From: an uncultured Candidatus Saccharibacteria bacterium
Lineage (GTDB): Bacteria; Patescibacteriota; Saccharimonadia; Saccharimonadales; JAGQNJ01
NCBI GenBank assembly: GCA_964510945.1
Contig: CAZEED010000006.1
Span: forward strand, 1 to 54,510
DNA length: 54,510 nucleotides
Direction of reading: 5' to 3'
Shown: piece after piece, positions 1 to 54,510 of the stretch
Position numbering within the stretch: the first letter of the stretch is position 1
How the letters are laid out: each line of letters starts with the position of its first letter
The notes under the pieces: model-generated
Databases searched by the model: none
Told to the model about the DNA's origin: nothing
What the model saw: the letters and a program-made list of their open reading frames with translations, nothing else
Made by a program: the position numbers and the translations under genes

Positions 1-26
1 GCAATATTTAGAAAATTGCGAGACCG

Positions 27-452
27 ATGACGAATATCTACTTAGACATTGACGGAGTGCTATTAGCAAACGACCTAAACCCAGCGAATCGCGCACCCGA
101 ATTTCTGAAATACGTTTTAGAAAAGTTTCCTGATTCAACCTATTGGTTGACTACTCATTGTCAGGGAGATGCTAATGTTCCGATACAACACATAGGGCAT
201 CTGTTTGATACCGAAACAGTCAAGCTTATGAAAAAGATAAAGCCAACCAGCTGGGATCTAGCGAAGACACGTGCTATCGATTTCTCTAATCCGTTTCTAT
301 GGTTTGACGATGACTTATTCTACGAAGAGAAGCAATCGTTAATCGAACACGATTTACTAGATAATTGGATAGAAGTAGATTTATCAAAGAATCCTGATCA
401 GCTGAGAAATTTCATAAACAGTTTTCCTATACCTGCAACGGTAGGAAAATAA
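27..452 (+). CDS. hypothetical protein with HAD-like N-terminal DxDGVL motif
   Basis: 141-aa ORF. The N-terminus IYLDIDGVLL resembles HAD-superfamily motif I. The FtsK-like gene follows 14 nt downstream behind an AAGGAGG RBS. Confidence 0.4.
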   Translation: MTNIYLDIDGVLLANDLNPANRAPEFLKYVLEKFPDSTYWLTTHCQGDANVPIQHIGHLFDTETVKLMKKIKPTSWDLAKTRAIDFSNPFLWFDDDLFYEEKQSLIEHDLLDNWIEVDLSKNPDQLRNFINSFPIPATVGK

Positions 453-466
453 AGGAGGTAAATTGC

Positions 467-1924
467 ATGGACGAAGAACTATTTCGCAAGTTATTTGAAC
501 AAGGTTTAATTACCGATAAACCTCCTGAAATGTGGATGCCGATGAATACGAAAGACCGCAAGTGGCAGAATTACTACACTGGTCGTGGCGGTGTCACGAT
601 GCACTTAGGTGGTGGCTGGATGATTAATGTTGATACTGATGAACTGACGCAAATTGCTAGTAGTTCGGACGTAGATGAGCAACTCATAAAATCAGTCCAA
701 GCAGTATTTGATGAGCTCGGCTACGAGTATGAAACTGTAAGCGATAAGTTTGGACACGTTATAGTTGTGCGTCATAAATTCAGCGTTTTGGGGAACAAAG
801 TACCCCTAACTTTGAAATTTAGTGAGTATGGTTTTGATCCAAAGAAAACAATGAATGATAAATTTGAGAATGAGTTACATTCCGTTACGCCAGATCACAT
901 AAAGGTTAGCGTTAACCATGTTCCTGAGTATGACGACGAAGGTGAAGAATTAGGTACTTTCGGAGAAACAGGGCTAGAGTTCACGACAGAAATTGACCAG
1001 CCAATAACGGCTGATGATTTTCCAAGTTTTGTAGAAGCAAAGCGTAAAGAAATCGACACGACACTCACCAAACTGAAAGACTATAGGTTTACTGATGAAC
1101 CTAGCAAAGTAGAGCAAGAATTCTATGACCTGCGAGACGCTCTTGATTCTGATGAATATAAAAATGCCGAAGGTTCACTTTTGTTCGCAGTCGGAAAGGA
1201 CGAATCAGGAAAGTTTGTTATTGCCGATTTGCACAAGTTGCCACATATCATGGCTGGTGGGCAAACTGGTTCAGGTAAATCAAACTTCACAGAAGGGACA
1301 CTGATCCTGAGTCTCCTGCATCGCTATTCGTCCGATGATCTTAAGCTACTATTGATAGATCCTAAGATGGTGCAATTTACGCAGTACAATGGCATCCCCC
1401 ACTTAGTTAGACCAGTCATAACTACACCCGAGGATTCAAAGGATGCGATGGATTGGCTACTAAAAGAAATGGAAGATCGATTTGATGTTCTTGTGGATAG
1501 TAAGACAAAGAACATCGATGAATATAATTCATCGGATAAAGGTCATATGCCATTTGTAGTACTAATCATTGATGAAGTTGCAGATTTAATGATGGTTGAT
1601 GGCGAATACTATCAGAAATCGTTTATAAAACTCCTACAAAAGTCGGCAGCGGTTGGTATCCATATTTACATTGGTACCAGCAGGCCTAGTGAAGATGTAT
1701 TACCAAGCTTACTGAGAGCAAACTTCGTTACGAAAATAGCCTTCAAGACCGCTTCGAAAGTTGATAGCGAAGCATTAATTGATGTAAGTGGGGCAGAAAA
1801 TCTACTAGGTAGAGGTGATCTACTCTTTAGCTCGCTTGGTACTGTTCATCCGGTTCATTTACAAGCTCCGTACGTTTCTGACGAAGAGACTGCTCGGTTT
1901 GCAGAACAGCTTAAAAATAGTTAA
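467..1924 (+). CDS. FtsK/SpoIIIE-family DNA translocase ATPase (TraB/Tra-like of integrative or conjugative elements)
   Basis: Walker A GGQTGSGKSN, LLLIDPKMVQF, Walker B VVLIIDEVADLMM and a C-terminal GRGDLLF motif typical of the FtsK motor domain. Strong RBS AAGGAGG upstream. Confidence 0.85.
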   Translation: MDEELFRKLFEQGLITDKPPEMWMPMNTKDRKWQNYYTGRGGVTMHLGGGWMINVDTDELTQIASSSDVDEQLIKSVQAVFDELGYEYETVSDKFGHVIVVRHKFSVLGNKVPLTLKFSEYGFDPKKTMNDKFENELHSVTPDHIKVSVNHVPEYDDEGEELGTFGETGLEFTTEIDQPITADDFPSFVEAKRKEIDTTLTKLKDYRFTDEPSKVEQEFYDLRDALDSDEYKNAEGSLLFAVGKDESGKFVIADLHKLPHIMAGGQTGSGKSNFTEGTLILSLLHRYSSDDLKLLLIDPKMVQFTQYNGIPHLVRPVITTPEDSKDAMDWLLKEMEDRFDVLVDSKTKNIDEYNSSDKGHMPFVVLIIDEVADLMMVDGEYYQKSFIKLLQKSAAVGIHIYIGTSRPSEDVLPSLLRANFVTKIAFKTASKVDSEALIDVSGAENLLGRGDLLFSSLGTVHPVHLQAPYVSDEETARFAEQLKNS

Positions 1925-1977
1925 CAAAATACACTCCACTAGTAATGAGAGCGAAGTTAATATGATAACATTACAAT

Positions 1978-2214
1978 ATGTTTGACAAGAATTTGAAAGA
2001 TAAGCGAGAAAGCCTAAAACTCTCTCAACAAGATGTAGCGATTTTACTAGGTGTCAGCAGAATTACTTACATCAAATACGAACAAGATCCTAACTCTATG
2101 CCTTTAGGGAAGTATGAACAGCTGATGGCAGAGTTTATAAGATTGGGCGGAATTGTTACCGACGGTAAAATTAAATCGAATGTTCCTAACGGCGATGTAG
2201 ATTTTGATATCTAA
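1978..2214 (+). CDS. XRE-family helix-turn-helix transcriptional regulator
   Basis: 78 aa. LKLSQQDVAILLGVSRITYIKYEQ matches the XRE/Cro-CI HTH pattern. Confidence 0.75.
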   Translation: MFDKNLKDKRESLKLSQQDVAILLGVSRITYIKYEQDPNSMPLGKYEQLMAEFIRLGGIVTDGKIKSNVPNGDVDFDI

Positions 2215-2292
2215 AGCAGATAAAAATTACCTATAATATTCAACGTACATGACAGCCTAAACATCTCTTAAATTTGGGCGTAAAATATAAGT

Positions 2293-3741
2293 GTGTATAC
2301 ATACCTGCAAGATCGCCAGCATTATGAAGACCGTTACGATGACGGCACTGTTGCCAAGTGCCGTTCAGGCGAACGTATCGTAAATGACACGTTCAAGATA
2401 ATGGAGAAGAAGCTCACTAAAAAAGAGCTGACCACAAGCATGCCTGGTTGGTACTTGCTATACAGTAAGCTCTACTTTTGGTTCGTTGAATCGGCGGCTG
2501 CTTCACGAGCCGAGAATCGAGATGCCACTATCGCCAAGTGGATGGAAGAAGATGAAAAGAAAGATGACCGACTAGCCAAAGCTCATATTTCAGGTGGTAC
2601 GTATTGCCGTAGTTGCGGTAAAGATTTGCGAGTTATCAGCAAAGACTATATGCGCCGTGATAACCGCAAAGACGATGACATCCTTATCATGTTTGAATGC
2701 GTGGAATGCAATAAGCGCATGGCTCTTTGGGAAGACGGTACACAGTGGGAAGGCGCGAAGCATGAATGCGAGAAATGTGGTGGTAATACTACTTCAAAGA
2801 CCACCAAGGAGTTCGGTGTTATCACATGGACTGACACCTGTGAGAAATGTAAGCACGTTAAGACTGACACACTCGACCTATCTGATAGCAAGAAAGAACC
2901 CGAAGCCGTTGATCCATATCTAGAGTTAGACCGCAAACGCTTCGTTTTCGATAAAGATATGATGTTTAAATACGACCAAAAGCTAAGACACTTTGAAAGA
3001 ATGGCGAAGCTTCACGCCACAGCCGAAGATAAAGTACAGCATGTTGATGTACATGACGGTATTAAACAGGTAAAGAAGCTCAAGATAGTCCAGCTAAAGG
3101 AGTTACTCGAGCCTATCTTCACAGAAGGTGGCTATAGTAACTTTAAGTTAGGTGATCCGCAGATTGGTCGTGAAGTGTCACTAGATTTCAGTTGCCTTGA
3201 CACCAAAGACGACCGTGAAGAGTACCAAAGCAAGAAAGACCTGCATAAGGCCATAGAGAAGGTTCTGGAGGATACTAACTGGCGATTAATGAGTGCTGGT
3301 GTGAGTTACAGGCTCGGATTCTTATCAGGAAGCTTGCGAGCCTACGAAAGTGAAGAAGAAATACGGAAACTGGTCGAACAACGTATGAAGAATGGCTATG
3401 TTCCGAAGGCAGAGCCCAAAGAACCAACAGTATCAGCAACCAAGCCAAAAGACGAGTTCTATAATCGTGACATGCGTGAATCAGTCCTCGTCTATTTCGA
3501 TAAGTTGATGCTTGGTAGCGTACCAGCTGAAATCACACTCAAGAGCGGTATCGTCAAGCCAACAAGCATACCAGTATTATCTGGGGAAATGAACCCATTA
3601 CTTCGAGTATTCATACCTATGCGAGATAACGATGAATCAGTCCCAAAGTTCATCAGAAACTATGATTTTAAGTTTGGTGAAGACAAGAAAATGGCAAAGG
3701 TTCGCAAAGACAGTCGTGGGCGCAAAATACGTCTAGTATAG
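2293..3741 (+). CDS. hypothetical protein with two central zinc-ribbon pairs
   Basis: 482-aa ORF with a GTG start. Four CxxC pairs (CRSCGK, CVECNK, CEKCGG, CEKCKH) lie within about 90 aa. No other recognisable motif. Confidence 0.5.
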   Translation: MYTYLQDRQHYEDRYDDGTVAKCRSGERIVNDTFKIMEKKLTKKELTTSMPGWYLLYSKLYFWFVESAAASRAENRDATIAKWMEEDEKKDDRLAKAHISGGTYCRSCGKDLRVISKDYMRRDNRKDDDILIMFECVECNKRMALWEDGTQWEGAKHECEKCGGNTTSKTTKEFGVITWTDTCEKCKHVKTDTLDLSDSKKEPEAVDPYLELDRKRFVFDKDMMFKYDQKLRHFERMAKLHATAEDKVQHVDVHDGIKQVKKLKIVQLKELLEPIFTEGGYSNFKLGDPQIGREVSLDFSCLDTKDDREEYQSKKDLHKAIEKVLEDTNWRLMSAGVSYRLGFLSGSLRAYESEEEIRKLVEQRMKNGYVPKAEPKEPTVSATKPKDEFYNRDMRESVLVYFDKLMLGSVPAEITLKSGIVKPTSIPVLSGEMNPLLRVFIPMRDNDESVPKFIRNYDFKFGEDKKMAKVRKDSRGRKIRLV

Positions 3742-3797
3742 GCAATCAAAGTGCGGGATTTGTTCGTAAAACCCTATTAAATACGACTAAAAACGAG

Positions 3798-3890
3798 ACA
3801 CTTCAAATATATGCGTTTCGTGTCTCATTTGTCCCGTTTTGTGTCCTCCGACCCCTGTAATAGTTCCGTGACCTGTATGGGGAGCCAAGA
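3798..3890 (+). repeat. att-like direct repeat, copy A (overlaps the 3' end of the serine recombinase gene)
   Basis: About 93 bp similar to 35219-35312. There is a 28-bp perfect core gttccgtgacctgtatggggagccaaga (3863-3890 = 35285-35312) and a 16-bp perfect block gtgtctcatttgtccc (3820-3835 = 35242-35257). Similarity stops abruptly at 3890/35312. Confidence 0.7.
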
Positions 3891-5345
3891 TTGATTTTGA
3901 GAACACTCTGCGATTACATCAAAGGGTGTTTTTAGATTGAAAACCAGCTTTTTGTCCTGAATTACGAGGTTCGAAAGTAGAAAGCGTAAAAGTTTGGATT
4001 TTAGTGCCGCTTTCGAACTTTGGAACAGTTTAGGTGCTTTTGTGGCTATCTCTAACAGATACGAACTGGTTAACATAAAACTTTTATCATTATGGGTCAA
4101 AGTAACCAGCTGTTCGTCTAATTGCTCTTGTCGGGCTTTCAGGTCCTTAACATATTCGTCATAGTCATTGAGAGTAATACGCCCGTCGAGCCTGTCCTCG
4201 TACAATACTCGCAGCTTTTTCTGTATCGTGTCATATTCTGAACGGGTCCTTTCAATAGCATTTGCGTAGTAAAGTTGTTGGTTATCGTGGTGCTTACGCA
4301 GCTCGTCAATAACGTAGGTAACAATCTCATCGTTCATTTCTAGCTGACCAACCATAGCCGCAACTTGTGGCACTAGGTCCTTTTCTTTGATGTGTGGCTG
4401 CTTGCACGGACCTTTGCCCTTGCTGCATTGCATATAGACATTACCTTTGGCTGTATATGACGATACGCTACAACCGCAGCTGCCACATTTCAGCAAGCCG
4501 TTAAAAGTGTAGTCAATTGCTTGTTTCTTAGTACGGTTAGTGCCTCGCTGTTCGTTCACAGCTTGGACCTTATCAAACATCTTGCGGCTTATAAGTGGTT
4601 CGTATTTGTGAGGGTACAGCTTGCCGTTATACCGCATAACGCCGTAGTAGAACGGGTTTTTAAGTATCTGTTCAATCGTACTTTGACCAATCGGGGTTAG
4701 TTTGGCTGTATTATTTCTTAAACCCTCTTTCTTGAGCTGTGCAGCGATGCCTCTGTACGGCATACCAATTAAACGTAGTTCAAATGCCTTTTTAATATAG
4801 CCAGCTCGTTCTTGGTCTAACAGTACGGTTGTTTCTTTGTCGCTAATTCTATGGTTTACATAGCCAATCGGTGCTTTACCAGGCCACTCGCCATCGTTCA
4901 GCTTTTGCTCAAAGCGGCGTTTAACGTTATCCCTAATGCTGTCAGAGTAGTAACGAGCAAGTGCCACGCCAATACCAAGCCTGAACAAGTCAGGAGCACC
5001 AGAGTTTTTAGTAACGCATAAATTGTCTGACGGAAAGTGTATCTCAATTTTTCCGTCCTCTCGCAGCTTGTTCAGTATTTTTACCTCATCGGCTGAACTG
5101 TCCCTCGTATAGCGGTCAATTTTGTCAAAAACAACGATGCACTCGTCAGGGTAGGCTTGGATACTTTTTACAATGTTGCCAAATGTCTTACGGTTGTCCT
5201 TGTATGCACTTTCATCAAACTCAAACAGCTCGTAGTCGTAGTCTTTATCTTTGCCGTATTTTTCGAGGCGTAAAACCTGTGCAGGTAATGCCTGCCGTTG
5301 TTCTGGGTCTGATACTCTTGCTATTAAAAATGCCTTAGTTTTCAT
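3825..5345 (-). CDS. large serine recombinase (integrase)
   Basis: 506 aa. The N-terminal resolvase catalytic motif AFLIARVSDPEQ is followed by a recombinase domain, a Cys cluster (CGSCGC...CSKGKGPC) and a coiled-coil-like tail. The last ~22 codons lie inside att-like repeat A. Confidence 0.9.
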   Translation of the reverse strand: MKTKAFLIARVSDPEQRQALPAQVLRLEKYGKDKDYDYELFEFDESAYKDNRKTFGNIVKSIQAYPDECIVVFDKIDRYTRDSSADEVKILNKLREDGKIEIHFPSDNLCVTKNSGAPDLFRLGIGVALARYYSDSIRDNVKRRFEQKLNDGEWPGKAPIGYVNHRISDKETTVLLDQERAGYIKKAFELRLIGMPYRGIAAQLKKEGLRNNTAKLTPIGQSTIEQILKNPFYYGVMRYNGKLYPHKYEPLISRKMFDKVQAVNEQRGTNRTKKQAIDYTFNGLLKCGSCGCSVSSYTAKGNVYMQCSKGKGPCKQPHIKEKDLVPQVAAMVGQLEMNDEIVTYVIDELRKHHDNQQLYYANAIERTRSEYDTIQKKLRVLYEDRLDGRITLNDYDEYVKDLKARQEQLDEQLVTLTHNDKSFMLTSSYLLEIATKAPKLFQSSKAALKSKLLRFLLSNLVIQDKKLVFNLKTPFDVIAECSQNQSWLPIQVTELLQGSEDTKRDK

Positions 5346-5396
5346 AGTTATTCCTTTCTCTGTTACTATATACCATTATATAACAATTGATGACAA

Positions 5397-6527
5397 TCAC
5401 AGAGAACCTTTTATTTGGTCCATTGTGGTTGGCTCAAACTGTTCAAGCATTTGGTTTATGCCTGCTATTGTCTTGTACTGGACCTTTTGCGTTGGCTTGG
5501 TTAGTGGTTTTAACCGTGTCCAAGCGTGTTTGCCAAAACGGTCCTCAAATAACGCTCTAATATGCCGTTGGTCGCTTGCGGTCAGCAGTAGAGCCATACC
5601 AAGCCGTGCTGCCGCTTGCTGCGGACCTTTTAGCTCATCTGTCTGCAAAATGTTAGCCAGTACCTTATGTGGCTCATTACTATCCAATGCCAGCTTGGGC
5701 AGGTTAGTGAAAAAGTTTTGCCAATGATGCTGTAACAGCAATTTTGACAACTCGACAGAGAACACATTTTTAAACGTCAGTGGCTTATCAAACCCGACGG
5801 CTTTTAGTGCGTCAGTTGTTTTCCTTTTGCCGTTCAGTCTAACCTCATAACGCATAACCGCTACTGGCTGCGTTCGTGCCAACTGGTCTAACAAATCAAG
5901 CTGCACGAAGTTATCTTTTTCCTGTGTCCGTTTTTCGCTTACTTTGGATTGTCGCAAGTCAGCCAGCTTATCGTAAATTGCAATATCAAGCGAGTTGGTG
6001 TGAACGTGCAGCACATAACCGCCATTACGAAAGTTAGTGTTTTGTATGTCATAGGTTTTGCTTATGTCAGCCGTCCGTAGCATTTGCAAGACAGCCGAGC
6101 AAGACGTGTAATCGTCAAACACAAAGTTTTTGCTGTAATGTAACGCTCTTATCTCTGCTTGTTCTAATTGCTTAGTAAATAACCAAACGCCCATTTCTCG
6201 GAGCGTTTGCTGTAATTGGCTAACGACCAGCGTAAAGTCGTTATCGGTTAGTTCGTCAAAGTTATTGCCGAAAGCAATCTTGGGCAGGCTCAACTCAATT
6301 GCCAGCTCATAACTAGCACGTTTGTAGCCTCTGGGACGCTGTGTGTAGGTCAGACGTGGCTGATACTTGCCCAGCTTTTTGATAGCCGCTGACGGATTAG
6401 CCATTGCCTTGAAATAGCCAAAATAGTCAGGGTTTATGCTATCCAGCGTCGGCTGAAAGTTGGCTCTTGCGTGTAATGGTTTGTCCATCTTTATTACCAG
6501 CTTTATTGTGTCTATCATCGTCATCAC
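5397..6527 (-). CDS. putative replication initiation protein (phage/plasmid gene II/CRI-like); function uncertain
   Basis: 376-aa ORF. The N-terminus MIDTIKLVI resembles N-termini of phage/plasmid rolling-circle initiators. It sits between the integrase and small regulatory genes. The call rests on weak resemblance and context. Confidence 0.35.
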   Translation of the reverse strand: MMTMIDTIKLVIKMDKPLHARANFQPTLDSINPDYFGYFKAMANPSAAIKKLGKYQPRLTYTQRPRGYKRASYELAIELSLPKIAFGNNFDELTDNDFTLVVSQLQQTLREMGVWLFTKQLEQAEIRALHYSKNFVFDDYTSCSAVLQMLRTADISKTYDIQNTNFRNGGYVLHVHTNSLDIAIYDKLADLRQSKVSEKRTQEKDNFVQLDLLDQLARTQPVAVMRYEVRLNGKRKTTDALKAVGFDKPLTFKNVFSVELSKLLLQHHWQNFFTNLPKLALDSNEPHKVLANILQTDELKGPQQAAARLGMALLLTASDQRHIRALFEDRFGKHAWTRLKPLTKPTQKVQYKTIAGINQMLEQFEPTTMDQIKGSL

Positions 6528-6786
6528 GTCCTTTAAAAAGCCGCTGGCACTCAGCTAAAACGGCTTGTTCAATCAGGCTGCCAACAACCCTGTTAATTGG
6601 GTGGTATAGGTTTAACTCTTTTTTACCAACTTTCTTGGTCGGATAGGTAATGCGGTACGAGCCATCTAGGCGACTATGTACGCCGATTGAGCCAAGATAG
6701 AGGCTGTCATCAATTACCACGCTGGCAAACGCTACAAGACCGCTATTTGGTTTAATCGGCACAACATTTACCTCGCTAATTGTCAT
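6439..6786 (-). CDS. SpoVG-like nucleic-acid-binding protein
   Basis: MTISEVNVVPIKPNSGLVAFASVVIDDSLYLGSIGVHSRLDGSYRITYPTKK follows the SpoVG pattern (MxITDVRI...KAxASVxxDxxFxVxxIxV...PS/TRK). The start is taken at the internal ATG 6784-6786 rather than the ORF-track start 6828. Its 3' end overlaps the Rep-like ORF start by about 89 nt. Confidence 0.7.
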   Translation of the reverse strand: MTISEVNVVPIKPNSGLVAFASVVIDDSLYLGSIGVHSRLDGSYRITYPTKKVGKKELNLYHPINRVVGSLIEQAVLAECQRLFKGRDDDDRHNKAGNKDGQTITRKSQLSADAG

Positions 6787-7084
6787 TGCAATCCTCTTGG
6801 CACTGTTCCGTTTTACACGGACCTTCAAGCGTTAAACTAATATATGCTCGTATTGCACGCATTTGCTTGTGGTCTAACCGGCTCAACAAAGACTTAATCT
6901 TATTTGAGGTTTCATCGCCTGTAATATCGGCAGGTAAGTAACCCTCAGCAATCTTTATCAAATGTTCAACCTCGCTTAGTTCAGCGTTCCATATAACCAC
7001 TTGGGCTGCGTAAAGACGGCAGTCATTACACCAACCCAAAACGCTATCAGCTATCCGTTGTTTCGTTTCCTCGTTCATCATCAA
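6776..7084 (-). CDS. hypothetical protein
   Basis: 102-aa ORF in a same-strand gene chain on the mobile element. No recognisable motif. Confidence 0.4.
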   Translation of the reverse strand: MMMNEETKQRIADSVLGWCNDCRLYAAQVVIWNAELSEVEHLIKIAEGYLPADITGDETSNKIKSLLSRLDHKQMRAIRAYISLTLEGPCKTEQCQEDCNDN

Positions 7085-7235
7085 TCCTTTCTTGCTCTTT
7101 TAGTTCAAGGTCCATTTCTATCAGCACGTCAAAATAGCCAACGAGGTTGGCTGTTGCTACGTCATCTCGACCAAGCTCGGCAAGAAACTCTTGCAAGCTG
7201 ACGACGTTTGGCTGTTGGCTGTTTTGCTGCTGCAT
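7047..7235 (-). CDS. hypothetical small protein sharing an LVxFxDxLIEMD motif with ORF 26394-26954
   Basis: 62 aa. LVGYFDVLIEMDLELKEQ compares with LVSFVDLLIEMDMAQKALKK in the 186-aa protein. This paralogous motif supports that it is a real gene. Confidence 0.45.
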   Translation of the reverse strand: MQQQNSQQPNVVSLQEFLAELGRDDVATANLVGYFDVLIEMDLELKEQERIDDERGNETTDS

Positions 7236-7294
7236 ACAGCCATTACGACAAACCTAGTGTTTAGCCGAGTTTAAACCTGTGGATAATTCAGTTT

Positions 7295-8545
7295 TTACAG
7301 ATTAGCAAGATATTTAGGGTTTACGTAAACCTCGTAGTTCAAAAGTATAAAAAACTCTTTTATTTGACCTTTTGTAGCAGCTTCAATTTTGAGGTTAAGT
7401 GCCTTTACGTAGCCTTTGACAGCGTTGTTAAAAGTATCTTCATTACCGTCCGTTCCAGCGTGCATAGTAAATACCAATTCCATCAGATGTGATACGTCCC
7501 ATTTTTTTGTAAAGTTTTCAACCGAGCTAAAGAAAAAATCGCAAAATCTGGCCTGTTTGGAGCTACGTTGTATGCCAACTTCATAGCCTTTAAGAATTAG
7601 TTTTGAACTTTCCATCTGAAACTTAGCGTCAGCATAAGCAATCCTTGTAATGCCACTTTCTTGCTTGCCTGTGACGAGCCGTTTTACCTCTGCAAGCTCA
7701 CTGCGGTTTGCTTTTAATTCCGTGAATAACAAATCCAGCTTGGCTGTGCTAACAAGCTGGTAATCATCATCAATGCGTTGCGTGCGGCTAGTGTCGCTGA
7801 CAATGGTTACGTTGCCGTCTCGGTCAAATACCTCAATATCATCAAGGTTTATTGTTTCAACTGGCGTAAACTTGGCAAAGGTCGTGCCGATTGAACCCAG
7901 GTCAACGGCAAATGCCTTAACAATCGTCTCGCTTACTGCCTGTATGCTGGCAAAAAGGCTGCGAGTAAGGTTTGCAGCGTGAGCAGTCGCAAGAAACGAC
8001 TGGTTTGCTAGACCAGCTGTGATAGCCAGTTTCTGCTGTGCCAAGACAAGCTGTTGAGCTGGCATTATAAAGTTGGTTTGTAGTTTCTGCGTCCCTATGG
8101 CAAGCCGTTGTATATCCTGCGTAATTTTGGCAATAGGGAAAGTGTCGAGTGTCCTAAACGCTTTTGCAATGGCTGTAAAATCGTATTGTGCTGTTATACG
8201 CCTTGCTAGTTCAGTAGCCATTTTATTAGCCTCTATGAGCTGCTCTGTTTGACGAGGCGTTAACAGGTCAGGGTCTTTCTTTAACAACTCTTGCCACTCA
8301 CTGATACTTAGTCCAGTGCGGTATTTTTCATCGTCTAAATTAAGGTCGTATTTCTTTTGATTTGCGATACGTCTGTCACGAAAAACGTGTGCTGGCGTTG
8401 CCTCTGACGGCGTTTGCTTTACAGGTAGGGTTATTTCTACTGGCTTTGTATCGTTAGTCTTTGGTTTTTTGACAGGCTGCTTAGCCGCTTTGGATTGCGG
8501 CTTTTTACTCGGTTTCTTGGGTTGCTTGTCGTCTTTTTTCATCAC
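7295..8545 (-). CDS. hypothetical protein with Lys/Pro-rich N-terminus
   Basis: 416-aa ORF. N-terminus KKPSKKPQSKAAKQPVKKPK. No catalytic motif recognised. Confidence 0.5.
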   Translation of the reverse strand: MMKKDDKQPKKPSKKPQSKAAKQPVKKPKTNDTKPVEITLPVKQTPSEATPAHVFRDRRIANQKKYDLNLDDEKYRTGLSISEWQELLKKDPDLLTPRQTEQLIEANKMATELARRITAQYDFTAIAKAFRTLDTFPIAKITQDIQRLAIGTQKLQTNFIMPAQQLVLAQQKLAITAGLANQSFLATAHAANLTRSLFASIQAVSETIVKAFAVDLGSIGTTFAKFTPVETINLDDIEVFDRDGNVTIVSDTSRTQRIDDDYQLVSTAKLDLLFTELKANRSELAEVKRLVTGKQESGITRIAYADAKFQMESSKLILKGYEVGIQRSSKQARFCDFFFSSVENFTKKWDVSHLMELVFTMHAGTDGNEDTFNNAVKGYVKALNLKIEAATKGQIKEFFILLNYEVYVNPKYLANL

Positions 8546-8616
8546 ATCTTTACCAAAACTGCACTATCGCAGTCGCTCTTACTCTTGTATCATAATAGTA
8601 TCAATTGTGAGGTTAT

Positions 8617-8799
8617 ATGTCATCGAAAGATTTACCAGAATTACTAACACTGAAACAAGCAAGCGAGCTGTTGCAAGTACACCCAAACACATTACGTAAT
8701 TGGGATAATAACGGCACACTCAAAGCTGTCCGTATTGGCGGGCGTAATTTACGACGTTATAAAAAGAGTGATTTATTAAAATTGATGGAGCAAAAATGA
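8617..8799 (+). CDS. excisionase/MerR-type helix-turn-helix DNA-binding protein
   Basis: 60 aa. LLTLKQASELLQVHPNTLRNWDNNGTLKAVRIGGRNLRRYKKSDL matches the excisionase-family HTH (HTH_17-like) pattern. The stop overlaps the next gene's start. Confidence 0.7.
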   Translation: MSSKDLPELLTLKQASELLQVHPNTLRNWDNNGTLKAVRIGGRNLRRYKKSDLLKLMEQK

Positions 8800-9410
8800 G
8801 CGATACTAATAGCACAACGGTACAATCTTATGACGCACATATTCAGGAGTATATAGACGGCACACCTCAGGTAGTCGAGGGGTTTGTTAAAAACTGGATT
8901 GATGCAGTTTTAACTGACTTACCGAAAGATGTAAGGATACTCGAATTTGGTTCGGCTTTTGGACGTGATGCAGACTATATTGAAAGCAAGGGTTACGCTG
9001 TCGAAAGGACAGATGTAACGCCTGGCTTTGTAAGCCTGCTACAATCGCAGGGTCATAGTGCAAGGATTTTAAACGCTATCTCTGATGAGCTTGATGGTCC
9101 TTATAATTTAGTATTTGCTGACGCTGTATTGTTGCACTTTAACAGGGACGAAACACAAACTGTAATCAGTAAGGTATTTGATGCATTGTCTGATAACGGA
9201 CGGTTTGCATTTAGTTTAAAGCAAGGCAATGGCGAGAGTTGGTCAGAAGATAAGCTGGGTGCACCTCGGTACTTTTGTTACTGGACCAAAGACGGAATTG
9301 AGCCGTTACTTAAACAAGCTGGCTTTAGCAATTTGAAAATAAGCGACGACCATAACGGCAGTACCGCAAAATGGCTACATATAATCGCTACTAAAGAGGC
9401 TAGTCGCTAA
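8796..9410 (+). CDS. class I SAM-dependent methyltransferase
   Basis: 204 aa. Motif I-like VRILEFGSAFGRDA. Overlaps both neighbours at start and stop. Confidence 0.7.
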   Translation: MSDTNSTTVQSYDAHIQEYIDGTPQVVEGFVKNWIDAVLTDLPKDVRILEFGSAFGRDADYIESKGYAVERTDVTPGFVSLLQSQGHSARILNAISDELDGPYNLVFADAVLLHFNRDETQTVISKVFDALSDNGRFAFSLKQGNGESWSEDKLGAPRYFCYWTKDGIEPLLKQAGFSNLKISDDHNGSTAKWLHIIATKEASR

Positions 9411-10033
9411 TGAGGGTTTTAATTTTTGGCGATAGCATTACGCAAGGATTTTGGGATTTAGACGGTGGTTGGGTTGCTCGCTTACGTCGCACCTATGACA
9501 AGCAAATGATTGAAGGCGTTAATGATGACCCGCCAACTTTATTTAATCTTGGCGTATCTGGCGATAGCAGCGACGACATTGTCACACGGTTTGATAGCGA
9601 GGCTAAGGCTCGAAAAAACAGCGAGAACCTTGCCATAGTTTTTGCTGTTGGCGTAAACGACAGTCGTACAAAGGCAGGTGTAGAGTTTTCTGATACCAAA
9701 CGCTACCTCGACAACTTAAACCAGCTTTGGCAGTCAGCGAAGCAATTTACAGATAAGCTGCTGTTTATTGGATTAACACCTTGTGTTGAAAGCCGCACTA
9801 CGCCTGTGAGTTGGGGCGATACTGGCTACACTAATGACCGCATACAAGCATTTGATAAAACCCTTAAAGATTTTTGCGAGCAAAATAACTTATCATTTGT
9901 TGAGGTTTTTGAGCCTTTTCAAGCAAAGCAACAAACAACCGAACTGCTACCAGACGGCTTGCACCCGAACGAGGCTGGTCATCAGCTCATAGCTGACATT
10001 GTTGGACCAAAGTTAGAGGAGTTATCGAAATGA
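9410..10033 (+). CDS. SGNH/GDSL-family hydrolase
   Basis: Block I VLIFGDSITQG, block III GVND and block V DGLHPN. Confidence 0.85.
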   Translation: MRVLIFGDSITQGFWDLDGGWVARLRRTYDKQMIEGVNDDPPTLFNLGVSGDSSDDIVTRFDSEAKARKNSENLAIVFAVGVNDSRTKAGVEFSDTKRYLDNLNQLWQSAKQFTDKLLFIGLTPCVESRTTPVSWGDTGYTNDRIQAFDKTLKDFCEQNNLSFVEVFEPFQAKQQTTELLPDGLHPNEAGHQLIADIVGPKLEELSK

Positions 10034-10443
10034 AAATAGGCGTAGTCGGCAGTATGCAATACACGGAAAAAATGCTTGAGTTGCGAGACAAACTAATTGA
10101 GCTTGGACACGATGCTTTTGTAACAAACTTGGCAGCTCCCTTTGTCGGAAAAACGGACGACGAAAAAGAGACTATAAAAATACACCAAAAAGAAAATATG
10201 GATGCTATACGAGAGTTTTGGAACTTAATGCAAGGTGCAGACGCTATTCTTGTAGCCAACTTTGATAAGCACGGTATCGCCAACTATATTGGCGGCAATA
10301 CATTCTTAGAAATGGGCTTTGCACACGTTCTAAACCAAAAGATATTTATGCTAAACCCTATACCAGAAATGCCCTATTACAAAACTGAGATTGTTGCGAT
10401 GAAACCCGTTGTCGTTGACGGCGACCTGACCAAGATAAGTTAG
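10030..10443 (+). CDS. nucleoside 2-deoxyribosyltransferase-like (Rossmann-like) protein
   Basis: 137 aa. GGNTFLEMGFA resembles the GTxFExGxA catalytic-Glu segment of the NDT/Rcl family. Weak, motif-level call. Confidence 0.45.
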   Translation: MKIGVVGSMQYTEKMLELRDKLIELGHDAFVTNLAAPFVGKTDDEKETIKIHQKENMDAIREFWNLMQGADAILVANFDKHGIANYIGGNTFLEMGFAHVLNQKIFMLNPIPEMPYYKTEIVAMKPVVVDGDLTKIS

Positions 10444-11078
10444 CGTTTTGTTTTAACGTCTTTTTCACTGTTCTTTTTGGTGCGATAAAGCGAAAACACA
10501 TACAAAACAATTGATACTAGCAGAGAAACGTAGATTGCGGTGTTCAGCCACACTTGCAAAGCGTTCTGACTACTTGCTGCCCACTCGCCAACTATCTTGA
10601 CTGTGATTACCGCAGTAAACAGCATTGGGAAAATATACCAGTATACGATATGCACCCAGTCCGAAAAGATAGCGTAGTTGTTTAGGTATGCTTTGCCCTC
10701 ACGGGTAAATGCCTTACCGTCATACTGTTTTGCAAGCTCATTTTCTAGCTGGTGTGTGTAGTTATACTGTTTTTCTATGTTGATAACGCTCTGAAAGTAG
10801 CGAATTGCCACATACAGCAGAGCAAACCAGACCAGTGACGCAATAACATCGACACTGATAGCAGCATCAACCTCTAACTTTTTCTGGGCAAACTGAGTTA
10901 AAACACTCTGCGACTGGGTAGGCGAAACATATTGAAACGCCATAATGCCAAGTAATACTAAAATTGCAGCAAGGTTCAGCTCACGGGACTTACCGAGCTT
11001 TTTAAAGTCAGCAACCGTGTTGTTGTAATGGTCACTCAGGACCGTGAGCCTAGTATCAGCATTTGGTTTAGCAGCCAT
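10440..11078 (-). CDS. four-TM membrane protein, candidate effector coupled to the TIR-like gene (possibly SLATT-like)
   Basis: 212 aa. Hydrophobic segments are LAAILVLLGIMAFQYV, VIASLVWFALLYVAIRYF, VHIVYWYIFPMLFTAVITV and VWLNTAIYVSLLVSIVLYVF. Its start codon overlaps the TIR gene stop (TAATG). Confidence 0.6.
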   Translation of the reverse strand: MAAKPNADTRLTVLSDHYNNTVADFKKLGKSRELNLAAILVLLGIMAFQYVSPTQSQSVLTQFAQKKLEVDAAISVDVIASLVWFALLYVAIRYFQSVINIEKQYNYTHQLENELAKQYDGKAFTREGKAYLNNYAIFSDWVHIVYWYIFPMLFTAVITVKIVGEWAASSQNALQVWLNTAIYVSLLVSIVLYVFSLYRTKKNSEKDVKTKR

Positions 11079-11767
11079 TATTTAACCTCGTTTAGTGCAG
11101 TGATGATTGGTTTTTCCCTAAATCCATCAACAAGCAAACCATTAGCCCCTTCAAGGGCATAGGGCAAGTTATAACTTGGATGTAGTCTCACAGCTACAAT
11201 CTTTTTACGGTAGAGACGAGCTTGTTGCATTTCGTAGTTAATCCAGTTTATGCAACCAATTTGTGTTAAATCTTCGTGTACCTCGTTGGCATACGCACCA
11301 ACAATTACTAGGACGTGTGTTGCATTCTTGATTTTTTGTGTCAGCACGGCTTTCACACGGTCCACTCTTTCGGACTTAATTTCAGTTGGTGTCATATCCT
11401 GGAACTTAAAATCAAATGTTTTATTTGCGTGCCACATAGACAGGGCATATCTATATTGTTTGTCATTTTCGTAATCAAAACTTACAAAAACCTGCCGTTT
11501 TTTAGCAACCAGACGTATCGGTGGCACGGTTGCTTTCTGTGGGCGAGTAAAAATTGGTAAGCCGTTGTTAGGTGGTGGTGTTGCTTTTTTTAGCCAAGCA
11601 TTAGGTTTAGGCTGTGGCTTTGTATAGATTGGCAATTTGAATTGTGATTGAGGCTTTGGCTGAGCGGCTCGTAATAAGTCCGACAAACTAGCTGGTGGCT
11701 TAGGTTGTGGTCTTGGCGGGTTTACGCCGTTTAATGCTCGGTATAATTCGTCAAAACTGTTCATCAC
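11078..11767 (-). CDS. ThsB-like TIR domain protein (DUF1863/MTH538 TIR-like) with a Pro-rich N-terminal extension
   Basis: The C-terminal ~135 aa, VFVSFDYENDKQYRYAL...ATHVLVIVGAYA...WINYEMQQARLYRKKIVAVRL, parallels Bacillus ThsB (VFFSFHYQD...TCVLIGSQT...WVRYEIMKS...KIIGIHI), including the conserved Glu. Confidence 0.8.
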   Translation of the reverse strand: MMNSFDELYRALNGVNPPRPQPKPPASLSDLLRAAQPKPQSQFKLPIYTKPQPKPNAWLKKATPPPNNGLPIFTRPQKATVPPIRLVAKKRQVFVSFDYENDKQYRYALSMWHANKTFDFKFQDMTPTEIKSERVDRVKAVLTQKIKNATHVLVIVGAYANEVHEDLTQIGCINWINYEMQQARLYRKKIVAVRLHPSYNLPYALEGANGLLVDGFREKPIITALNEVK

Positions 11768-11974
11768 GTCTTTCTTTCCAGCTACATTATACCGCTAACG
11801 GCTGCAAAATCATAGTTACACTATGCTTATGCTTACATTGCAAATGCCTAAAACGCTTGTCAAAATTAGCCCCATAAAAATTCGGTATTTCATAGGTGGT
11901 ATCCCATATCTGGGAATAAAGGGGAAGTACCCCCCTGGCTATTTATGTAACGGTTATCAAGAATTATCTGTTTG

Positions 11975-12592
11975 TTATGTTTCGCTAAGCAATAACTTGT
12001 CGGTAATGCCTTTGTAGTATAGCTCAGTGTCTTTCGCTTTATCGCCGCTGATAACATACTGCTCGTCTTTCAGCATACCCTCATACTTCACAAACAGTTT
12101 TTTACCTGTCATCGAGTTACCAAAGCTGACCGCAACCAATTTACCGTAAGGTAGTGATACAACATTTTGTCCTACGAACATAAGCCGTTTGTTAGTTAGT
12201 ATTAAGCTGCCGTTATCAACAACCTCTAACTTACTAATTGTTTCCTGTGTAGTAGTAGAGTTTCCTTTGCTGCCAGCAGTCGCAGCACCACCCAGAGCAC
12301 CCAGCGGACCAAGCAACACACCGCCAACAACCGCCCGTGTAACTACACCCTTTTTCTTTGTTTTGCCAACGGTCTTTTCAATAATCCTATCGACAACTGC
12401 CATACGCTTAGCACCAAGCTCAACATATGCTTTCTCGTTCTGTTCAAGACTTACGACTACCTGTACAGGTTCAATTTGACCAGATAATATTTTTTGCTGG
12501 CGTGCCTCTTCCTCGGCTTTTTTACGTGCCTGCTCATCTTTATAATCGTTGATTTTCTTTTTGATATTCGATGTTAGTTTCTCAAAAGCCAT
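11975..12592 (-). CDS. hypothetical protein with Gly-rich hydrophobic segment and PH/GRAM-like C-terminus
   Basis: 205 aa. The coiled-coil-like N-terminus is followed by GGVLLGPLGALGGAATAG and then LILTNKRLMFVG, which resembles bacterial PH/GRAM-like domains. Confidence 0.4.
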   Translation of the reverse strand: MAFEKLTSNIKKKINDYKDEQARKKAEEEARQQKILSGQIEPVQVVVSLEQNEKAYVELGAKRMAVVDRIIEKTVGKTKKKGVVTRAVVGGVLLGPLGALGGAATAGSKGNSTTTQETISKLEVVDNGSLILTNKRLMFVGQNVVSLPYGKLVAVSFGNSMTGKKLFVKYEGMLKDEQYVISGDKAKDTELYYKGITDKLLLSET

Positions 12593-12688
12593 TTCATTAC
12601 CTCTTCCTGATAGTGTTTACGGTCATTATGTACCTTTATCCACTTTATTCTGAGCCTCGCAAGGCTCAGTGGTAAAACAGATAACTTA

Positions 12689-13195
12689 CTAGTTATTTAG
12701 GTTTTTAATGGCGTAATCAGCCTCTGCTGCCGTAAACTTTTCGCCATATTCTGACACTAGCTGGTCACGAATTGCGGCAGGTGACATATTCTGCGTTTCT
12801 TGGTAGGTTTTGGCTTTTGCAAGAGCGTTTGCGTTCCAGTCAGTTTCTACATTATCAACTGCATATTGTGCTGCCTCTTTTGAAAACTGCTCGCCATACT
12901 CAGATGTAAGCTGTTCGTACAAACCTTTTTTAGACATATGCTGAGTATTTGCATAAGTATCAGCTTTCGCTAATGCTGATTTGTACTCGGCTGGTACGTC
13001 AGGTTCTTGTTTTTCAGCTGGCTTAGTCTCTGCTGTTTGTGAAGTTTCGCTGCTCGCTGGCGTGCTGCTAGTTGATGTGTTTGTATCAGTACCGCCACTG
13101 GCTGCCGAGACAACAACTATCAATAAGAAAAATCCGATAATCCCCGTTAGTATTTTGTGTCGTCCAAACCAGTTGCCTTGCTTTTTATCTGCCAT
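12689..13195 (-). CDS. Ltp-family (host cell surface-exposed lipoprotein-like) protein, membrane anchored
   Basis: An N-terminal TM segment is followed by a Thr/Ser/Pro linker and two repeats (YKSALAKADTYANTQHMSKKGLYEQLTSEYGEQFSKEAAQYAVDNV and ALAKAKTYQETQNMSPAAIRDQLVSEYGEKFTAAEADYAIKNL). The repeats are typical of the Ltp repeat. Confidence 0.75.
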   Translation of the reverse strand: MADKKQGNWFGRHKILTGIIGFFLLIVVVSAASGGTDTNTSTSSTPASSETSQTAETKPAEKQEPDVPAEYKSALAKADTYANTQHMSKKGLYEQLTSEYGEQFSKEAAQYAVDNVETDWNANALAKAKTYQETQNMSPAAIRDQLVSEYGEKFTAAEADYAIKNLNN

Positions 13196-13243
13196 TACAA
13201 ATTATCCTTTCACTTGATTATATTTGTCGTAAGTATATACCAT

Positions 13244-13283
13244 TTGCTTACATTTGTCAGTGGTTACTTACAATTGTAAGCAA
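13244..13283. promoter_or_regulatory. candidate operator sites in the divergent Ltp/XRE intergenic region
   Basis: A 20-bp near-perfect palindrome ttacttacaattgtaagcaa lies at 13264-13283. An extra half-site ttgcttaca lies at 13244-13252, between divergent genes. Confidence 0.45.
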
Positions 13284-13296
13284 TACGCTAAAAGAT

Positions 13297-13524
13297 GTGA
13301 AAACATCTTCTGTTGAACATATCTATACCGAACTAGGCAAGCGTATTGTTAAGGCACGCAATGATAAAGGTATGAGCCAAGAAAAACTGGCTGCTACTAG
13401 CGGGATTGACCGTTCACATATGGGTTTTATAGAGCAAGGTCGTAGAAAACCAACACTATCTACGCTGTTTAAAATTGCTAAATCGCTTGATATATCACTA
13501 GAACAACTGTTTAAAGGTTTATAA
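13297..13524 (+). CDS. XRE-family helix-turn-helix transcriptional regulator
   Basis: 75 aa with a GTG start. MSQEKLAATSGIDRSHMGFIEQGRRKPTLSTLFKIAKSL is a classic XRE HTH. Confidence 0.8.
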   Translation: MKTSSVEHIYTELGKRIVKARNDKGMSQEKLAATSGIDRSHMGFIEQGRRKPTLSTLFKIAKSLDISLEQLFKGL

Positions 13525-13669
13525 TTCGCCAAACGACAACGCAAGGTCAGGCTCATATTGCCTAACGGTTGCTGCTAAATCCTCAAATTCATAATCCTCA
13601 AAGTTATTGCTGGCAGTTCGTAGAGTTTCCACTAGACGGAGCCAGAGCCAGCAGTGAAATACAGTGACC

Positions 13670-13685
13670 GGGTTCCGTGACCTGT
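13670..13685 (+). repeat. att-like motif, partial internal copy
   Basis: gggttccgtgacctgt is identical to 35283-35298 of copy B. It has the same orientation and lies in a non-coding gap. Confidence 0.45.
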
Positions 13686-13919
13686 CCTCGATTCACTTCT
13701 GACTCAGACAATAAAAACGTTAGCCTTAACAACTAGCAAAAGTTGTTGGAACCGTCTGAAAGGGCGGTTCTTTCATTTTACCTCTTTTGATTGGTACTGG
13801 AGCTAACCTACTCTTAATACGGCAACCAAGCAATATTAAATCCGACCCGGTCCCATGAATTGCCTGAGTTACTATTGTTGCTATACCAATAAAGCATAGT
13901 TCACTATAATAGACGGATA

Positions 13920-14678
13920 ATGACAAATAATCACGATGATCCACAACAAATATTGATACCCTTTCTGCAAGAAGCTTCGAGTTGGGGAGCTGATGATCCA
14001 AAAATCTCCAAGCCATACCTACTTGCTAAAAAAATAGTAGAGTATCTCGATTGTGATGATTCTGATAGAGAAGAAATAGAATTTCTAGCAGACAGGCTAT
14101 TAGATAAACTCGAGTCCGCACTTATGTATTATCAACTAATAAATGCCAAAGAATTTGATGGCAGAAATATTAGCCAAAAACGCACTATATATGAAGGGCT
14201 GTACGCCAACCTTTGGAGTTTCTATAAGGGTCGTGTACAGAATTATCTTCAAAAAATAGGGTGGAACCTGAGCATATTCTTTTGTAGAGATAAGAACCTT
14301 GATAAAGAAGCGACTGATTTCATTGACAAAAACCCTGAATATAAGGATCTAGTGGAGATGGCTCGCAAACAGCGCGCAGCTTGGCAGTCAGACTTTGCCA
14401 ATAGTCGCAACACTTCAGAACACAGTGGCGATTATCGTGATGGCACAAAAACTTATGAGACTAAAGCAGATGCAAAAAGATTGTTTGTGCAAGTGTGCTG
14501 GAATGCTGAAACTCTCATCGCCTATTGCGGGAGCTACAAAATGAAAAGAGAATGGAATGTTATAGAGATTAATCCGGGTGCAACTGTCTTTGATAAGGAT
14601 GATAGGTATAGCATCGAGCATGCTGCCCAAACAACTTGGAGAAAACGACACAGCAATAATAAGCGGAAGTCAGCATAA
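13920..14678 (+). CDS. hypothetical protein with HEPN-type RNxxxH motif
   Basis: 252 aa. SRNTSEHS is encoded at 14406-14423. TATAAT at 13905-13910 lies 9 nt before the ATG. The stop overlaps the next gene's start (ATAATG). Confidence 0.35.
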   Translation: MTNNHDDPQQILIPFLQEASSWGADDPKISKPYLLAKKIVEYLDCDDSDREEIEFLADRLLDKLESALMYYQLINAKEFDGRNISQKRTIYEGLYANLWSFYKGRVQNYLQKIGWNLSIFFCRDKNLDKEATDFIDKNPEYKDLVEMARKQRAAWQSDFANSRNTSEHSGDYRDGTKTYETKADAKRLFVQVCWNAETLIAYCGSYKMKREWNVIEINPGATVFDKDDRYSIEHAAQTTWRKRHSNNKRKSA

Positions 14679-15457
14679 TGAAATTTTTACAATGGGACAT
14701 TTCAATTAGGAAACGAGCTACAAGCTTGGCTCTACCGAAAAAATATGAAAAATACGAAATCAATAAAAAACTCATTTTACTGCCAAACGAGTCTTTAAGC
14801 CCAGCTGATTATTTACAAAATCTAGTAAACCAAATGAGGGATGATGTCTATCCTCTATTCAGGGCTGCTAAAGGAGGCGCTCCATTTACTGTAACTCGGA
14901 ATACCCTATGTTACATAGATCACATTGCATCGTTGATCTATGGGCCAGAGGGTCCTCAAAGTGTAAGACTAAAAAAAATTATCTCGCAATTAGGCACAGT
15001 AGACTCCTATCTAAATAGTAATTATCAAAAATATTCTGATTATTTAATCCAAATATACAGGCACGACTTGGTTCATAATATACGCCCCTTCCCAAAGAAA
15101 ATACTTGTAAACATTGAAGGAATATCAGAAAGTCGCGAAACCTGGTTCTTCATGCAAACTTTATGTGATGGTAAAAGTTTCGATGACAACTTAAGATACA
15201 TGGCCCAAAAAAGGTCTAGAAAGGGCAGGAACCACCTAAGACTGGCTAGCGTGCAGGTAGTTATTGATACCTTTAGCTTATTTTTTGACACAGTTATTTT
15301 AATAAATAGCTATATTGAAAAGTCTAAGAATGACACGAAATTCGAAACAAAACTGTCAAAAAACTACTATAAAATTATGCGCAAAAGCTATTTCAGCTTA
15401 CGTAATTTTACTCTTGATCAGTCATCAAATAAGCAAATATCTAGCAGGTCTAAATAA
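14678..15457 (+). CDS. hypothetical protein with HEPN-type RHxxxH motif
   Basis: 259 aa. YRHDLVHN is encoded at 15059-15076. Translationally coupled to the upstream gene. Confidence 0.35.
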   Translation: MKFLQWDISIRKRATSLALPKKYEKYEINKKLILLPNESLSPADYLQNLVNQMRDDVYPLFRAAKGGAPFTVTRNTLCYIDHIASLIYGPEGPQSVRLKKIISQLGTVDSYLNSNYQKYSDYLIQIYRHDLVHNIRPFPKKILVNIEGISESRETWFFMQTLCDGKSFDDNLRYMAQKRSRKGRNHLRLASVQVVIDTFSLFFDTVILINSYIEKSKNDTKFETKLSKNYYKIMRKSYFSLRNFTLDQSSNKQISSRSK

Positions 15458-15462
15458 TTCCA

Positions 15463-16737
15463 TTATTCTGCAAAACTTAATAAAGAATTCTTGAGTTGTA
15501 GTTTTGTTTGGATACCATTAGCTAGAGCGGTTCGCTCACTTTCAGCGCCGGCGCTTAGCACATACCTCGAATACTCAACGAATGGTGTTTTAAGTTTATG
15601 ATCGATTTTATAGTGGGAAAATAGTGTTTTGGTAATCGCGTAGTGTTTTTCAATCTTAGATCGGAGTTTATCGCTGATTTGGATCTTTTTATGGTTTTTC
15701 TCTATAAATTCCTGGAGCAGGATGCATAGGTTGGTTTCATTGATGTATTTCTCCGGGCAATGGGGATCGACTCGTCGTGTGCAGTTGTAATACACATGGC
15801 GATTGAAATCACCGTTTTTAAGTTTCTTGATCTTATCTTGGGCGGTTATGTCCGCGCCACATCTACCGCACTTCAGTAAACCCCTGAAGGCGAATTGTTT
15901 TGATCCCCAGATACCTTTGTTAACACCTCTGGTTTGCTGGACTAGCTCGAACAGTTCTTTAGAAATAAGCGGCTTATGAGATCCTTTGTACCACTTAGCG
16001 CCCGGGCCTTCTGGATATTGGAACTCTCCGTAGTAGAATGGGTTTTTTAGTAATGCCAGAACCTGGCTTAGAGTTACTTGTCCTCCAGAGCGACTCTTAA
16101 ATTCTTGCTCATCCAGCCAGTTCTTTAATCTACGTCCGCTCCAGTTCTCTTGGCCAGCTTTTCTAAATACTTCAGCGATTATCTCTCCACGTTCAGGATC
16201 AGGGATAATATCTTTGACCCCGCCAAACGCTCGGTTGATATATCCCAAGGGTGCAACCCCAGGGCGCCAACCCATATCACATTTGGTTCTTATCCCACGT
16301 TTTACATTAATGCTCTTATTATCGTTTTCGAGTTTTGCTTGCGAGCAGAGAATCATTAAGAGAAACTTCTCATTAGGATTGTTCGAAAACATCTGGGAGT
16401 AGGTGCGTATATGTAGCAACTTGCCTTGATCCATTAGGTCAACAATTGCCCCTAGGTCTCCGGCGTTTCTACTAAGACGATCTGGTGCCCAGGTGAGTAT
16501 GGCGTTGTACTCATCCTTGGCTATTCCTTCTAGTAGTTTGTTATATACAGGCCTTTGACCAGAATCTTTGGCCGAATGGCTCTCTTTTAGCTCACAGACT
16601 ACATTTAGGCCTTCGTTAGCCGCCTGAGCACGCATTTCGCTCAACTGTGAGTCAATCGACAACGCTTGCTGCTCATCACCTTCAGACGACTTACGTGCGT
16701 ATAAGCAGTATTTTAGTGTGATTTCAGGTTTATCCAT
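15463..16737 (-). CDS. large serine recombinase
   Basis: 424 aa. Catalytic motif YARKSSEGDEQQALSIDSQ, a recombinase domain (NPFYYGEF) and a zinc ribbon (CGRCGADI...YYNCTRRVDPHC). Confidence 0.9.
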   Translation of the reverse strand: MDKPEITLKYCLYARKSSEGDEQQALSIDSQLSEMRAQAANEGLNVVCELKESHSAKDSGQRPVYNKLLEGIAKDEYNAILTWAPDRLSRNAGDLGAIVDLMDQGKLLHIRTYSQMFSNNPNEKFLLMILCSQAKLENDNKSINVKRGIRTKCDMGWRPGVAPLGYINRAFGGVKDIIPDPERGEIIAEVFRKAGQENWSGRRLKNWLDEQEFKSRSGGQVTLSQVLALLKNPFYYGEFQYPEGPGAKWYKGSHKPLISKELFELVQQTRGVNKGIWGSKQFAFRGLLKCGRCGADITAQDKIKKLKNGDFNRHVYYNCTRRVDPHCPEKYINETNLCILLQEFIEKNHKKIQISDKLRSKIEKHYAITKTLFSHYKIDHKLKTPFVEYSRYVLSAGAESERTALANGIQTKLQLKNSLLSFAE

Positions 16738-16817
16738 ACATAGCCAAGGTACCAGTAATCATTGTAAAGTCTAGTGAATTATTGTTTTGCTTTGAATAGG
16801 GGCGTATAAGATGTAAA

Positions 16818-19800
16818 ATGGGGAGTAAAGACAGGAAATTCCGTATAAATATGAATCTTATTGATAACAAATCTAAAACTTTAAAAGATGCACTTCTAAA
16901 TACGCTAGATTCTTCGGAACAAGTTGATATTTTAACAGGATTCTTTTACTTCTCGGGATTTTCACTAATTGCCGACAAGCTTAAAGATAAGAAAATTAGA
17001 ATCCTAGTTGGTACATCAATTGAAGCTTCTGCGATAGATCAACTACTTGCTGCGCAACAACAAGACCCAGCGATAGATTTAGCAGCTTACGTCCGGAGGA
17101 CGCCCTTAAGTGGTAGAACAGAAAGAAAACAAGAATATGTAGATAGCTTTGTAGGTTTATTCAATAAATCTTCACTATATGATCAAACTTCTGATCAAAA
17201 ATCATACGAACTGTTTGAGAAGAAGCTTCGGGATGGGACTCTGGAAATCAAACTAACTAATATTAAAAACCATGCAAAAACCTACATACTCAAAAATAAA
17301 CCAGAATTTTCACAAGGCGGTGATGCCAAAGGCGTAGTATTTATGGGGTCCAGCAACTTCACGTATCAAGGGCTTGAAGGGCAGGGAGAACTCGACAAAT
17401 CTTTCCGGGATAACTCTGACTTTGATGACTTTCAGCAACATTTTGATGAACTATGGAAATCCTCTGAAGCTATCGACCTCCAGACAAAAGAAAGTAATGA
17501 TGAGTTCATTAATGAAGTAGAGCGGAAAATATGGATACACGCAACACCGGACCCATATAAGATTTACCTGAGAATCCTCCATGAACTTTTCGGCAAAGCA
17601 TCAGATAAGGGCCTTAAGGCCCCTCATGATATTACAAGTGGGCAATTTTCAAATTTGAAGTATCAAATAGATGCAATTAGAGACGGGATTGATTGTGTAA
17701 AGAAGAATGACGGTGTAATAATTGCTGACGTTGTAGGTCTTGGTAAAAGTATTATTGCCTCGGCAATAGCTCACAACTTAGACATGCACCATACAATTAT
17801 CATTGCTCCTCCTCATCTGGTGCCGCAATGGAAAGATTACGTTCAAGAGTTCGGTCTTCGTGGTGCGCTAGTGGAAAGTTCTGGTAAAATCGAAAGTCTA
17901 TACGAGGAATACTCACAGTCAAAAACACCAATATTATTTATTGTTGATGAGGCCCATAGATATAGAAACGAAAGAACATTTGACTACCAGTGGCTACACC
18001 AACTTACTCGTTCACATGTAGATAACAAGGTCATACTTTTGACAGCAACCCCATTTAATAACGCGCCGGGCGATGTTTTTGCCTTAATCAAACTATTCCA
18101 AACACCAAGTCGCTCTACAATTCACTCAGTAGATAATTTGAGTATCAGATTCCGGGATTTGATCAGTGAGTTCACCAAATTAAAGAAGCTCAGAAAATCA
18201 AAAGCTGATGAAGAAAAAGTGAACGAACTCGCAATGAAAATTAGCAACGAGATCCGTCGTCTGATAGAACCGGTGGTGATTCGCCGCTCACGGGTAGATT
18301 TAAGAGACACTAAAGAATATGCAGATGATTTGAAGCGACAGGGAATAGACTTTGCAAAAGTTGTTGGTCCAGAATTAGTTTCTTACGATTTAGGTAAATT
18401 AGCTCCGCTATACCTCGAAACTCTACAAAAAATTCTTGGAGAAGATTCCGAAGAGGGCTTCATAGGTGCAAGGTACAAACCAATGACGTACTTGAAAGAC
18501 GCCGACAAATTCAAAGAGAAATACAGTTTATTATTCGATGATAGTGACCTTAAGACTGCGCAAACTAACCTTGCTCAGTTTATGCGTAGATTACTTGTCA
18601 CAAGATTTGAAAGTTCTAAATTCGCGTTTAGTACGACACTTAGAAATATAATAAAGTCTAATGAAGCAATATTAGCTTGGTGGGAAGAACACGGCAAAGT
18701 ACCAATCCTAAAGAAGGGCAGCCTACCAAGTCCGGAAGATATTGAATTCGATGAAAATGACGACATAGATTCAGTATTAGCAAATCTAGATGTAGATTTT
18801 GAAAAAAGAATCGATCAGTTCAAGAAAAAGGGGGTGTATGTAGATTCTGAATACATCAAGCCAACCTTCATCAATGATGTAAGGGCAGACCTGAAAATTC
18901 TTAAAGAAATCGAGGAAGCTTGGTTTGGCGCTGATAGCATTGATATAGACCCCAAGCTTGATGAGATTGACTCGACTATTAGTAAACTAGTTCACGAAGA
19001 GCCAAAAAGGAAGATCGTAATCTTTTCATCTTATGCCGATACTGCAAGATATGTATACGACACATTAACAGCACGCGGCCATAAAAGAATTATGCTATAT
19101 ACGGGTAGTAGCAGTGCAGAAGAAAAAAGAGCAGTTAGTGCAAACTTTGATGCTAGTTACGGCCCTGATTCGAAAAAGTACAAGAACGACTACGACATAA
19201 TCATTGCCACTGATGCGCTTAGTGAAGGGTTTAATCTTCACCGAGCCGGAGTAGTTATTAATTACGACATTCCATATAACCCTACACGAGTTATTCAAAG
19301 GGTTGGGCGTATAAATCGCATTAATAAAAAAGTATTCGATGAGCTTTATATATACAACTGTTTCCCAACTGCCGTAGGCGAAGCTATTACTGGTACGAAA
19401 GAAATATCGACACTTAAAATGCTACTAATAAGTAACATCGTGGGGAGCGACACTCGAACGCTCACACCTGATGAAGATATTAAAAGCATGTGGCAACGAG
19501 AATTCAAAAAAGCCGATGAGGTTAACAATCAAAAGTCTTGGGACGTCGAACACCGTAACCGCTATAACGCCATTAAACATGATACAAAGTTTTTAGAAGA
19601 AATTCTGAACATACCAGAGAGAACACGAGTTATCCGCAAGAACCAAGCAGAAAAAATAGCGATTTCATTTGCCAAAAAAGGCAGTGGCTCAATGTTTGCT
19701 CTCGCAAAGGATAATGAAGATGCACAAATTACACCTGCGGATATAGTACTTGCTTACTTTGTTGCTGATCCAGGTGAAAAATCAGAAAAAGGTGACGATA

Positions 19801-20168
19801 AGCTCGATAATCGCTTTGCGGTTCTTCGCGATAAGCTAACTGCGCCTTATCCTCAGCCAAGGATTGACGGGGCAAGAGCTGATTCATTAAAGATACTAGA
19901 ATTTCTACAAGAAAAATATCCGTCTCAAAAAGACTATCTTATAGACCTAGCGAATACTATCCGTTCGTATGACGATCTAAGCGATGGTGAAATGAAGTAT
20001 ATAGCACAAATTAAGTTTGAAGATGGTGGTAGTGAAGAGGAACTTAAGCGCGTGGTAGAAGGATTAAAAGAGAAGTTTTCGCTCCACTATATAGGCGTTA
20101 TTAAGCAGCGAGCTGAACGCGGAGAGAATCTCAGTGAGACTATAATGTTCACAGAGGATCTCAGGTAA
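16818..20168 (+). CDS. PLD-family (HKD) nuclease domain fused to an SNF2/SF2 helicase (restriction-type subunit)
   Basis: The N-terminal HKD motif is NHAKTYIL...FMGSSNFT. Helicase motif I is VVGLGKS, II is IVDEAHRYRN, III is LLTATPFNN and VI is QRVGRINR. Confidence 0.85.
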   Translation: MGSKDRKFRINMNLIDNKSKTLKDALLNTLDSSEQVDILTGFFYFSGFSLIADKLKDKKIRILVGTSIEASAIDQLLAAQQQDPAIDLAAYVRRTPLSGRTERKQEYVDSFVGLFNKSSLYDQTSDQKSYELFEKKLRDGTLEIKLTNIKNHAKTYILKNKPEFSQGGDAKGVVFMGSSNFTYQGLEGQGELDKSFRDNSDFDDFQQHFDELWKSSEAIDLQTKESNDEFINEVERKIWIHATPDPYKIYLRILHELFGKASDKGLKAPHDITSGQFSNLKYQIDAIRDGIDCVKKNDGVIIADVVGLGKSIIASAIAHNLDMHHTIIIAPPHLVPQWKDYVQEFGLRGALVESSGKIESLYEEYSQSKTPILFIVDEAHRYRNERTFDYQWLHQLTRSHVDNKVILLTATPFNNAPGDVFALIKLFQTPSRSTIHSVDNLSIRFRDLISEFTKLKKLRKSKADEEKVNELAMKISNEIRRLIEPVVIRRSRVDLRDTKEYADDLKRQGIDFAKVVGPELVSYDLGKLAPLYLETLQKILGEDSEEGFIGARYKPMTYLKDADKFKEKYSLLFDDSDLKTAQTNLAQFMRRLLVTRFESSKFAFSTTLRNIIKSNEAILAWWEEHGKVPILKKGSLPSPEDIEFDENDDIDSVLANLDVDFEKRIDQFKKKGVYVDSEYIKPTFINDVRADLKILKEIEEAWFGADSIDIDPKLDEIDSTISKLVHEEPKRKIVIFSSYADTARYVYDTLTARGHKRIMLYTGSSSAEEKRAVSANFDASYGPDSKKYKNDYDIIIATDALSEGFNLHRAGVVINYDIPYNPTRVIQRVGRINRINKKVFDELYIYNCFPTAVGEAITGTKEISTLKMLLISNIVGSDTRTLTPDEDIKSMWQREFKKADEVNNQKSWDVEHRNRYNAIKHDTKFLEEILNIPERTRVIRKNQAEKIAISFAKKGSGSMFALAKDNEDAQITPADIVLAYFVADPGEKSEKGDDKLDNRFAVLRDKLTAPYPQPRIDGARADSLKILEFLQEKYPSQKDYLIDLANTIRSYDDLSDGEMKYIAQIKFEDGGSEEELKRVVEGLKEKFSLHYIGVIKQRAERGENLSETIMFTEDLR

Positions 20169-23100
20169 TGAGCTTTTTGCAAAGGTCCTACAGTAGGGCG
20201 GATTTCCTGAATTTTGTAAGTAACGATTTCTTACCCGAATTTTCAAATGACAAACGCCCCGTTCGCACTCACGAAAAATCGTTATTAAAAGATGTTCAAA
20301 AACTAGGCGATTCAACGAGCCTAGGCCTGAGTGTATTTGAAGCCGCATGTGATGAATCCGATCACGGAAAAAGAGTTGCTATCACAATGGATGCATTTCG
20401 AATCCTTAGGGATACAGCAACTCGCAATGCATTAATTATTTTTTATTCTAAGGATTCCAGTAAATGGCGACTTTCATTACTCACCAGCAATTTTGAGCTT
20501 GATAGCAAGGGCAAAGTTACATCAAAAATGTCAAACCCTCGACGTTTTTCATATCTCTTGGGTGAAGATGCAAAAACTGTTACACCTCACAAATATCTGG
20601 AAGCAAAGGGTACCGTAAAAGATTTTAATGATTTGCAGTCGAGGTTTGCAGTCGAGGTTGTTAACAACGATTTCTACAAAGAAATTGCCAAGCTCTATGA
20701 TGAACTTGTTGGTACTGACGAAATAACAGGTTCTTTGAGGTATCCTGGGCAAGGGGAAGTCAGCCATCAATTTGCAGTAAGACTAATTGGAAGGGTTATC
20801 TTCTGTTGGTTCTTGCGCGAAAAAAAGAGTGATAAAGGCACACCTCTTATACCTGAAGAAATACTTTCTGGAGGTGCTGCAATAGATGATAATTATTACC
20901 ATAATGTGCTCGCTCCTTTATTTTTCGAAGTATTGAACAAACACGGGAAATCTCGTAGCGAGAAGTTCAGGGAGGGACTCTACGCATCAATCCCTTATCT
21001 CAACGGTGGGTTATTCAACCCTGACTTAGATGACCATTACAAATTTGATAAAGCCCTACAATTATCAGTGCCGGGTCTTGTTGATGTCCCAGATAAATGG
21101 CTACGCTCATTTCTTGATCTACTAGAACTTTATAATTTTACGGTTGACGAAAACACAAGTTACGATGTTGAACTATCAATAGACCCAGAGATGCTAGGGC
21201 GCATTTTTGAAAATCTTCTTGCAAGGATTAATCCCGAAACTGGTGAAACTGTTCGCAAGATGACGGGCAGTTTCTATACTCCCAGAGAAATCGTTGAGTA
21301 CATGGTTGATGAAAGTTTAATACAATATTTGATGACCAAAACTGATATTAATAACAAGAAACTCTCAGCGTTAGTAAGTTACGACCTCACCGATGACGAA
21401 AAACATCCACTAGATGAAAGTGAAAAAAATAAGATTACAGATGCGTTAAGTCAACTTAAGATCCTTGACCCTGCCTGTGGCTCAGGGGCATACCCAATAG
21501 GCATACTTCAAAAAATAGTCTTTATTCTGCAACAAATAGATCCTGACTCTAAGAAATGGATAGAAAAGCAACTATATGGCGCAAGCCCCGAACTCCGTCA
21601 TCACCTAGAGCGTGAATTTGAAAATAATAACTTCAATTACCTAAGAAAATTGGGAGTAATACGTGAAAGTATCTATGGTGTTGATATACAACCTATCGCA
21701 ACAGAAATTTCTAGATTACGTTGTTTTCTTACGTTGATAGTTGACCAGTCTGTTAATGATAGCGATGATAATCGTGGGATAGAACCCTTACCTAACTTAG
21801 ATTTTAAGTTAGTAACTGCTGATAGCTTGCTAAAGCTTCAAGTCGAGGAAGATGCAAACACCCAAACAGGATTATTCGAAGATACCTCAGGAATTGATGA
21901 ACTTAGAAGATTAAGAAATGAATATTTCAGTAGCCACAACCATGAACGAGAAAGCCTAAAACTTCAGTTTGCAGATAGGCAAAACCAAATGCTACAAGAC
22001 ATGATCGCAAGTAACAGCTCGGGTTTTTCGGATTTAACCCAAAAATTGTCAACATGGAAACCATTCAGTCATAAAGTGACTAGCTGGTTTGATCCTGAGT
22101 GGATGTTCGGAGTAGTTGATGGTTTTGATATTGTCATTGCAAACCCGCCCTATGTTCAGCTCTCTAAATCCGAGACAGCCACCGAAGACTACAAAGCAGC
22201 ATTAAGAAAGACTTTTAATACTTCAGCTGGCAGGTTAAATACATTCATATTCTTTATACATTTTGCCATAGATAATCTGAGTGATCACGGAATACTTAGC
22301 TATATAATACCGAACACACTTTTAGCACAGACATATTATAGTGCTACAAGGAAGTACTTATTAGACAAGACAAACCTTAAAGAAATAGTTACTTTTCCAA
22401 AAATGCAATTCGCAAATGCTACAGTAGAAAATATTGTTATATTCTCTACGAAGTCATCAGGTAGTGGAGAGGTTAAGATTACACAACAAAGTAACGGTCA
22501 AATTGAGAAATTGGGTACAAAAAGCATAGAGAAATTTAATGTCTCACCTAGCTACAGTTTTGACATTAATTCTAACAAAGTTATCGACGATGTATTTAAT
22601 AGAAAACATACAGTTTTAGGTGAGTTGTGCATGATCAATCAGGCGATCGCTCTTAAAGGAGATAGGAAAGCCTCACTTGAAAAAAGTAAAATTAATGATG
22701 ATTGCTATCCCGTTTTAGATGGCAGGAATATCGGAAAATATTCTATTAATTGGGGTGGGGAATTCTTAAACTATGACATTAATAAAATACATTCGTGTAA
22801 AAGAAAAGACATTTTTCAGACTAAAGAAAAATTATTCTTTAGAAGAGTTTCTAAGAATTTAATTTTTGCATATGACGACAAGCAATACTTTGGGCTAAAT
22901 ACATTAGTAGTTGTTACAGCAAGGGACAAGTGCCCGGTAAATTTAAAATACTTGCTAGGTTTGTTAAATTCTAAGTTAATAAACTATATATATGAGAATA
23001 AATTTAAGTCCACTAAAACCGTATTCTCTGAAATACAAGCTAGAACAGTAGGGCTGCTACCTATCGTGGTTAGTAGCCAGGATGAAGTAGTCAAAACAGT

Positions 23101-23242
23101 GGAAGAAATTATAAAGATAAAAAACTCAAATCCTGAAGCCGACACTAGTTTCCTAGAGACCAAAATTGATAGAGTTGTATACAATATCTATGATCTCAGC
23201 GAACAAGAAATTAATATCATTGAATCTTATTTCTCAACTTGA
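20168..23242 (+). CDS. gamma-class N6-adenine DNA methyltransferase with a C-terminal specificity region (Eco57I/Type IIG/PglX-like)
   Basis: 1024 aa. FYTPREIVEYMV (motif X), ILDPACGSGAYP (motif I) and VIANPPYVQL (motif IV NPPY). The start overlaps the helicase stop (TAATG). Confidence 0.85.
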   Translation: MSFLQRSYSRADFLNFVSNDFLPEFSNDKRPVRTHEKSLLKDVQKLGDSTSLGLSVFEAACDESDHGKRVAITMDAFRILRDTATRNALIIFYSKDSSKWRLSLLTSNFELDSKGKVTSKMSNPRRFSYLLGEDAKTVTPHKYLEAKGTVKDFNDLQSRFAVEVVNNDFYKEIAKLYDELVGTDEITGSLRYPGQGEVSHQFAVRLIGRVIFCWFLREKKSDKGTPLIPEEILSGGAAIDDNYYHNVLAPLFFEVLNKHGKSRSEKFREGLYASIPYLNGGLFNPDLDDHYKFDKALQLSVPGLVDVPDKWLRSFLDLLELYNFTVDENTSYDVELSIDPEMLGRIFENLLARINPETGETVRKMTGSFYTPREIVEYMVDESLIQYLMTKTDINNKKLSALVSYDLTDDEKHPLDESEKNKITDALSQLKILDPACGSGAYPIGILQKIVFILQQIDPDSKKWIEKQLYGASPELRHHLEREFENNNFNYLRKLGVIRESIYGVDIQPIATEISRLRCFLTLIVDQSVNDSDDNRGIEPLPNLDFKLVTADSLLKLQVEEDANTQTGLFEDTSGIDELRRLRNEYFSSHNHERESLKLQFADRQNQMLQDMIASNSSGFSDLTQKLSTWKPFSHKVTSWFDPEWMFGVVDGFDIVIANPPYVQLSKSETATEDYKAALRKTFNTSAGRLNTFIFFIHFAIDNLSDHGILSYIIPNTLLAQTYYSATRKYLLDKTNLKEIVTFPKMQFANATVENIVIFSTKSSGSGEVKITQQSNGQIEKLGTKSIEKFNVSPSYSFDINSNKVIDDVFNRKHTVLGELCMINQAIALKGDRKASLEKSKINDDCYPVLDGRNIGKYSINWGGEFLNYDINKIHSCKRKDIFQTKEKLFFRRVSKNLIFAYDDKQYFGLNTLVVVTARDKCPVNLKYLLGLLNSKLINYIYENKFKSTKTVFSEIQARTVGLLPIVVSSQDEVVKTVEEIIKIKNSNPEADTSFLETKIDRVVYNIYDLSEQEINIIESYFST

Positions 23243-23628
23243 CCATCTCTTCTTTTATTAGCTTCTTTGTGCTCGAAATATTTCATCATTAGATCTGTCG
23301 TGTCCCTGTCTGATACATTTTGAACATCAAACTTTAATCTCGTAGGTTCTTTGTAAACTGCACTATTATGTTTTAGCCAAAAAACAATCGAACTAAAATG
23401 GTTGTTCTCGATGTTTTGCACCAGTTTCGACTCCGCTAAGTCATTAATGCTTGACCTACTTATATCAAGTGCTTCATCGGTGGCACGATTGAAGTACAGA
23501 TCATCCTTGCGCCAACGGTAATATGTAGCTCTGCTAATCCCGACTTTTTTGCAAGCCGACCCAACGAATGGGTTTGCCTGAAGTAATTCAACTAATTTAG
23601 CTTTGTCTTTTTTTGTGTTCCGGGCCAT
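23227..23628 (-). CDS. HTH protein resembling the phage terminase small subunit / homeodomain-like family
   Basis: 133 aa. GSACKKVGISRATYYRWRKDD is an HTH typical of small terminase-like or transposase-HTH proteins. Overlaps the upstream ParB-MTase gene by 32 nt. Confidence 0.4.
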   Translation of the reverse strand: MARNTKKDKAKLVELLQANPFVGSACKKVGISRATYYRWRKDDLYFNRATDEALDISRSSINDLAESKLVQNIENNHFSSIVFWLKHNSAVYKEPTRLKFDVQNVSDRDTTDLMMKYFEHKEANKRRDGQVEK

Positions 23629-24958
23629 CGATTAGTTTCCTTTTATCACCAGTTAAGTTTTCCCATCGCTTTAAAATCACTTCGGTATAAGTAGGGGACT
23701 TTTCAATCAAATAACAACGCCGTTTGAGCTTCGTTGCGGCGATTAATGTTGATCCAGAGCCTCCAAATGGTTCTATAACTAAATCATTCCTTTTTGTCAG
23801 CACCTTTAGGTAGGGAATAAGTATTTGAATAGGTTTGGTACCAAAAATTACACCTTGCCCAGAATGCATTTCATCACTGGCGTTAAACTCAATGAAATCT
23901 GTTGGCACATACTTACCACCTTTTTTATAGCCCTCCCATTGTGGCGAGCCTGAGGTGGCAAACAAGGCATTTTCGTATTGCTCCTGCAGTAATGCTTCCT
24001 CGTCTTTGGTATTAAGTGAAACATCCCCCGAAGTACCAACCATGGCAATATCGTGTTTTGAGAAAAACTTGTACTTGGCACTAAAGCCTTGGTGGCGATT
24101 GGGCAAGTGCCAGACTAACATATTACGAACCTTCCAGTATTTCTCCATCTCGCTCCAAATAGTGCGTAGGTTTTTCCAGTTCTCGTACACAATGATGGAG
24201 TAGTCAGCTTTGGCATGTTTGGCGACATTGCCCATCCATAGTTCGGTGAAGTTATCGGGCAGGGAATCGGTTTCGAGATACTTGCGGTTTTTCTTAGCGC
24301 CAAAGCCTTCGGTTGGTTTGCCACCACGCTTAGCGTGCAGATAGTCAAGAATGTAGGGCGGGTCAGTAAAGCACATATCTGCTTTCTGATCGCCCATGAG
24401 TTTATCGACGTCTTCAGCTATAGTGCTATCGCCACACAGCAAACGTGATTCACCCAGCTGATATACTTCACCTTTTTGAAGTTCAATTTTATCGATGCCT
24501 AGCTTGTTTAGTTCCTTCTTTAGACTAAACGTATCAGCTTCTTCTTCGTCTTCAATATCAAAAACCTCGTCTATTTCTTCGCTCGTAAACCCCACGTCAT
24601 CAAGTAAAGTCTCGTCAAATTCCTTGAGTAGAGTAAAATCCCAATCACCAAGGTTCTTATTTAACCGAAGATTTAACTCCTTCTCCTTATCAAGATCAGG
24701 TATATTAACGTACACAACCGGTACTTCGGTATATCCAAGATCTTTTGCAACGGCCACCCGAAAATGTCCGCCTATTATGATGTTTTCGCGACCTACTGCT
24801 TGGTTGCAGAGAATTGGGTCGACGAACCCATATCTCTTTATGCTCTCGGCAAGTTGTGCCTTTGCATCTTCGCTCCACTTACGTGGATTATACAAGCTCG
24901 CTTTTAGTTGATTTATTTTTACAGTTTTTATATTTAAGTTAGGCGTACTTATAGCCAT
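23597..24958 (-). CDS. ParB-like nuclease domain fused to a DNA methyltransferase (N4/N6, DPPY type)
   Basis: The N-terminal ParB-N-like segment (NPRKW...IIIGGHFRVAVAK) is followed by CFTDPPYILDY and a C-terminal EPFGGSGSTLIAA SAM-binding motif. The start is taken at ATG 24956-24958, preceded by AGGAGG; the ORF-track start is 25036. Confidence 0.85.
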   Translation of the reverse strand: MAISTPNLNIKTVKINQLKASLYNPRKWSEDAKAQLAESIKRYGFVDPILCNQAVGRENIIIGGHFRVAVAKDLGYTEVPVVYVNIPDLDKEKELNLRLNKNLGDWDFTLLKEFDETLLDDVGFTSEEIDEVFDIEDEEEADTFSLKKELNKLGIDKIELQKGEVYQLGESRLLCGDSTIAEDVDKLMGDQKADMCFTDPPYILDYLHAKRGGKPTEGFGAKKNRKYLETDSLPDNFTELWMGNVAKHAKADYSIIVYENWKNLRTIWSEMEKYWKVRNMLVWHLPNRHQGFSAKYKFFSKHDIAMVGTSGDVSLNTKDEEALLQEQYENALFATSGSPQWEGYKKGGKYVPTDFIEFNASDEMHSGQGVIFGTKPIQILIPYLKVLTKRNDLVIEPFGGSGSTLIAATKLKRRCYLIEKSPTYTEVILKRWENLTGDKRKLIDGPEHKKRQS

Positions 24959-25247
24959 AATGTTCCTCCTATTACTGGAGGTGGCCAACTTGAAGCAAAT
25001 AAAAATTCGCCCACGAGTTAACCACAATACCAGCAAAAATTAGATTTAATTTTTTGGCTATACGCCTTAGCGGTCAACTTCACGAAGCGCTTATATTTGC
25101 GTACTTATTCGCTAATTGATAATTACATTCAAGCACTAGTAGTTTTAACTGTCAAATCAGAGGTTAATCTAAAATGTACGAAAACGGGATTCTAGCCACT
25201 TTCTAGACATTTTTGGAACACGAAGGTACTATTTTACAACAATTAGA

Positions 25248-26354
25248 CTATTGCTCGACATAAGCTTTAAGCTTGCTCTCAAATGCGGGAATGTCTTCTG
25301 TGAAAATTCTATGTAAATCATTTTTAATCGCAGTTTCACCCTTCTGATAGTCAACTCGCCAACCAATTGCATTGAACCATTGCCATTCAGGTTTCTTTGG
25401 CTTCTTACCGACAAAGTCCATTACTTTTTGCTGACCTATATTCTGAACCTCATTAACGCCATTGCCGTTTAATTCTAATGCTACTTGCACCCAACCTGTT
25501 TTATCTGTGCGAATCTCGTAATAATATGCGTTGCCATTTTTCCAACCACTCAAATTATCATCTCGATGCGGAATAATGCGGTCGATCGTTGGGGTCGTAA
25601 ACCTGGCATAAGATTTGGTCGTGTTATTAAGATCAAATTGAATATTTGTCAATTTCCATTCGTTGACCCAGTTAACAATCTTTTGGTTATCAAATCTTTG
25701 TGAGTCATCTTGTGTTTTGACTTCTTTTTTAACTTCAGAGCCATAAAGCTTAGGAATAATAATTTCAAACTCATCATGTTTGTAATACTGAAGATCGACA
25801 GCATAAACATCGAATCGACTATTCTGATTCACGTAAGTTATAAGATCCTTTAGTCTATCGTCGACAGTATCCATTAAGATGACGAACTTAATGTTGCCAT
25901 TCAATACATTTTTAGACATGGTGTCGATAATAATCTGGCTATCGTCTACCTCGAAGAAATCTTGGATTTTTTCAGATAGTGAAGTGCTAAATTGCAGCTT
26001 AACTTTTGCTTCAAGCGAATCAATAAAATCCGAAGCATCTCCACTATGTCGCCACAGTGATGCACCGTAGTCCAAAGCCTGCGCCAGAACGGTCCTTTTA
26101 TCTGGATTTTTGTATAGTTTAGTTTCAATAACATAGATATTGCCGTCTTGATCAACGCCAAGTGCATCAATAGGTCCACTATTTGTAGGGAACTCCCTGG
26201 TAAGTACTAGTAATCTTGCGTCTTCTGAAATTTCGTAAATCGGGATGATGTCTGGATTATTCTTTACGTATTCCTGGAGTTTATCTTCAAGACCGAATCG
26301 TGTTTCTTCAATTTTTTGAGCATTATTGCCATTTTTAGAAATTATTATCGCCAT
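25248..26354 (-). CDS. PD-(D/E)xK nuclease-like (NucS/DUF91-like) N-terminal domain protein with an uncharacterised C-terminal domain
   Basis: 368 aa. GPIDALGVDQDGNIYVIETKLYKNPDKR fits the D...ExK nuclease core. The C-terminal half is Trp-rich (possibly DUF4268-like). Confidence 0.5.
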   Translation of the reverse strand: MAIIISKNGNNAQKIEETRFGLEDKLQEYVKNNPDIIPIYEISEDARLLVLTREFPTNSGPIDALGVDQDGNIYVIETKLYKNPDKRTVLAQALDYGASLWRHSGDASDFIDSLEAKVKLQFSTSLSEKIQDFFEVDDSQIIIDTMSKNVLNGNIKFVILMDTVDDRLKDLITYVNQNSRFDVYAVDLQYYKHDEFEIIIPKLYGSEVKKEVKTQDDSQRFDNQKIVNWVNEWKLTNIQFDLNNTTKSYARFTTPTIDRIIPHRDDNLSGWKNGNAYYYEIRTDKTGWVQVALELNGNGVNEVQNIGQQKVMDFVGKKPKKPEWQWFNAIGWRVDYQKGETAIKNDLHRIFTEDIPAFESKLKAYVEQ

Positions 26355-26393
26355 AGTTATATTGTAACGGAATAATCACGTCACTTACAGGAG

Positions 26394-26954
26394 CTATTGT
26401 TTCTTAGAGTTCTTTTCAGCAGACCTCTTATATTCAGCATCTAGAACTTTGGATAGGTTGGGGTTATCTTTGCGAAGAATCATAAACGGGCCTTTAGGTA
26501 TGGGACGTGCTTTGATCTCACCGTTTCTTATGAGTTTACGAATCGTTTGCGTATGTAAGCCAGACTTCCACGAAAGGTCAGAATCAGTGATACATTTTTT
26601 GTGATCCCAATCCCCACATAGTGAACCCGGGATCTTCTTTTTATTGACCGCACCCTGACAATTCATGCACTTAAAGCCCCATTTGTCATACCAACCATCG
26701 CCTTCGTATACGCCGCGCCCACAAAGAGAGCAGTTGCGGCCTTTGCCCTCAAGGACGAATCCCTTTGGTTCAGTCTCCAATCGTTTCTTCAAGGCTTTTT
26801 GAGCCATATCCATTTCGATCAGTAAGTCCACAAAACTGACAAGATTATGCATGGACTCACGATATTCGGCCTCGGTTTCATACTTAATACCTTTGTCGTC
26901 GCATAGTTTCTTGAACTCGGTCATTTCTTTTTCGGATATGTCATGACTTCGCAT
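26394..26954 (-). CDS. hypothetical zinc-ribbon protein with C-terminal HTH-like segment
   Basis: 186 aa. CSLCGRG...CMNCQG. The N-terminal LVSFVDLLIEMD motif is shared with ORF 7047-7235. Confidence 0.4.
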   Translation of the reverse strand: MRSHDISEKEMTEFKKLCDDKGIKYETEAEYRESMHNLVSFVDLLIEMDMAQKALKKRLETEPKGFVLEGKGRNCSLCGRGVYEGDGWYDKWGFKCMNCQGAVNKKKIPGSLCGDWDHKKCITDSDLSWKSGLHTQTIRKLIRNGEIKARPIPKGPFMILRKDNPNLSKVLDAEYKRSAEKNSKKQ

Positions 26955-27005
26955 CCTCTTGGTCCTTTCGCTTCTTATCAGACAAAGTGTATATTAACAG
27001 TTCAC

Positions 27006-27034
27006 TTGCTAATAAGATTATTTTATGCTATAAA
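27006..27034 (+). promoter_or_regulatory. candidate sigma70-type promoter of the ten-gene operon
   Basis: TTGCTA (27006-27011), a 17-nt spacer and TATAAA (27029-27034), about 16 nt upstream of ATG 27051. Confidence 0.35.
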
Positions 27035-27050
27035 GATTAAAAGGAACTAA

Positions 27051-28316
27051 ATGTCACGTAGCCAAGAGACCCCGCCGGTTATTTCGGAAACTAACACCAA
27101 CAATCTAGTTGATGCTTACCGCTGCGCGAATGCTGACGTCTTGGCAGATCTTATTGTTGCTGAACATCCAGGATGGAATGAAAAAATTGACGACGTGTAC
27201 GTAGTATTGTGCGCATCTAGATCTGGATCTAGCCTCATCTTCAATGCCCTTGCCAGCACCGGAAAGGTAGCCGCGCCAGGTGGCGAACATGAGCCTTGGC
27301 TTACTTTGACGGAGAACAAATTTCCATTCTTGGATTCAGACGAATTAGTAGGGGAAATTAATAACAAAGACCTGCTTTTGAGCCTCGTCAGAAATGACCT
27401 ACTAGTAAGAGACCGTAAGCTGAACGCAAAAGATACACTTGACCCTCTTCGCAATCGGTTAGTAATACGTAGGCAAAGTGATCTTCCTGATTTTGGAAGA
27501 TTTATGACCAGCGTGCTAAACCGTGGGAATATACTCGGAACTGAGTGGGGTGAGGTTACTGAAGAAATTGGTCGTTTAGCGCTTAAGCCCATGCCAACTA
27601 AAACAGAACAATTCGGCAACCCAGAATTCAGTCTACCATTAGAGAACCCGCCACTTATTGAACAGCCACTGGCCCATCTAGCCACGGAAGATGAGCTGCA
27701 ACAACTACCACTGTTGTTTAAGTCCCCATCAGACGCATACCGTCCGGGATTTTATGAATCTCTGTTCCCTAATGCAAGGATTAACTACATCCATCTCTCA
27801 AGAGGATTTGTACAAACAACAAATGGACTGATGGATGGTTGGCAAATAGGCGAGACAGACTTTATATCTAACCCTGTGGGGGTTAAAAAACCCTTGGCAA
27901 TTGAGGACTACACTATTACAGAGATGTCAAGCATATACTGGTGTTTCGATCTTTTTAAGGGCTGGGAAGATTATACTGAAAGCAACTTGACTGAGGTGGC
28001 CGTTAATCAATGGCTCAGGGCGCACAAAAGCATCGTTGATAACTTCGAACCAATGGAAAGGCTAACATTTGAGCAATTCTACTCCAATCCACCCGAATTT
28101 TACGCCAGACTTTCACATCTCACAGGAATAGATACCACTGGCTACGATTGGGACAGATCTGTCATGAGCACCGAGACACCAAGCCAAAAAAGATGGCTTA
28201 AGCGTGCCAGTATGTTCCGAGATTTGAAAAGTTACCTGCCGGGAGCACTACTTGATGATGTGGTGCAGCTTCAAGACCATTTGGGCTACAGCATGGAGGA
28301 AGATACATGGCGTTAG
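27051..28316 (+). CDS. sulfotransferase-fold protein
   Basis: 421 aa. VVLCASRSGSSLIFNAL resembles the 5'-phosphosulfate-binding loop. KSPSDAYRPGFYESLFPNARINYIHLSRGFVQTTNG resembles the 3'-phosphate-binding segment of bacterial sulfotransferases. Confidence 0.65.
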   Translation: MSRSQETPPVISETNTNNLVDAYRCANADVLADLIVAEHPGWNEKIDDVYVVLCASRSGSSLIFNALASTGKVAAPGGEHEPWLTLTENKFPFLDSDELVGEINNKDLLLSLVRNDLLVRDRKLNAKDTLDPLRNRLVIRRQSDLPDFGRFMTSVLNRGNILGTEWGEVTEEIGRLALKPMPTKTEQFGNPEFSLPLENPPLIEQPLAHLATEDELQQLPLLFKSPSDAYRPGFYESLFPNARINYIHLSRGFVQTTNGLMDGWQIGETDFISNPVGVKKPLAIEDYTITEMSSIYWCFDLFKGWEDYTESNLTEVAVNQWLRAHKSIVDNFEPMERLTFEQFYSNPPEFYARLSHLTGIDTTGYDWDRSVMSTETPSQKRWLKRASMFRDLKSYLPGALLDDVVQLQDHLGYSMEEDTWR

Positions 28317-29164
28317 TAAACTATACAAATGAGTTCGGCATACTGATTAGAGTAGCACTCTACAAGCCTCGGCTTGATGAGATTTTTCAAGGTACACCTA
28401 ATGACGCCATGTACTCCTTAACACCAGAGGCAAAAAAAGTGATGTCTGAGGTAAGTAATGTGGCCGATGCATTTGCAGATTTAGGCGTGGAAGTTGTCTT
28501 GCTTGAAGACCCGGAACAATTGCACCCTCAAACCACTAACATGATTTTCCTGCGCGATGTTGCAGCGATAATAGATGACAAAATCATACTAGCAAATATG
28601 AAATATGACTTGAGGAAAGCCGAACCCCGCAAGTTCAAAAAATTACTCATGGACAAATGCAAAGTAAGTGAAGACGTTTTTGCTGAACTCGCTGATAATA
28701 TGACGATGGAAGGCGCAGATATCATTATTAGCAAGGAATCTGGGCTTCTTGTATACACAGGTTTTCGTACATCGACCGAAGCAATTGATGAGATTGCAAA
28801 CCAATTTCAATTCGATGTGAAGTCAATTTCAGCCAATATCCAAAAGGTACCACAACACTTACTTGGGGCGATGCATATCATTGGACCCGGTAAAATTGCA
28901 CGTCGTCCTAGGTATTGTAGTGCTGAAATTGATGGATTTGAATATATCGACTTCGATGAAACCGACGAAATAAAAAATAATTTTGCAATGAACATTGTGA
29001 CCATTGCTCCTAACGAAATTCTTATGCCATCTGATTGCCCCGAAACGAAAAATATTTTTGAGCAAAATGGGGTAAAATGTCACATTGTCGACATAAATGA
29101 AATACACAAAATGGGTGGCGGGCTAGCCTGTATGACTTTGCCTCTTGAAAGGGCTCAGCAATGA
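28307..29164 (+). CDS. amidinotransferase/DDAH/arginine-deiminase-fold (guanidino-group modifying) enzyme
   Basis: 285 aa. The C-terminal HKMGGGLACMTLPL carries the catalytic Cys signature of the superfamily. An internal MEGADII motif is also present. Confidence 0.7.
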   Translation: MALVNYTNEFGILIRVALYKPRLDEIFQGTPNDAMYSLTPEAKKVMSEVSNVADAFADLGVEVVLLEDPEQLHPQTTNMIFLRDVAAIIDDKIILANMKYDLRKAEPRKFKKLLMDKCKVSEDVFAELADNMTMEGADIIISKESGLLVYTGFRTSTEAIDEIANQFQFDVKSISANIQKVPQHLLGAMHIIGPGKIARRPRYCSAEIDGFEYIDFDETDEIKNNFAMNIVTIAPNEILMPSDCPETKNIFEQNGVKCHIVDINEIHKMGGGLACMTLPLERAQQ

Positions 29165-29925
29165 TACTAAAAAAATTATCCACAAAAACAGATTTCAGCC
29201 TTTGTGAAATTGGAGGCAAGGGCTATAACTTGCAAAAACTCATTGGCTGGGGCGTAAAGGTCCCCGAAACGCACATAATTCCTGCGGCCGAAATGCGAAT
29301 AATAAGCGATAAAGAAACCCCTTATAGTATTATATTCCCGAAGCAATTAAAGAAAAGTAATCTGAGGCTTGCAGTTCGGTCGTCAGGAATTGGTGAGGAC
29401 GGGAACGAAAATTCATTTGCGGGCATATTTGATACATTGCTTTATGTCAAGCCAGCAGAATTAAGTGAGGCAGTCCGCAAAGTTTACTCATCTAAAAACA
29501 CATCTGTTACCTCGATGTACAGCGACGCCAGAGGCGTTAAAGTTGTCGACATGGCAATTGTAGTACAGGAAATGATCGATGCCGATTTTGCAGGTGTGGC
29601 TTTTTCCGTAAACCCGATTGAGCAAGATCGAAGAGTGGGGCTTATAGAAATCGTTAGAGGCATAGGAGAAAGCCTCGTTTCGGGCAAAATCAAGCCGACT
29701 TCATTACGAATCAACCGCATTACTGGAATGCACAGAATACTGCAGGAAGGAACCGACGCGATAGAACAGAAACAACTCGAACAGATCATCACGCTAGTGA
29801 GCGAAGCATTGTGGCGCATAGACGATCTTTATGAAAAACCTGTCGACATCGAATGGGCGATAAAAAGTGGTGTGCTCTATCTACTGCAAGCTAGGCCAAT
29901 TACAACGCTAGGAGAATTGAAGTGA
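29161..29925 (+). CDS. PEP/pyruvate-binding (PPDK_N, ATP-grasp) domain protein; nucleotide-binding half of a split dikinase/phosphotransferase
   Basis: GGKGYNLQKL, AVRSSGIGEDGNENSFAG, MAIVVQEMIDADFAGVAFSVNP, GESLVSG and DIEWAIKSGVLYLLQARPIT match the PPDK_N signature blocks. Confidence 0.85.
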   Translation: MILKKLSTKTDFSLCEIGGKGYNLQKLIGWGVKVPETHIIPAAEMRIISDKETPYSIIFPKQLKKSNLRLAVRSSGIGEDGNENSFAGIFDTLLYVKPAELSEAVRKVYSSKNTSVTSMYSDARGVKVVDMAIVVQEMIDADFAGVAFSVNPIEQDRRVGLIEIVRGIGESLVSGKIKPTSLRINRITGMHRILQEGTDAIEQKQLEQIITLVSEALWRIDDLYEKPVDIEWAIKSGVLYLLQARPITTLGELK

Positions 29926-30497
29926 AGAATAGACTTATCGGTGTAACAGGAGTTACTGGAGTAGGTAAAGACTACCTGGTAACTGCGGCGAATGCAGATG
30001 CTAAGATAGGAACAAGGAACCTAGGAACATTAGTTGGTGAAGCACTCAAGATGGACCGAGATGCGATGATGCGAGCCGCCGAAGCCGACGAAATTCGCAC
30101 AGCACAACTAAAAGCATACTCAATTGTAGTCGCAGAACAACCCTTAGTTGTAACTTGCCATGCGATTCGTGAACTAGAACCAGGAAAGTTAGCCTATGAC
30201 GAAGAAATGGAAGATATGTTCAATCCGCAATCTTATGTTTTTGTAAAAGCACCGGCTGAACTGATAAAAGAACGAGTCCAAAAAAGAAACAACTCTGGTG
30301 AAAGAAAAAGTGTTGAATTTAGCGTGAACCAAATAGGTGAAGAGCAGGCCGCGAAATTAGAACTAACGCGTTCACTTGCAGACTATCTTTGTACTAGACT
30401 AATTGTTCTTGAAAATATTGACGAAGCATATGTCGGTAATGTTGCGATTCTCAGGAGTGAAATTAACATGGTCCTCGGTAATGGAGAAGAATTATGA
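29922..30497 (+). CDS. P-loop nucleotide/nucleoside-phosphate kinase-like protein
   Basis: 191 aa with a GTG start. Walker A-like GVTGVTGVGKDY. The size and layout are adenylate-kinase/APS-kinase-like. Confidence 0.55.
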   Translation: MKNRLIGVTGVTGVGKDYLVTAANADAKIGTRNLGTLVGEALKMDRDAMMRAAEADEIRTAQLKAYSIVVAEQPLVVTCHAIRELEPGKLAYDEEMEDMFNPQSYVFVKAPAELIKERVQKRNNSGERKSVEFSVNQIGEEQAAKLELTRSLADYLCTRLIVLENIDEAYVGNVAILRSEINMVLGNGEEL

Positions 30498-31228
30498 GAC
30501 GACAACCTAAAGTGATAACTATTTCTGCAGCAGGCAAAGGCGAACGGATGAAAGCCAGCATCGCCGAACTTGGGTTTCCTGAAGACACTCCCAAACCCTT
30601 GTTGCCTACCGGGAACAAGGAAACGCTCGTTGGCAGGATTACGCGCCAAGCTATGAAGATCGCCAATGTAGAGATCTATGCAAATTACGACACCATCAAA
30701 CCTATCGGCGAACATCCAGACACACCAAAAGATATCCAACTGCTGGTGAATCGAAATATATCCGGCCCTCTAGGACCGCTTTATCTAGACGTATTTAGAA
30801 GTGGTGACCAATCTATGATGGCAGCAGGAGATTTTTGGGCAGACTTCAAATGGTCTGATTTTCTTGCATTCCACGATACACAAAGTACACCGGTCTCAAT
30901 ATTAGTTGCCCCGAGTGTCCCAACGTACGAAGGTGCCCGGTTTAATGTTACCGACAATGGCATAGTTAAAAACTGGGAACGAGTAGAAAGAACAAGTAGT
31001 ACTGACCTTATAAATATCGGTGCATATATTGTTGACCCCGAAAAACTTGTTCTGCAGAAAATTCGAGAGATGACAACCCACAAAGAAGACCCGTTCAACG
31101 ATACGATGATCAACAGTGGCTTAATGTCTGCATATGTCCTTGATGAACCAGCATTCAATGTCAATAATGCCGAGATTTACAGAGCCATGGCCAGCTACTC
31201 TGCACATAAACCAAGGATTGAGCTGTAA
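30494..31228 (+). CDS. nucleotidyltransferase (NTP_transferase/MobA-like fold)
   Basis: 244 aa. The N-terminal ITISAAGKGERM matches the (L/I)xxAAGxGxRM signature of sugar-phosphate/phospho-substrate nucleotidyltransferases. Confidence 0.7.
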   Translation: MRRQPKVITISAAGKGERMKASIAELGFPEDTPKPLLPTGNKETLVGRITRQAMKIANVEIYANYDTIKPIGEHPDTPKDIQLLVNRNISGPLGPLYLDVFRSGDQSMMAAGDFWADFKWSDFLAFHDTQSTPVSILVAPSVPTYEGARFNVTDNGIVKNWERVERTSSTDLINIGAYIVDPEKLVLQKIREMTTHKEDPFNDTMINSGLMSAYVLDEPAFNVNNAEIYRAMASYSAHKPRIEL

Positions 31229-32703
31229 TGCTAAGCGCCGACACAATCTTTCCTCATGAAACTGAGCACTGGCGACGCATTAATATGCGCAAAGTTGCAC
31301 ATCTAGCAGGCGCCGAAAGCATACATAACCTCTATAATCGTCATTGGCCTAGGATAAATTCAATCAGGTTTAGACACACTCTCACGAACTACAAAGATGG
31401 CCGGGTTGAGTCCTTTGCACCCGTTAGTGAATGGCAATTCTTGCAGCACTGGCTTTCTAAGAAGTTTGTAATTTTAGACCCGGTTCTGATCAGAGAAATT
31501 GAAGCTATCTTAAACCCTACATACGACCTCATTGATGAGCTCATGGCTAGAATTGACGGCATTAACTTAAGCGAGCTATCCGACCAAGATCTAGCACTTA
31601 TATTTATCGACGTCATGGATTATCCAATGGGTGAAATATACAGACTAAACGTCGTACAGATAGAATACAGTCTAAACTATGCGTTACACTCAATCTTAGA
31701 AAAGTACGAATCCAGCCCAGAAGACAGAAACTTACTGCTTTCAAAATTGATTGCACCTGGAGAACTAACTGTTGCTCAAGAAGAAGAAGTTGAATTCTCT
31801 AAAATTATACGTAAGGCTCGCGGAATTGATGCTGCAAGCCCATACGACAACCAGGACATCCTGAAACTATTCTTGAAACATATTACTGTTTTTTCACCTA
31901 AGCACTGTGCATACGGAGAACTGCCTCCTTCTGAAGAAGATTATCTGAAGAAGTACCAAGACATGTTCACTAGTGGCAATAGCTTACTGTCTAACGCTCA
32001 AGCTATTAAAAATCTTGCAGAGCAGAGAGACGAGAGCGAGAGATTACTGTCAAAGATTAACGACCAAGGGCTCGCCCAATTATGTCGATTAATGGCACGT
32101 ATAGGAGTTTTTAGAGATAAAAACAAAGCAAAGCTCGGTGAGACTGTAGTGCGTAGATTGAAAATCATGGACGAAATTGCGTTAAGAACGGGCGTTCCGA
32201 GGAGTAACCTAGATTGGTATTTAATATCAGAGATCGTTACGCTTTTGGATACCGGCCAGCACCTCTCAAATTCCCATCTCAAGGCAAGACAAAAAGATGG
32301 CGTCAGATTTGAGAGATCAGAAGATGTAACATCTGGGGTAAGAGCCATCGAAAACAACGCTAGCAAAAACAGATCGAATATTAAGCACTTAAGCGGAATC
32401 TGTGCGTCAAGTGGCATTATTGAAGGCTCAGTAAAAGTCATATTCGATAAATCCGATAAGAAGAAAATGCGCACCGGAGACATTATGGTGGCCATAGGCA
32501 CAGATTTTGATCTGATCGAAATCATGAACCAGTCGGCAGGAATTATCACAGAAGAAGGTGGCTTGCTGTCACACGCCTCAGTTGTAAGTCGTGAGTTAAA
32601 TAAGCCCTGCTTGATCGGCGTAGAGGGCGCAACTTCAATCCTAAAAGATGGAGACAGAGTCACATTAGATGCAGTCAATGGTCATGTGGTGATAAAAAGA
32701 TGA
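31228..32703 (+). CDS. protein with C-terminal PEP-utilising mobile (phosphohistidine swivel) domain; second half of the split dikinase/phosphotransferase
   Basis: 491 aa. The C-terminal GIITEEGGLLSHASVVSRELNKPCLIGV matches the PEP-utilisers phosphohistidine signature. The N-terminal ~380 aa is unassigned and may bind substrate, by analogy with rifampin phosphotransferase. Confidence 0.8.
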   Translation: MLSADTIFPHETEHWRRINMRKVAHLAGAESIHNLYNRHWPRINSIRFRHTLTNYKDGRVESFAPVSEWQFLQHWLSKKFVILDPVLIREIEAILNPTYDLIDELMARIDGINLSELSDQDLALIFIDVMDYPMGEIYRLNVVQIEYSLNYALHSILEKYESSPEDRNLLLSKLIAPGELTVAQEEEVEFSKIIRKARGIDAASPYDNQDILKLFLKHITVFSPKHCAYGELPPSEEDYLKKYQDMFTSGNSLLSNAQAIKNLAEQRDESERLLSKINDQGLAQLCRLMARIGVFRDKNKAKLGETVVRRLKIMDEIALRTGVPRSNLDWYLISEIVTLLDTGQHLSNSHLKARQKDGVRFERSEDVTSGVRAIENNASKNRSNIKHLSGICASSGIIEGSVKVIFDKSDKKKMRTGDIMVAIGTDFDLIEIMNQSAGIITEEGGLLSHASVVSRELNKPCLIGVEGATSILKDGDRVTLDAVNGHVVIKR

Positions 32704-33212
32704 TTAGCATAGATCTATATCGAAGAGCTGTGATTCAAAATTATAGAGGTAAGACACTTATCAAAGATTTTGACAAGATTTTTAATGCTCAAAATAGTGA
32801 CAACGAAGTGAGTTGTTTTTATATAGACAGAAAACAGACCGGACTACTGTTCTTGCTGAGTGAAGACGACTATTACGTGACTAAAATATCTAAGTCCTCG
32901 GTTACAGCCGATAAATCCGGCAGGATAAAACCTATTATCTGTGATCTTTGCTATACACGAATGCCCGGATCTAAAATTGCTAAAGTCACCGCAGTAAGAA
33001 AGACCGATTCACATAGTTTTACGTGGTTAATATGTAACAATCTTGATTGCAGTCTGCATTCAAGAGAGAAAACTACTGAGTCAGAGGATTCAAAGAAGAT
33101 TTTGGGAGAAAATATCACTATAGACCGGAGGATTAGACGTCTCGAAAAACACATCAAGAATATTGTTAGCACGCTGCAACTACAACCCTTAAATGGAGGT
33201 TCGCATGAGTAA
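32700..33212 (+). CDS. treble-clef zinc-finger protein (FBP/FusB C-terminal-domain-like)
   Basis: 170 aa. The ICDLCYT...(about 25 aa)...LICNNLDCS spacing resembles the FusB/FBP C-terminal zinc finger. Motif-level call only. Confidence 0.35.
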   Translation: MISIDLYRRAVIQNYRGKTLIKDFDKIFNAQNSDNEVSCFYIDRKQTGLLFLLSEDDYYVTKISKSSVTADKSGRIKPIICDLCYTRMPGSKIAKVTAVRKTDSHSFTWLICNNLDCSLHSREKTTESEDSKKILGENITIDRRIRRLEKHIKNIVSTLQLQPLNGGSHE

Positions 33213-34062
33213 TAATTATAACCAATTAACGAATCTAATCTCAACTGGCGAGGTTAATCTAGTTCATGTCGAATCAGTTCCACGCTCCGTTTCAACAGCC
33301 CTGGCACGATCCCTGAGCGAATCAGACACTCCCAGCATATACGTAAACGAGCCATTTAATAGAATGCGCCACGATATTGAAGATGCCTCAGGTCGAATCC
33401 TTGACGCTATGAAGGGGTCCGGTCGCGACACTGAAACGCCGCTAACGATTATTTCAAAAAATATGGCAAGGAACATTTCTCAATCAATATTTAATGAGCT
33501 AGTTGAGCTTTCGACTGGAATCGTCTGGTCGGTAAGAGATCCACGAATACAGATAAGTTCACTACTTACTCGGATTGCAAACGACTTAGCATATGAACCG
33601 GGCGCGGACATGTTTACAATGGATGAGCTCACAGATGAGCAGATTCAGGACGCTAGTAATTTTCTGGAAAATGGGCCAAAATCAACAAACTTTTCGAAGA
33701 CAAGCTGGGAATATATCGGTCGTCACTTCACGTCGTTGGGCAAATCCGCCGTTTCAATCGTTATTGATGGCTCAACATTGACAAAATACCCTGAACCCAC
33801 GCTAAAAACTGCCGCAGGAATTTTGGGGTTGGAATATTCTGACCGAATGATAAATGGATGGCAGGGAGAATTCATTAATGCCAACACCGGTTACAACCCG
33901 AACTTAACTGACGATACACACGCCTGGACAAAAGATGCAGTTATTAGCACTGGTATAAAGCCTTCATCCGATCGTATGATTGACATCGACAGAATGCCAT
34001 CTAGCCTACAGGCACATCTCACAGAAATAGCTATACCTACATATCAACGAATGGTGGGTTAA
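33205..34062 (+). CDS. second sulfotransferase-fold-like protein
   Basis: VHVESVPRSVSTALARSL (PSB-loop-like) and WSVRDPRIQISSLLTR (3'-PB-like). The start is taken at ATG 33205, preceded by GGAGG; the ORF-track start is 33193. Confidence 0.5.
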   Translation: MSNNYNQLTNLISTGEVNLVHVESVPRSVSTALARSLSESDTPSIYVNEPFNRMRHDIEDASGRILDAMKGSGRDTETPLTIISKNMARNISQSIFNELVELSTGIVWSVRDPRIQISSLLTRIANDLAYEPGADMFTMDELTDEQIQDASNFLENGPKSTNFSKTSWEYIGRHFTSLGKSAVSIVIDGSTLTKYPEPTLKTAAGILGLEYSDRMINGWQGEFINANTGYNPNLTDDTHAWTKDAVISTGIKPSSDRMIDIDRMPSSLQAHLTEIAIPTYQRMVG

Positions 34063-34063
34063 T

Positions 34064-34678
34064 GTGGTTGAAGCGCTAATTTTTGACTACGGTGGAGTCG
34101 TCAGTGATGGCGGTCGCGATTTCGAACCTGCAATGAGACTCGCGAGCAACCTTGCAATTGGTCAAAGCTGTGCAATACAACTAATATCGGAACCATGGGA
34201 TCAACTATCGAAGGGATTTATCGATGTTGATGAGTTCTGGTCACAGATTGAGAATGCATTAGGCAGTGAAGTAGACGACACCCTCAGGGACATATGGAAC
34301 ACATTTGATAATTGTATGTATCCTCGTAAACAAATACAGGTAACGTTGATGAACCTCAAAACCTCTGGTTATATCCTTGGACTACTGTCTGATACTGTTC
34401 CGCCGACAGCACAGTCGATTAGACTTGGTGGCGGATATCATCCGTTTGATTTTACGATATTGTCGTGTGAGGTTGGCCTCAGAAAGCCAGATGAGAAAAT
34501 ATATAACGTTGCTCTTTCAAAAATACCAGATATAAGCCCCCACAATGTAGTCTATATCGACGATAATCCAAAAAATCTAGTCCCAGCCCGGAAACTTGGT
34601 ATGCAGACAATACTAGCAGGAAATTCCAAAGATCTGAGTATTGAGATTATTAACATAATGTCAAACAAAGCTGTTTAA
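34064..34678 (+). CDS. HAD-superfamily hydrolase/phosphatase
   Basis: Motif I LIFDYGGVV, motif II LLSDT and motif IV VYIDDNPKN. GTG start. Confidence 0.8.
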   Translation: MVEALIFDYGGVVSDGGRDFEPAMRLASNLAIGQSCAIQLISEPWDQLSKGFIDVDEFWSQIENALGSEVDDTLRDIWNTFDNCMYPRKQIQVTLMNLKTSGYILGLLSDTVPPTAQSIRLGGGYHPFDFTILSCEVGLRKPDEKIYNVALSKIPDISPHNVVYIDDNPKNLVPARKLGMQTILAGNSKDLSIEIINIMSNKAV

Positions 34679-34696
34679 ATCTGTTACAGTATTTAT

Positions 34697-35104
34697 ATGT
34701 CAGAATCAACTCAACTCTGCCCATTTTGCATCGAGAACAATTTGCTACGAGTCAGTGTGCTCTACCAAGATGACTTATGGTACATAACCGATATGGAAGA
34801 AGGTAGTATTAATAACGCCGTCATGGCAATCACCAAGCGACATATAGAGACACCATTCGAAATCAATGACCAAGAATGGAGGGAACTGCACAGCCTTTTA
34901 GACAGAATGAAAAAGCTAGTCGATCAAAAGGAACAACCGAAAGGGTACAATCTAGGTTGGAACATACATCAAACCGGCGGTCAAAACGTAGCACACGCCC
35001 ACTTACATTTGCTTGGTCGCTATGAAGACGAACCGCTTGCTGGTAAAGGCATTAGACACGCTTTTAAGCAGCTCGATAATTCAAGACCTAGCCAGCAGGG
35101 CTGA
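34697..35104 (+). CDS. HIT-family (histidine triad) nucleotide hydrolase/transferase
   Basis: 135 aa. NVAHAHLHLLGR is the histidine triad HxHxHxx. An N-terminal CPFC is also present. Confidence 0.85.
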   Translation: MSESTQLCPFCIENNLLRVSVLYQDDLWYITDMEEGSINNAVMAITKRHIETPFEINDQEWRELHSLLDRMKKLVDQKEQPKGYNLGWNIHQTGGQNVAHAHLHLLGRYEDEPLAGKGIRHAFKQLDNSRPSQQG

Positions 35105-35218
35105 GTTGATATTAGCAGGATGATTAACTTTTATTCGATATAGAGATAATTGGTGGGTATATTTGTTTTGTTTTAATTACCAGACCATCAAACACCTCCT
35201 TTATCCAATAAAAATGGA

Positions 35219-35312
35219 ACACTTCTGAATATGCGCGTTTGGTGTCTCATTTGTCCCATTTTCAGTACCATACCCCTGTTAAGGGTTCCGTGACCTGTAT
35301 GGGGAGCCAAGA
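35219..35312 (+). repeat. att-like direct repeat, copy B
   Basis: See copy A. It has the same orientation and the 28-bp perfect core at 35285-35312. It lies immediately downstream of the last operon gene. Confidence 0.7.
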
Positions 35313-35427
35313 GTATATATTTTACATAGGACCCAGTAAGCGTCCACGCTGCTGGATTTTTATACATGACTTTACTCACAGTCGCAGAGCCAAAGTGGTA
35401 TATACTGGAGTAGGAGTATGGTAAGTT

Positions 35428-35967
35428 ATGCCGAAATTTGTTAAGCCAAAGAATAGCGATGTCATATGTATACAATTTCATTGTAGCGAATGTAAAAAAC
35501 AATTTATTACGACTATTGACGACTTTTCAAAGTCTTTTGTGTGTTCAAGATGCAAGGCAATCGTAAATACTCTACCGATTTTCTGCCAATACGAAGGATG
35601 CCCTGGACGTTATAGTTATTTCAGGTGTGGCGGGACCATTAAAAGGCTTACTGACCAAGAAAGATTAGCAGAGGAACGAAAAATTCTTAGTTCAGAGCCA
35701 GATATATCTGTAGGGTCAAGACCAACCGATTCTTTTCATGACGAAATGGGCGACATACAAGCTTCGGTCATAACATATAAGTGTGAAAAATGCGGGGACA
35801 GTTATTCACTCCAAGAAGCCAGTAGAAAAGGTGTCGATTCAGGCAATGCTAAATGCCAACGCATAGTGTGTGACACTTGTGGGCGTTATCCTGTGGTAGA
35901 TGGACTACCTGAGCCAGACGAAGGTGCTGACAATAATCCGCTGACGCGATTTTATTTTAATTACTAA
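35428..35967 (+). CDS. hypothetical multi-zinc-ribbon protein
   Basis: 179 aa. CSECKK...CSRCKA, then CEKCGD...CDTCGR. Confidence 0.45.
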   Translation: MPKFVKPKNSDVICIQFHCSECKKQFITTIDDFSKSFVCSRCKAIVNTLPIFCQYEGCPGRYSYFRCGGTIKRLTDQERLAEERKILSSEPDISVGSRPTDSFHDEMGDIQASVITYKCEKCGDSYSLQEASRKGVDSGNAKCQRIVCDTCGRYPVVDGLPEPDEGADNNPLTRFYFNY

Positions 35968-35970
35968 CTA

Positions 35971-36405
35971 CTACCAACTGGACTCATAATTATAAACTTG
36001 CAATGAGTCGCTACCTTTTTCTAATTCTGATTCGAGCACATCTATCGTGTAGTTTATGTTATGGAAATAATTATTATCGTAATCAGTGCTCCCGAATAAA
36101 AATCCTCCTTGTGTTGGCAGTAACTCTGGAGCTTTTTTAGAATCTTTTTTAACCTGATAACAAAGTTCAAGAAGATTCCTGAGTTGTTCAGTGTGTACTT
36201 CATATACTCTGCAATCATCCTCTGAATTCTGGACGTTATTTACAAACCATTTGTGTATTGCGTTGGCTTTTCTCCAGTAAGCTATATCCTCAACTACAAG
36301 CTTTACCCTGCTGATATCTACTTGGCTTTTTATGCCAGCAATTATTAATTTGTTGTCCTTGCTGCCAACATATGTTTTCTTCGTTAGATACATATCTAAG
36401 CTCAT
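35971..36405 (-). CDS. hypothetical protein
   Basis: 144-aa ORF with an AGAGG RBS upstream. No recognisable motif. Confidence 0.45.
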   Translation of the reverse strand: MSLDMYLTKKTYVGSKDNKLIIAGIKSQVDISRVKLVVEDIAYWRKANAIHKWFVNNVQNSEDDCRVYEVHTEQLRNLLELCYQVKKDSKKAPELLPTQGGFLFGSTDYDNNYFHNINYTIDVLESELEKGSDSLQVYNYESSW

Positions 36406-36475
36406 TTTTTAACCTCTAAACAATGTAATATTCTAACTAAATGTTGAATGTTATATCCATATAATAACACCTATT

Positions 36476-36500
36476 GGTTCATGACCTGTATGCTGAGCCA
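36476..36500 (+). repeat. att-like motif, degenerate fourth copy
   Basis: ggttcatgacctgtatgctgagcca compares with the core ggttccgtgacctgtatggggagcca: about 22 of 26 positions match, with one indel. Same orientation. Confidence 0.4.
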
Positions 36501-36507
36501 TACAAAG

Positions 36508-36535
36508 ACGGTCCTCGTTTGAGGGCCGTTTTTGT
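36508..36535 (+). terminator. rho-independent terminator-like hairpin
   Basis: The 9-bp stem acggtcctc/gagggccgt (one G-U pair) has a gttt loop and is followed by ttttgt. No plus-strand CDS lies within about 500 nt upstream. Confidence 0.5.
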
Positions 36536-36794
36536 ATCTTTCTGGGTCGGTCTGGGAACAAGGCAACCCAGCAGCTTTAGCTGCTGATAGGTTGTCGAGT
36601 TCGGTCGTTAGTCACAGGCCCCAGCGTTAGCGGGCGCCTGGATTAACGTGCGTTTGTCCGACCACATTCTGCGGTCCCGAAACTTACTTGATTGAAAACA
36701 AGTTTTCATCAGAAGGTTTCCTTGCGAATTGCCAAAGGCAATTCTCACCCAGGAGCCAAGCATAAGCATTTCAAATGTACGGTATACTAAAAGT

Positions 36795-37031
36795 ATGCAA
36801 AGCAAACTCACGAGTAAAAGAATTAAGTATGGCCTATTTATCGTGATGATGGCAGCAACAATCATACCAAGTATAGATAACTACAATGCTGGAATATACG
36901 CAGACGAACAAGGGCTAAATGGAGCACACGTTGGCTGGTTTGCGCCACATGGATTTGTCATCTTTTTTATTACATCAACCATTACTTTTGCTTATGGCCT
37001 ATATTTATTAGCCAGTTATCATAAAAAATAG
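36795..37031 (+). CDS. small membrane protein
   Basis: The start is taken at ATG 36795 (MQSKLTSKR...), 6 nt after TATACT at 36783-36788. Two hydrophobic segments. The ORF-track start is 36729. Confidence 0.5.
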   Translation: MQSKLTSKRIKYGLFIVMMAATIIPSIDNYNAGIYADEQGLNGAHVGWFAPHGFVIFFITSTITFAYGLYLLASYHKK

Positions 37032-37097
37032 TCCGAGCGCCCACCACCACCAACGGCCAAGCATCCTCCGTCGCTAGGCTTTGGAGGACACGGTAAG
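37027..37097 (+). repeat. 71-nt intergenic repeat, copy 1
   Basis: aatagtccgagcgcccaccaccaccaacggccaagcatcctccgtcgctaggctttggaggacacggtaag. 68 of 71 positions are identical to 37805-37875. It contains the hairpin tcctcc(13 nt)ggagga. Confidence 0.8.
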
Positions 37098-37144
37098 CGA
37101 AATACATAAACTCGCGAGACGTCTCTTCTTGCTATACTTGCTTC

Positions 37145-37546
37145 ATGATAGTGAAAGCAGCATTATTACTTTTCCGTAATAATCACGGTGCTAAAGAACT
37201 GATGTTTGTGCAACCGCACGACAAGCCTTACTACGTTTTTCCTGGAGGTAAGCAAGAAGATAGCGAGACCATTGAACAGGCGCTTGTGAGAGAAATCCAG
37301 GAAGAGCTGTCGGCGGGCATCGAGAACACTAAAGAAATAGGTGTAGTCACCGGCCAAACACCTGACGGACGAGAACTAGAGATGCATTTATTCACAGCAG
37401 ATCTTCTTAACGAGCCCCGTGCAGCTTCTGAGATAGCTAACATTTACTGGCTTGACAATTCATCCGCGCATGAACATAAGAGCATGATGACACCAATGAC
37501 CCTAGACCATGTTATGCCTTTCTTAAGCAAAAACGGTATTTGGTAG
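37145..37546 (+). CDS. NUDIX hydrolase
   Basis: Nudix box GGKQEDSETIEQALVREIQEELS (Gx5Ex7REUxEExGU). TATACT lies 6 nt upstream of the ATG. Confidence 0.85.
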   Translation: MIVKAALLLFRNNHGAKELMFVQPHDKPYYVFPGGKQEDSETIEQALVREIQEELSAGIENTKEIGVVTGQTPDGRELEMHLFTADLLNEPRAASEIANIYWLDNSSAHEHKSMMTPMTLDHVMPFLSKNGIW

Positions 37547-37632
37547 CCCAAAATCTTGCTTATTTATGAATCTAACGTCCATCTCTAGCGATAGTTCTTA
37601 TGATACAATGACCAAATAAAGGAATACCATCG

Positions 37633-37794
37633 ATGTTAATACTGGCTTTTTACGACAACACTCCGATACCCGCATCTGATGCTGTGTTCATATGGGCACT
37701 TATTGCAGGAATTTTTGTATTAATCTTTTTGGTTTTTTACATACCAATTAGAATAATTAAACGTTTTGGTGGAAAAAAGAGCAAACGTAGCTGA
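37633..37794 (+). CDS. possible small membrane protein (53 aa, below the ORF-track cutoff)
   Basis: The ORF runs from ATG 37633 to TGA 37792-37794. It encodes MLILAFYDNTPIPASDAVFIWALIAGIFVLIFLVFYIPIRIIKRFGGKKSKRS, one TM segment plus a basic tail. Read manually. Confidence 0.3.
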   Translation: MLILAFYDNTPIPASDAVFIWALIAGIFVLIFLVFYIPIRIIKRFGGKKSKRS

Positions 37795-37804
37795 CAGAAA
37801 TCAG

Positions 37805-37875
37805 AATAGTCCGAGCGCCCACCACCACCAAGAACCAAGCATCCTCCGTCGCTAGGCTTTGGAGGACACGGTAAG
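37805..37875 (+). repeat. 71-nt intergenic repeat, copy 2
   Basis: See copy 1. It is followed by the terminator-like hairpin agaggc(gaga)gcctct plus tttgtcgtttt at about 37890-37917. Confidence 0.8.
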
Positions 37876-37934
37876 ATGAATGAATAACAGAGGCGAGAAG
37901 CCTCTTTTGTCGTTTTGGGTTATACTTTCTTTAG

Positions 37935-38894
37935 ATGAGCAAATTACAAAGCCCCACAAACAGACTTGCTTTGACTGGTGAATTCGAGCCTTTCATCGCC
38001 ACTATTGCCGAATCTTACGGTATCGGCGCTCCAAGTGATCATTCCGTTATTGGTGTGGGGTATGAAGACTGTAATGTAGTTATAGATACTGAGCACAGCC
38101 GGTACGTGGCCAAGATGTTCGCTCAAACCCGTAAGCCCGATGAAGTTGACCGATACGTTCAAATTATGGAGCGTGTTGTCGACGCTGGCGTAAACCACCC
38201 AGAACTTCTCAAGACTAAGTTTGGTGATGTTGTGCTTTCTGACAGCGGTGTATCTCTGGTGCTAATGCCTTTTATCGAAGGCAAGACCTTCCTAGAGCTC
38301 GACCGAGCACCAACTGATGAAGAACGTGTAGCTGTCCTCGAACAAGCTGCCAAGGTGAATAACATTGATTACGAGCCTCCGTATCTGTTTGATAGCTGGG
38401 CTATCCCCAATATTCGTAGCATGTACGACCGCGTTAAGCAGTATGTTAAACCCGAAGACCTCGAGCTGGCCGAACGTGCTATGGCTAGCTATGAAGCAAT
38501 CCCAGTCGATAGCCTGCCGAGTTGTTTCGTGCATGGCGACTTCACGAAAGCCAATGTCCTTTTGGCTAACGACGGTCCAATCTACATCTTGGACTTCTCG
38601 GTAGCTAATCGCTATCCACGCATTCAGGAGTTAGCTGTTATCGTCGCCAATCTACTACACAGTGACAGAGGAGAGTCTTTGGCTGACAGGTGTAACCGTG
38701 TTGCTGACGAATACAGTAGGTTCAACGAACTTACACCTGAGGAGCGAAAACACTTGCCAACCTATGCACTTGCGGGAGTTACCATGGAGTTTCTGGGCTC
38801 CCATCAAGAGAAGTTTATCAACGGCAACGACACTGACGAGACGGATTATTGGTTGAGTCTTGGCCGTGAAGGACTACAGAGAGAGTTAGCGTGA
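37935..38894 (+). CDS. aminoglycoside/choline/homoserine-kinase-type phosphotransferase (APH fold)
   Basis: 319 aa. The catalytic region FVHGDFTKANVLLANDGPIYILDFS matches HGDxxxxN...DF. TATACT lies 8 nt upstream of the ATG. Confidence 0.75.
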   Translation: MSKLQSPTNRLALTGEFEPFIATIAESYGIGAPSDHSVIGVGYEDCNVVIDTEHSRYVAKMFAQTRKPDEVDRYVQIMERVVDAGVNHPELLKTKFGDVVLSDSGVSLVLMPFIEGKTFLELDRAPTDEERVAVLEQAAKVNNIDYEPPYLFDSWAIPNIRSMYDRVKQYVKPEDLELAERAMASYEAIPVDSLPSCFVHGDFTKANVLLANDGPIYILDFSVANRYPRIQELAVIVANLLHSDRGESLADRCNRVADEYSRFNELTPEERKHLPTYALAGVTMEFLGSHQEKFINGNDTDETDYWLSLGREGLQRELA

Positions 38895-39388
38895 AAGATG
38901 TTTACATTGGCAAGGGCAAACTAGCTGGCAAGGGTGTCTACGCTGCTCGTGACTTCAAAAAAGGTGAGCTGATCAAGTATTGGGACTTAAAGCCGCTGAC
39001 TCAAGCCGAGTTTAATGCCCTGCCCAAGAGCGAACACATGTTCGTGCATACCTTCGACGGTAAGTTGTTCTTGTTCCCAGAACCTTCGCGCTACACAAAC
39101 CATTCAGCCAATCCTACAGTGCGTTCAGATTTTGATAAGCAATGTGACTACGCTATTCGAGACATTAAAAAGGGCGAGCCAATAACCATCAATGCCAACT
39201 TAGAAGTAAGGCATGAGCTTGAAACCTTTGTCGCTACGCATGAGAAGGCCAAAATATTCGACTTTAAGTGGCTAAAAGGCGGTTACCGGAATGCCGAGGT
39301 CCGATACACATTACCTCGTGGTCGTTTAAAGACTTTAAAGCTCAGACGTATCAGCGGTAATTGGAGGATTCTTAACGTGAAAGAGTGA
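38891..39388 (+). CDS. SET-domain protein (putative protein lysine methyltransferase)
   Basis: 165 aa with a GTG start overlapping the kinase stop (GTGA). GKGVYAARDFKKGELI and RYTNHSANPTV resemble SET motifs (NHSxxPN). Confidence 0.55.
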   Translation: MKDVYIGKGKLAGKGVYAARDFKKGELIKYWDLKPLTQAEFNALPKSEHMFVHTFDGKLFLFPEPSRYTNHSANPTVRSDFDKQCDYAIRDIKKGEPITINANLEVRHELETFVATHEKAKIFDFKWLKGGYRNAEVRYTLPRGRLKTLKLRRISGNWRILNVKE

Positions 39389-39515
39389 TTAGAAGTTAAG
39401 ACTTCTAGAAAAATCTATATTCTGAAAATAAAACCTAGTACGAAGTATATCAGCTATAGGGATTCACACATAAGCACATTGAATGTAGACCACTTTTATT
39501 TGCTATTATTGATGT

Positions 39516-40355
39516 ATGTCAAAAACAATGAGCCTTAGTAGCCGATTTAGACTAGGCTTTTTAATTATTAGCTCATTCATGCTCTTTGAGCTTGTCGTAG
39601 GACTCTTGACTGGCAGTTTAATACTAATTGCTGATGCAGCCCACAATTTGACTGATTCGGTGACGCTCACAATATCGTGGATAGGTAATAAGATTGCCCA
39701 GAAGCCTGCTGACAAAAGTCATTCATTAGGCCATGGGAGAATTTCGGTCCTCGCCGCACTAATCAACAGCGTCATATTAGTAGTTATGGCAGTGTTTATC
39801 TTTTTCGAATCCTACCAGCGATTCCAACATCCACAAGAGTTAAGCGGTGGAGTCATTGCTTTTGTCGGCATGATTGGGATATTTGCTAATGGCATGGTGG
39901 CCTTCCTATTTCGTAAAAATAGGGATGATCTGAATGTTGAAGCAGCATTTACAAACATGGCGTTTGACGCAATATTCTCCATCGCAGCCTTCGTTGCTGG
40001 AGTGCTAATTGCCATCACAGGCCAAACATGGATTGACCCACTTATCAGTGTAGGAGTTGGTGTTGGATTAATCTATGCTGCGATTGCTATATTGCGTCAA
40101 GCTACTCACATTTTTTTGGAAGGTGTGCCCAAAGGAGTTAACCTTGGTCGCATAAAGAAGACTATTTTAGAGAACAAGAACATTAATGCCGTAAAGGATG
40201 TGGCAGTCTGGGCTATCGCCAGCGATGAATATGTTCTATGTTGTACAGTGACACCACTTGATAATAGCTATGAAAATATGCGTGATACTATTAAAAATAT
40301 AAAGAGAGATCTGAAGAAACAAGGCTTCACTAAAATTTTCATAGAAATATCGTAA
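39516..40355 (+). CDS. czcD: cation diffusion facilitator family transporter
   Basis: 279 aa. ADAAHNLTDS (TM2 HxxxD), HSLGHGR, about 6 TM segments and a C-terminal cytoplasmic domain. Confidence 0.8.
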   Translation: MSKTMSLSSRFRLGFLIISSFMLFELVVGLLTGSLILIADAAHNLTDSVTLTISWIGNKIAQKPADKSHSLGHGRISVLAALINSVILVVMAVFIFFESYQRFQHPQELSGGVIAFVGMIGIFANGMVAFLFRKNRDDLNVEAAFTNMAFDAIFSIAAFVAGVLIAITGQTWIDPLISVGVGVGLIYAAIAILRQATHIFLEGVPKGVNLGRIKKTILENKNINAVKDVAVWAIASDEYVLCCTVTPLDNSYENMRDTIKNIKRDLKKQGFTKIFIEIS

Positions 40356-40444
40356 TTCTAAAGTCCGTCAATACTGAGAGCCAAGGTTAGGTATCACGGG
40401 GCTTAAAAGGGTCTATTTTCGAACAATTAGGTTATTATAAAAAC

Positions 40445-40963
40445 ATGAACCAAATTATTGTCATTACTGGTCCTACAGGGTCAGGAAAAAGTACAGTATC
40501 CCTTGCTCTAGCTAAGCGAATCGACAGATGTGTATATATTGAGGTTGATCATATAAAACACATGATCATATCCGGTTTTCATAAGAGCGACAAGGGAGAC
40601 GGCAAAGTTGCGTGGGTATACTCTGAATGGAAGCTTGTCGGTGAAACCATCGGAAAAATCAGTAGCAACTTTCTAGATCATAACTTCTCGGTGGTAATCG
40701 GCGGATATATGCATGCCGAAGGTTGGGAAGAGCTCGAAAAACATGTCAAGATCACCTTAAAGGTAGCACTTAGTCCCTCTAGAGAAACTATTAAAATACG
40801 AGACTCTGAGCGAGACGAAAAGTATTTCATGGGCGAGGAAGCCATTGAAGAACATCTAGATTATCTGTCAAACCCGAAGTTCTCTAGTTTTAGAAAGCTA
40901 GATTCATCAGATCAGAGCGTCGACGAAATAGTGGATGAAATCATTGGTATGCTCGAAGAGTAG
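40445..40963 (+). CDS. P-loop kinase/AAA-family protein
   Basis: 172 aa. Walker A ITGPTGSGKST. Small-kinase size. Confidence 0.55.
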   Translation: MNQIIVITGPTGSGKSTVSLALAKRIDRCVYIEVDHIKHMIISGFHKSDKGDGKVAWVYSEWKLVGETIGKISSNFLDHNFSVVIGGYMHAEGWEELEKHVKITLKVALSPSRETIKIRDSERDEKYFMGEEAIEEHLDYLSNPKFSSFRKLDSSDQSVDEIVDEIIGMLEE

Positions 40964-41015
40964 TATGAATTGTGTTTGCCAATAATAGATAAATAAAAGA
41001 CGGTAGTATTAACGT

Positions 41016-41318
41016 CTATTTTGTGACAATTTTTTCAATATCTTTAATTAATGAAACAAATTTATCTGACTTTTTAGTTATAAAATATCTGTTTTCTTTA
41101 CCGCATTCTCGACAATTTACTAGACCATCTGCTTTTAACAAGTTCAGTTTTTTTGACAGAGTTACAGCGTTTATATCAGTCATTCTTTTTAATTCGTTAA
41201 AAGATTTTTCACCAAAATTGATTAGTTCATAAAGAATTAATATATTGCTAGAATCTCCTATTATTTTAGAGATTAACTTTGTTTTATTGATTTGTTCTTG
41301 ACTATATATCGTCCGCAT
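41016..41318 (-). CDS. ArsR/HxlR-type winged-helix transcriptional regulator
   Basis: 100 aa. ILYELINFGEKSFNELKRMTDINAVTLSKKLNLLKADGLV fits the wHTH pattern. Confidence 0.7.
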   Translation of the reverse strand: MRTIYSQEQINKTKLISKIIGDSSNILILYELINFGEKSFNELKRMTDINAVTLSKKLNLLKADGLVNCRECGKENRYFITKKSDKFVSLIKDIEKIVTK

Positions 41319-41333
41319 TAGTATACTTTGTTT

Positions 41334-41356
41334 ACTAGTTAATTATATTAACTAGT
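41334..41356. promoter_or_regulatory. candidate operator palindrome
   Basis: A perfect 10-bp inverted repeat with a 3-bp spacer, actagttaat-tat-attaactagt. It lies between the ArsR-type gene and a divergent small ORF. Confidence 0.45.
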
Positions 41357-41400
41357 TTAGCATATTAGCAATTTTGTGCAAGTAAACTAAAGGAGGGCAA

Positions 41401-41568
41401 ATGAAATTAACCAAGCAATACAACACAAATAGTAAAAAATTAAGACGAGTAGTCATCGACGATATGAAATATCTTCAGAAGAGAATATCCGGCAAAAGTG
41501 TATACAAAAGCATGAGTGCGATCTATCTTCGAAGGCCTAAACATAGAAAATTAGGGTTTGAGTATTAA
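41401..41568 (+). CDS. possible small basic protein (55 aa, below the ORF-track cutoff)
   Basis: The ORF runs from ATG 41401, preceded by AAAGGAGGG, to TAA 41566-41568. It encodes MKLTKQYNTNSKKLRRVVIDDMKYLQKRISGKSVYKSMSAIYLRRPKHRKLGFEY. Read manually. Confidence 0.35.
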   Translation: MKLTKQYNTNSKKLRRVVIDDMKYLQKRISGKSVYKSMSAIYLRRPKHRKLGFEY

Positions 41569-41600
41569 GATTTATTTTTTAAAAATGGTAACTATTAGAT

Positions 41601-42104
41601 TTGGAGACAGATATAAGTACGATTATTCATAAAAGCCCAGTTCTACTTACATTCAAGATTATTATCCTTGAAGTACTTATTGAACTTCTTTACTTGGTAA
41701 TTAGTGGATTGGCTCAACTAATTGGTCAGCAGTTTGACTATAACATCAGGCTAATATCTCCCTTGACACAACTACTGTTATTGCCTGTCCAAATTAGTGT
41801 TCTTGTTTTTTTGCTCACAAAGTGGAGTGGTGAAACGTATGAAATACAAAAGGAAGAAATAATTATCCGTTCCGGGATTCTAAAGCGAACTGAAAAGGCT
41901 TATCCCTTCAGGAATATGCAGTCAGTGATCGTTAGACAGTCGATATTGGAAAGACTGGTTGGTGCAGGGTCTGTCTCTGTATTCATACCAACACTTGGCA
42001 CTGACCTGGTATTTTCTGAAGTCCCTAATCCACAAAAATTCGCCGAACAAATAAAAGAGGCGACACCCGATCAATTTAATAGCCAGTTCATAATGAGAAA
42101 ATAA
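41601..42104 (+). CDS. membrane protein with bacterial PH domain (YdbS/YdbT-like bPH_2)
   Basis: 167 aa with a TTG start. Two N-terminal TM segments are followed by YEIQKEEIIIRSGILKRTEKAYPFRNMQSVIVRQSILERLVGAGSV. Confidence 0.6.
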   Translation: METDISTIIHKSPVLLTFKIIILEVLIELLYLVISGLAQLIGQQFDYNIRLISPLTQLLLLPVQISVLVFLLTKWSGETYEIQKEEIIIRSGILKRTEKAYPFRNMQSVIVRQSILERLVGAGSVSVFIPTLGTDLVFSEVPNPQKFAEQIKEATPDQFNSQFIMRK

Positions 42105-42168
42105 ATTAATTATTAAATAATGCTTATGTGTGCAAACTACTTATTTGTATAATGTTAAAATAATAATA

Positions 42169-42471
42169 ATGACTATAAAAATATCTGATGGAGTTGCGCA
42201 TAAAGTACCGACAGACCTAGGCAGCGCACTGAAATCTGATGAATCGGCGTTGGAACGTTGGGAAGACCTCACTCCACTTGCTCGGAATGAATGGATTTGC
42301 TGGAACATAAGCGTTAAACAAGAAGCGACACGCAAAAAGCATATAGAAAGAACAATTACGGAGCTAAAACAAGGCAAGCGTCGACCTTGTTGTTGGATGG
42401 GGTGCGTCCACCGCTCAGATAAAGCTATAAACTCAACACAAAAATGGATTCTAGACAATCAGCCAAAGTAG
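42169..42471 (+). CDS. YdeI/OmpD-associated (OmdA) family protein
   Basis: WEDLTPLARNEWICWNISVKQEATRKKHIERTITELKQGKRRPCCW matches the YdeI/OmdA C-terminal pattern. The start is taken at ATG 42169; the ORF-track start is 42130. Confidence 0.6.
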   Translation: MTIKISDGVAHKVPTDLGSALKSDESALERWEDLTPLARNEWICWNISVKQEATRKKHIERTITELKQGKRRPCCWMGCVHRSDKAINSTQKWILDNQPK

Positions 42472-42531
42472 ATAAAAGTTATGCAAAAACCTAATATCGA
42501 ATTACAATAATAGTAAATAAGGAGGACTAGA

Positions 42532-42720
42532 ATGATTTTACTTGGAATAATACTTTGGGTTTTACTGGCACTTTGGCCAGCAATGTTGGCAAAACGTAAG
42601 GGGTACAGTTTTGTTCTGTTCCTGATATTGTCTTGGTTTGTATCATTCATTATCACTCTACTTGCGGTATTGTTTTTAAAAGACAAGAATGAAGATTCTT
42701 CTGACCAAAAAGTTAATTAA
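42532..42720 (+). CDS. small two-TM membrane protein
   Basis: 62 aa. AAGGAGG RBS upstream and two hydrophobic helices. Confidence 0.5.
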   Translation: MILLGIILWVLLALWPAMLAKRKGYSFVLFLILSWFVSFIITLLAVLFLKDKNEDSSDQKVN

Positions 42721-42726
42721 CCGCGA

Positions 42727-43788
42727 TTGATGCACAAACAAAAAAACAATAATCTCGTAATCATATTAATCATTTTAATAGCCGTGGCGGGTTGTGTTGC
42801 TATATCAAGGCAAATATCCAATCGATACGCAGCAGATCAAGCTAATAATATTCAGCCATCAAAGCAAATTACAGTATCAAAATCAGGGTCATTTAAATTC
42901 ACTGCACTAGGTGACATAAGTTCATCCAAAAATGCCAGTCACGTACTGACAAAATTAGGAAAAACTAAAAACGATTTTACATTGGCTCTTGGAGATTTAG
43001 GTTACGATGGTAACGGCACAGAAGAAAAATGGTGCGATTTTGTAAAAGAAAGAATTGGTAGCAAGCATCCTTTTCAATTAGTTGCCGGAAATCATGATGA
43101 CGGTAATGGGGACGGAGATATTTTGGCATATAGAAAATGTCTGCCAAACAAAATCAAAAAAATAACAGGTAACTATGGATTAGAATATTATTTTGATCAC
43201 AAAAAACTCGCTAGATTTATTTTAATATCACCAGATATAGACGATTATGGTTTTAGCTATAATGCCGGTTCAAAGCATTATAATTGGCTGTCAAAGACAA
43301 TAGATTCTGCACGAGAAAAAAATATCCCCTGGATCATAGTAGGTATGCATAAAAACTGTATCACTATTGGCGAGAAAACATGCGAGATCGAAGGCGATCT
43401 GCTGGATCTTTTAGTCAAAAAGAAGATTGATATTGTCCTGCAAGGCCATGAGCACGGCTATATGCGCTCAAAACAACTGGCGCTTACGCCTGACTGCCCT
43501 AGCATTATGATAAATTCCACCAATTCAAAATGTATAAAAAAATCCGGAAATACTTTCAAGAAAGGTGATGGGACAATAATCGCTATTAGTGGGGCGGGGG
43601 GTAAAAACCTCCGGGGAATTAATCTAAACGACCCTGAGAAAGAATACTTCCAAACTTGGAATGGTAGTAATATTGGCAATTCTTATGGCTTTAGTATGTT
43701 CAACATTTCAAAAAATCGGTTGATCAGTGAATTTGTCCCCGCTACCAACAGCTACACAGATTCTTTTTCGATCACCAAGAAGAATTAA
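42727..43788 (+). CDS. membrane-anchored calcineurin-like metallophosphoesterase
   Basis: N-terminal TM segment. GDLGYDG, AGNHD and GHEHGY are metallophosphoesterase motifs. ATG at 42730 is the likelier start. Confidence 0.8.
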   Translation: MMHKQKNNNLVIILIILIAVAGCVAISRQISNRYAADQANNIQPSKQITVSKSGSFKFTALGDISSSKNASHVLTKLGKTKNDFTLALGDLGYDGNGTEEKWCDFVKERIGSKHPFQLVAGNHDDGNGDGDILAYRKCLPNKIKKITGNYGLEYYFDHKKLARFILISPDIDDYGFSYNAGSKHYNWLSKTIDSAREKNIPWIIVGMHKNCITIGEKTCEIEGDLLDLLVKKKIDIVLQGHEHGYMRSKQLALTPDCPSIMINSTNSKCIKKSGNTFKKGDGTIIAISGAGGKNLRGINLNDPEKEYFQTWNGSNIGNSYGFSMFNISKNRLISEFVPATNSYTDSFSITKKN

Positions 43789-43881
43789 AACTGAATAGTC
43801 ATCTTGTCTTTGCATGTTATCGTTGTGTTTGAATTATTTTAACCAAAGCTAATTAATATATCAGATGTATGACACCACCTA

Positions 43882-43890
43882 TGATACAAT
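43882..43890 (+). promoter_or_regulatory. extended -10 promoter element upstream of tyrS
   Basis: TGATACAAT lies about 31 nt upstream of GTG 43922, with an AGAGAGG RBS in between. Confidence 0.35.
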
Positions 43891-43921
43891 TTAGACAATA
43901 AACAAGAGAGGTTAAGACAAA

Positions 43922-45142
43922 GTGAAAATAATCACAAACAAACAAGCAATTGACGAAATAGTATCACGGTCCATTGCCGAGATTTACCCATCAAAAGAAG
44001 CTTTTGCAAAAAAGTTACTTGAAGACAAACAGCTGACTTTTTATGTCGGGATTGATCCAACGGCAGATTATGTGCACCTAGGGCATTCTACTAATTATTT
44101 ATTACTCGAACGGTTACATAAGTTAGGACACAAGATAATTGTCCTAGTTGGCGACTTTACGGCCATGATTGGCGACCCTAGTGACAAAACCTCCATGAGA
44201 ACACCTCTAACCGAAGAAGAAGTTAAAACAAATCTAAAGAGCTTTAAAGACCAAATCGGTAAGATATTAGATTTTGAAAGCAAAGACAATCCTATAGAAT
44301 TCAAATTTAATTCGCAGTGGCTTTCGCCTCTAACGTTTAAAGATAGTGTCGAGTTAGCATCAAACTTTACCGTCCAACAAATGTTGGAAAGAGATGCTTT
44401 TGAAAAACGGATAAAACAACAAAAGCCACTTTTTGTGCATGAATTTTTTTACCCTCTAATGCAAGGTTATGATTCTGTAGCGATGAACGTTGATGGCGAA
44501 ATTGGTGGCACTGACCAAACATTTAATATGCTCGCTGGAAGAACGCTACTCAAAAGATACAAGAATAAAGAAAAATTCGTTATAACAACTACTCTTTTAG
44601 AAAACCCAGAAACTGGTGAAAAAATGATGAGTAAAAGCCTCGGTACGGGCATAGGTCTAAATGAACCGCCAAAAGAAATGTACATAAAAACCATGCAATT
44701 ACCAGATGCGGGCATACTGCAGACTTTTATTGACTGTACTCGGCTAACTCTTGATGAAATTGACAAGATTAAAGAACGCTTAGGATCGGACGAGAATCCA
44801 CGCGATATCAAAATGCTTTTGGCTCACGAAATAGTTAGTATGTATCACGGCAAATCTGCAGCTGATAACGCCGAAGCACGATGGGTGTCTGAAATTAGTA
44901 ACAAAGAATTAGCATCTGACATAAAAACCATAGAATTTGATAAAACAACTGACTTGATTGAAAAGATTGTCGATCTAGGAATTGTTGATAGCAAGAGCAG
45001 GGCAAGGCGTTTGATAGCAGAAGGCGCAGTTAAGATTAACGATAATAAAGTCTCTAATGACAACTACAAAGATTTGATTGCAGACAAGTCCATACTATCT
45101 GTTGGCAAGAAGCACAAATTCAAATTAAACGTTAAAAATTAA
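43922..45142 (+). CDS. tyrS: tyrosine--tRNA ligase
   Basis: HIGH motif (YVHLGHS), KMSKS motif (KMMSKSLG) and a C-terminal S4-like domain (ARRLIAEGAVKINDNKV). Confidence 0.92.
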   Translation: MKIITNKQAIDEIVSRSIAEIYPSKEAFAKKLLEDKQLTFYVGIDPTADYVHLGHSTNYLLLERLHKLGHKIIVLVGDFTAMIGDPSDKTSMRTPLTEEEVKTNLKSFKDQIGKILDFESKDNPIEFKFNSQWLSPLTFKDSVELASNFTVQQMLERDAFEKRIKQQKPLFVHEFFYPLMQGYDSVAMNVDGEIGGTDQTFNMLAGRTLLKRYKNKEKFVITTTLLENPETGEKMMSKSLGTGIGLNEPPKEMYIKTMQLPDAGILQTFIDCTRLTLDEIDKIKERLGSDENPRDIKMLLAHEIVSMYHGKSAADNAEARWVSEISNKELASDIKTIEFDKTTDLIEKIVDLGIVDSKSRARRLIAEGAVKINDNKVSNDNYKDLIADKSILSVGKKHKFKLNVKN

Positions 45143-45215
45143 ACCATAATCGATAAGTTATTGTTATAAACCTGGGACTTTCGTATAGTAAAAGCATAAG
45201 AAGGTCTCACTAATA

Positions 45216-46922
45216 ATGAATAACAATTCGTTTAATTTTTTTCAACCAAAATTACTTTTTCGTAGTTGGCGAAAAAAACAATTTCCGACAGATTTATTAG
45301 CAGGTTTAACAGTTGCCGCGATTGCCATACCGCAATCTATGGCCTATACCCAGCTCGCACACGTCCCTATAAGTACCGGTCTGTACACTGCACTCGCCGC
45401 AATGATCGCCTACGCACTATTCACATCATCAAAGAGAGTGATTGTCGGTCCAGATACCGCAATGTCGATTATGACTGGGGCAGCAATCACCCCATTAATT
45501 ATCGGTAATCCCGAATCAGCAACATTCTATGCCGTCATTTTGGCTACTTTGGTAGGAGGATTTTGTATTATTGGCGCTAAGCTCAAACTATATTACATTG
45601 CAGAATTTTTATCACGTCCTATTCTTTTAGGCTATTTAATGGGGGTTGCAATCGTTATTATTTCTGATCAGATTCCAAAGATGTTTGGGCTGAATATTGG
45701 TGGTGAAAATGCTATACATAATCTTTATCAACTTACCGTGCAATTTCCAAACACGCATACTCTAACCATGATATTAAGTGTTTCTTTATTAGTAATAGGC
45801 CTAGTTCTAAAAAAATTACTGCCTAAAATTCCGGTATCTATCTTGCTGTTGTTGGTCGCTAGTATAGCTTCGATGATTTACGGTTTTGCAGAGCTCGGCG
45901 TAGCTAATGTTGGGAATATCCCGGCCGGTCTGCCGAATCTTAACGTTCCAAATATGAACTTTGATTCAATGCAAACATTATTATTACCCGCCGCAGCCAT
46001 TGCCTTAGTATCATTTGCCGACACTATCGCAACCGCACGATCATTTGCATCTAAAAACCATCAAGACGTATCAACAAATCAAGAGTTAACTAGCCTTGGA
46101 ATCGCTAATTTAGCCGTGGTTCCAGTGGGCGGTATGCCAGTTTCGGCTAGTGGATCAAGAACAGCAGTCAACGACAACCTAAAAGCCAAGTCACAATTCT
46201 CTCAACTTTACGCTTCAGGTATTATCGCGCTCGTTTTGATTGCATTTTCTCAGTACCTCAGTTATATTCCAAGATTTGCCTTAGCGGTTATTATCATATT
46301 ATCCGCATATACTTTATTTGATTTTGAAGAAGTTAAATCGATCTGGAGAGGCTGGAGGAGCGAAGCGATCTTAGCGTTTATTACTGCCGGAGGCGTAGCA
46401 TTTTTGGGGATATTGCCTGGCCTAGGTCTAGCTATTGCACTAGCAGTAGCTAACCTGATAAGACGCTCTGCTTTCCCGCATGATGCAGTACTTGGGGTTA
46501 GCGAAGATGGGCTGACTTTTCGCGATAGCTCTAGGCCACCAAAAACATTTGATATTCCCGGGTTAATTATTTATCGATTTGATGCTCCGCTATATTTTGG
46601 AAATGCAAATTACTTTAAAGACAGAGTTCTCAATTTAATAAATAGTTCTGAAAACAAAGTAAATTGGTTTTTATTAGATGCAGAATCTATATCGAGCATT
46701 GACTCTACAGGCGCGAAAACAATTAAATCAGTCATGCGCGAGCTTGACAGTAAAGACATCGGTTTTGTCACAGCCAGAATGAAGGGACCAATTAGAGATA
46801 CACTACGAAAAACTCACCTTGGTGCAAAGATAGAAAATCGGCCTCACTTTCCTTCGATAGGTAAGGCATACGAAGCATATTGTGAAAAATATGGAGTCGT
46901 ATCAAGACGCCGAAGTGATTAA
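45216..46922 (+). CDS. SulP-family anion (sulfate) permease with C-terminal STAS domain
   Basis: 568 aa. DLLAGLTVAAIAIPQSMAYTQLA is the N-terminal signature. Multiple TM segments, and a C-terminal STAS-like region (LIIYRFDAPLYFGNANYF...IDSTGA). Confidence 0.9.
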   Translation: MNNNSFNFFQPKLLFRSWRKKQFPTDLLAGLTVAAIAIPQSMAYTQLAHVPISTGLYTALAAMIAYALFTSSKRVIVGPDTAMSIMTGAAITPLIIGNPESATFYAVILATLVGGFCIIGAKLKLYYIAEFLSRPILLGYLMGVAIVIISDQIPKMFGLNIGGENAIHNLYQLTVQFPNTHTLTMILSVSLLVIGLVLKKLLPKIPVSILLLLVASIASMIYGFAELGVANVGNIPAGLPNLNVPNMNFDSMQTLLLPAAAIALVSFADTIATARSFASKNHQDVSTNQELTSLGIANLAVVPVGGMPVSASGSRTAVNDNLKAKSQFSQLYASGIIALVLIAFSQYLSYIPRFALAVIIILSAYTLFDFEEVKSIWRGWRSEAILAFITAGGVAFLGILPGLGLAIALAVANLIRRSAFPHDAVLGVSEDGLTFRDSSRPPKTFDIPGLIIYRFDAPLYFGNANYFKDRVLNLINSSENKVNWFLLDAESISSIDSTGAKTIKSVMRELDSKDIGFVTARMKGPIRDTLRKTHLGAKIENRPHFPSIGKAYEAYCEKYGVVSRRRSD

Positions 46923-46941
46923 TTAATCAAAAAGTCTTTTG

Positions 46942-47838
46942 CTATTTATAATCCATAAACTTCATACTGGTTGGCTTAACACGAATCACAACAAACTCGC
47001 CAGCTATCAGTAAAGACACGGGTGGCCACGCCACATCGCCACCATAGACTCTTGGTTTTATTAGTTTGGTCGTTACTGATTTAATCTCGTTCTTGTCGGT
47101 AATCAGATCTGCTACTCCTTCAAGTTGGAGAGTCTTCCTATCTGGCTCATCGAAGATCGTCAAGGCTACAGCTGGATTAATCATAATATTCAGCGCTTTC
47201 TCGGTCTGACTCTTCGTGACTATATAAAAATAATTTTCTTCGCCCAGTAGGTAATAAACGACAGCCCCATTTACAGCACCACGACGATTAATGGTCGACA
47301 ACACCGCAATGTCATGGCCAACTAAAAAATCTCTTACTTCACTAGAGATTGGTTGTTGCTGTTCTGTAGCCATATTTTTAGACTCAGTTGTTTTCTGCGT
47401 CGGAATATCGTTACCGACAGGTTTTCTTATTGGTCCAACGGACCGATTTTTCAAATGCTCGATACCTCTTGACTCAATATATTGAACAAATACTTTTGCA
47501 CATTCGGTATTAACAAATCGTAGATTATAATCGCCTGCTCGGGTGTGTATAATAACCCCCGAAAATCGTCCTTGAGCATTATGACTAATTCCACTGACAA
47601 AATCATAAGATATCTCGTCATTGATACGAAAGAACGGCTTGTGATCCATGTATATTAGCCGTCTATCAGTGGCGACAATAGTAGCGGTGTTCTTGTCTCG
47701 CCAACCGTATATAACACCTTTAATATGTTCATCGGGATGTATTACAGACGGGAGATTATGAATTGTGGGCTTTCTTAGTCCGTAGCTAGTTACTCCAGCC
47801 GCAATAAGTTCTTGTTTAATCCGAGTTTTGTGGTCCAT
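46942..47838 (-). CDS. PH-like domain fused to a pyridoxamine 5'-phosphate oxidase-like FMN-binding split-barrel domain
   Basis: The C-terminal half, VRDFLVGHDIAVLSTINRRGAVNGAVVYY...ALTIFD, fits PNPOx-like proteins. The start is taken at ATG 47836-47838, 10 nt after AGGAG; the ORF-track start is 47862. Confidence 0.6.
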   Translation of the reverse strand: MDHKTRIKQELIAAGVTSYGLRKPTIHNLPSVIHPDEHIKGVIYGWRDKNTATIVATDRRLIYMDHKPFFRINDEISYDFVSGISHNAQGRFSGVIIHTRAGDYNLRFVNTECAKVFVQYIESRGIEHLKNRSVGPIRKPVGNDIPTQKTTESKNMATEQQQPISSEVRDFLVGHDIAVLSTINRRGAVNGAVVYYLLGEENYFYIVTKSQTEKALNIMINPAVALTIFDEPDRKTLQLEGVADLITDKNEIKSVTTKLIKPRVYGGDVAWPPVSLLIAGEFVVIRVKPTSMKFMDYK

Positions 47839-47989
47839 AACCGTTGAACTCCTACACTTCATATTATACCACTGCGTGGATTTATATATTTTTATACTTC
47901 GCCAACATGCAACATAACAATTCGTGGCAATTGACTAATACACAAATCGAGTGCCATAATATAGATATTCATTAACAAGGGAGGTTCTT

Positions 47990-48526
47990 ATGAGCGAAAA
48001 ACTTAAACCAATGTGGGAGTTACTAGTTTTTAGAGGTGTAGCTGGCATACTTTTTGGTATCGCAGCAGTGTTTTGGCCAGGGTTAACCCTCACAACATTG
48101 GTGTACATTGTGAGTATCTATGTACTACTTATGGGAGTTGTTAGTTTAGTTGAAGCAGTTATGAATCTAACGAGAGGTGATAACTGGTTTCTCCGAATGC
48201 TAGCTGGAATCGCACAACTAGGCGTTGGTCTATACCTAGTTAGACATCCACTAGTAACTTTTGGAACATTCATACTTTTGTTTGGCTTCGTATTTATCGC
48301 TAGTGGCGTACTAGAAGTAGTTGGATCACTTATCGATGAGCCAAGTGCTACTCATAAAATGCTTGGGATAATCGGTGGAGCATTGTCAGTGTTAGTCGGA
48401 GTAATCCTCCTAATGCAACCAGCTAGCGCCGGCGTAGCCTTTGTTTGGGTAGTCGGACTATATGCATTGATCACTGGACCAATCATGATTGCTATGGGGA
48501 TGGACATCAAAAAAGCCACAGAATAG
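47990..48526 (+). CDS. HdeD-family (DUF308) membrane protein
   Basis: 178 aa. Repeated G-rich TM hairpins (GVAGILFGIAAVFWPG...). GGGAGG RBS. Confidence 0.65.
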   Translation: MSEKLKPMWELLVFRGVAGILFGIAAVFWPGLTLTTLVYIVSIYVLLMGVVSLVEAVMNLTRGDNWFLRMLAGIAQLGVGLYLVRHPLVTFGTFILLFGFVFIASGVLEVVGSLIDEPSATHKMLGIIGGALSVLVGVILLMQPASAGVAFVWVVGLYALITGPIMIAMGMDIKKATE

Positions 48527-48550
48527 TAACAAAAACAAAAAATGTATAAA

Positions 48551-48577
48551 GCCTCTAGATAAATAGAGGCTTTTTTT
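48551..48577. terminator. bidirectional rho-independent terminator between convergent genes
   Basis: Stem gcctcta/tagaggc with a gataaa loop, followed by a T7 run and preceded by an A-rich stretch. Confidence 0.65.
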
Positions 48578-49805
48578 ATTCGTTACGAAGCGCGTCTATT
48601 GGGTTCTTTTTAGAAGCGTTAACGGCTGGAATAACTCCAAAGAATACACCCGCGCTGACAGAGATTATCACCGCCAATAAACAAACTTGAATTGTAATGA
48701 CCGGCTGCATCTCAGTAAATATTCTAATAGCAAAATTTACAAGTAACGACACGAAAAGCCCAACAAATCCACCCAAAAGACTAAGTACTACTGCCTCTGA
48801 TATAAACTGTCCCAATATTTGTTTATCGGTTGCCCCGACAGCTTTTCGAATACCAATTTCTCGTGTTCGTTCTGTGACTGACACAATCATCACATTCATG
48901 ACTCCGATCCCACCAACAACAATAGAGATAGTCGCAACAGCCACAACTAGACCTGTCAAAACTCTTAAGACATTATTGGCAATTGCTAGTGTATCCTTTT
49001 GCTTAAGCACCGTGTAGTCACTACTTGATGCATTTACTTTGATTAGATTTTGTTCAATAGCACTTTGTACTTCTTCAACTTTGTTGGCATCAGTAGGTTT
49101 TGCCAAAATTTGAAATACTTGGGCAGATCCTTCATTAATCGATTTTCCAGTTACGTACGGTATAAATATTGCGTTATTATAATTTGCCCCGAAGTTTAGT
49201 GGGATCTCATCAAACTCTGAAAATACGCCTTTGACAATAAATGATTGCCCCCGAAAGGTTAACGATCGGCCAATTGGGGCGCTATCGTTAAATAGTTGCC
49301 GGGCAATCGTTGATCCGACAACAGCGAAATTTTTACCTTCATCTGTTTCTGATAAAAATTGCCCAAACTCTATATCATGATTAATTAGCCCAGCGAAGGT
49401 GTTCGTCGTAGCAATAACTTGGCCACTTTTGTATTCTTTGCCGTCATAAGTCACGTTACCGCTAACTAAAGATAATGGAGCCACCGAAGCAACTCCTTTA
49501 GAGCTAGACACCGCCTCGATATCGCTATCAGCCAAAGTCGTAGAATTATTAAATACCGAAAAAACATCGACATTCGTAATATTTCCGCTGGCATCTTTAT
49601 CCAGATGTTTGCCTGGACGTATTATCAATAGGTCACTGCCAAATTCTTTAATCTGAGATTCGATTTGCCGCTTTACACCTTCACCCAAACTAATCGTAGT
49701 AACTACCGAGACAATACCTATAATAATCCCGAGCATTGTCAAAAAACTTCTAAGCTTGGTAGCTTTTACAGTTTTGTAGGCTAATTTTAAATTAGATTTA
49801 ATCAT
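48576..49805 (-). CDS. ABC transporter permease (MacB/FtsX family)
   Basis: 409 aa. An N-terminal TM segment and a large periplasmic-type domain are followed by a C-terminal FtsX-like 3-TM bundle (RTREIGIRKAVGA). Confidence 0.85.
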   Translation of the reverse strand: MIKSNLKLAYKTVKATKLRSFLTMLGIIIGIVSVVTTISLGEGVKRQIESQIKEFGSDLLIIRPGKHLDKDASGNITNVDVFSVFNNSTTLADSDIEAVSSSKGVASVAPLSLVSGNVTYDGKEYKSGQVIATTNTFAGLINHDIEFGQFLSETDEGKNFAVVGSTIARQLFNDSAPIGRSLTFRGQSFIVKGVFSEFDEIPLNFGANYNNAIFIPYVTGKSINEGSAQVFQILAKPTDANKVEEVQSAIEQNLIKVNASSSDYTVLKQKDTLAIANNVLRVLTGLVVAVATISIVVGGIGVMNVMIVSVTERTREIGIRKAVGATDKQILGQFISEAVVLSLLGGFVGLFVSLLVNFAIRIFTEMQPVITIQVCLLAVIISVSAGVFFGVIPAVNASKKNPIDALRNE

Positions 49806-50671
49806 TATTTGTGGGCCTTAATCTTGGTATTTTTTGCTTTTCGTTTGTTACGTCGTTTTGGCTTCTTTTTATCATCAAGATCACCAGGTATTGTTTTCAT
49901 CAAGGCAGATACGCCAGCAACGTCATCTTCAGTAGTCTTTTTACTAACAAAATACATACTCCGTTTTAAGATGTCAGGTATGTCTCCGATCTTGTTCTTT
50001 TCGTCGTGAATAATTGTGCCGTCGTGAACGTATACAACTCGATCTGCATATTTTGTAAGGGCAGGGTTATGAGTCACCATTAGAACCGTGTTGCCGGCTT
50101 TATGAATTTCGCTTAGTAGCTCCATGACAACTTTACTTGATTCGCTATCTAGGTTACCGGTTGGTTCGTCGGCAATAATCAATTTCGGATCATTAATTAG
50201 AGCCCTAGCAATCGCCACGCGTTGTATCTCGCCACCACTTAATTGGCGTGGATAAAAGTATTCGCGATGGGCAAGCCCCATACGGTCTAATAACTCACCA
50301 GCTCGACGCATTTGAGTGACTGGAGACAGTCCTTTATAGGCAAGTGGTAGCGCGACATTTTCTAAAATTGTCATTTTTGGGAGTAGATTTGATGTCTGAA
50401 AAACAAAACCAATTGTATCTCTGCGGAGCTTAGCTTTTTGATTGTTGCTAAGTTTTGAGGTTAGCCGACCATTTAATTTGTATTCGCCGTGTGATGGCTC
50501 ATCCAAAAACCCAATAATATTCATGAGTGTTGATTTACCTGATCCACTAGGGCCCATAACCGCAATAAATTCGTTTTCTTCGACGACAAAATTAACCTCG
50601 TCGAGTGCAATAGTTGCAGCCTCACCGAAGCCATATAGTTTAGAAACGTCATCTATATCAATTAATGGCAT
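49805..50671 (-). CDS. ABC transporter ATP-binding protein (MacB/LolD-like)
   Basis: Walker [10 protein letters not shown], signature LSGGEIQR and Walker [10 protein letters not shown] Lys-rich C-terminal tail follows. Confidence 0.9.
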
Positions 50672-50838
50672 ATCATCCTTAAAAGTTTTGGTTAAAAAAA
50701 GGAGGTCGAGATTTTCTGACCCTCCTCCATGACCAATTTTCTTTGGCTATTAACTAATATACGCCACATTACAGATGTAAATCAAGAAAACCGTAACTTA
50801 TTATTTTTAGCCTAGTCATATATACTAACGGATATACG

Positions 50839-50930
50839 GAGAGGTGTCCGAGTGGTTGAAGGAGCACGCTTGGAAAGCGTGTATGTGAGGCAACTTGCAT
50901 CGAGGGTTCGAATCCCTCTCTCTCCGCCAT
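50839..50930 (+). tRNA. tRNA-Ser (anticodon GGA), CCA encoded
   Basis: Acceptor GGAGAGG/TCTCTCC. The anticodon stem CACGC/GCGTG carries the loop TTGGAAA. There is a long variable arm, a T-arm GAGGG-TTCGAAT-CCCTC and a terminal GCCA. Confidence 0.9.
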
Positions 50931-50937
50931 ACAAACG

Positions 50938-50964
50938 ACCGCACTTTTTTTGTGCGGTCTTTTG
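50938..50964 (+). terminator. rho-independent terminator after tRNA-Ser
   Basis: Stem gaccgcac/gtgcggtc with a T7 loop, followed by tttt. Confidence 0.75.
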
Positions 50965-51086
50965 TATGTAAGGAGCCTAAAGCCAACTGCTTGGATTTAG
51001 TGGGGTTCGAACAAGCGGAGCGATGTTTGGCCATTTTGCCAAACCGCGAGCTGAGCTCACGAGCAAATTACAAAGTAATTTGACTT

Positions 51087-51113
51087 GGGAGTCGAAAATC
51101 CCTCTCTCCGCCA
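51087..51113 (+). repeat. partial duplicate of the tRNA-Ser 3' end (att-type remnant)
   Basis: gggagtcgaaaatccctctctccgcca compares with the tRNA 3' end gagggttcgaatccctctctctccgcca. It lies about 160 nt downstream of the tRNA in the same orientation. Confidence 0.55.
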
Positions 51114-51194
51114 TTCGACAGGCTCATGGTAAACCAGGAGTTTGTCGGATGACTCTGAGCAAAGTCGAAGTGCCCACTGCGTATCTGATCAAAC

Positions 51195-51935
51195 CTATGT
51201 GCGATAGCGTTCCACGAAACGTTCTAGGATTTGCATTGGAACGGTGATATTTTCTTGCAAAGCTGCATGGACTAATTTTTTAGCATCCTGTGGTGGGAAA
51301 TAACCAAGATTTTTATAAGCGAGAATCCGTAATCCAAGTCCTTCAGAATCTAACTCTGGATGAAACTGTGTTCCGTATACATTTTTGCCAGAACGAATCA
51401 TGTGTACTGGGCAACCGTCAGACGAAGCCAACAAGACTGCACCTGGCGGTACTGATTGGCATGATTCTTTATGTCCAACAAATGCCCTGAATGAACTTGG
51501 CAAATCCTTTGTCAAAACATCCGTTTTTGCAGCTGTTTGCAACCTAATTGTTACGGCCTCGGCATTCTCTGCATATTTTTCTTTTGATACAACTCCGCCC
51601 AGACAAAAAGCTAACACGCTTAGCCCATAACAGGCTCCTAAAAACGGAACATCGTCATCAACAATCTGCCGGACCAATTTCTGCAAAGCCACTTCAATTT
51701 TTTTCTGTTGTGCAGTCTTTTTGCTTGAGTCGTCACTAAAACAAAAAGGACTGCCGCCAACAATAACACCCGAGTAATTATGCAAGTCTAGTTTTGGTAA
51801 GTCGTCTTTTTCTAAACGAATTCGGTGGGTATCAGAAACCTCTAGATTCCCGTATCGCAAGAATGCTTCGTATTCGTTATCCGCCAGCGTATCTTCAGGT
51901 CGTAACTGCAAAATCAAAAATGGTTTTATCATCAC
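51195..51935 (-). CDS. class I glutamine amidotransferase-like protein
   Basis: 246 aa. Nucleophile elbow PFLGACYG and GTQFHPE (His-Glu of the triad). Confidence 0.8.
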   Translation of the reverse strand: MMIKPFLILQLRPEDTLADNEYEAFLRYGNLEVSDTHRIRLEKDDLPKLDLHNYSGVIVGGSPFCFSDDSSKKTAQQKKIEVALQKLVRQIVDDDVPFLGACYGLSVLAFCLGGVVSKEKYAENAEAVTIRLQTAAKTDVLTKDLPSSFRAFVGHKESCQSVPPGAVLLASSDGCPVHMIRSGKNVYGTQFHPELDSEGLGLRILAYKNLGYFPPQDAKKLVHAALQENITVPMQILERFVERYRT

Positions 51936-52007
51936 GTATTAAGTATATATAAATTCATTTAGAATTTTTAGAAAGGTCTTTTTAAGGTACAATTTAGTTC
52001 AGTTATT

Positions 52008-52964
52008 ATGTCAACAACTAAACCAATAATTCGAATCAAAAAAGTAGTTAAAACCTATGGTGAGACAAAAGCTCTAGACGGACTAAGCTTTGAAGTAGCC
52101 AAAGGGGAGATTGTCGGGTTGTTAGGACCGAACGGAGCAGGCAAGACAACTATCATTAAAGTATTGTCTACCCTTCTAAAGCCAGACAGTGGCTCTGCAA
52201 CAGTTGACGGCAAAGATATCTTAAAAAACCCCCAAGAAGTGAGAGAATCAATTGGATTAGCAGGCCAATTCGCCGCTGTGGACGATATTCTTACCGGAAG
52301 ACAAAACCTAGAAATGGTCGGCAGACTATACCATATGCCAAAAGCAGATATCAAAAAACAGATCGAACAAGTGCTTAAACAAGTAAACCTCTCTCACGTA
52401 GCCGACAAATCAGTTAAAACCTATTCAGGCGGTATGAGGCGACGATTAGATTTGGGCGCCAGCCTGATGTTTACACCAAAGGTTTTGTTTTTAGACGAAC
52501 CGACAACTGGCCTCGACCCAAAAACTCGTCGAGATCTATGGGCGACTATTCGTGGACTAGTAAACCAAGGCGTTACACTACTGCTGACCACACAGTATTT
52601 AGAAGAAGCTGATGAACTGGCCGACAGAATCGTGGTAATTAACAAGGGTAAGGTAATTGCAGAAGGCACGTCGACACAACTTAAACGACAATTACGCGGT
52701 GATGTCCTTGAATTAGAATTAAAGAATACTTCTGATGTAACTAAAGCCAAAAAAATCTTGCATGAATTACTAAAGACAGAGATCTCATCTGAACAAGATA
52801 TAAAACAGCTCCGGATGACAGTCAAGCATGGTGTAGCTGACCTTAAAAAAGCCCTAGACAAATTAGGCGAGAGTAAGATTGCCGTTAATCATTTAACGCT
52901 AGCCCAACCAACACTCGACGAAGTTTTCTTAGAGCTAACTGAAGGCGGGGAAGACATAGAATGA
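52008..52964 (+). CDS. ABC transporter ATP-binding protein (DrrA/ABC-2 type)
   Basis: Walker A GPNGAGKTT, signature YSGGMRRR and Walker B LFLDEPTTGLD. Confidence 0.9.
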   Translation: MSTTKPIIRIKKVVKTYGETKALDGLSFEVAKGEIVGLLGPNGAGKTTIIKVLSTLLKPDSGSATVDGKDILKNPQEVRESIGLAGQFAAVDDILTGRQNLEMVGRLYHMPKADIKKQIEQVLKQVNLSHVADKSVKTYSGGMRRRLDLGASLMFTPKVLFLDEPTTGLDPKTRRDLWATIRGLVNQGVTLLLTTQYLEEADELADRIVVINKGKVIAEGTSTQLKRQLRGDVLELELKNTSDVTKAKKILHELLKTEISSEQDIKQLRMTVKHGVADLKKALDKLGESKIAVNHLTLAQPTLDEVFLELTEGGEDIE

Positions 52965-53743
52965 TGGACAAGTTAAACCTAAAGTGGGGCTACAAAGACA
53001 CGATGACGGTTACTAAACGTAATCTACTTCGTTATGTTAGATCCCCGCAACTTGTAATATTTGCTACCATCCAGCCAATTATGTTTTTGCTTTTGTTCAA
53101 CTTTGTTTTTGGCGGAGCAATCGCACTGCCCCCAGGCATAGATTCTTATATTATCTTTTTACTACCTGGAATAATTGTTCAGACAGTTCTTTTTGGATCA
53201 ACTCAGGCAGTAATAGCCATGAATGCTGATGTTACCGGAGGATTAATTGACAGATTCAAAGCGCTTCCAATGGCGCGTTCCGCAGTCTTATCTGGACGGG
53301 TGCTAGCCGATACATGCCGTAACGCCTTTGTAGTGTTTTTGATGCTAGTCTTGGGAGTTCTACTTGGTTTCGTATTCTCGATGGGCTTTTGGTCTAGTGT
53401 AGCCGGCATAGGGATGGTTATGTTATTCAGCTTTACCATGAGCTGGGTTGGTGTAACCATCGGACTCGTCACCAAAGACGCCGAGACCGCCCAGTCAGCC
53501 GGTTTTATTTGGGTTTTTCCATTTGCTTTTGCTAGCTCCATCTTCGTTCCGGTCGAGACAATGCCTAGCTGGCTCCAAAATTTTGCCGCAAACCAACCTG
53601 TAAGCCTAGTTGCCGATTCTGTCAGAGGACTACTGGTGACTGGCGATACGTCAGATGTCGGCAAAGCGCTCGTGTGGCTGTTTGGTATTTTTGCAGTATT
53701 TTTCTTTATTAGTGTGCGCCAATATTCAAAAACCTCTAGATAA
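52961..53743 (+). CDS. ABC-2 type transporter permease
   Basis: 260 aa with about 6 TM segments. The start overlaps the ATPase stop (ATGA). Confidence 0.8.
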   Translation: MMDKLNLKWGYKDTMTVTKRNLLRYVRSPQLVIFATIQPIMFLLLFNFVFGGAIALPPGIDSYIIFLLPGIIVQTVLFGSTQAVIAMNADVTGGLIDRFKALPMARSAVLSGRVLADTCRNAFVVFLMLVLGVLLGFVFSMGFWSSVAGIGMVMLFSFTMSWVGVTIGLVTKDAETAQSAGFIWVFPFAFASSIFVPVETMPSWLQNFAANQPVSLVADSVRGLLVTGDTSDVGKALVWLFGIFAVFFFISVRQYSKTSR

Positions 53744-53752
53744 TTATCAGCT

Positions 53753-54469
53753 TCAGGAAATGATTGTGCCGATTGACTCACCCTTGACTGCTTTTAGCAG
53801 ATTGTCTTCTTTGAAGGCATTAAAAACTATCGTTGGCATATTGTGTTCCATAGCGAGTCCAAGAGCAGCTTGATCCATGACCTTAACATCACTATTCTCA
53901 ACCGCGCTTTGAAATGCCATGTGTGTATGCATTTTAGCATCGTCGTGCTTCATTGGATCTTTATCAAAAACACCGTCTACTTTTGTGGCTTTTAGAACTA
54001 TGTCGCATTGGAGCTCTAGACCAGTTAAAATAGCGGCGGTATCATGGGTAGAATATGGTCGGCCGGTTCCACCAGCAACAAGCAATACTCTATTGTTTTG
54101 TAGATGCTTTTCGGCAAGCCTAAAAGTAAAACTCTCAGCTACTTGCTCAGCAAAGATATTACTAAGACACCTGGTATTTAGCCCTTCAGCTTCAAATAGA
54201 TCTGTTAGCGCCATAGCGTTCATTAGTCCTGATAACATTCCCATTTGATCTGCCGTAACGCGCTTTATGCCACTTTCTCCAGCGAGTTTTTCGCCCCTAA
54301 CCATGTTGCCACCGCCAACAATAACTACAAGTTGCACATCAATATCTTGGATTTTCTTAATTTCGTTAGCTAAGTATTTTGCAACTTCTGGATCAATACC
54401 ATATTCATGTTTTCCGGCTAGTTGCTCACCAGAGAGTTTAAGTAATACTCTTTTATATCTCGCGCTCAT
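53753..54469 (-). CDS. pyrH: UMP kinase
   Basis: YKRVLLKLSGEQLAG, VVIVGGGNMVRG and VLLVAGGTGRPYSTHDTAA are canonical PyrH blocks. Confidence 0.92.
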   Translation of the reverse strand: MSARYKRVLLKLSGEQLAGKHEYGIDPEVAKYLANEIKKIQDIDVQLVVIVGGGNMVRGEKLAGESGIKRVTADQMGMLSGLMNAMALTDLFEAEGLNTRCLSNIFAEQVAESFTFRLAEKHLQNNRVLLVAGGTGRPYSTHDTAAILTGLELQCDIVLKATKVDGVFDKDPMKHDDAKMHTHMAFQSAVENSDVKVMDQAALGLAMEHNMPTIVFNAFKEDNLLKAVKGESIGTIIS

Positions 54470-54510
54470 CTAACAGACAAGTCTAGCAGATAATCTTAAG
54501 TACGGCTATA

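Follow-up and report, generated by a model that had tools for sequence, protein, structure and literature searches.

A ThsB-family TIR gene overlapping a gene for a four-helix membrane protein in Saccharibacteria: a putative Thoeris-type pair without a canonical ThsA

Two overlapping genes of a Saccharibacteria contig, encoding a ThsB-family TIR protein and a small protein with four membrane helices (4TM), probably constitute a two-gene Thoeris-type anti-phage signalling system, with the TIR protein as signal producer and the 4TM protein as membrane effector. The stretch of DNA analysed, here called the window, is 54,510 nucleotides in length. On sequence comparison the pairing corresponds to the '4TM' class listed by Yirmiya et al. 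(2025, bioRxiv 10.64898/2025.12.03.692087). The Saccharibacteria host, the Pro-rich N-terminal extension of the TIR protein and the breadth of the 4TM family have not been described previously. The features of the locus are as follows, with the basis of each in brackets.

11078-11767, minus strand: thsB-like gene encoding a 229-aa TIR protein (ORF with GTG start; Pfam and PADLOC)
11498-11767, minus strand: N-terminal Pro-rich extension of the TIR protein, about 90 aa (low AF2 confidence; alignment)
11081-11497, minus strand: TIR domain, aa 91-229 (Pfam match to aa 94-196; AF2 beta-alpha fold; Foldseek)
11231-11233, minus strand: codon of the predicted catalytic Glu, E179, in WINYE179M (conservation; alignment with ThsB of B. 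cereus MSX-D12)
10440-11078, minus strand: gene for the '4TM' putative Thoeris effector, a 212-aa membrane protein with four helices (ORF; hydropathy; AF2)
11076-11080, minus strand: TAATG stop/start overlap leading from the TIR gene into the 4TM gene (read from the sequence)
11086-11089, minus strand: GAGG Shine-Dalgarno sequence (read from the sequence)
11922-11935, minus strand: terminator-like hairpin separating the TIR gene from the 205-aa gene upstream (consensus scan, pattern match only)
11786-11791: candidate TATAAT box (consensus scan, pattern match only)

The two open reading frames and their TAATG overlap are as the sequence-only reading had described them. Base 11078 is common to the TAA stop of the TIR gene (11078-11080) and the ATG start of the 4TM gene (11076-11078), an arrangement from which translational coupling of the two genes is predicted. 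Overlapping stop and start codons are also compatible with a stoichiometric protein complex. The start of the TIR protein is probably the ATG at 11764, which gives a product of 228 aa; close homologues are 228 aa long and begin MNSFD. The hairpin at 11922-11935, a pattern match only, suggests that the two genes are transcribed as a separate unit. Two adjacent genes were considered as further components and rejected: the upstream 205-aa gene (11975-12592) is not kept with the pair elsewhere and is separated from it by the terminator-like hairpin, and the convergent 137-aa ORF (10030-10443) does not adjoin the pair in other genomes.

The 229-aa protein is a ThsB-family TIR protein with a predicted catalytic Glu. 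It matches Pfam PF08937 (ThsB_TIR) with an E value of 7e-10 and 39.6 bits (cutoff 21.2) and the PADLOC ThsB1 model with 1.6e-10. The three motifs on which a ThsB-like C-terminal domain had been proposed, VFVSFDYEND (aa 93-102), THVLVIVGAYA (aa 150-160) and WINYEMQQA (aa 175-183), are all present and align with ThsB of B. cereus MSX-D12. The Glu of the last motif, E179, lies opposite the catalytic Glu in RWVRYEI of that protein, and both E179 and W175 are 100% conserved in an alignment of 70 TIRs. The TIR fold expected of this product is borne out by the two profile matches and by Foldseek, for which the top structures are EcThsB2 (8v6t, E 4e-6), EcThsB (8wcf), ThsB-Tad3 and the SARM1 TIR; the AF2 model has pLDDT values of 85-93 over aa 91-229. 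Over the N-terminal extension (aa 1-90) pLDDT is 44-60. A start motif, FD(E/D)LY(K/R)AL, is conserved in this extension, which also carries LPI(Y/F)T.PQ repeats. The alignment confines the extension to a Saccharibacteria subclade, as it is found in homologues of 181-229 aa and is absent from those of 135-148 aa. Bare TIR domains of 135-150 aa, with no sensor domain of their own, form the majority of the TIRs paired with the 4TM family.

The partner was originally read as a protein with four hydrophobic helices and no recognisable soluble sensor domain, and this description holds. Four hydrophobic cores are found at about aa 34-52, 74-95, 142-163 and 180-198, and the protein has no match in Pfam or PADLOC. 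The topology predicted from hydropathy and charge (18 Lys and Arg inside, 2 outside) is N-in/C-in, and the AF2 model is all-helical (pLDDT 81.5, pTM 0.77). The cytoplasmic part comprises only about 80 residues and includes two conserved elements, aa 7-33 and aa 96-140 (RYFQ..IE.QY.Y.H.LE...FTREG..YL), that are rich in invariant Tyr, His, Arg, Glu and Gln. Across 91 representatives of the family, R32, E112 and Y131 are invariant and 13 further positions are at least 90% conserved. When the window protein and these 91 diverse relatives were compared with Pfam, PADLOC and NCBIfam, no consistent family emerged. A profile of the family gave a single insignificant match among PDB sequences, and the AF2 model, searched with Foldseek against PDB and BFVD, gave nothing below E 0.05 and generic helical bundles only. 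Since neither a nucleotide-binding domain nor a structural relative was recognised in these searches of PDB sequences, PDB and BFVD, the binding of a signal by the 4TM protein is conjectural.

The family itself is large. It comprises 806 clusters at 50% identity, 612 of them with E values of 1e-10 or lower, from many phyla that include CPR/Patescibacteria, and one interrupted copy lies on the contig of an archaeal (Methanothrix) MAG. Cultivable carriers are Blautia producta DSM 2950 (NZ_CP039126.1, L112), Bacillus cereus ACH27 (L113), B. pseudomycoides AFS041167 (L065) and B. marasmi (L020). The many conserved homologues of both genes indicate that these are real genes and not chance ORFs. Loci were gathered with a hand-built degenerate DNA pattern, which returned 101; the 28 without a family gene were ignored, and these are chance matches apart from locus L052 of Gracilibacteria, where the genetic code may differ. 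The sample for co-occurrence thus consists of 73 species-representative genomes, of which 69 are assessable, four loci being cut at an edge. Co-conservation of the two genes, set beforehand as a test of the pair, was found: a TIR gene adjoins the 4TM gene on the same strand in 67 of the 69 assessable genomes, and the other neighbours vary from one genome to another, which places the pair in unrelated contexts. The TIR beside the 4TM gene is of ThsB type in 63 genomes, a PF10137 TIR in three and a TIR_2 protein in one, and two genomes (L030 and L073) have the 4TM gene without any TIR. Altogether, four different TIR classes pair with the 4TM family, and together with the adjacency in 67 of 69 genomes this indicates that the pair is a real, co-conserved module. 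Intergenic gaps between the two genes elsewhere range from -68 to +22 nt. A Mantel test shows a correlation between the pairwise identities of the TIR and 4TM proteins (r 0.50, p about 0.001). Several loci possess more than one TIR gene for a single 4TM gene, either in the order TIR-4TM-TIR (L072, L079 and L106) or as two TIRs with a 4TM gene (L060 and L100). The classic Thoeris layout is one in which several sensors feed a single effector.

A putative '4TM' Thoeris effector appears in Table S1 and Fig. 1C of Yirmiya et al. (2025), associated with TIR cluster 2727267812. The class is a computational listing of 36 TIRs; the text of that study carries no description of the effector, the effector sequences are not given, and the systems tested in Table S2 do not include it. 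The link of the partner family to the published class therefore runs through the TIRs: three '4TM' entries of Table S1 recur with 100% identity as the TIRs directly upstream of the 4TM gene in L056, L108 and L112. Among 80 TIRs adjoining the family, 72 have their best Table S1 match in the 4TM class. The best matches of the window TIR all lie in the 4TM class, the first being TIR 2739812945 (46.7% identity, E 6e-45); outside this class the best TIR reaches 24% identity. The window pair and the listed class have in common a ThsB-type TIR and a small protein that has no domain besides its four membrane helices. They differ in that the window copy belongs to a Saccharibacteria genome and in that its TIR possesses the Pro-rich extension, which the listed TIR domains and the members from outside Saccharibacteria do not have. 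Within the library of papers searched, no main text contains both 'Thoeris' and '4TM', and no paper is on Thoeris in Saccharibacteria. The sequence-only reading had presented the pair as one without a canonical ThsA, and to that extent it stands; the novelty it implied does not, since the pairing is listed in Table S1 and three types consisting of a TIR and a membrane-only effector, V (DUF2270), VII (SLATT) and X (ion channel), have been validated (Yirmiya et al. 2025).

The pair shows the marks of a Thoeris system, namely a ThsB TIR with a predicted catalytic Glu and an effector-candidate gene conserved beside the TIR gene in one operon. We infer that it acts in defence, by production of a particular signal, binding of this signal by the 4TM protein and damage to the membrane. 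The TIR protein, activated by phage infection, would make an ADP-ribose-derived signal from NAD+ by means of its conserved catalytic Glu. The 4TM protein would bind this signal via the conserved cytoplasmic helices flanking its membrane helices (aa 7-33 and 96-140). Oligomerisation or a change of conformation would then lead it to compromise the membrane, and the ensuing growth arrest or cell death would stop phage replication. Phage-dependent signal production has been shown for the TIRs of validated systems with membrane-only effectors (Yirmiya et al. 2025). By analogy with the nearest tested TIR, the signal might be canonical cADPR, although this is a weak guess. An assignment of the signal from the TIR cluster was considered and judged unreliable, since type VII TIRs make cADPR whichever of three different clusters they come from (Yirmiya et al. 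2025).

The order of events could also be reversed, with the 4TM protein serving as a membrane sensor or anchor that detects phage DNA injection, holin action or envelope stress and activates the TIR protein by contact, and with the TIR protein as the effector that depletes NAD+. Many bacterial TIRs are indeed NADase effectors (Yirmiya et al. 2025), and the paired TIRs are mostly bare domains without a sensor of their own. The TAATG coupling and the gaps of -68 to +22 nt elsewhere fit a stoichiometric complex, in which the TIR protein could dock on the conserved cytoplasmic helices of its 4TM partner. Against this, the TIR protein is a member of the ThsB family and shares its TIR cluster with proteins whose signal production has been proven by experiment. 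The invariant 4TM residues moreover persist with four unrelated TIR classes, which is hard to square with a co-evolving interface; recognition of a small molecule fits this pattern better than a specific protein-protein interface does. Operons that combine several TIRs with one 4TM gene likewise agree with a scheme in which many sensors serve a single effector. A contact-activated TIR effector is for these reasons considered unlikely.

For the reading preferred here, that of a TIR signal producer with a 4TM effector, the known Thoeris types supply several parallels. Type V (ThsB with the three-helix DUF2270 protein ThsF, signal 3'cADPR) is also composed of a TIR and a membrane-only effector without a classical ligand-binding domain, and in the model for this type the signal occupies pockets between the protomers of a membrane oligomer (Yirmiya et al. 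2025). As a best guess by analogy, signal pockets may likewise be situated between the protomers of a 4TM membrane oligomer. Type V differs, however, in its TIR clusters and in how many membrane helices its effector has, and DUF2270 (PF10028) has no match in the 91 members. Type II (ThsB with a TM-Macro effector, signal His-ADPR) has a membrane-disrupting effector too, and among solved structures the window TIR is matched best by ThsB proteins of E. coli. The 4TM genes of L087, L088, L060 and L100 adjoin TIRs that, among the entries of Table S1, best match the B. amyloliquefaciens Y2 TIR of type II. No Macro domain is matched by Pfam in the 4TM protein, and 212 aa with four membrane helices leave no room for one. 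Type I (ThsB with a SIR2-SLOG ThsA, signal 3'cADPR) possesses a ThsB-family TIR of the same kind, with an aligned catalytic Glu, whereas the present pair has no SIR2-SLOG protein. The absence of SLOG, Macro and SIR2 domains, first noted for the two proteins by eye, extends to the 20 neighbouring ORFs in a Pfam scan of 3.8-28 kb. Membership among the CBASS membrane effectors is not indicated: the CBASS 2TM and 4TM membrane-effector models of PADLOC gave one marginal match (2TM_IV, E 0.0076) among the 91 members, and the genes adjoining the 4TM gene across the 73 loci are TIR genes.

Type VII (ThsB with the SLATT effector ThsH, signal canonical cADPR) is a further parallel, being also made up of two genes for a TIR and a small membrane-only effector, and its logic, in which the signal triggers a membrane assembly, is probably analogous. 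One possibility is that the 4TM protein is a SLATT-type effector that has diverged strongly, the pair then being a type VII system that responds to canonical cADPR, and the sequence-only reading had called the first two membrane helices and the helical segment after them SLATT-like at best. Bacillus type VII TIRs paired with SLATT belong to the same TIR cluster (2727267812) as the 4TM-class TIRs, a conserved helix follows the second membrane helix in both families, and a TIR+SLATT module lies side by side with a TIR+4TM module in L053. A direct relation to SLATT finds no support in the comparisons, however. A single-sequence comparison was negative. Pfam gave no SLATT match to the window protein at E<=1 and none to SLATT/DUF4231 in any of the 91 members at E<0.01. 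The profile-profile comparison, which covered SLATT_1/DUF4231, returned an hhalign probability of 0.6% and an E value of 0.1 against a 28-sequence profile, with only 21 hydrophobic columns aligned. The type VII effector has two membrane helices in about 141 aa, whereas the 4TM proteins have four in about 205-212 aa, and '4TM' and 'SLATT' are separate classes in Yirmiya et al. (2025). The TIRs differ as well: that of the window is about 24% identical to type VII TIRs, and 4TM-class TIRs carry an insert of about 10 residues (N..H.D...IG) ahead of the catalytic WxxxE, an insert missing from the type VII TIR of B. licheniformis. The SLATT-like description is left without support, and descent from a SLATT effector is regarded as quite improbable.

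The surroundings of the pair in the window have, judged from their genes, the character of a mobile-element and defence-island region. The proposed location on an integrative element next to an Ltp-type protein agrees with what was found: the Ltp neighbour matches PF07553 (E 2e-47), and two large serine recombinases and one FtsK-like gene are near the pair, together with genes for an HKD-Snf2 helicase, a type IIG restriction-modification protein and a methyltransferase. No convincing att-like direct repeats bounding an element were found in 1-30 kb, no element boundary is visible in GC content, and a PHROGs scan of unknown neighbours was uninformative. The neighbourhoods of the pair contain restriction-modification, AAA_15/21, DUF3800 and Snf2 helicase genes, and copies in L011, L012, L074 and L097 are decayed, frameshifted or interrupted. 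That the pair is not immune at all, and is instead an addiction or toxin-antitoxin-like module of mobile elements or a housekeeping membrane function with a TIR-like fold, would agree with its place beside recombinases, with the decayed copies common for selfish modules and with there being no reported phenotype, yet it is highly improbable in view of the strictly conserved catalytic Glu, the defence-island neighbourhoods and the choice of the TIR cluster for its enrichment beside known defence genes (Yirmiya et al. 2025), decay and patchy distribution being equally typical of defence genes.

A broader reading is possible and is advanced tentatively. The 4TM protein may found a new and widespread Thoeris effector family, without detectable relative and present in many phyla including CPR/Patescibacteria, that would sense a TIR-made nucleotide via juxtamembrane helices only, without a classical ligand-binding domain. 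Since it pairs with four TIR classes, its signal might be one that has yet to be described. The Saccharibacteria ThsB may have gained its Pro-rich tail, with the short motif, as a means of altering infection sensing or of tethering the enzyme, and among episymbiotic bacteria with reduced genomes the pair would be the first case in which a signalling-type abortive-infection system is characterised. Should the proposal hold, Thoeris immunity would gain a validated effector family, and a ligand site built from membrane-flanking helices only would represent a new way of reading ADP-ribose-derived signals. Reduced-genome epibionts such as Saccharibacteria would then carry signalling-type defence on mobile elements, which bears on how cells dependent on a host bacterium cope with phages. 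Having no model in Pfam, PADLOC or NCBIfam, the 4TM family is missed by current defence-finding tools, for all its abundance of 806 clusters in many phyla. Copies occur in cultivable Blautia and Bacillus strains, which makes the 4TM class directly testable.

The gene pair, a ThsB-type TIR gene followed by a gene for a small four-helix membrane protein (4TM), is a new Saccharibacteria member, with an unusual TIR tail, of a predicted and unvalidated class of Thoeris, the anti-phage signalling systems in which the TIR enzyme ThsB makes a nucleotide signal for a separate effector. The sequence-only reading had described a Thoeris-like TIR and four-TM pair lacking a canonical ThsA; the observation is confirmed, and the interpretation was largely right apart from its implied novelty and its comparison of the partner to SLATT. 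The elements of the pair are as follows.

10440-11078, minus strand: 4TM ORF, 212 aa
11078-11767, minus strand: TIR ORF, 229 aa with a GTG start
11086-11089, minus strand: GAGG Shine-Dalgarno sequence of the 4TM gene, 8 nt upstream
11498-11767, minus strand: Pro-rich N-terminal extension of the TIR protein, about 90 aa, AF2 pLDDT 44-60
11786-11791: TATAAT box, pattern match only
11922-11935, minus strand: terminator-like hairpin between the pair and the upstream 205-aa gene, pattern match only

Both ORFs are read from the minus strand in head-to-tail order, and base 11078 is common to the TAA stop of the TIR gene and the ATG start of the 4TM gene (TAATG), an overlap correctly read from the sequence. 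Close homologues of the TIR begin at the next codon, ATG 11764, giving 228 aa. The 4TM stop codon (10440-10442, minus strand) overlaps that of a convergent 137-aa ORF (plus strand, 10441-10443), so that no terminator space is left between the two transcription units. This convergent ORF is the last of four plus-strand genes, the order being excisionase-HTH, methyltransferase, GDSL hydrolase and the unknown ORF itself.

Residues 94-196 of the TIR protein match Pfam PF08937 ThsB_TIR (E 7e-10, 39.6 bits, cutoff 21.2) and nine PADLOC models, all but one of them ThsB (best 1.6e-10). The AF2 model, built from an input of 25 sequences, has a pLDDT of 85-93 over residues 91-229, and its best Foldseek matches in PDB are EcThsB2 (8v6t, E 4e-6), EcThsB (8wcf), C. 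elegans TIR-1, the ThsB-Tad3 complex and the SARM1 TIR. The three sequence blocks from which a ThsB-like TIR with a conserved Glu had been proposed are all real: W175 and E179 (WINYE179M) are present in all 70 TIRs aligned (100% conservation), and the latter stands opposite the Glu of RWVRYEI in ThsB of B. cereus MSX-D12. The N-terminal extension carries a conserved start motif, FD(E/D)LY(K/R)AL, and repeated LPI(Y/F)T.PQ elements. This Pro-rich tail is seen only in one subclade of Saccharibacteria homologues (181-229 aa); TIRs outside it are bare domains of 135-150 aa.

The 4TM protein has, as had been noticed, four hydrophobic cores (about residues 34-52, 74-95, 142-163 and 180-198) and no soluble domain, and it matches no Pfam or PADLOC model and no PDB sequence. 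Its N-terminus, 96-140 segment and C-terminus hold 18 Lys/Arg and the two remaining loops hold 2, which indicates an N-in/C-in topology. The AF2 model is helical throughout (pLDDT 81.5, pTM 0.77) and matched no PDB or BFVD structure by Foldseek. The protein is not an orphan: a word-indexed search returned 100 relatives, of which the few with a named source are from Saccharibacteria, Saccharimonadia or Nomurabacteria, and an exhaustive profile search gave 806 cluster representatives at 50% identity, 612 with E<=1e-10. Among 91 diverse representatives no consistent family was found in Pfam, PADLOC or NCBIfam. R32, E112 and Y131 are invariant in these 91, and H17, Y18, W84, Y94, Q96, Y105, Y107, R126, E127, G128, Y146 and P151 are at least 90% conserved. 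The cytoplasmic N-terminal helix and the 96-140 segment (the latter reading RYFQ..IE.QY.Y.H.LE...FTREG..YL) together contain twelve of the 17 conserved positions. So the protein, although it has no soluble domain, does have a cytoplasmic helical module, some 80 residues long and strongly constrained. The family is large, missed by current annotation libraries and testable in cultivable carriers.

The two genes are clearly co-conserved, contrary to the condition that would have refuted the sequence-only reading. Four 4TM relatives, at 72%, 56%, 53% and 34% identity, all have a ThsB_TIR gene immediately upstream, and their remaining neighbours are unrelated to one another. A degenerate DNA pattern of the most conserved 4TM motif, scanned over one genome per GTDB species, yielded 101 loci, and 73 of them hold a true family member. 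These are distributed amongst Saccharibacteria and many other Patescibacteria, Bacilli, Clostridia, Bacteroidota, Chloroflexota, the Cyanobacteriota-related Obscuribacterales, Planctomycetota, Acidobacteriota, Actinomycetota, several Proteobacteria, Omnitrophota and Poribacteria. Their neighbourhoods divide as follows.

Neighbours of the 4TM gene in the 73 loci
ThsB-type TIR upstream only: 54
ThsB-type TIR downstream only: 6
ThsB-type TIR on both sides: 3
PF10137 TIR protein (335-344 aa): 3
TIR_2 protein: 1
Not assessable because the locus ends there: 4
No TIR (L030, L073): 2

A TIR therefore adjoins the 4TM gene in 67 of the 69 assessable cases. Pairwise identities among the TIRs correlate with those among the 4TM proteins (Mantel r 0.50, p about 0.001), and the two genes form a module. 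Frameshifted 4TM copies were seen in L011 and L012 (about 5989-6685), where the TIR gene is also lost, and in L074 (468-1312); on an archaeal MAG contig (Methanothrix, L097 4894-6664) the 4TM gene is interrupted by a 310-aa ORF.

Systems of this kind have been catalogued before, though only as predictions. A December 2025 preprint (Yirmiya et al., bioRxiv 10.64898/2025.12.03.692087) surveyed about 600 million proteins, defined 29 putative Thoeris configurations and validated types V-XI; the validated membrane-only effectors are DUF2270 (type V, three helices, 3'cADPR), SLATT (type VII, canonical cADPR) and an ion channel (type X). In Table S1 of that study a class labelled '4TM' comprises 36 TIRs, all of TIR cluster 2727267812, and the class is absent from the tested systems of Table S2. 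By BLASTP against Table S1, this class is the best match of 72 of 80 TIRs beside the 4TM family. Three TIRs (L056 Butyrivibrio, L108 Pseudobutyrivibrio and L112 Blautia producta DSM 2950) are 100% identical to Table S1 entries, each directly upstream of a 4TM family member. The window TIR is 46.7% identical to a '4TM'-class TIR (E 6e-45) but only 24% to the best TIR outside the class. The novelty at first implied for the pair was accordingly overstated. In the library searched, no paper mentions 'Thoeris' together with '4TM' in its main text, and Thoeris in Saccharibacteria is the subject of none.

Not all TIRs beside 4TM genes belong to this class. Those of L087 (5114-6359), L088 (3398-4636), L060 and L100, from Bifidobacterium, Bryobacterales and Vicinamibacterales, are ThsB-type and best match the type II (His-ADPR) TIR of B. 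amyloliquefaciens Y2 rather than 4TM-class TIRs, which raises the question whether the effector family reads more than one signal. L072, L079 and L106 have an additional TIR, from a different cluster. In Bacillaceae and Neobacillus (L033 3893-5565, L058 5441-7113, L109 3989-5776), the gene after the 4TM gene encodes not a ThsB but the 335-344-aa protein, with an N-terminal PF10137 (CAP12/Pycsar-type) TIR and an unknown C-terminal region of about 200 aa. The TIR_2 neighbour, in a Chloroflexia locus (L090), has 349 aa.

The best-supported reading, held with moderate confidence, is that the pair is a Thoeris-type signalling system. ThsB would sense infection and, via E179, turn NAD+ into an ADP-ribose-derived signal; the conserved cytoplasmic helices of the 4TM protein would bind this signal, and the protein so loaded would damage the membrane. 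That the signal is cADPR is a weak guess. The reversed logic, with the 4TM protein as sensor and the TIR as NADase effector, is unlikely. A hidden SLATT relationship of the 4TM protein is improbable: hhalign of a 28-sequence SLATT_1/DUF4231 alignment against the 91-sequence 4TM alignment gave a probability of 0.6% (E 0.1), with only a hydrophobic stretch aligned, and hmmscan of the window protein and the 91 representatives returned no SLATT match. The proposal that the partner is at best SLATT-like is thus not supported, the profile-profile comparison covering SLATT_1. A non-immune function of the pair is very improbable, and a direct protein switch between TIR and 4TM is disfavoured relative to signalling by ThsB family membership and a cluster shared with proven signal producers, by operons with several TIRs and one effector, and by 4TM Tyr, His, Arg, Glu and Gln residues that stay invariant with each of the four TIR classes.

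The SLATT family used in the comparison comes from a Bathymodiolus endosymbiont (L053 486-2729, minus strand), where a TIR+SLATT_1/DUF4231 module directly adjoins a TIR+4TM module in tandem. The former module is type VII-like: its SLATT_1/DUF4231 protein has Pfam E-values of 1e-23 and 9e-19, and its TIR shares 64% identity with the validated Pseudohongiella TIR.

In the window, the pair lies within the left ~27 kb, which also holds an excisionase-type HTH and the following genes.

467-1924: FtsK/SpoIIIE gene
3825-5345 and 15463-16737, minus strand: large serine recombinases, 10 kb apart
11975-12592, minus strand: upstream 205-aa protein gene, with a Gly-rich hydrophobic segment
12689-13195, minus strand: Ltp neighbour, two Lipoprotein_Ltp repeats, E 2e-47
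13297-13524: XRE-type HTH gene
16818-26354: defence-type gene cluster beside the second recombinase

The right half resembles normal chromosomal DNA, with TyrRS, SulP, ABC transporters and tRNA-Ser. The two recombinases and the FtsK/SpoIIIE gene suggest two integrative elements, nested or in tandem; a search of 1-30 kb found no convincing direct (att) repeats at their flanks. The defence-type cluster contains an HKD(PLD)-Snf2 helicase (PADLOC C3a139/DrmD-like, 1.5e-41), a type IIG-like restriction-methyltransferase of 1024 aa (2.9e-77) and a ParB-N6/N4 methyltransferase; a further protein in it, 368 aa long, matches the candidate system PDC-S11 (1e-20). The Ltp-type neighbour had been recognised from the sequence; its N-terminus has a hydrophobic anchor and no lipobox cysteine, so the protein is probably membrane-anchored and not lipid-modified. 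The 205-aa protein has a weak bacterial PH-domain match (bPH_3, E 0.0011, below cutoff) and weakly matches PHROGs that have no assigned function, and its gene is not conserved with the pair elsewhere. Two abutting ORFs of 252 and 259 aa (13920-15457, plus strand), the second ATG beginning on the last stop base of the first, have no match in Pfam, PADLOC or PHROGs; lying between the XRE-type HTH gene and a serine recombinase, they could be a second, uncharacterised cargo or defence pair. In the nearest relative (TIR 97%, 4TM 92% identity), the contig carries an excisionase-type HTH gene and a 415-aa ORF, comparable to a 416-aa ORF of the window, and its cargo genes differ.

Follow-up and report, generated by a model that had tools for sequence, protein, structure and literature searches.

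Organization of the ten-gene operon

The window, i.e. the whole stretch of 54,510 nucleotides that was analysed, derives from a Saccharimonadales (CPR) bacterium, one of the very small, symbiotic Saccharibacteria. Positions 27051-35104 hold ten, mostly overlapping, open reading frames on the + strand (g1 to g10). From g1 to g10, the distances at the junctions are -10, -4, -4, -4, -1, -4, -20, +1 and +18 nt, with overlaps of the ATGA, GTGA and TAATG types, and the start of g2 lies inside the end of g1 (10 nt overlap). All open reading frames and overlaps of the coupled operon proposed in an earlier sequence-only reading are thus present, and its domain calls were confirmed for all ten genes by profiles or structure models. 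The operon is located in a flexible, recombinase-rich stretch adjoining defence genes, which agrees with the mobile setting suggested before. No membrane or glycosyltransferase component is encoded within the ten genes.

Upstream of g1, and on the same strand, a promoter-like site is formed by TTGCTA (27006-27011) and TATAAA (27029-27034), which are separated by a 17-nt spacer with a TGn motif just before the -10 hexamer. It is followed by a ribosome-binding site, AAAGGAAC, at 27040-27047. The promoter described earlier is present as a sequence, but a consensus scan of the region returned promoter-like matches at chance level (30 versus 23.9 +/- 5.6 in shuffled sequences). A promoter at this position is therefore only plausible.

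Two sulfotransferase folds and a DDAH-like partner

g1 (27051..28316) encodes a protein of 421 aa with an SRSGSS loop at residue 56, an HLSRG motif at residue 248 and an NGLMDGW motif. Although g1 alone remained below the Pfam thresholds, its confident AlphaFold model (pLDDT 89.7) retrieved PAPS sulfotransferases as the top 19 PDB matches in Foldseek, the top folds being the CurM and OLS sulfotransferases, Stf1, Stf0 and TPST. The family profile likewise picks up the CurM and OLS enzymes, and the alignments include both PAPS motifs. Across 21 sequences drawn from six kinds of genome, 40 positions carry the same residue in 20 or more; g1 forms a distinct, deeply conserved sulfotransferase-fold family. 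The second such protein, g8 (33193..34062), consists of 289 aa, or 285 aa if translated from the ATG at 33205, and carries PRSVST at residue 30 and VRDPRIQISS at residue 114. g8 alone was also below the Pfam thresholds, but 15 of 33 relatives match Pfam Sulfotransfer_5, and the top 41 PDB matches of its model (pLDDT 90.7) are PAPS sulfotransferases. The two sulfotransferase folds read from the sequence are borne out, and both proteins also retain the 5'-phosphosulfate (PSB) loop together with the Arg motif for the 3'-phosphate. No g8 relatives were confirmed in the viral collection, and a two-motif scan returned none.

The product of g2 (28307..29164; 285 aa) is a hydrolase of the DDAH/arginine-deiminase superfamily (Pfam ADI, 3e-18; DDAH_eukar, 5e-16), and NCBIfam dimethylargininase models cover its full length. 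D84, R103, E135, D138, R154, H184 and C275 are invariant. Cys275 is the nucleophile in GGGLACMT, and in the alignment R103 and R154 fall on the R..E and RT motifs found in arginine deiminase. Like arginine deiminase and DDAH, g2 has the catalytic Cys, His and Asp as well as the two Arg residues that bind the carboxylate. We propose that g2 would convert an N-omega-substituted arginine to citrulline and a substituted amine.

A gene for a guanidino-processing enzyme is always found beside g1. The g1-g2 pair is contiguous wherever it occurs: a DDAH-like gene adjoins g1 in 7 cellular and 13 viral loci, the pair being present in 13/13 of the latter. In Betaproteobacteria, the g1 orthologue lies beside an arginase-family gene (3/3 loci), and in haloarchaea it belongs to a three-gene cluster on megaplasmids (3/3 loci) with a YqcI/YcgG gene and an APS-kinase/nucleotidyltransferase fusion. 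The YqcI/YcgG family hydroxylates guanidine N-H (PMC12866846), and the member in the haloarchaeal clusters is of the arginine N-hydroxylase or guanidine hydroxylase family. DDAH-type and arginase-type partners would yield different products, an amine versus a urea derivative, and the common purpose of the pairing is therefore not obvious. The viral pairs have thymidylate-synthase-like genes and kinases as neighbours, joined in two loci by an amino-acid:DNA transferase; these phage clusters resemble DNA-modification clusters. No match to g3, g5 or g6 was found in the fetched viral loci.

Because g2 tracks g1, and not the kinase and nucleotidyltransferase, and because g1 orthologues have arginase or YqcI/YcgG genes at their side, arginine is more likely to be the acceptor of g1 than a substrate of the dikinase. 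The proposed role of g1 would accordingly be to move an activated group onto an arginine-type guanidino group. This speaks against the earlier placement of the guanidino hydrolase within the kinase pathway, and an order of steps in which the dikinase N-phosphorylates arginine is not favoured.

A split dikinase and its nucleotidyltransferase

g3 (29161..29925; 254 aa) is the separate ATP-grasp nucleotide-binding domain of a dikinase of the PEP-synthase/rifampin-phosphotransferase type (Pfam PPDK_N, 1.8e-45), with PEP synthase and Listeria rifampin phosphotransferase as its best PDB matches. g6 (31228..32703; 491 aa) starts with a substrate-binding domain specific to the family (residues 1 to ~370) and continues with a phosphohistidine swivel domain (Pfam PEP-utilizers, 1.9e-21), in which the motif GGLLSHASVVSRE contains His449 (nt 32572-32574). 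Sequence features indicate that g3 and g6 jointly are a split dikinase. In the loci L031-L034, g3 is joined to the C-terminal end of g6, and the resulting single polypeptide of ~755 aa occurs in MAGs of Bacteroidota, Myxococcota and Firmicutes. Among 1.84 billion cluster representatives, only 97 are related to the N-terminal domain of g6. His449 and 75 further columns (76 in total) are invariant across 21 sequences that are 41-76% identical to the g6 of the window. Since this alignment mixes core-only and full cluster types, the invariant columns argue for one substrate, X, in both.

g5 (30494..31228; 244 aa) is a nucleotidyltransferase with the AAGKGERM signature, whose profile aligns with GDP-mannose pyrophosphorylase across the entire catalytic domain (6.5e-18) and thus indicates the sugar-phosphate nucleotidyltransferase fold. 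Its proposed reaction would be NTP + X-phosphate -> NDP-X + PPi.

The P-loop kinase g4 (29922..30497; 191 aa; GVTGVGKD) has a nucleoside-monophosphate-kinase fold, and its family profile aligns from end to end with archaeal adenylate kinases (1.8e-10). An assignment as APS kinase is disfavoured, the nearest relatives being adenylate kinases of the archaeal type. g4 is also weakly similar to the phage kinase F2 located before g1 (hhalign E = 2e-4), and both match phrog_761. The role of g4 is ambiguous: it may act as a 3'-kinase on the nucleotide donor or as a recycling kinase for nucleoside monophosphates. In L014, L031 and L033, which have g1 and g2, no g4 or APS kinase was detectable within 10 kb. 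This, together with the adenylate-kinase-like nature of g4, means that 3'-phosphorylation may not take place, or may depend on a gene at another site. A variant CPR cluster, L097, has in place of g4 and g5 a HIGH-motif nucleotidyltransferase fused to a true APS-kinase domain (Pfam, 1.2e-23); the haloarchaeal fusion beside g1 orthologues has the swapped domain order and is 41-43% identical to that of L097. The nucleotidylation and 3'-phosphorylation foreseen earlier thus gain from the L097 fusion, but not from g4 itself.

Core and accessory genes

The complete ten-gene order is intact in L037 (g6 77% identical) and is retained without g9 in L016 (62% identity), showing that the gene set is co-conserved, in support of the sequence-only reading. 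The core consists of g3 and g6 with g5, which nearly every locus with a full-length g6 also contains. The kinase never stands by itself in the manner of PEP synthase or rifampin phosphotransferase. This core occurs in Saccharibacteria, other Patescibacteria and one DPANN archaeon (an Aenigmatarchaeota MAG), and is far commoner than g2. At some loci, in several lineages, an NMT1-type ABC importer is nested in it.

Two further genes often accompany the core. g7 (32700..33212; 170 aa) encodes a treble-clef zinc finger homologous to the FusB/FusC C-terminal domain (Pfam FBP_C, 3.6e-9; profile matches to FusB and FusC at ~6e-9), with Cys81, Cys84, Cys112 and Cys117 invariant in 17 sequences of 24% mean identity. 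Most loci with a full-length g6 also have g7, Firmicutes and Mollicutes MAGs included. The HIT protein g10 (34697..35104; 135 aa; HAHLHLL at residue 100; Pfam HIT, 2.3e-10) matches NCBIfam models of purine nucleoside phosphoramidase and ATP adenylyltransferase (~5e-6). It is present in many full-length g6 loci and recurs in those of Saccharibacteria; among core-only relatives, its gene immediately precedes the one for the ATP-grasp protein. The add-ons are g1 with g2, g4, g8 and g9. The last of these (34064..34678; 204 aa) is a HAD-IA phosphatase (Pfam HAD_2, 9e-11; TIGR02247, 1.6e-19) that is also found in L037, L014 and L031; it possibly strips the spent nucleotide of its 3'-phosphate or dephosphorylates a product.

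A tentative two-module pathway

The operon appears to encode a pathway that builds a nucleotide-activated group and delivers it via the two sulfotransferase-like enzymes. Our reading, which we hold tentatively and rate somewhat short of an even chance, is that two modules have been joined into one pathway for a PAPS-like group donor. What the analysis shows is how the proteins fold, which catalytic motifs they carry, and that the genes are coupled and co-occur; all substrates, the 3'-phosphorylation and the question of which module feeds the other are inferred. In module 1 (g3 and g6, g5, with g7 and g10), phospho-His449 would hand the beta-phosphate of ATP to the small substrate X held in the unique N-terminal domain of g6, and g5 would convert X-phosphate and NTP to NDP-X; the NMT1-type transporter probably takes up X in relatives. 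In module 2 (g4, g1 and g2, g8 and g9), a P-loop kinase (g4 here, the APS-kinase fusion in L097) would ready the donor, probably by 3'-phosphorylation. g1 would then transfer the terminal activated group to an arginine-type amino acid, at a nitrogen of the guanidino group, and g2 would hydrolyse the N-substituted arginine to citrulline and an aminated product. Arginine would thus serve as masked ammonia, and the product would be an N-P or N-S compound, e.g. a phosphoramidate or sulfamate. g8 may pass the group of a similar donor to a second acceptor, while nucleotide by-products might be recycled or edited by g9 and g10. The model assigns g7 and g10 no defined role, though g7 often accompanies g6 and g10 recurs in the loci of Saccharibacteria.

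Candidates for the carried group are phosphoramidate, phosphoryl-X and sulfate. The donor of the g1 orthologues could simply be PAPS: phages, Betaproteobacteria and haloarchaea carry these orthologues without the dikinase, and that the two modules of the operon work together is concluded solely from co-transcription and co-conservation. The general logic of a PAPS-like donor is supported by the folds and motifs of g1 and g8 and the APS-kinase fusions of L097 and the haloarchaea.

Comparison with known systems

No published description of such a pathway was found, in line with the earlier view that the gene set is not a described cluster. For the proposed succession of kinase, nucleotidylation and 3'-phosphate in the operon, a precedent is provided by Cj1415-Cj1418, which convert glutamine, ATP and CTP to CDP-phosphoramidate 3'-phosphate (PMC11800397).

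Organization of the operon

The operon at 27051-35104 comprises ten forward-strand genes, g1 to g10, all of which had been proposed in a sequence-only reading and were found at the same positions in our ORF list. In order, they encode a sulfotransferase-fold protein (g1, 27051-28316), an ADI/DDAH-type protein (g2, 28307-29164), the PPDK_N-containing ATP-grasp half of a split dikinase (g3, 29161-29925), an adenylate-kinase-like P-loop kinase (g4, 29922-30497), a nucleotidyltransferase (g5, 30494-31228), the other half of the dikinase with a PEP-utilizers swivel domain (g6, 31228-32703), a zinc-finger protein matching FBP_C (g7, 32700-33212), a second sulfotransferase-fold protein (g8, 33193-34062), a HAD protein (g9, 34064-34678) and a HIT protein (g10, 34697-35104). 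The gaps between successive genes are -10, -4, -4, -4, -1, -4, -20, +1 and +18 nt. The promoter suggested earlier is present as a motif on the same strand (27006-27034), namely TTGCTA and TATAAA separated by a 17-nt spacer; TATAAA is extended by TGn, and a ribosome-binding site follows. However, matches to this type of consensus were not enriched in the operon region.

The domain assignments made previously for g2, g3, g6, g7, g9 and g10 were confirmed by profile searches. The family profile of g4 matched archaeal-type adenylate kinases over its full length (1.8e-10), and APS kinase was rejected on this basis as an identity for g4. For g5, the match of the family profile to sugar-phosphate nucleotidyltransferases extended over their entire catalytic domain (6.5e-18), and both the G-x-G-x-R signature and the nucleotidyltransferase fold are present. 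In the swivel domain of g6, His449 is invariant. Four cysteines are invariant in the g7 family, whose similarity to FusB and FusC lies in their C-terminal domain.

Genomic setting

A protein identical to g6 of the window is encoded on at least 23 metagenome contigs. Between the window and eight contigs (L001-L008; L numbers designate the fetched related loci), the block 26457-36663 is 98.7-99.98% identical, whereas the flanking core genes of the same strains are just 97.2-97.7% identical. This difference suggests that the block may have been exchanged recently between strains. To its left, the contigs carry alternatively Thoeris with a type I RM system, a type IIG RM enzyme with a ParB-methyltransferase, or a Pif1 helicase with a DUF2779 protein, and the genes on the right also vary. 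In the window, a NUDIX hydrolase (37145-37546) and an APH-family kinase (37935-38894) are encoded in the variable DNA on the right, where L001-L004 have other genes. Two further genes lie within the constant block, one for a 179-aa protein with many CxxC pairs and several zinc-ribbon-like units (35428-35967, forward strand), and one for a 144-aa protein without a family match (35971-36405, reverse strand); both are missing from the related loci L037 and L016.

The left half of the window contains an FtsK/SpoIIIE translocase, two large serine recombinases, a ThsB-type TIR protein, a 1116-aa PLD/SNF2 helicase followed by a 1024-aa type IIG RM enzyme, and a fusion of ParB-N with an N6-N4 DNA methyltransferase. 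These genes occupy positions 467-1924, 3825-5345 (-), 11078-11767 (-), 15463-16737 (-), 16818-23242 and 23597-25036 (-), and taken together they resemble a stack of integrative elements and defence genes. A related serine recombinase is found beside the cluster in L014 and L022. The recombinases and the variable defence flanks therefore place the operon in flexible, recombinase-rich DNA next to defence genes, which agrees with the mobile-island setting proposed earlier. The additional view that the operon is the cargo of a variable island was accepted only in part, because the block 26457-36663 is constant between strains and it is the two flanks that vary.

Two sulfotransferase-fold proteins with intact predicted nucleotide sites

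Taken alone, g1 and g8 both score below the Pfam thresholds. Alignment-based AlphaFold models of the two proteins (pLDDT 89.7 for g1 and 90.7 for g8) nevertheless bore out the sulfotransferase folds that had been read from their motifs, as the best PDB matches, namely the top 19 for g1 and the top 41 for g8, are PAPS-dependent sulfotransferases. The best fold matches of g1 are CurM, OLS, Stf1, Stf0 and TPST. In profile comparisons, the SRSGSS loop and the HLxR motif of g1 align with the PAPS-binding motifs of the CurM/OLS sulfotransferases, and the residues R57, G59, S60 and R251 of SR-x-GSS and HL-x-R are identical in 21 of 21 sequences. g8 has a PRS-x-ST motif, with R115 and S123 conserved in at least 90% of the sequences, and 15 of its 33 relatives reach Pfam Sulfotransfer_5. 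The alignments and models show that both proteins keep intact putative sites for a 3',5'-bisphosphorylated nucleotide. A paralogous relationship between g1 and g8 was considered and rejected, since they share no detectable similarity.

Across the six settings in which g1 was found, 40 positions are identical in at least 20 of the 21 sequences, including both nucleotide-binding motifs and the sequence NGLMDGW. Because of this conservation, the g1 family looks like a single predicted enzyme activity. No ATP sulfurylase was detected in the operon or among the genes of the window.

A conserved core of split dikinase and nucleotidyltransferase

Searches with phmmer and iterated profiles in all fetched loci showed that nearly every full-length g6 locus also contains g3 and g5. 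The sequence-only reading had named a kinase encoded alone as an observation that would speak against it, and this is not what was found, as g5 accompanies the kinase in nearly all of these loci. By profile, g7 is present in most full-length loci, including those of Firmicutes and Mollicutes MAGs. A HIT gene is found in the Saccharibacteria set and usually overlaps the start of the ATP-grasp gene, and g4 adjoins g5 in L018 and L036. In L031-L034, g6 and then g3 are fused into one protein of about 755 aa. The family of the g6 N-terminal domain is small, with 97 clusters among 1.84 billion representatives, and includes split and fused forms.

Full-length relatives of g6 were found in Saccharibacteria, in other Patescibacteria (Zambryskiibacteriota, Paceibacterota and UBA2103), in one Aenigmatarchaeota MAG and in a few MAGs of Bacteroidota, Myxococcota, Firmicutes and Mollicutes. 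The closest genome locus belongs to a Saccharimonadales MAG, with a g6 that is 77% identical. A tblastn search with the g6 N-terminal domain gave no matches in plasmids, and a nucleotide search with the 8-kb operon gave none in phage and plasmid collections. In an alignment that mixes core-only with full clusters, 76 columns of g6 are invariant. This argues for one and the same predicted dikinase substrate in both types of cluster.

An ABC importer is nested within the core in L011, L012, L096 and L020, where it lies between the core genes g6, g7 and g3 (L011 10001-14367; L096 8001-12363; L020 9264-15278). Its binding protein matches NMT1 (NMT1/THI5), Phosphonate-bd and OpuAC, which hints that the substrate of the kinase could be an imported small polar molecule. 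In L013, from a CPR genome of 881 kb, a HIT gene, the ATP-grasp gene, g5, g6 and g7 (8127-12050) are located between secY and infA, a site that is usually occupied by adk and map. This core is thus situated within the ribosomal protein gene cluster, in housekeeping surroundings.

Add-on genes in cellular relatives

The remaining genes of the operon are distributed differently from the core. g1 and g2 are adjacent or close to each other in the window, L014, L016, L021/L097, L037, L031 (a Prolixibacteraceae locus) and L033 (a Myxococcales locus), and g8 and g9 recur inside the Saccharibacteria subset. The gene-neighbourhood comparison that had been suggested showed that the complete order from g1 to g10 recurs in L037, and that L016 retains this order without g9. 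The Prolixibacteraceae locus additionally encodes two radical-SAM enzymes, one of which is B12-dependent, and a TylF-type O-methyltransferase.

g4 is missing from L014, L031 and L033. In L097, both g4 and g5 are missing and are replaced by a 262-aa fusion protein (11867-12655), which combines a HIGH-motif nucleotidyltransferase domain (GRWQPFHQGH) with an APS-kinase domain (Pfam 1.2e-23). Among the CPR clusters, only this variant has an APS-kinase domain.

The arrangement in L014 (6719-8248; g6 57% identical) has an ATP-grasp gene flanked by two HIT genes, with a g1-g2 pair and a g8-g5 pair on the opposite strand. Just upstream of g1-g2, about 0.7 kb from g2, this locus carries genes for a ParB-methyltransferase and a serine recombinase as well as a terminase-like ORF.

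g1 and its partners outside CPR

It was the g1 family outside CPR that changed our reading of the operon. In Betaproteobacteria, relatives of g1 are 32-34% identical across the full length. A conserved trio of genes, for an MTS/PrmA-type methyltransferase, a g1 orthologue and an arginase-family protein in this order, was found in Roseateles amylovorans, in Janthinobacterium sp. HH01 and on one metagenome contig (L098 9319-12060; L099 9312-12078; L104 3319-6060); g1 overlaps the start of the arginase-family gene. The two named organisms are cultured hosts in which the activity of g1 could be tested. Each of the three haloarchaeal megaplasmids that we inspected carries a g1 relative (25-28% identical), a gene annotated as cysC and then a YqcI/YcgG gene (L100 6004-9101; L101 5884-8983; L102 5884-8994). 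The 'cysC' product consists of an APS kinase and a HIGH-motif nucleotidyltransferase, and it corresponds to the L097 fusion with the domains swapped (41-43% identity). Members of the YqcI/YcgG family hydroxylate a guanidine N-H of free arginine (PMC12866846).

The viral set comprised 13 loci, namely one 162-kb myovirus contig and twelve IMG/VR contigs (29-43% GC). g1 is followed by a g2 homologue in all 13; the two genes are directly adjacent in 11 and separated by two small genes in the other 2. These g2 homologues are 29-39% identical to g2 of the window. A P-loop kinase of about 170 aa, here termed F2, is encoded directly upstream of g1 in 11/13 loci, thymidylate-synthase-like genes are present in 10/13 (often in two copies), an APH-like kinase in 9/13 and a guanylate-kinase-like gene in 5/13. 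In L118 and L119, a gene for a Pfam ADDT protein (amino acid:DNA transferase; 1.5e-15) lies directly beside g1-g2, and genes for ribonucleotide reductase and DnaB are found near the viral pairs. The module is located at 7849-12788 in L105 and near position 8000 in L109-L120, in phages of up to 188 kb. The gene order in L109 and L112 is guanylate-kinase-like, a protein of about 200 aa, the 170-aa P-loop kinase, g1-like, g2-like, thymidylate-synthase-like, APH-like kinase and a second thymidylate-synthase-like gene. The viral module may be an undescribed DNA hypermodification pathway that uses arginine, and the g1-g2 pair flags phage clusters that may encode a new DNA modification.

No match to g3, g5 or g6 was found in the fetched viral loci. 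In the viral collection, the g6 family gave short swivel-domain matches only, and no relative of g8 was confirmed there. Between g4 and the phage kinase F2, a possible counterpart, the similarity is weak (hhalign probability 44%, E = 2e-4); F2 itself has no significant relative in the PDB.

The constant companion of g1 is therefore a guanidino-processing enzyme, of one of three unrelated folds, and usually there is also a kinase of the P-loop or APS type. By its size and best full-length matches, g2 is DDAH-like. It keeps the Cys/His/Asp catalytic set, and in alignments two of its arginines coincide with the R..E and RT motifs by which arginine deiminase binds the carboxylate. Because both features are kept, the substrate of g2 is probably an arginine-type amino acid. 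A sulfotransferase-fold protein with a guanidino-hydrolase partner is thus common to CPR, large phages, Betaproteobacteria and haloarchaea, and this wide sharing points to a general, undescribed use of arginine in group-transfer chemistry.

A proposed pathway and its alternatives

We tentatively favour a scheme in which arginine is used at the g1 step and the dikinase route provides a PAPS-like donor. We regard this scheme as plausible, albeit somewhat more apt to fail than to hold. In it, g3 and g6 would phosphorylate a small substrate, X, with conversion of ATP to AMP and Pi; in relatives, X would probably be imported. g5 would then convert the product to NDP-X, and a kinase would prepare the donor, this being g4 in the operon and the APS-kinase fusion in L097. 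g1 would move the activated terminal group onto a guanidino nitrogen of arginine, from which g2 would free citrulline and an aminated product of the phosphoramidate or sulfamate type. g8 would serve a second acceptor, and the HAD protein g9 and the HIT protein g10 would recycle or edit nucleotides. Arginine is placed at the g1 step because g2 follows g1 into genomes without the dikinase, because most dikinase cores lack g2, and because the importer within the core is not of the amino-acid type.

This scheme has several weak points. g4 falls outside the APS-kinase family and is not present in three of the loci with g1 and g2 (L014, L031 and L033). In other organisms, g1 could simply use PAPS as its donor, and partners of the DDAH and arginase types would yield different products. 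Furthermore, g7 and g10 recur with the core, yet beyond nucleotide recycling or editing by HIT the scheme gives them no role there. A broader interpretation, which we consider possible but doubtful, is that g1 and g2, usually together with a small P-loop kinase, form a new module in which the guanidino nitrogen of arginine would serve as masked ammonia for building N-P, N-S or N-C bonds from a substrate of the 3'-phosphonucleotide type; the CPR dikinase route would supply a new PAPS-like cofactor, and phages would use the g1-g2 pair for an undescribed DNA hypermodification.

A rival explanation is hypermodification of nucleotides or nucleic acid in the host itself. According to this explanation, a P-loop kinase, g1 and g2 would act, as in the phage clusters, on a modified nucleotide, DNA or RNA, so that host nucleic acid is marked. 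For example, arginine might be attached to an activated hydroxymethyl-pyrimidine and trimmed to an amine, with the g1 fold binding an in-chain 3',5'-phosphorylated nucleotide. The company of the viral g1-g2 pairs, that is F2, thymidylate-synthase-like genes, other kinases and, in two loci, ADDT, resembles phage thymidine hypermodification, in which a hydroxymethylase works together with a P-loop 5-hmdU DNA kinase and an amino-acid:DNA transferase (PMC8989533), and the operon adjoins RM and ParB-methyltransferase genes in a flexible region. However, the operon and its flanks encode no hydroxymethylase, glycosylase-like transferase or DNA-binding enzyme, and neither a hydroxymethylase nor a 5-hmdU DNA kinase nor an amino-acid:DNA transferase was found in the window ORFs scanned; genes of these kinds accompany g1-g2 in viral loci only. 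The viral matches to g6 are confined to the swivel domain and g8 has no confirmed viral counterpart, the core of L013 lies among housekeeping genes, and the APS-kinase domains of L097 and the haloarchaea point to a ribonucleotide donor. We view hypermodification of host nucleic acid as unlikely.

The exact scheme put forward in the sequence-only reading appears quite improbable to us, although its underlying logic of a PAPS analogue is kept in the scheme that we favour. There, the dikinase would N-phosphorylate arginine or another guanidino compound and g5 would make NDP-arginine, after which g2 would free a nucleoside diphosphoramidate and citrulline, g4 would 3'-phosphorylate the former, and g1 and g8 would transfer phosphoramidate. 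This logic matches Cj1418, Cj1416, Cj1417 and Cj1415 of Campylobacter jejuni part for part. N-omega-substituted arginines are substrates of DDAH enzymes, g2 has retained the residues for binding the amino-acid moiety, nucleoside phosphoramidases are found among HIT enzymes, and the TylF-type O-methyltransferase of L031 recalls O-methyl phosphoramidate. Against this, g2 tracks g1 and not the kinase and nucleotidyltransferase, as seen in the 13 viral pairs without g3, g5 or g6 and in the many cores without g2. Several cores carry an importer of the NMT1/phosphonate/OpuAC type instead of an amino-acid type, and g4 is not a member of the APS-kinase family. Arginine is therefore not favoured as the kinase substrate.

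Handling of a xenobiotic or antibiotic, linked to translation, with a kinase like rifampin phosphotransferase inactivating an imported compound and the FusB/FusC-like g7 protecting or recruiting EF-G, is very unlikely. It would accommodate the Listeria rifampin phosphotransferase as one of the closest solved relatives of g3 and g6, the homology of g7 to the EF-G-binding C-terminal domain of FusB/FusC, and the location of the L013 core inside the ribosomal protein gene cluster. However, the likeness to rifampin phosphotransferase is confined to the ATP-grasp and swivel regions while the substrate domain is unrelated, g7 lacks the FusB N-terminal domain, and the near-constant nucleotidyltransferase, the two sulfotransferase folds and the DDAH-like enzyme would be left unexplained. 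An anti-phage function, either chemical or through depletion or modification of nucleotides on a defence island, is suggested by the variable neighbours (Thoeris, type I and type IIG RM, PLD/SNF2 helicase), the elevated identity of the block (99.5-99.98%) between strains with flanking core genes at just 97.2-97.7% and the serine recombinases beside the cluster in L014 and L022, but it is extremely improbable, as PADLOC recognised no known defence system in the operon and gave only weak isolated matches (HIT to ThsC, 6.5e-9; g4 to VakA, 3e-4), core-only versions occupy conserved chromosomal surroundings, and there is no effector-like nuclease, NADase or pore-forming protein.

Comparison with known systems

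The closest parallel to the favoured scheme is the Cj1415-Cj1418 pathway of C. jejuni, which produces CDP-phosphoramidate 3'-phosphate from glutamine, ATP and CTP (PMC11800397). The pathway and the scheme alike begin with a phosphohistidine kinase of the PPDK/PEP-synthase type and a nucleotidyltransferase, include a hydrolase for the release of a nitrogen-bearing group from its amino-acid carrier, and employ a P-loop kinase on the way to a PAPS-like donor. A three-domain phosphohistidine kinase of this type is found here in two genes, and fused in L031-L034, but its substrate domain belongs to a small separate family. The hydrolase of the operon has the DDAH/ADI fold instead of the glutamine-amidotransferase fold and tracks g1, not the kinase; profile searches identified it as the sole such hydrolase in the operon, with no GATase-type gene like Cj1417. 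g4 is adenylate-kinase-like and not APS-kinase-like, and the recurring zinc finger and HIT proteins set the operon further apart, judging by descriptions of the Cj proteins. A literature search retrieved no publication in which the transferases Cj1421 and Cj1422 and the word 'sulfotransferase' all occur. Since two of the four defining parts are missing, namely the GATase-type hydrolase and the APS-kinase-family kinase, the operon would work like the Campylobacter donor pathway but is not a member of it.

Sulfate activation and PAPS-dependent transfer share with the operon the fold and both nucleotide-binding motifs of g1 and g8, and variant clusters contain a genuine APS-kinase domain. Nevertheless, the operon has a dikinase and a sugar-phosphate-type nucleotidyltransferase in place of ATP sulfurylase, and the g1 proteins, about 410 aa long and with large insertions, constitute a separate family that is tied to guanidino enzymes. 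With phaseolotoxin biosynthesis (Pht) in Pseudomonas syringae, the operon shares types of parts by description: the PPDK-like PhtL, which is proposed to form an N-P bond, the sulfotransferase-like PhtA, the adenylylsulfate kinase PhtS, the HAD protein PhtP and AmtA of the guanidino-modifying superfamily. However, the phaseolotoxin amidinotransferase makes homoarginine, and the peptide ligases, desaturases, resistance gene argK and tripeptide toxin are particular to that system; the operon has no ligases and no argK, and no nucleotidyltransferase, zinc finger or HIT gene has been reported for phaseolotoxin.

Rifampin phosphotransferase and PEP synthase likewise combine an ATP-grasp with a swivelling phosphohistidine domain, and phenylphosphate synthase is also split into subunits. 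Yet only the ATP-grasp and swivel regions of the first two align with g3 and g6, their substrate-binding domain being unrelated, and g3 and g6 do not stand alone but are accompanied nearly always by g5 and in most loci by g7. The CPR operon differs from phage thymidine hypermodification in lacking the hydroxymethylase and the transferase. Neither of two papers on that subject (PMC8989533, PMC5889632) mentions 'sulfotransferase' or 'arginine'; 'dimethylarginine' and 'amidinotransferase' are absent from the former and 'deiminase' from the latter. In the LicA/LicC phosphocholine and C. difficile FtaA-D CDP-threonine pathways, a small molecule is also phosphorylated, nucleotidylated and transferred as a phospho-group, but by ordinary kinases and TagF- or LicD-type phosphotransferases, and without a dikinase or enzymes of the sulfotransferase fold. 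Only two CDP-amino acids, CDP-glutamine and CDP-threonine, are known, and such compounds are very rare. Finally, g7 resembles FusB-type fusidic-acid resistance proteins in its treble-clef C-terminal domain and four zinc-binding cysteines, whereas with its 170 aa it lacks their N-terminal helical domain, aligns to FusB residues 67-204 only, and is encoded beside g6 in most full-length loci.

The earlier impression that the gene set does not correspond to a described cluster is in line with our literature searches (Saccharibacteria with sulfotransferase, PEP synthase and HIT; sulfotransferase with arginase and methyltransferase), which found no published description of it. CPR organisms have very small genomes and their biochemistry is mostly unknown. 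To our knowledge, no PAPS-type group donor is known besides PAPS itself and the Campylobacter CDP-amidate 3'-phosphate. A third such donor, with enzymes of another set and a wide distribution in CPR, would, if true, add a new cofactor-like metabolite. The proteins of the operon are all small and soluble and lend themselves to expression and assay. Set against the known systems, we rate the operon as a predicted nucleotide-activated group-donor pathway, a known kind of pathway in a new form.
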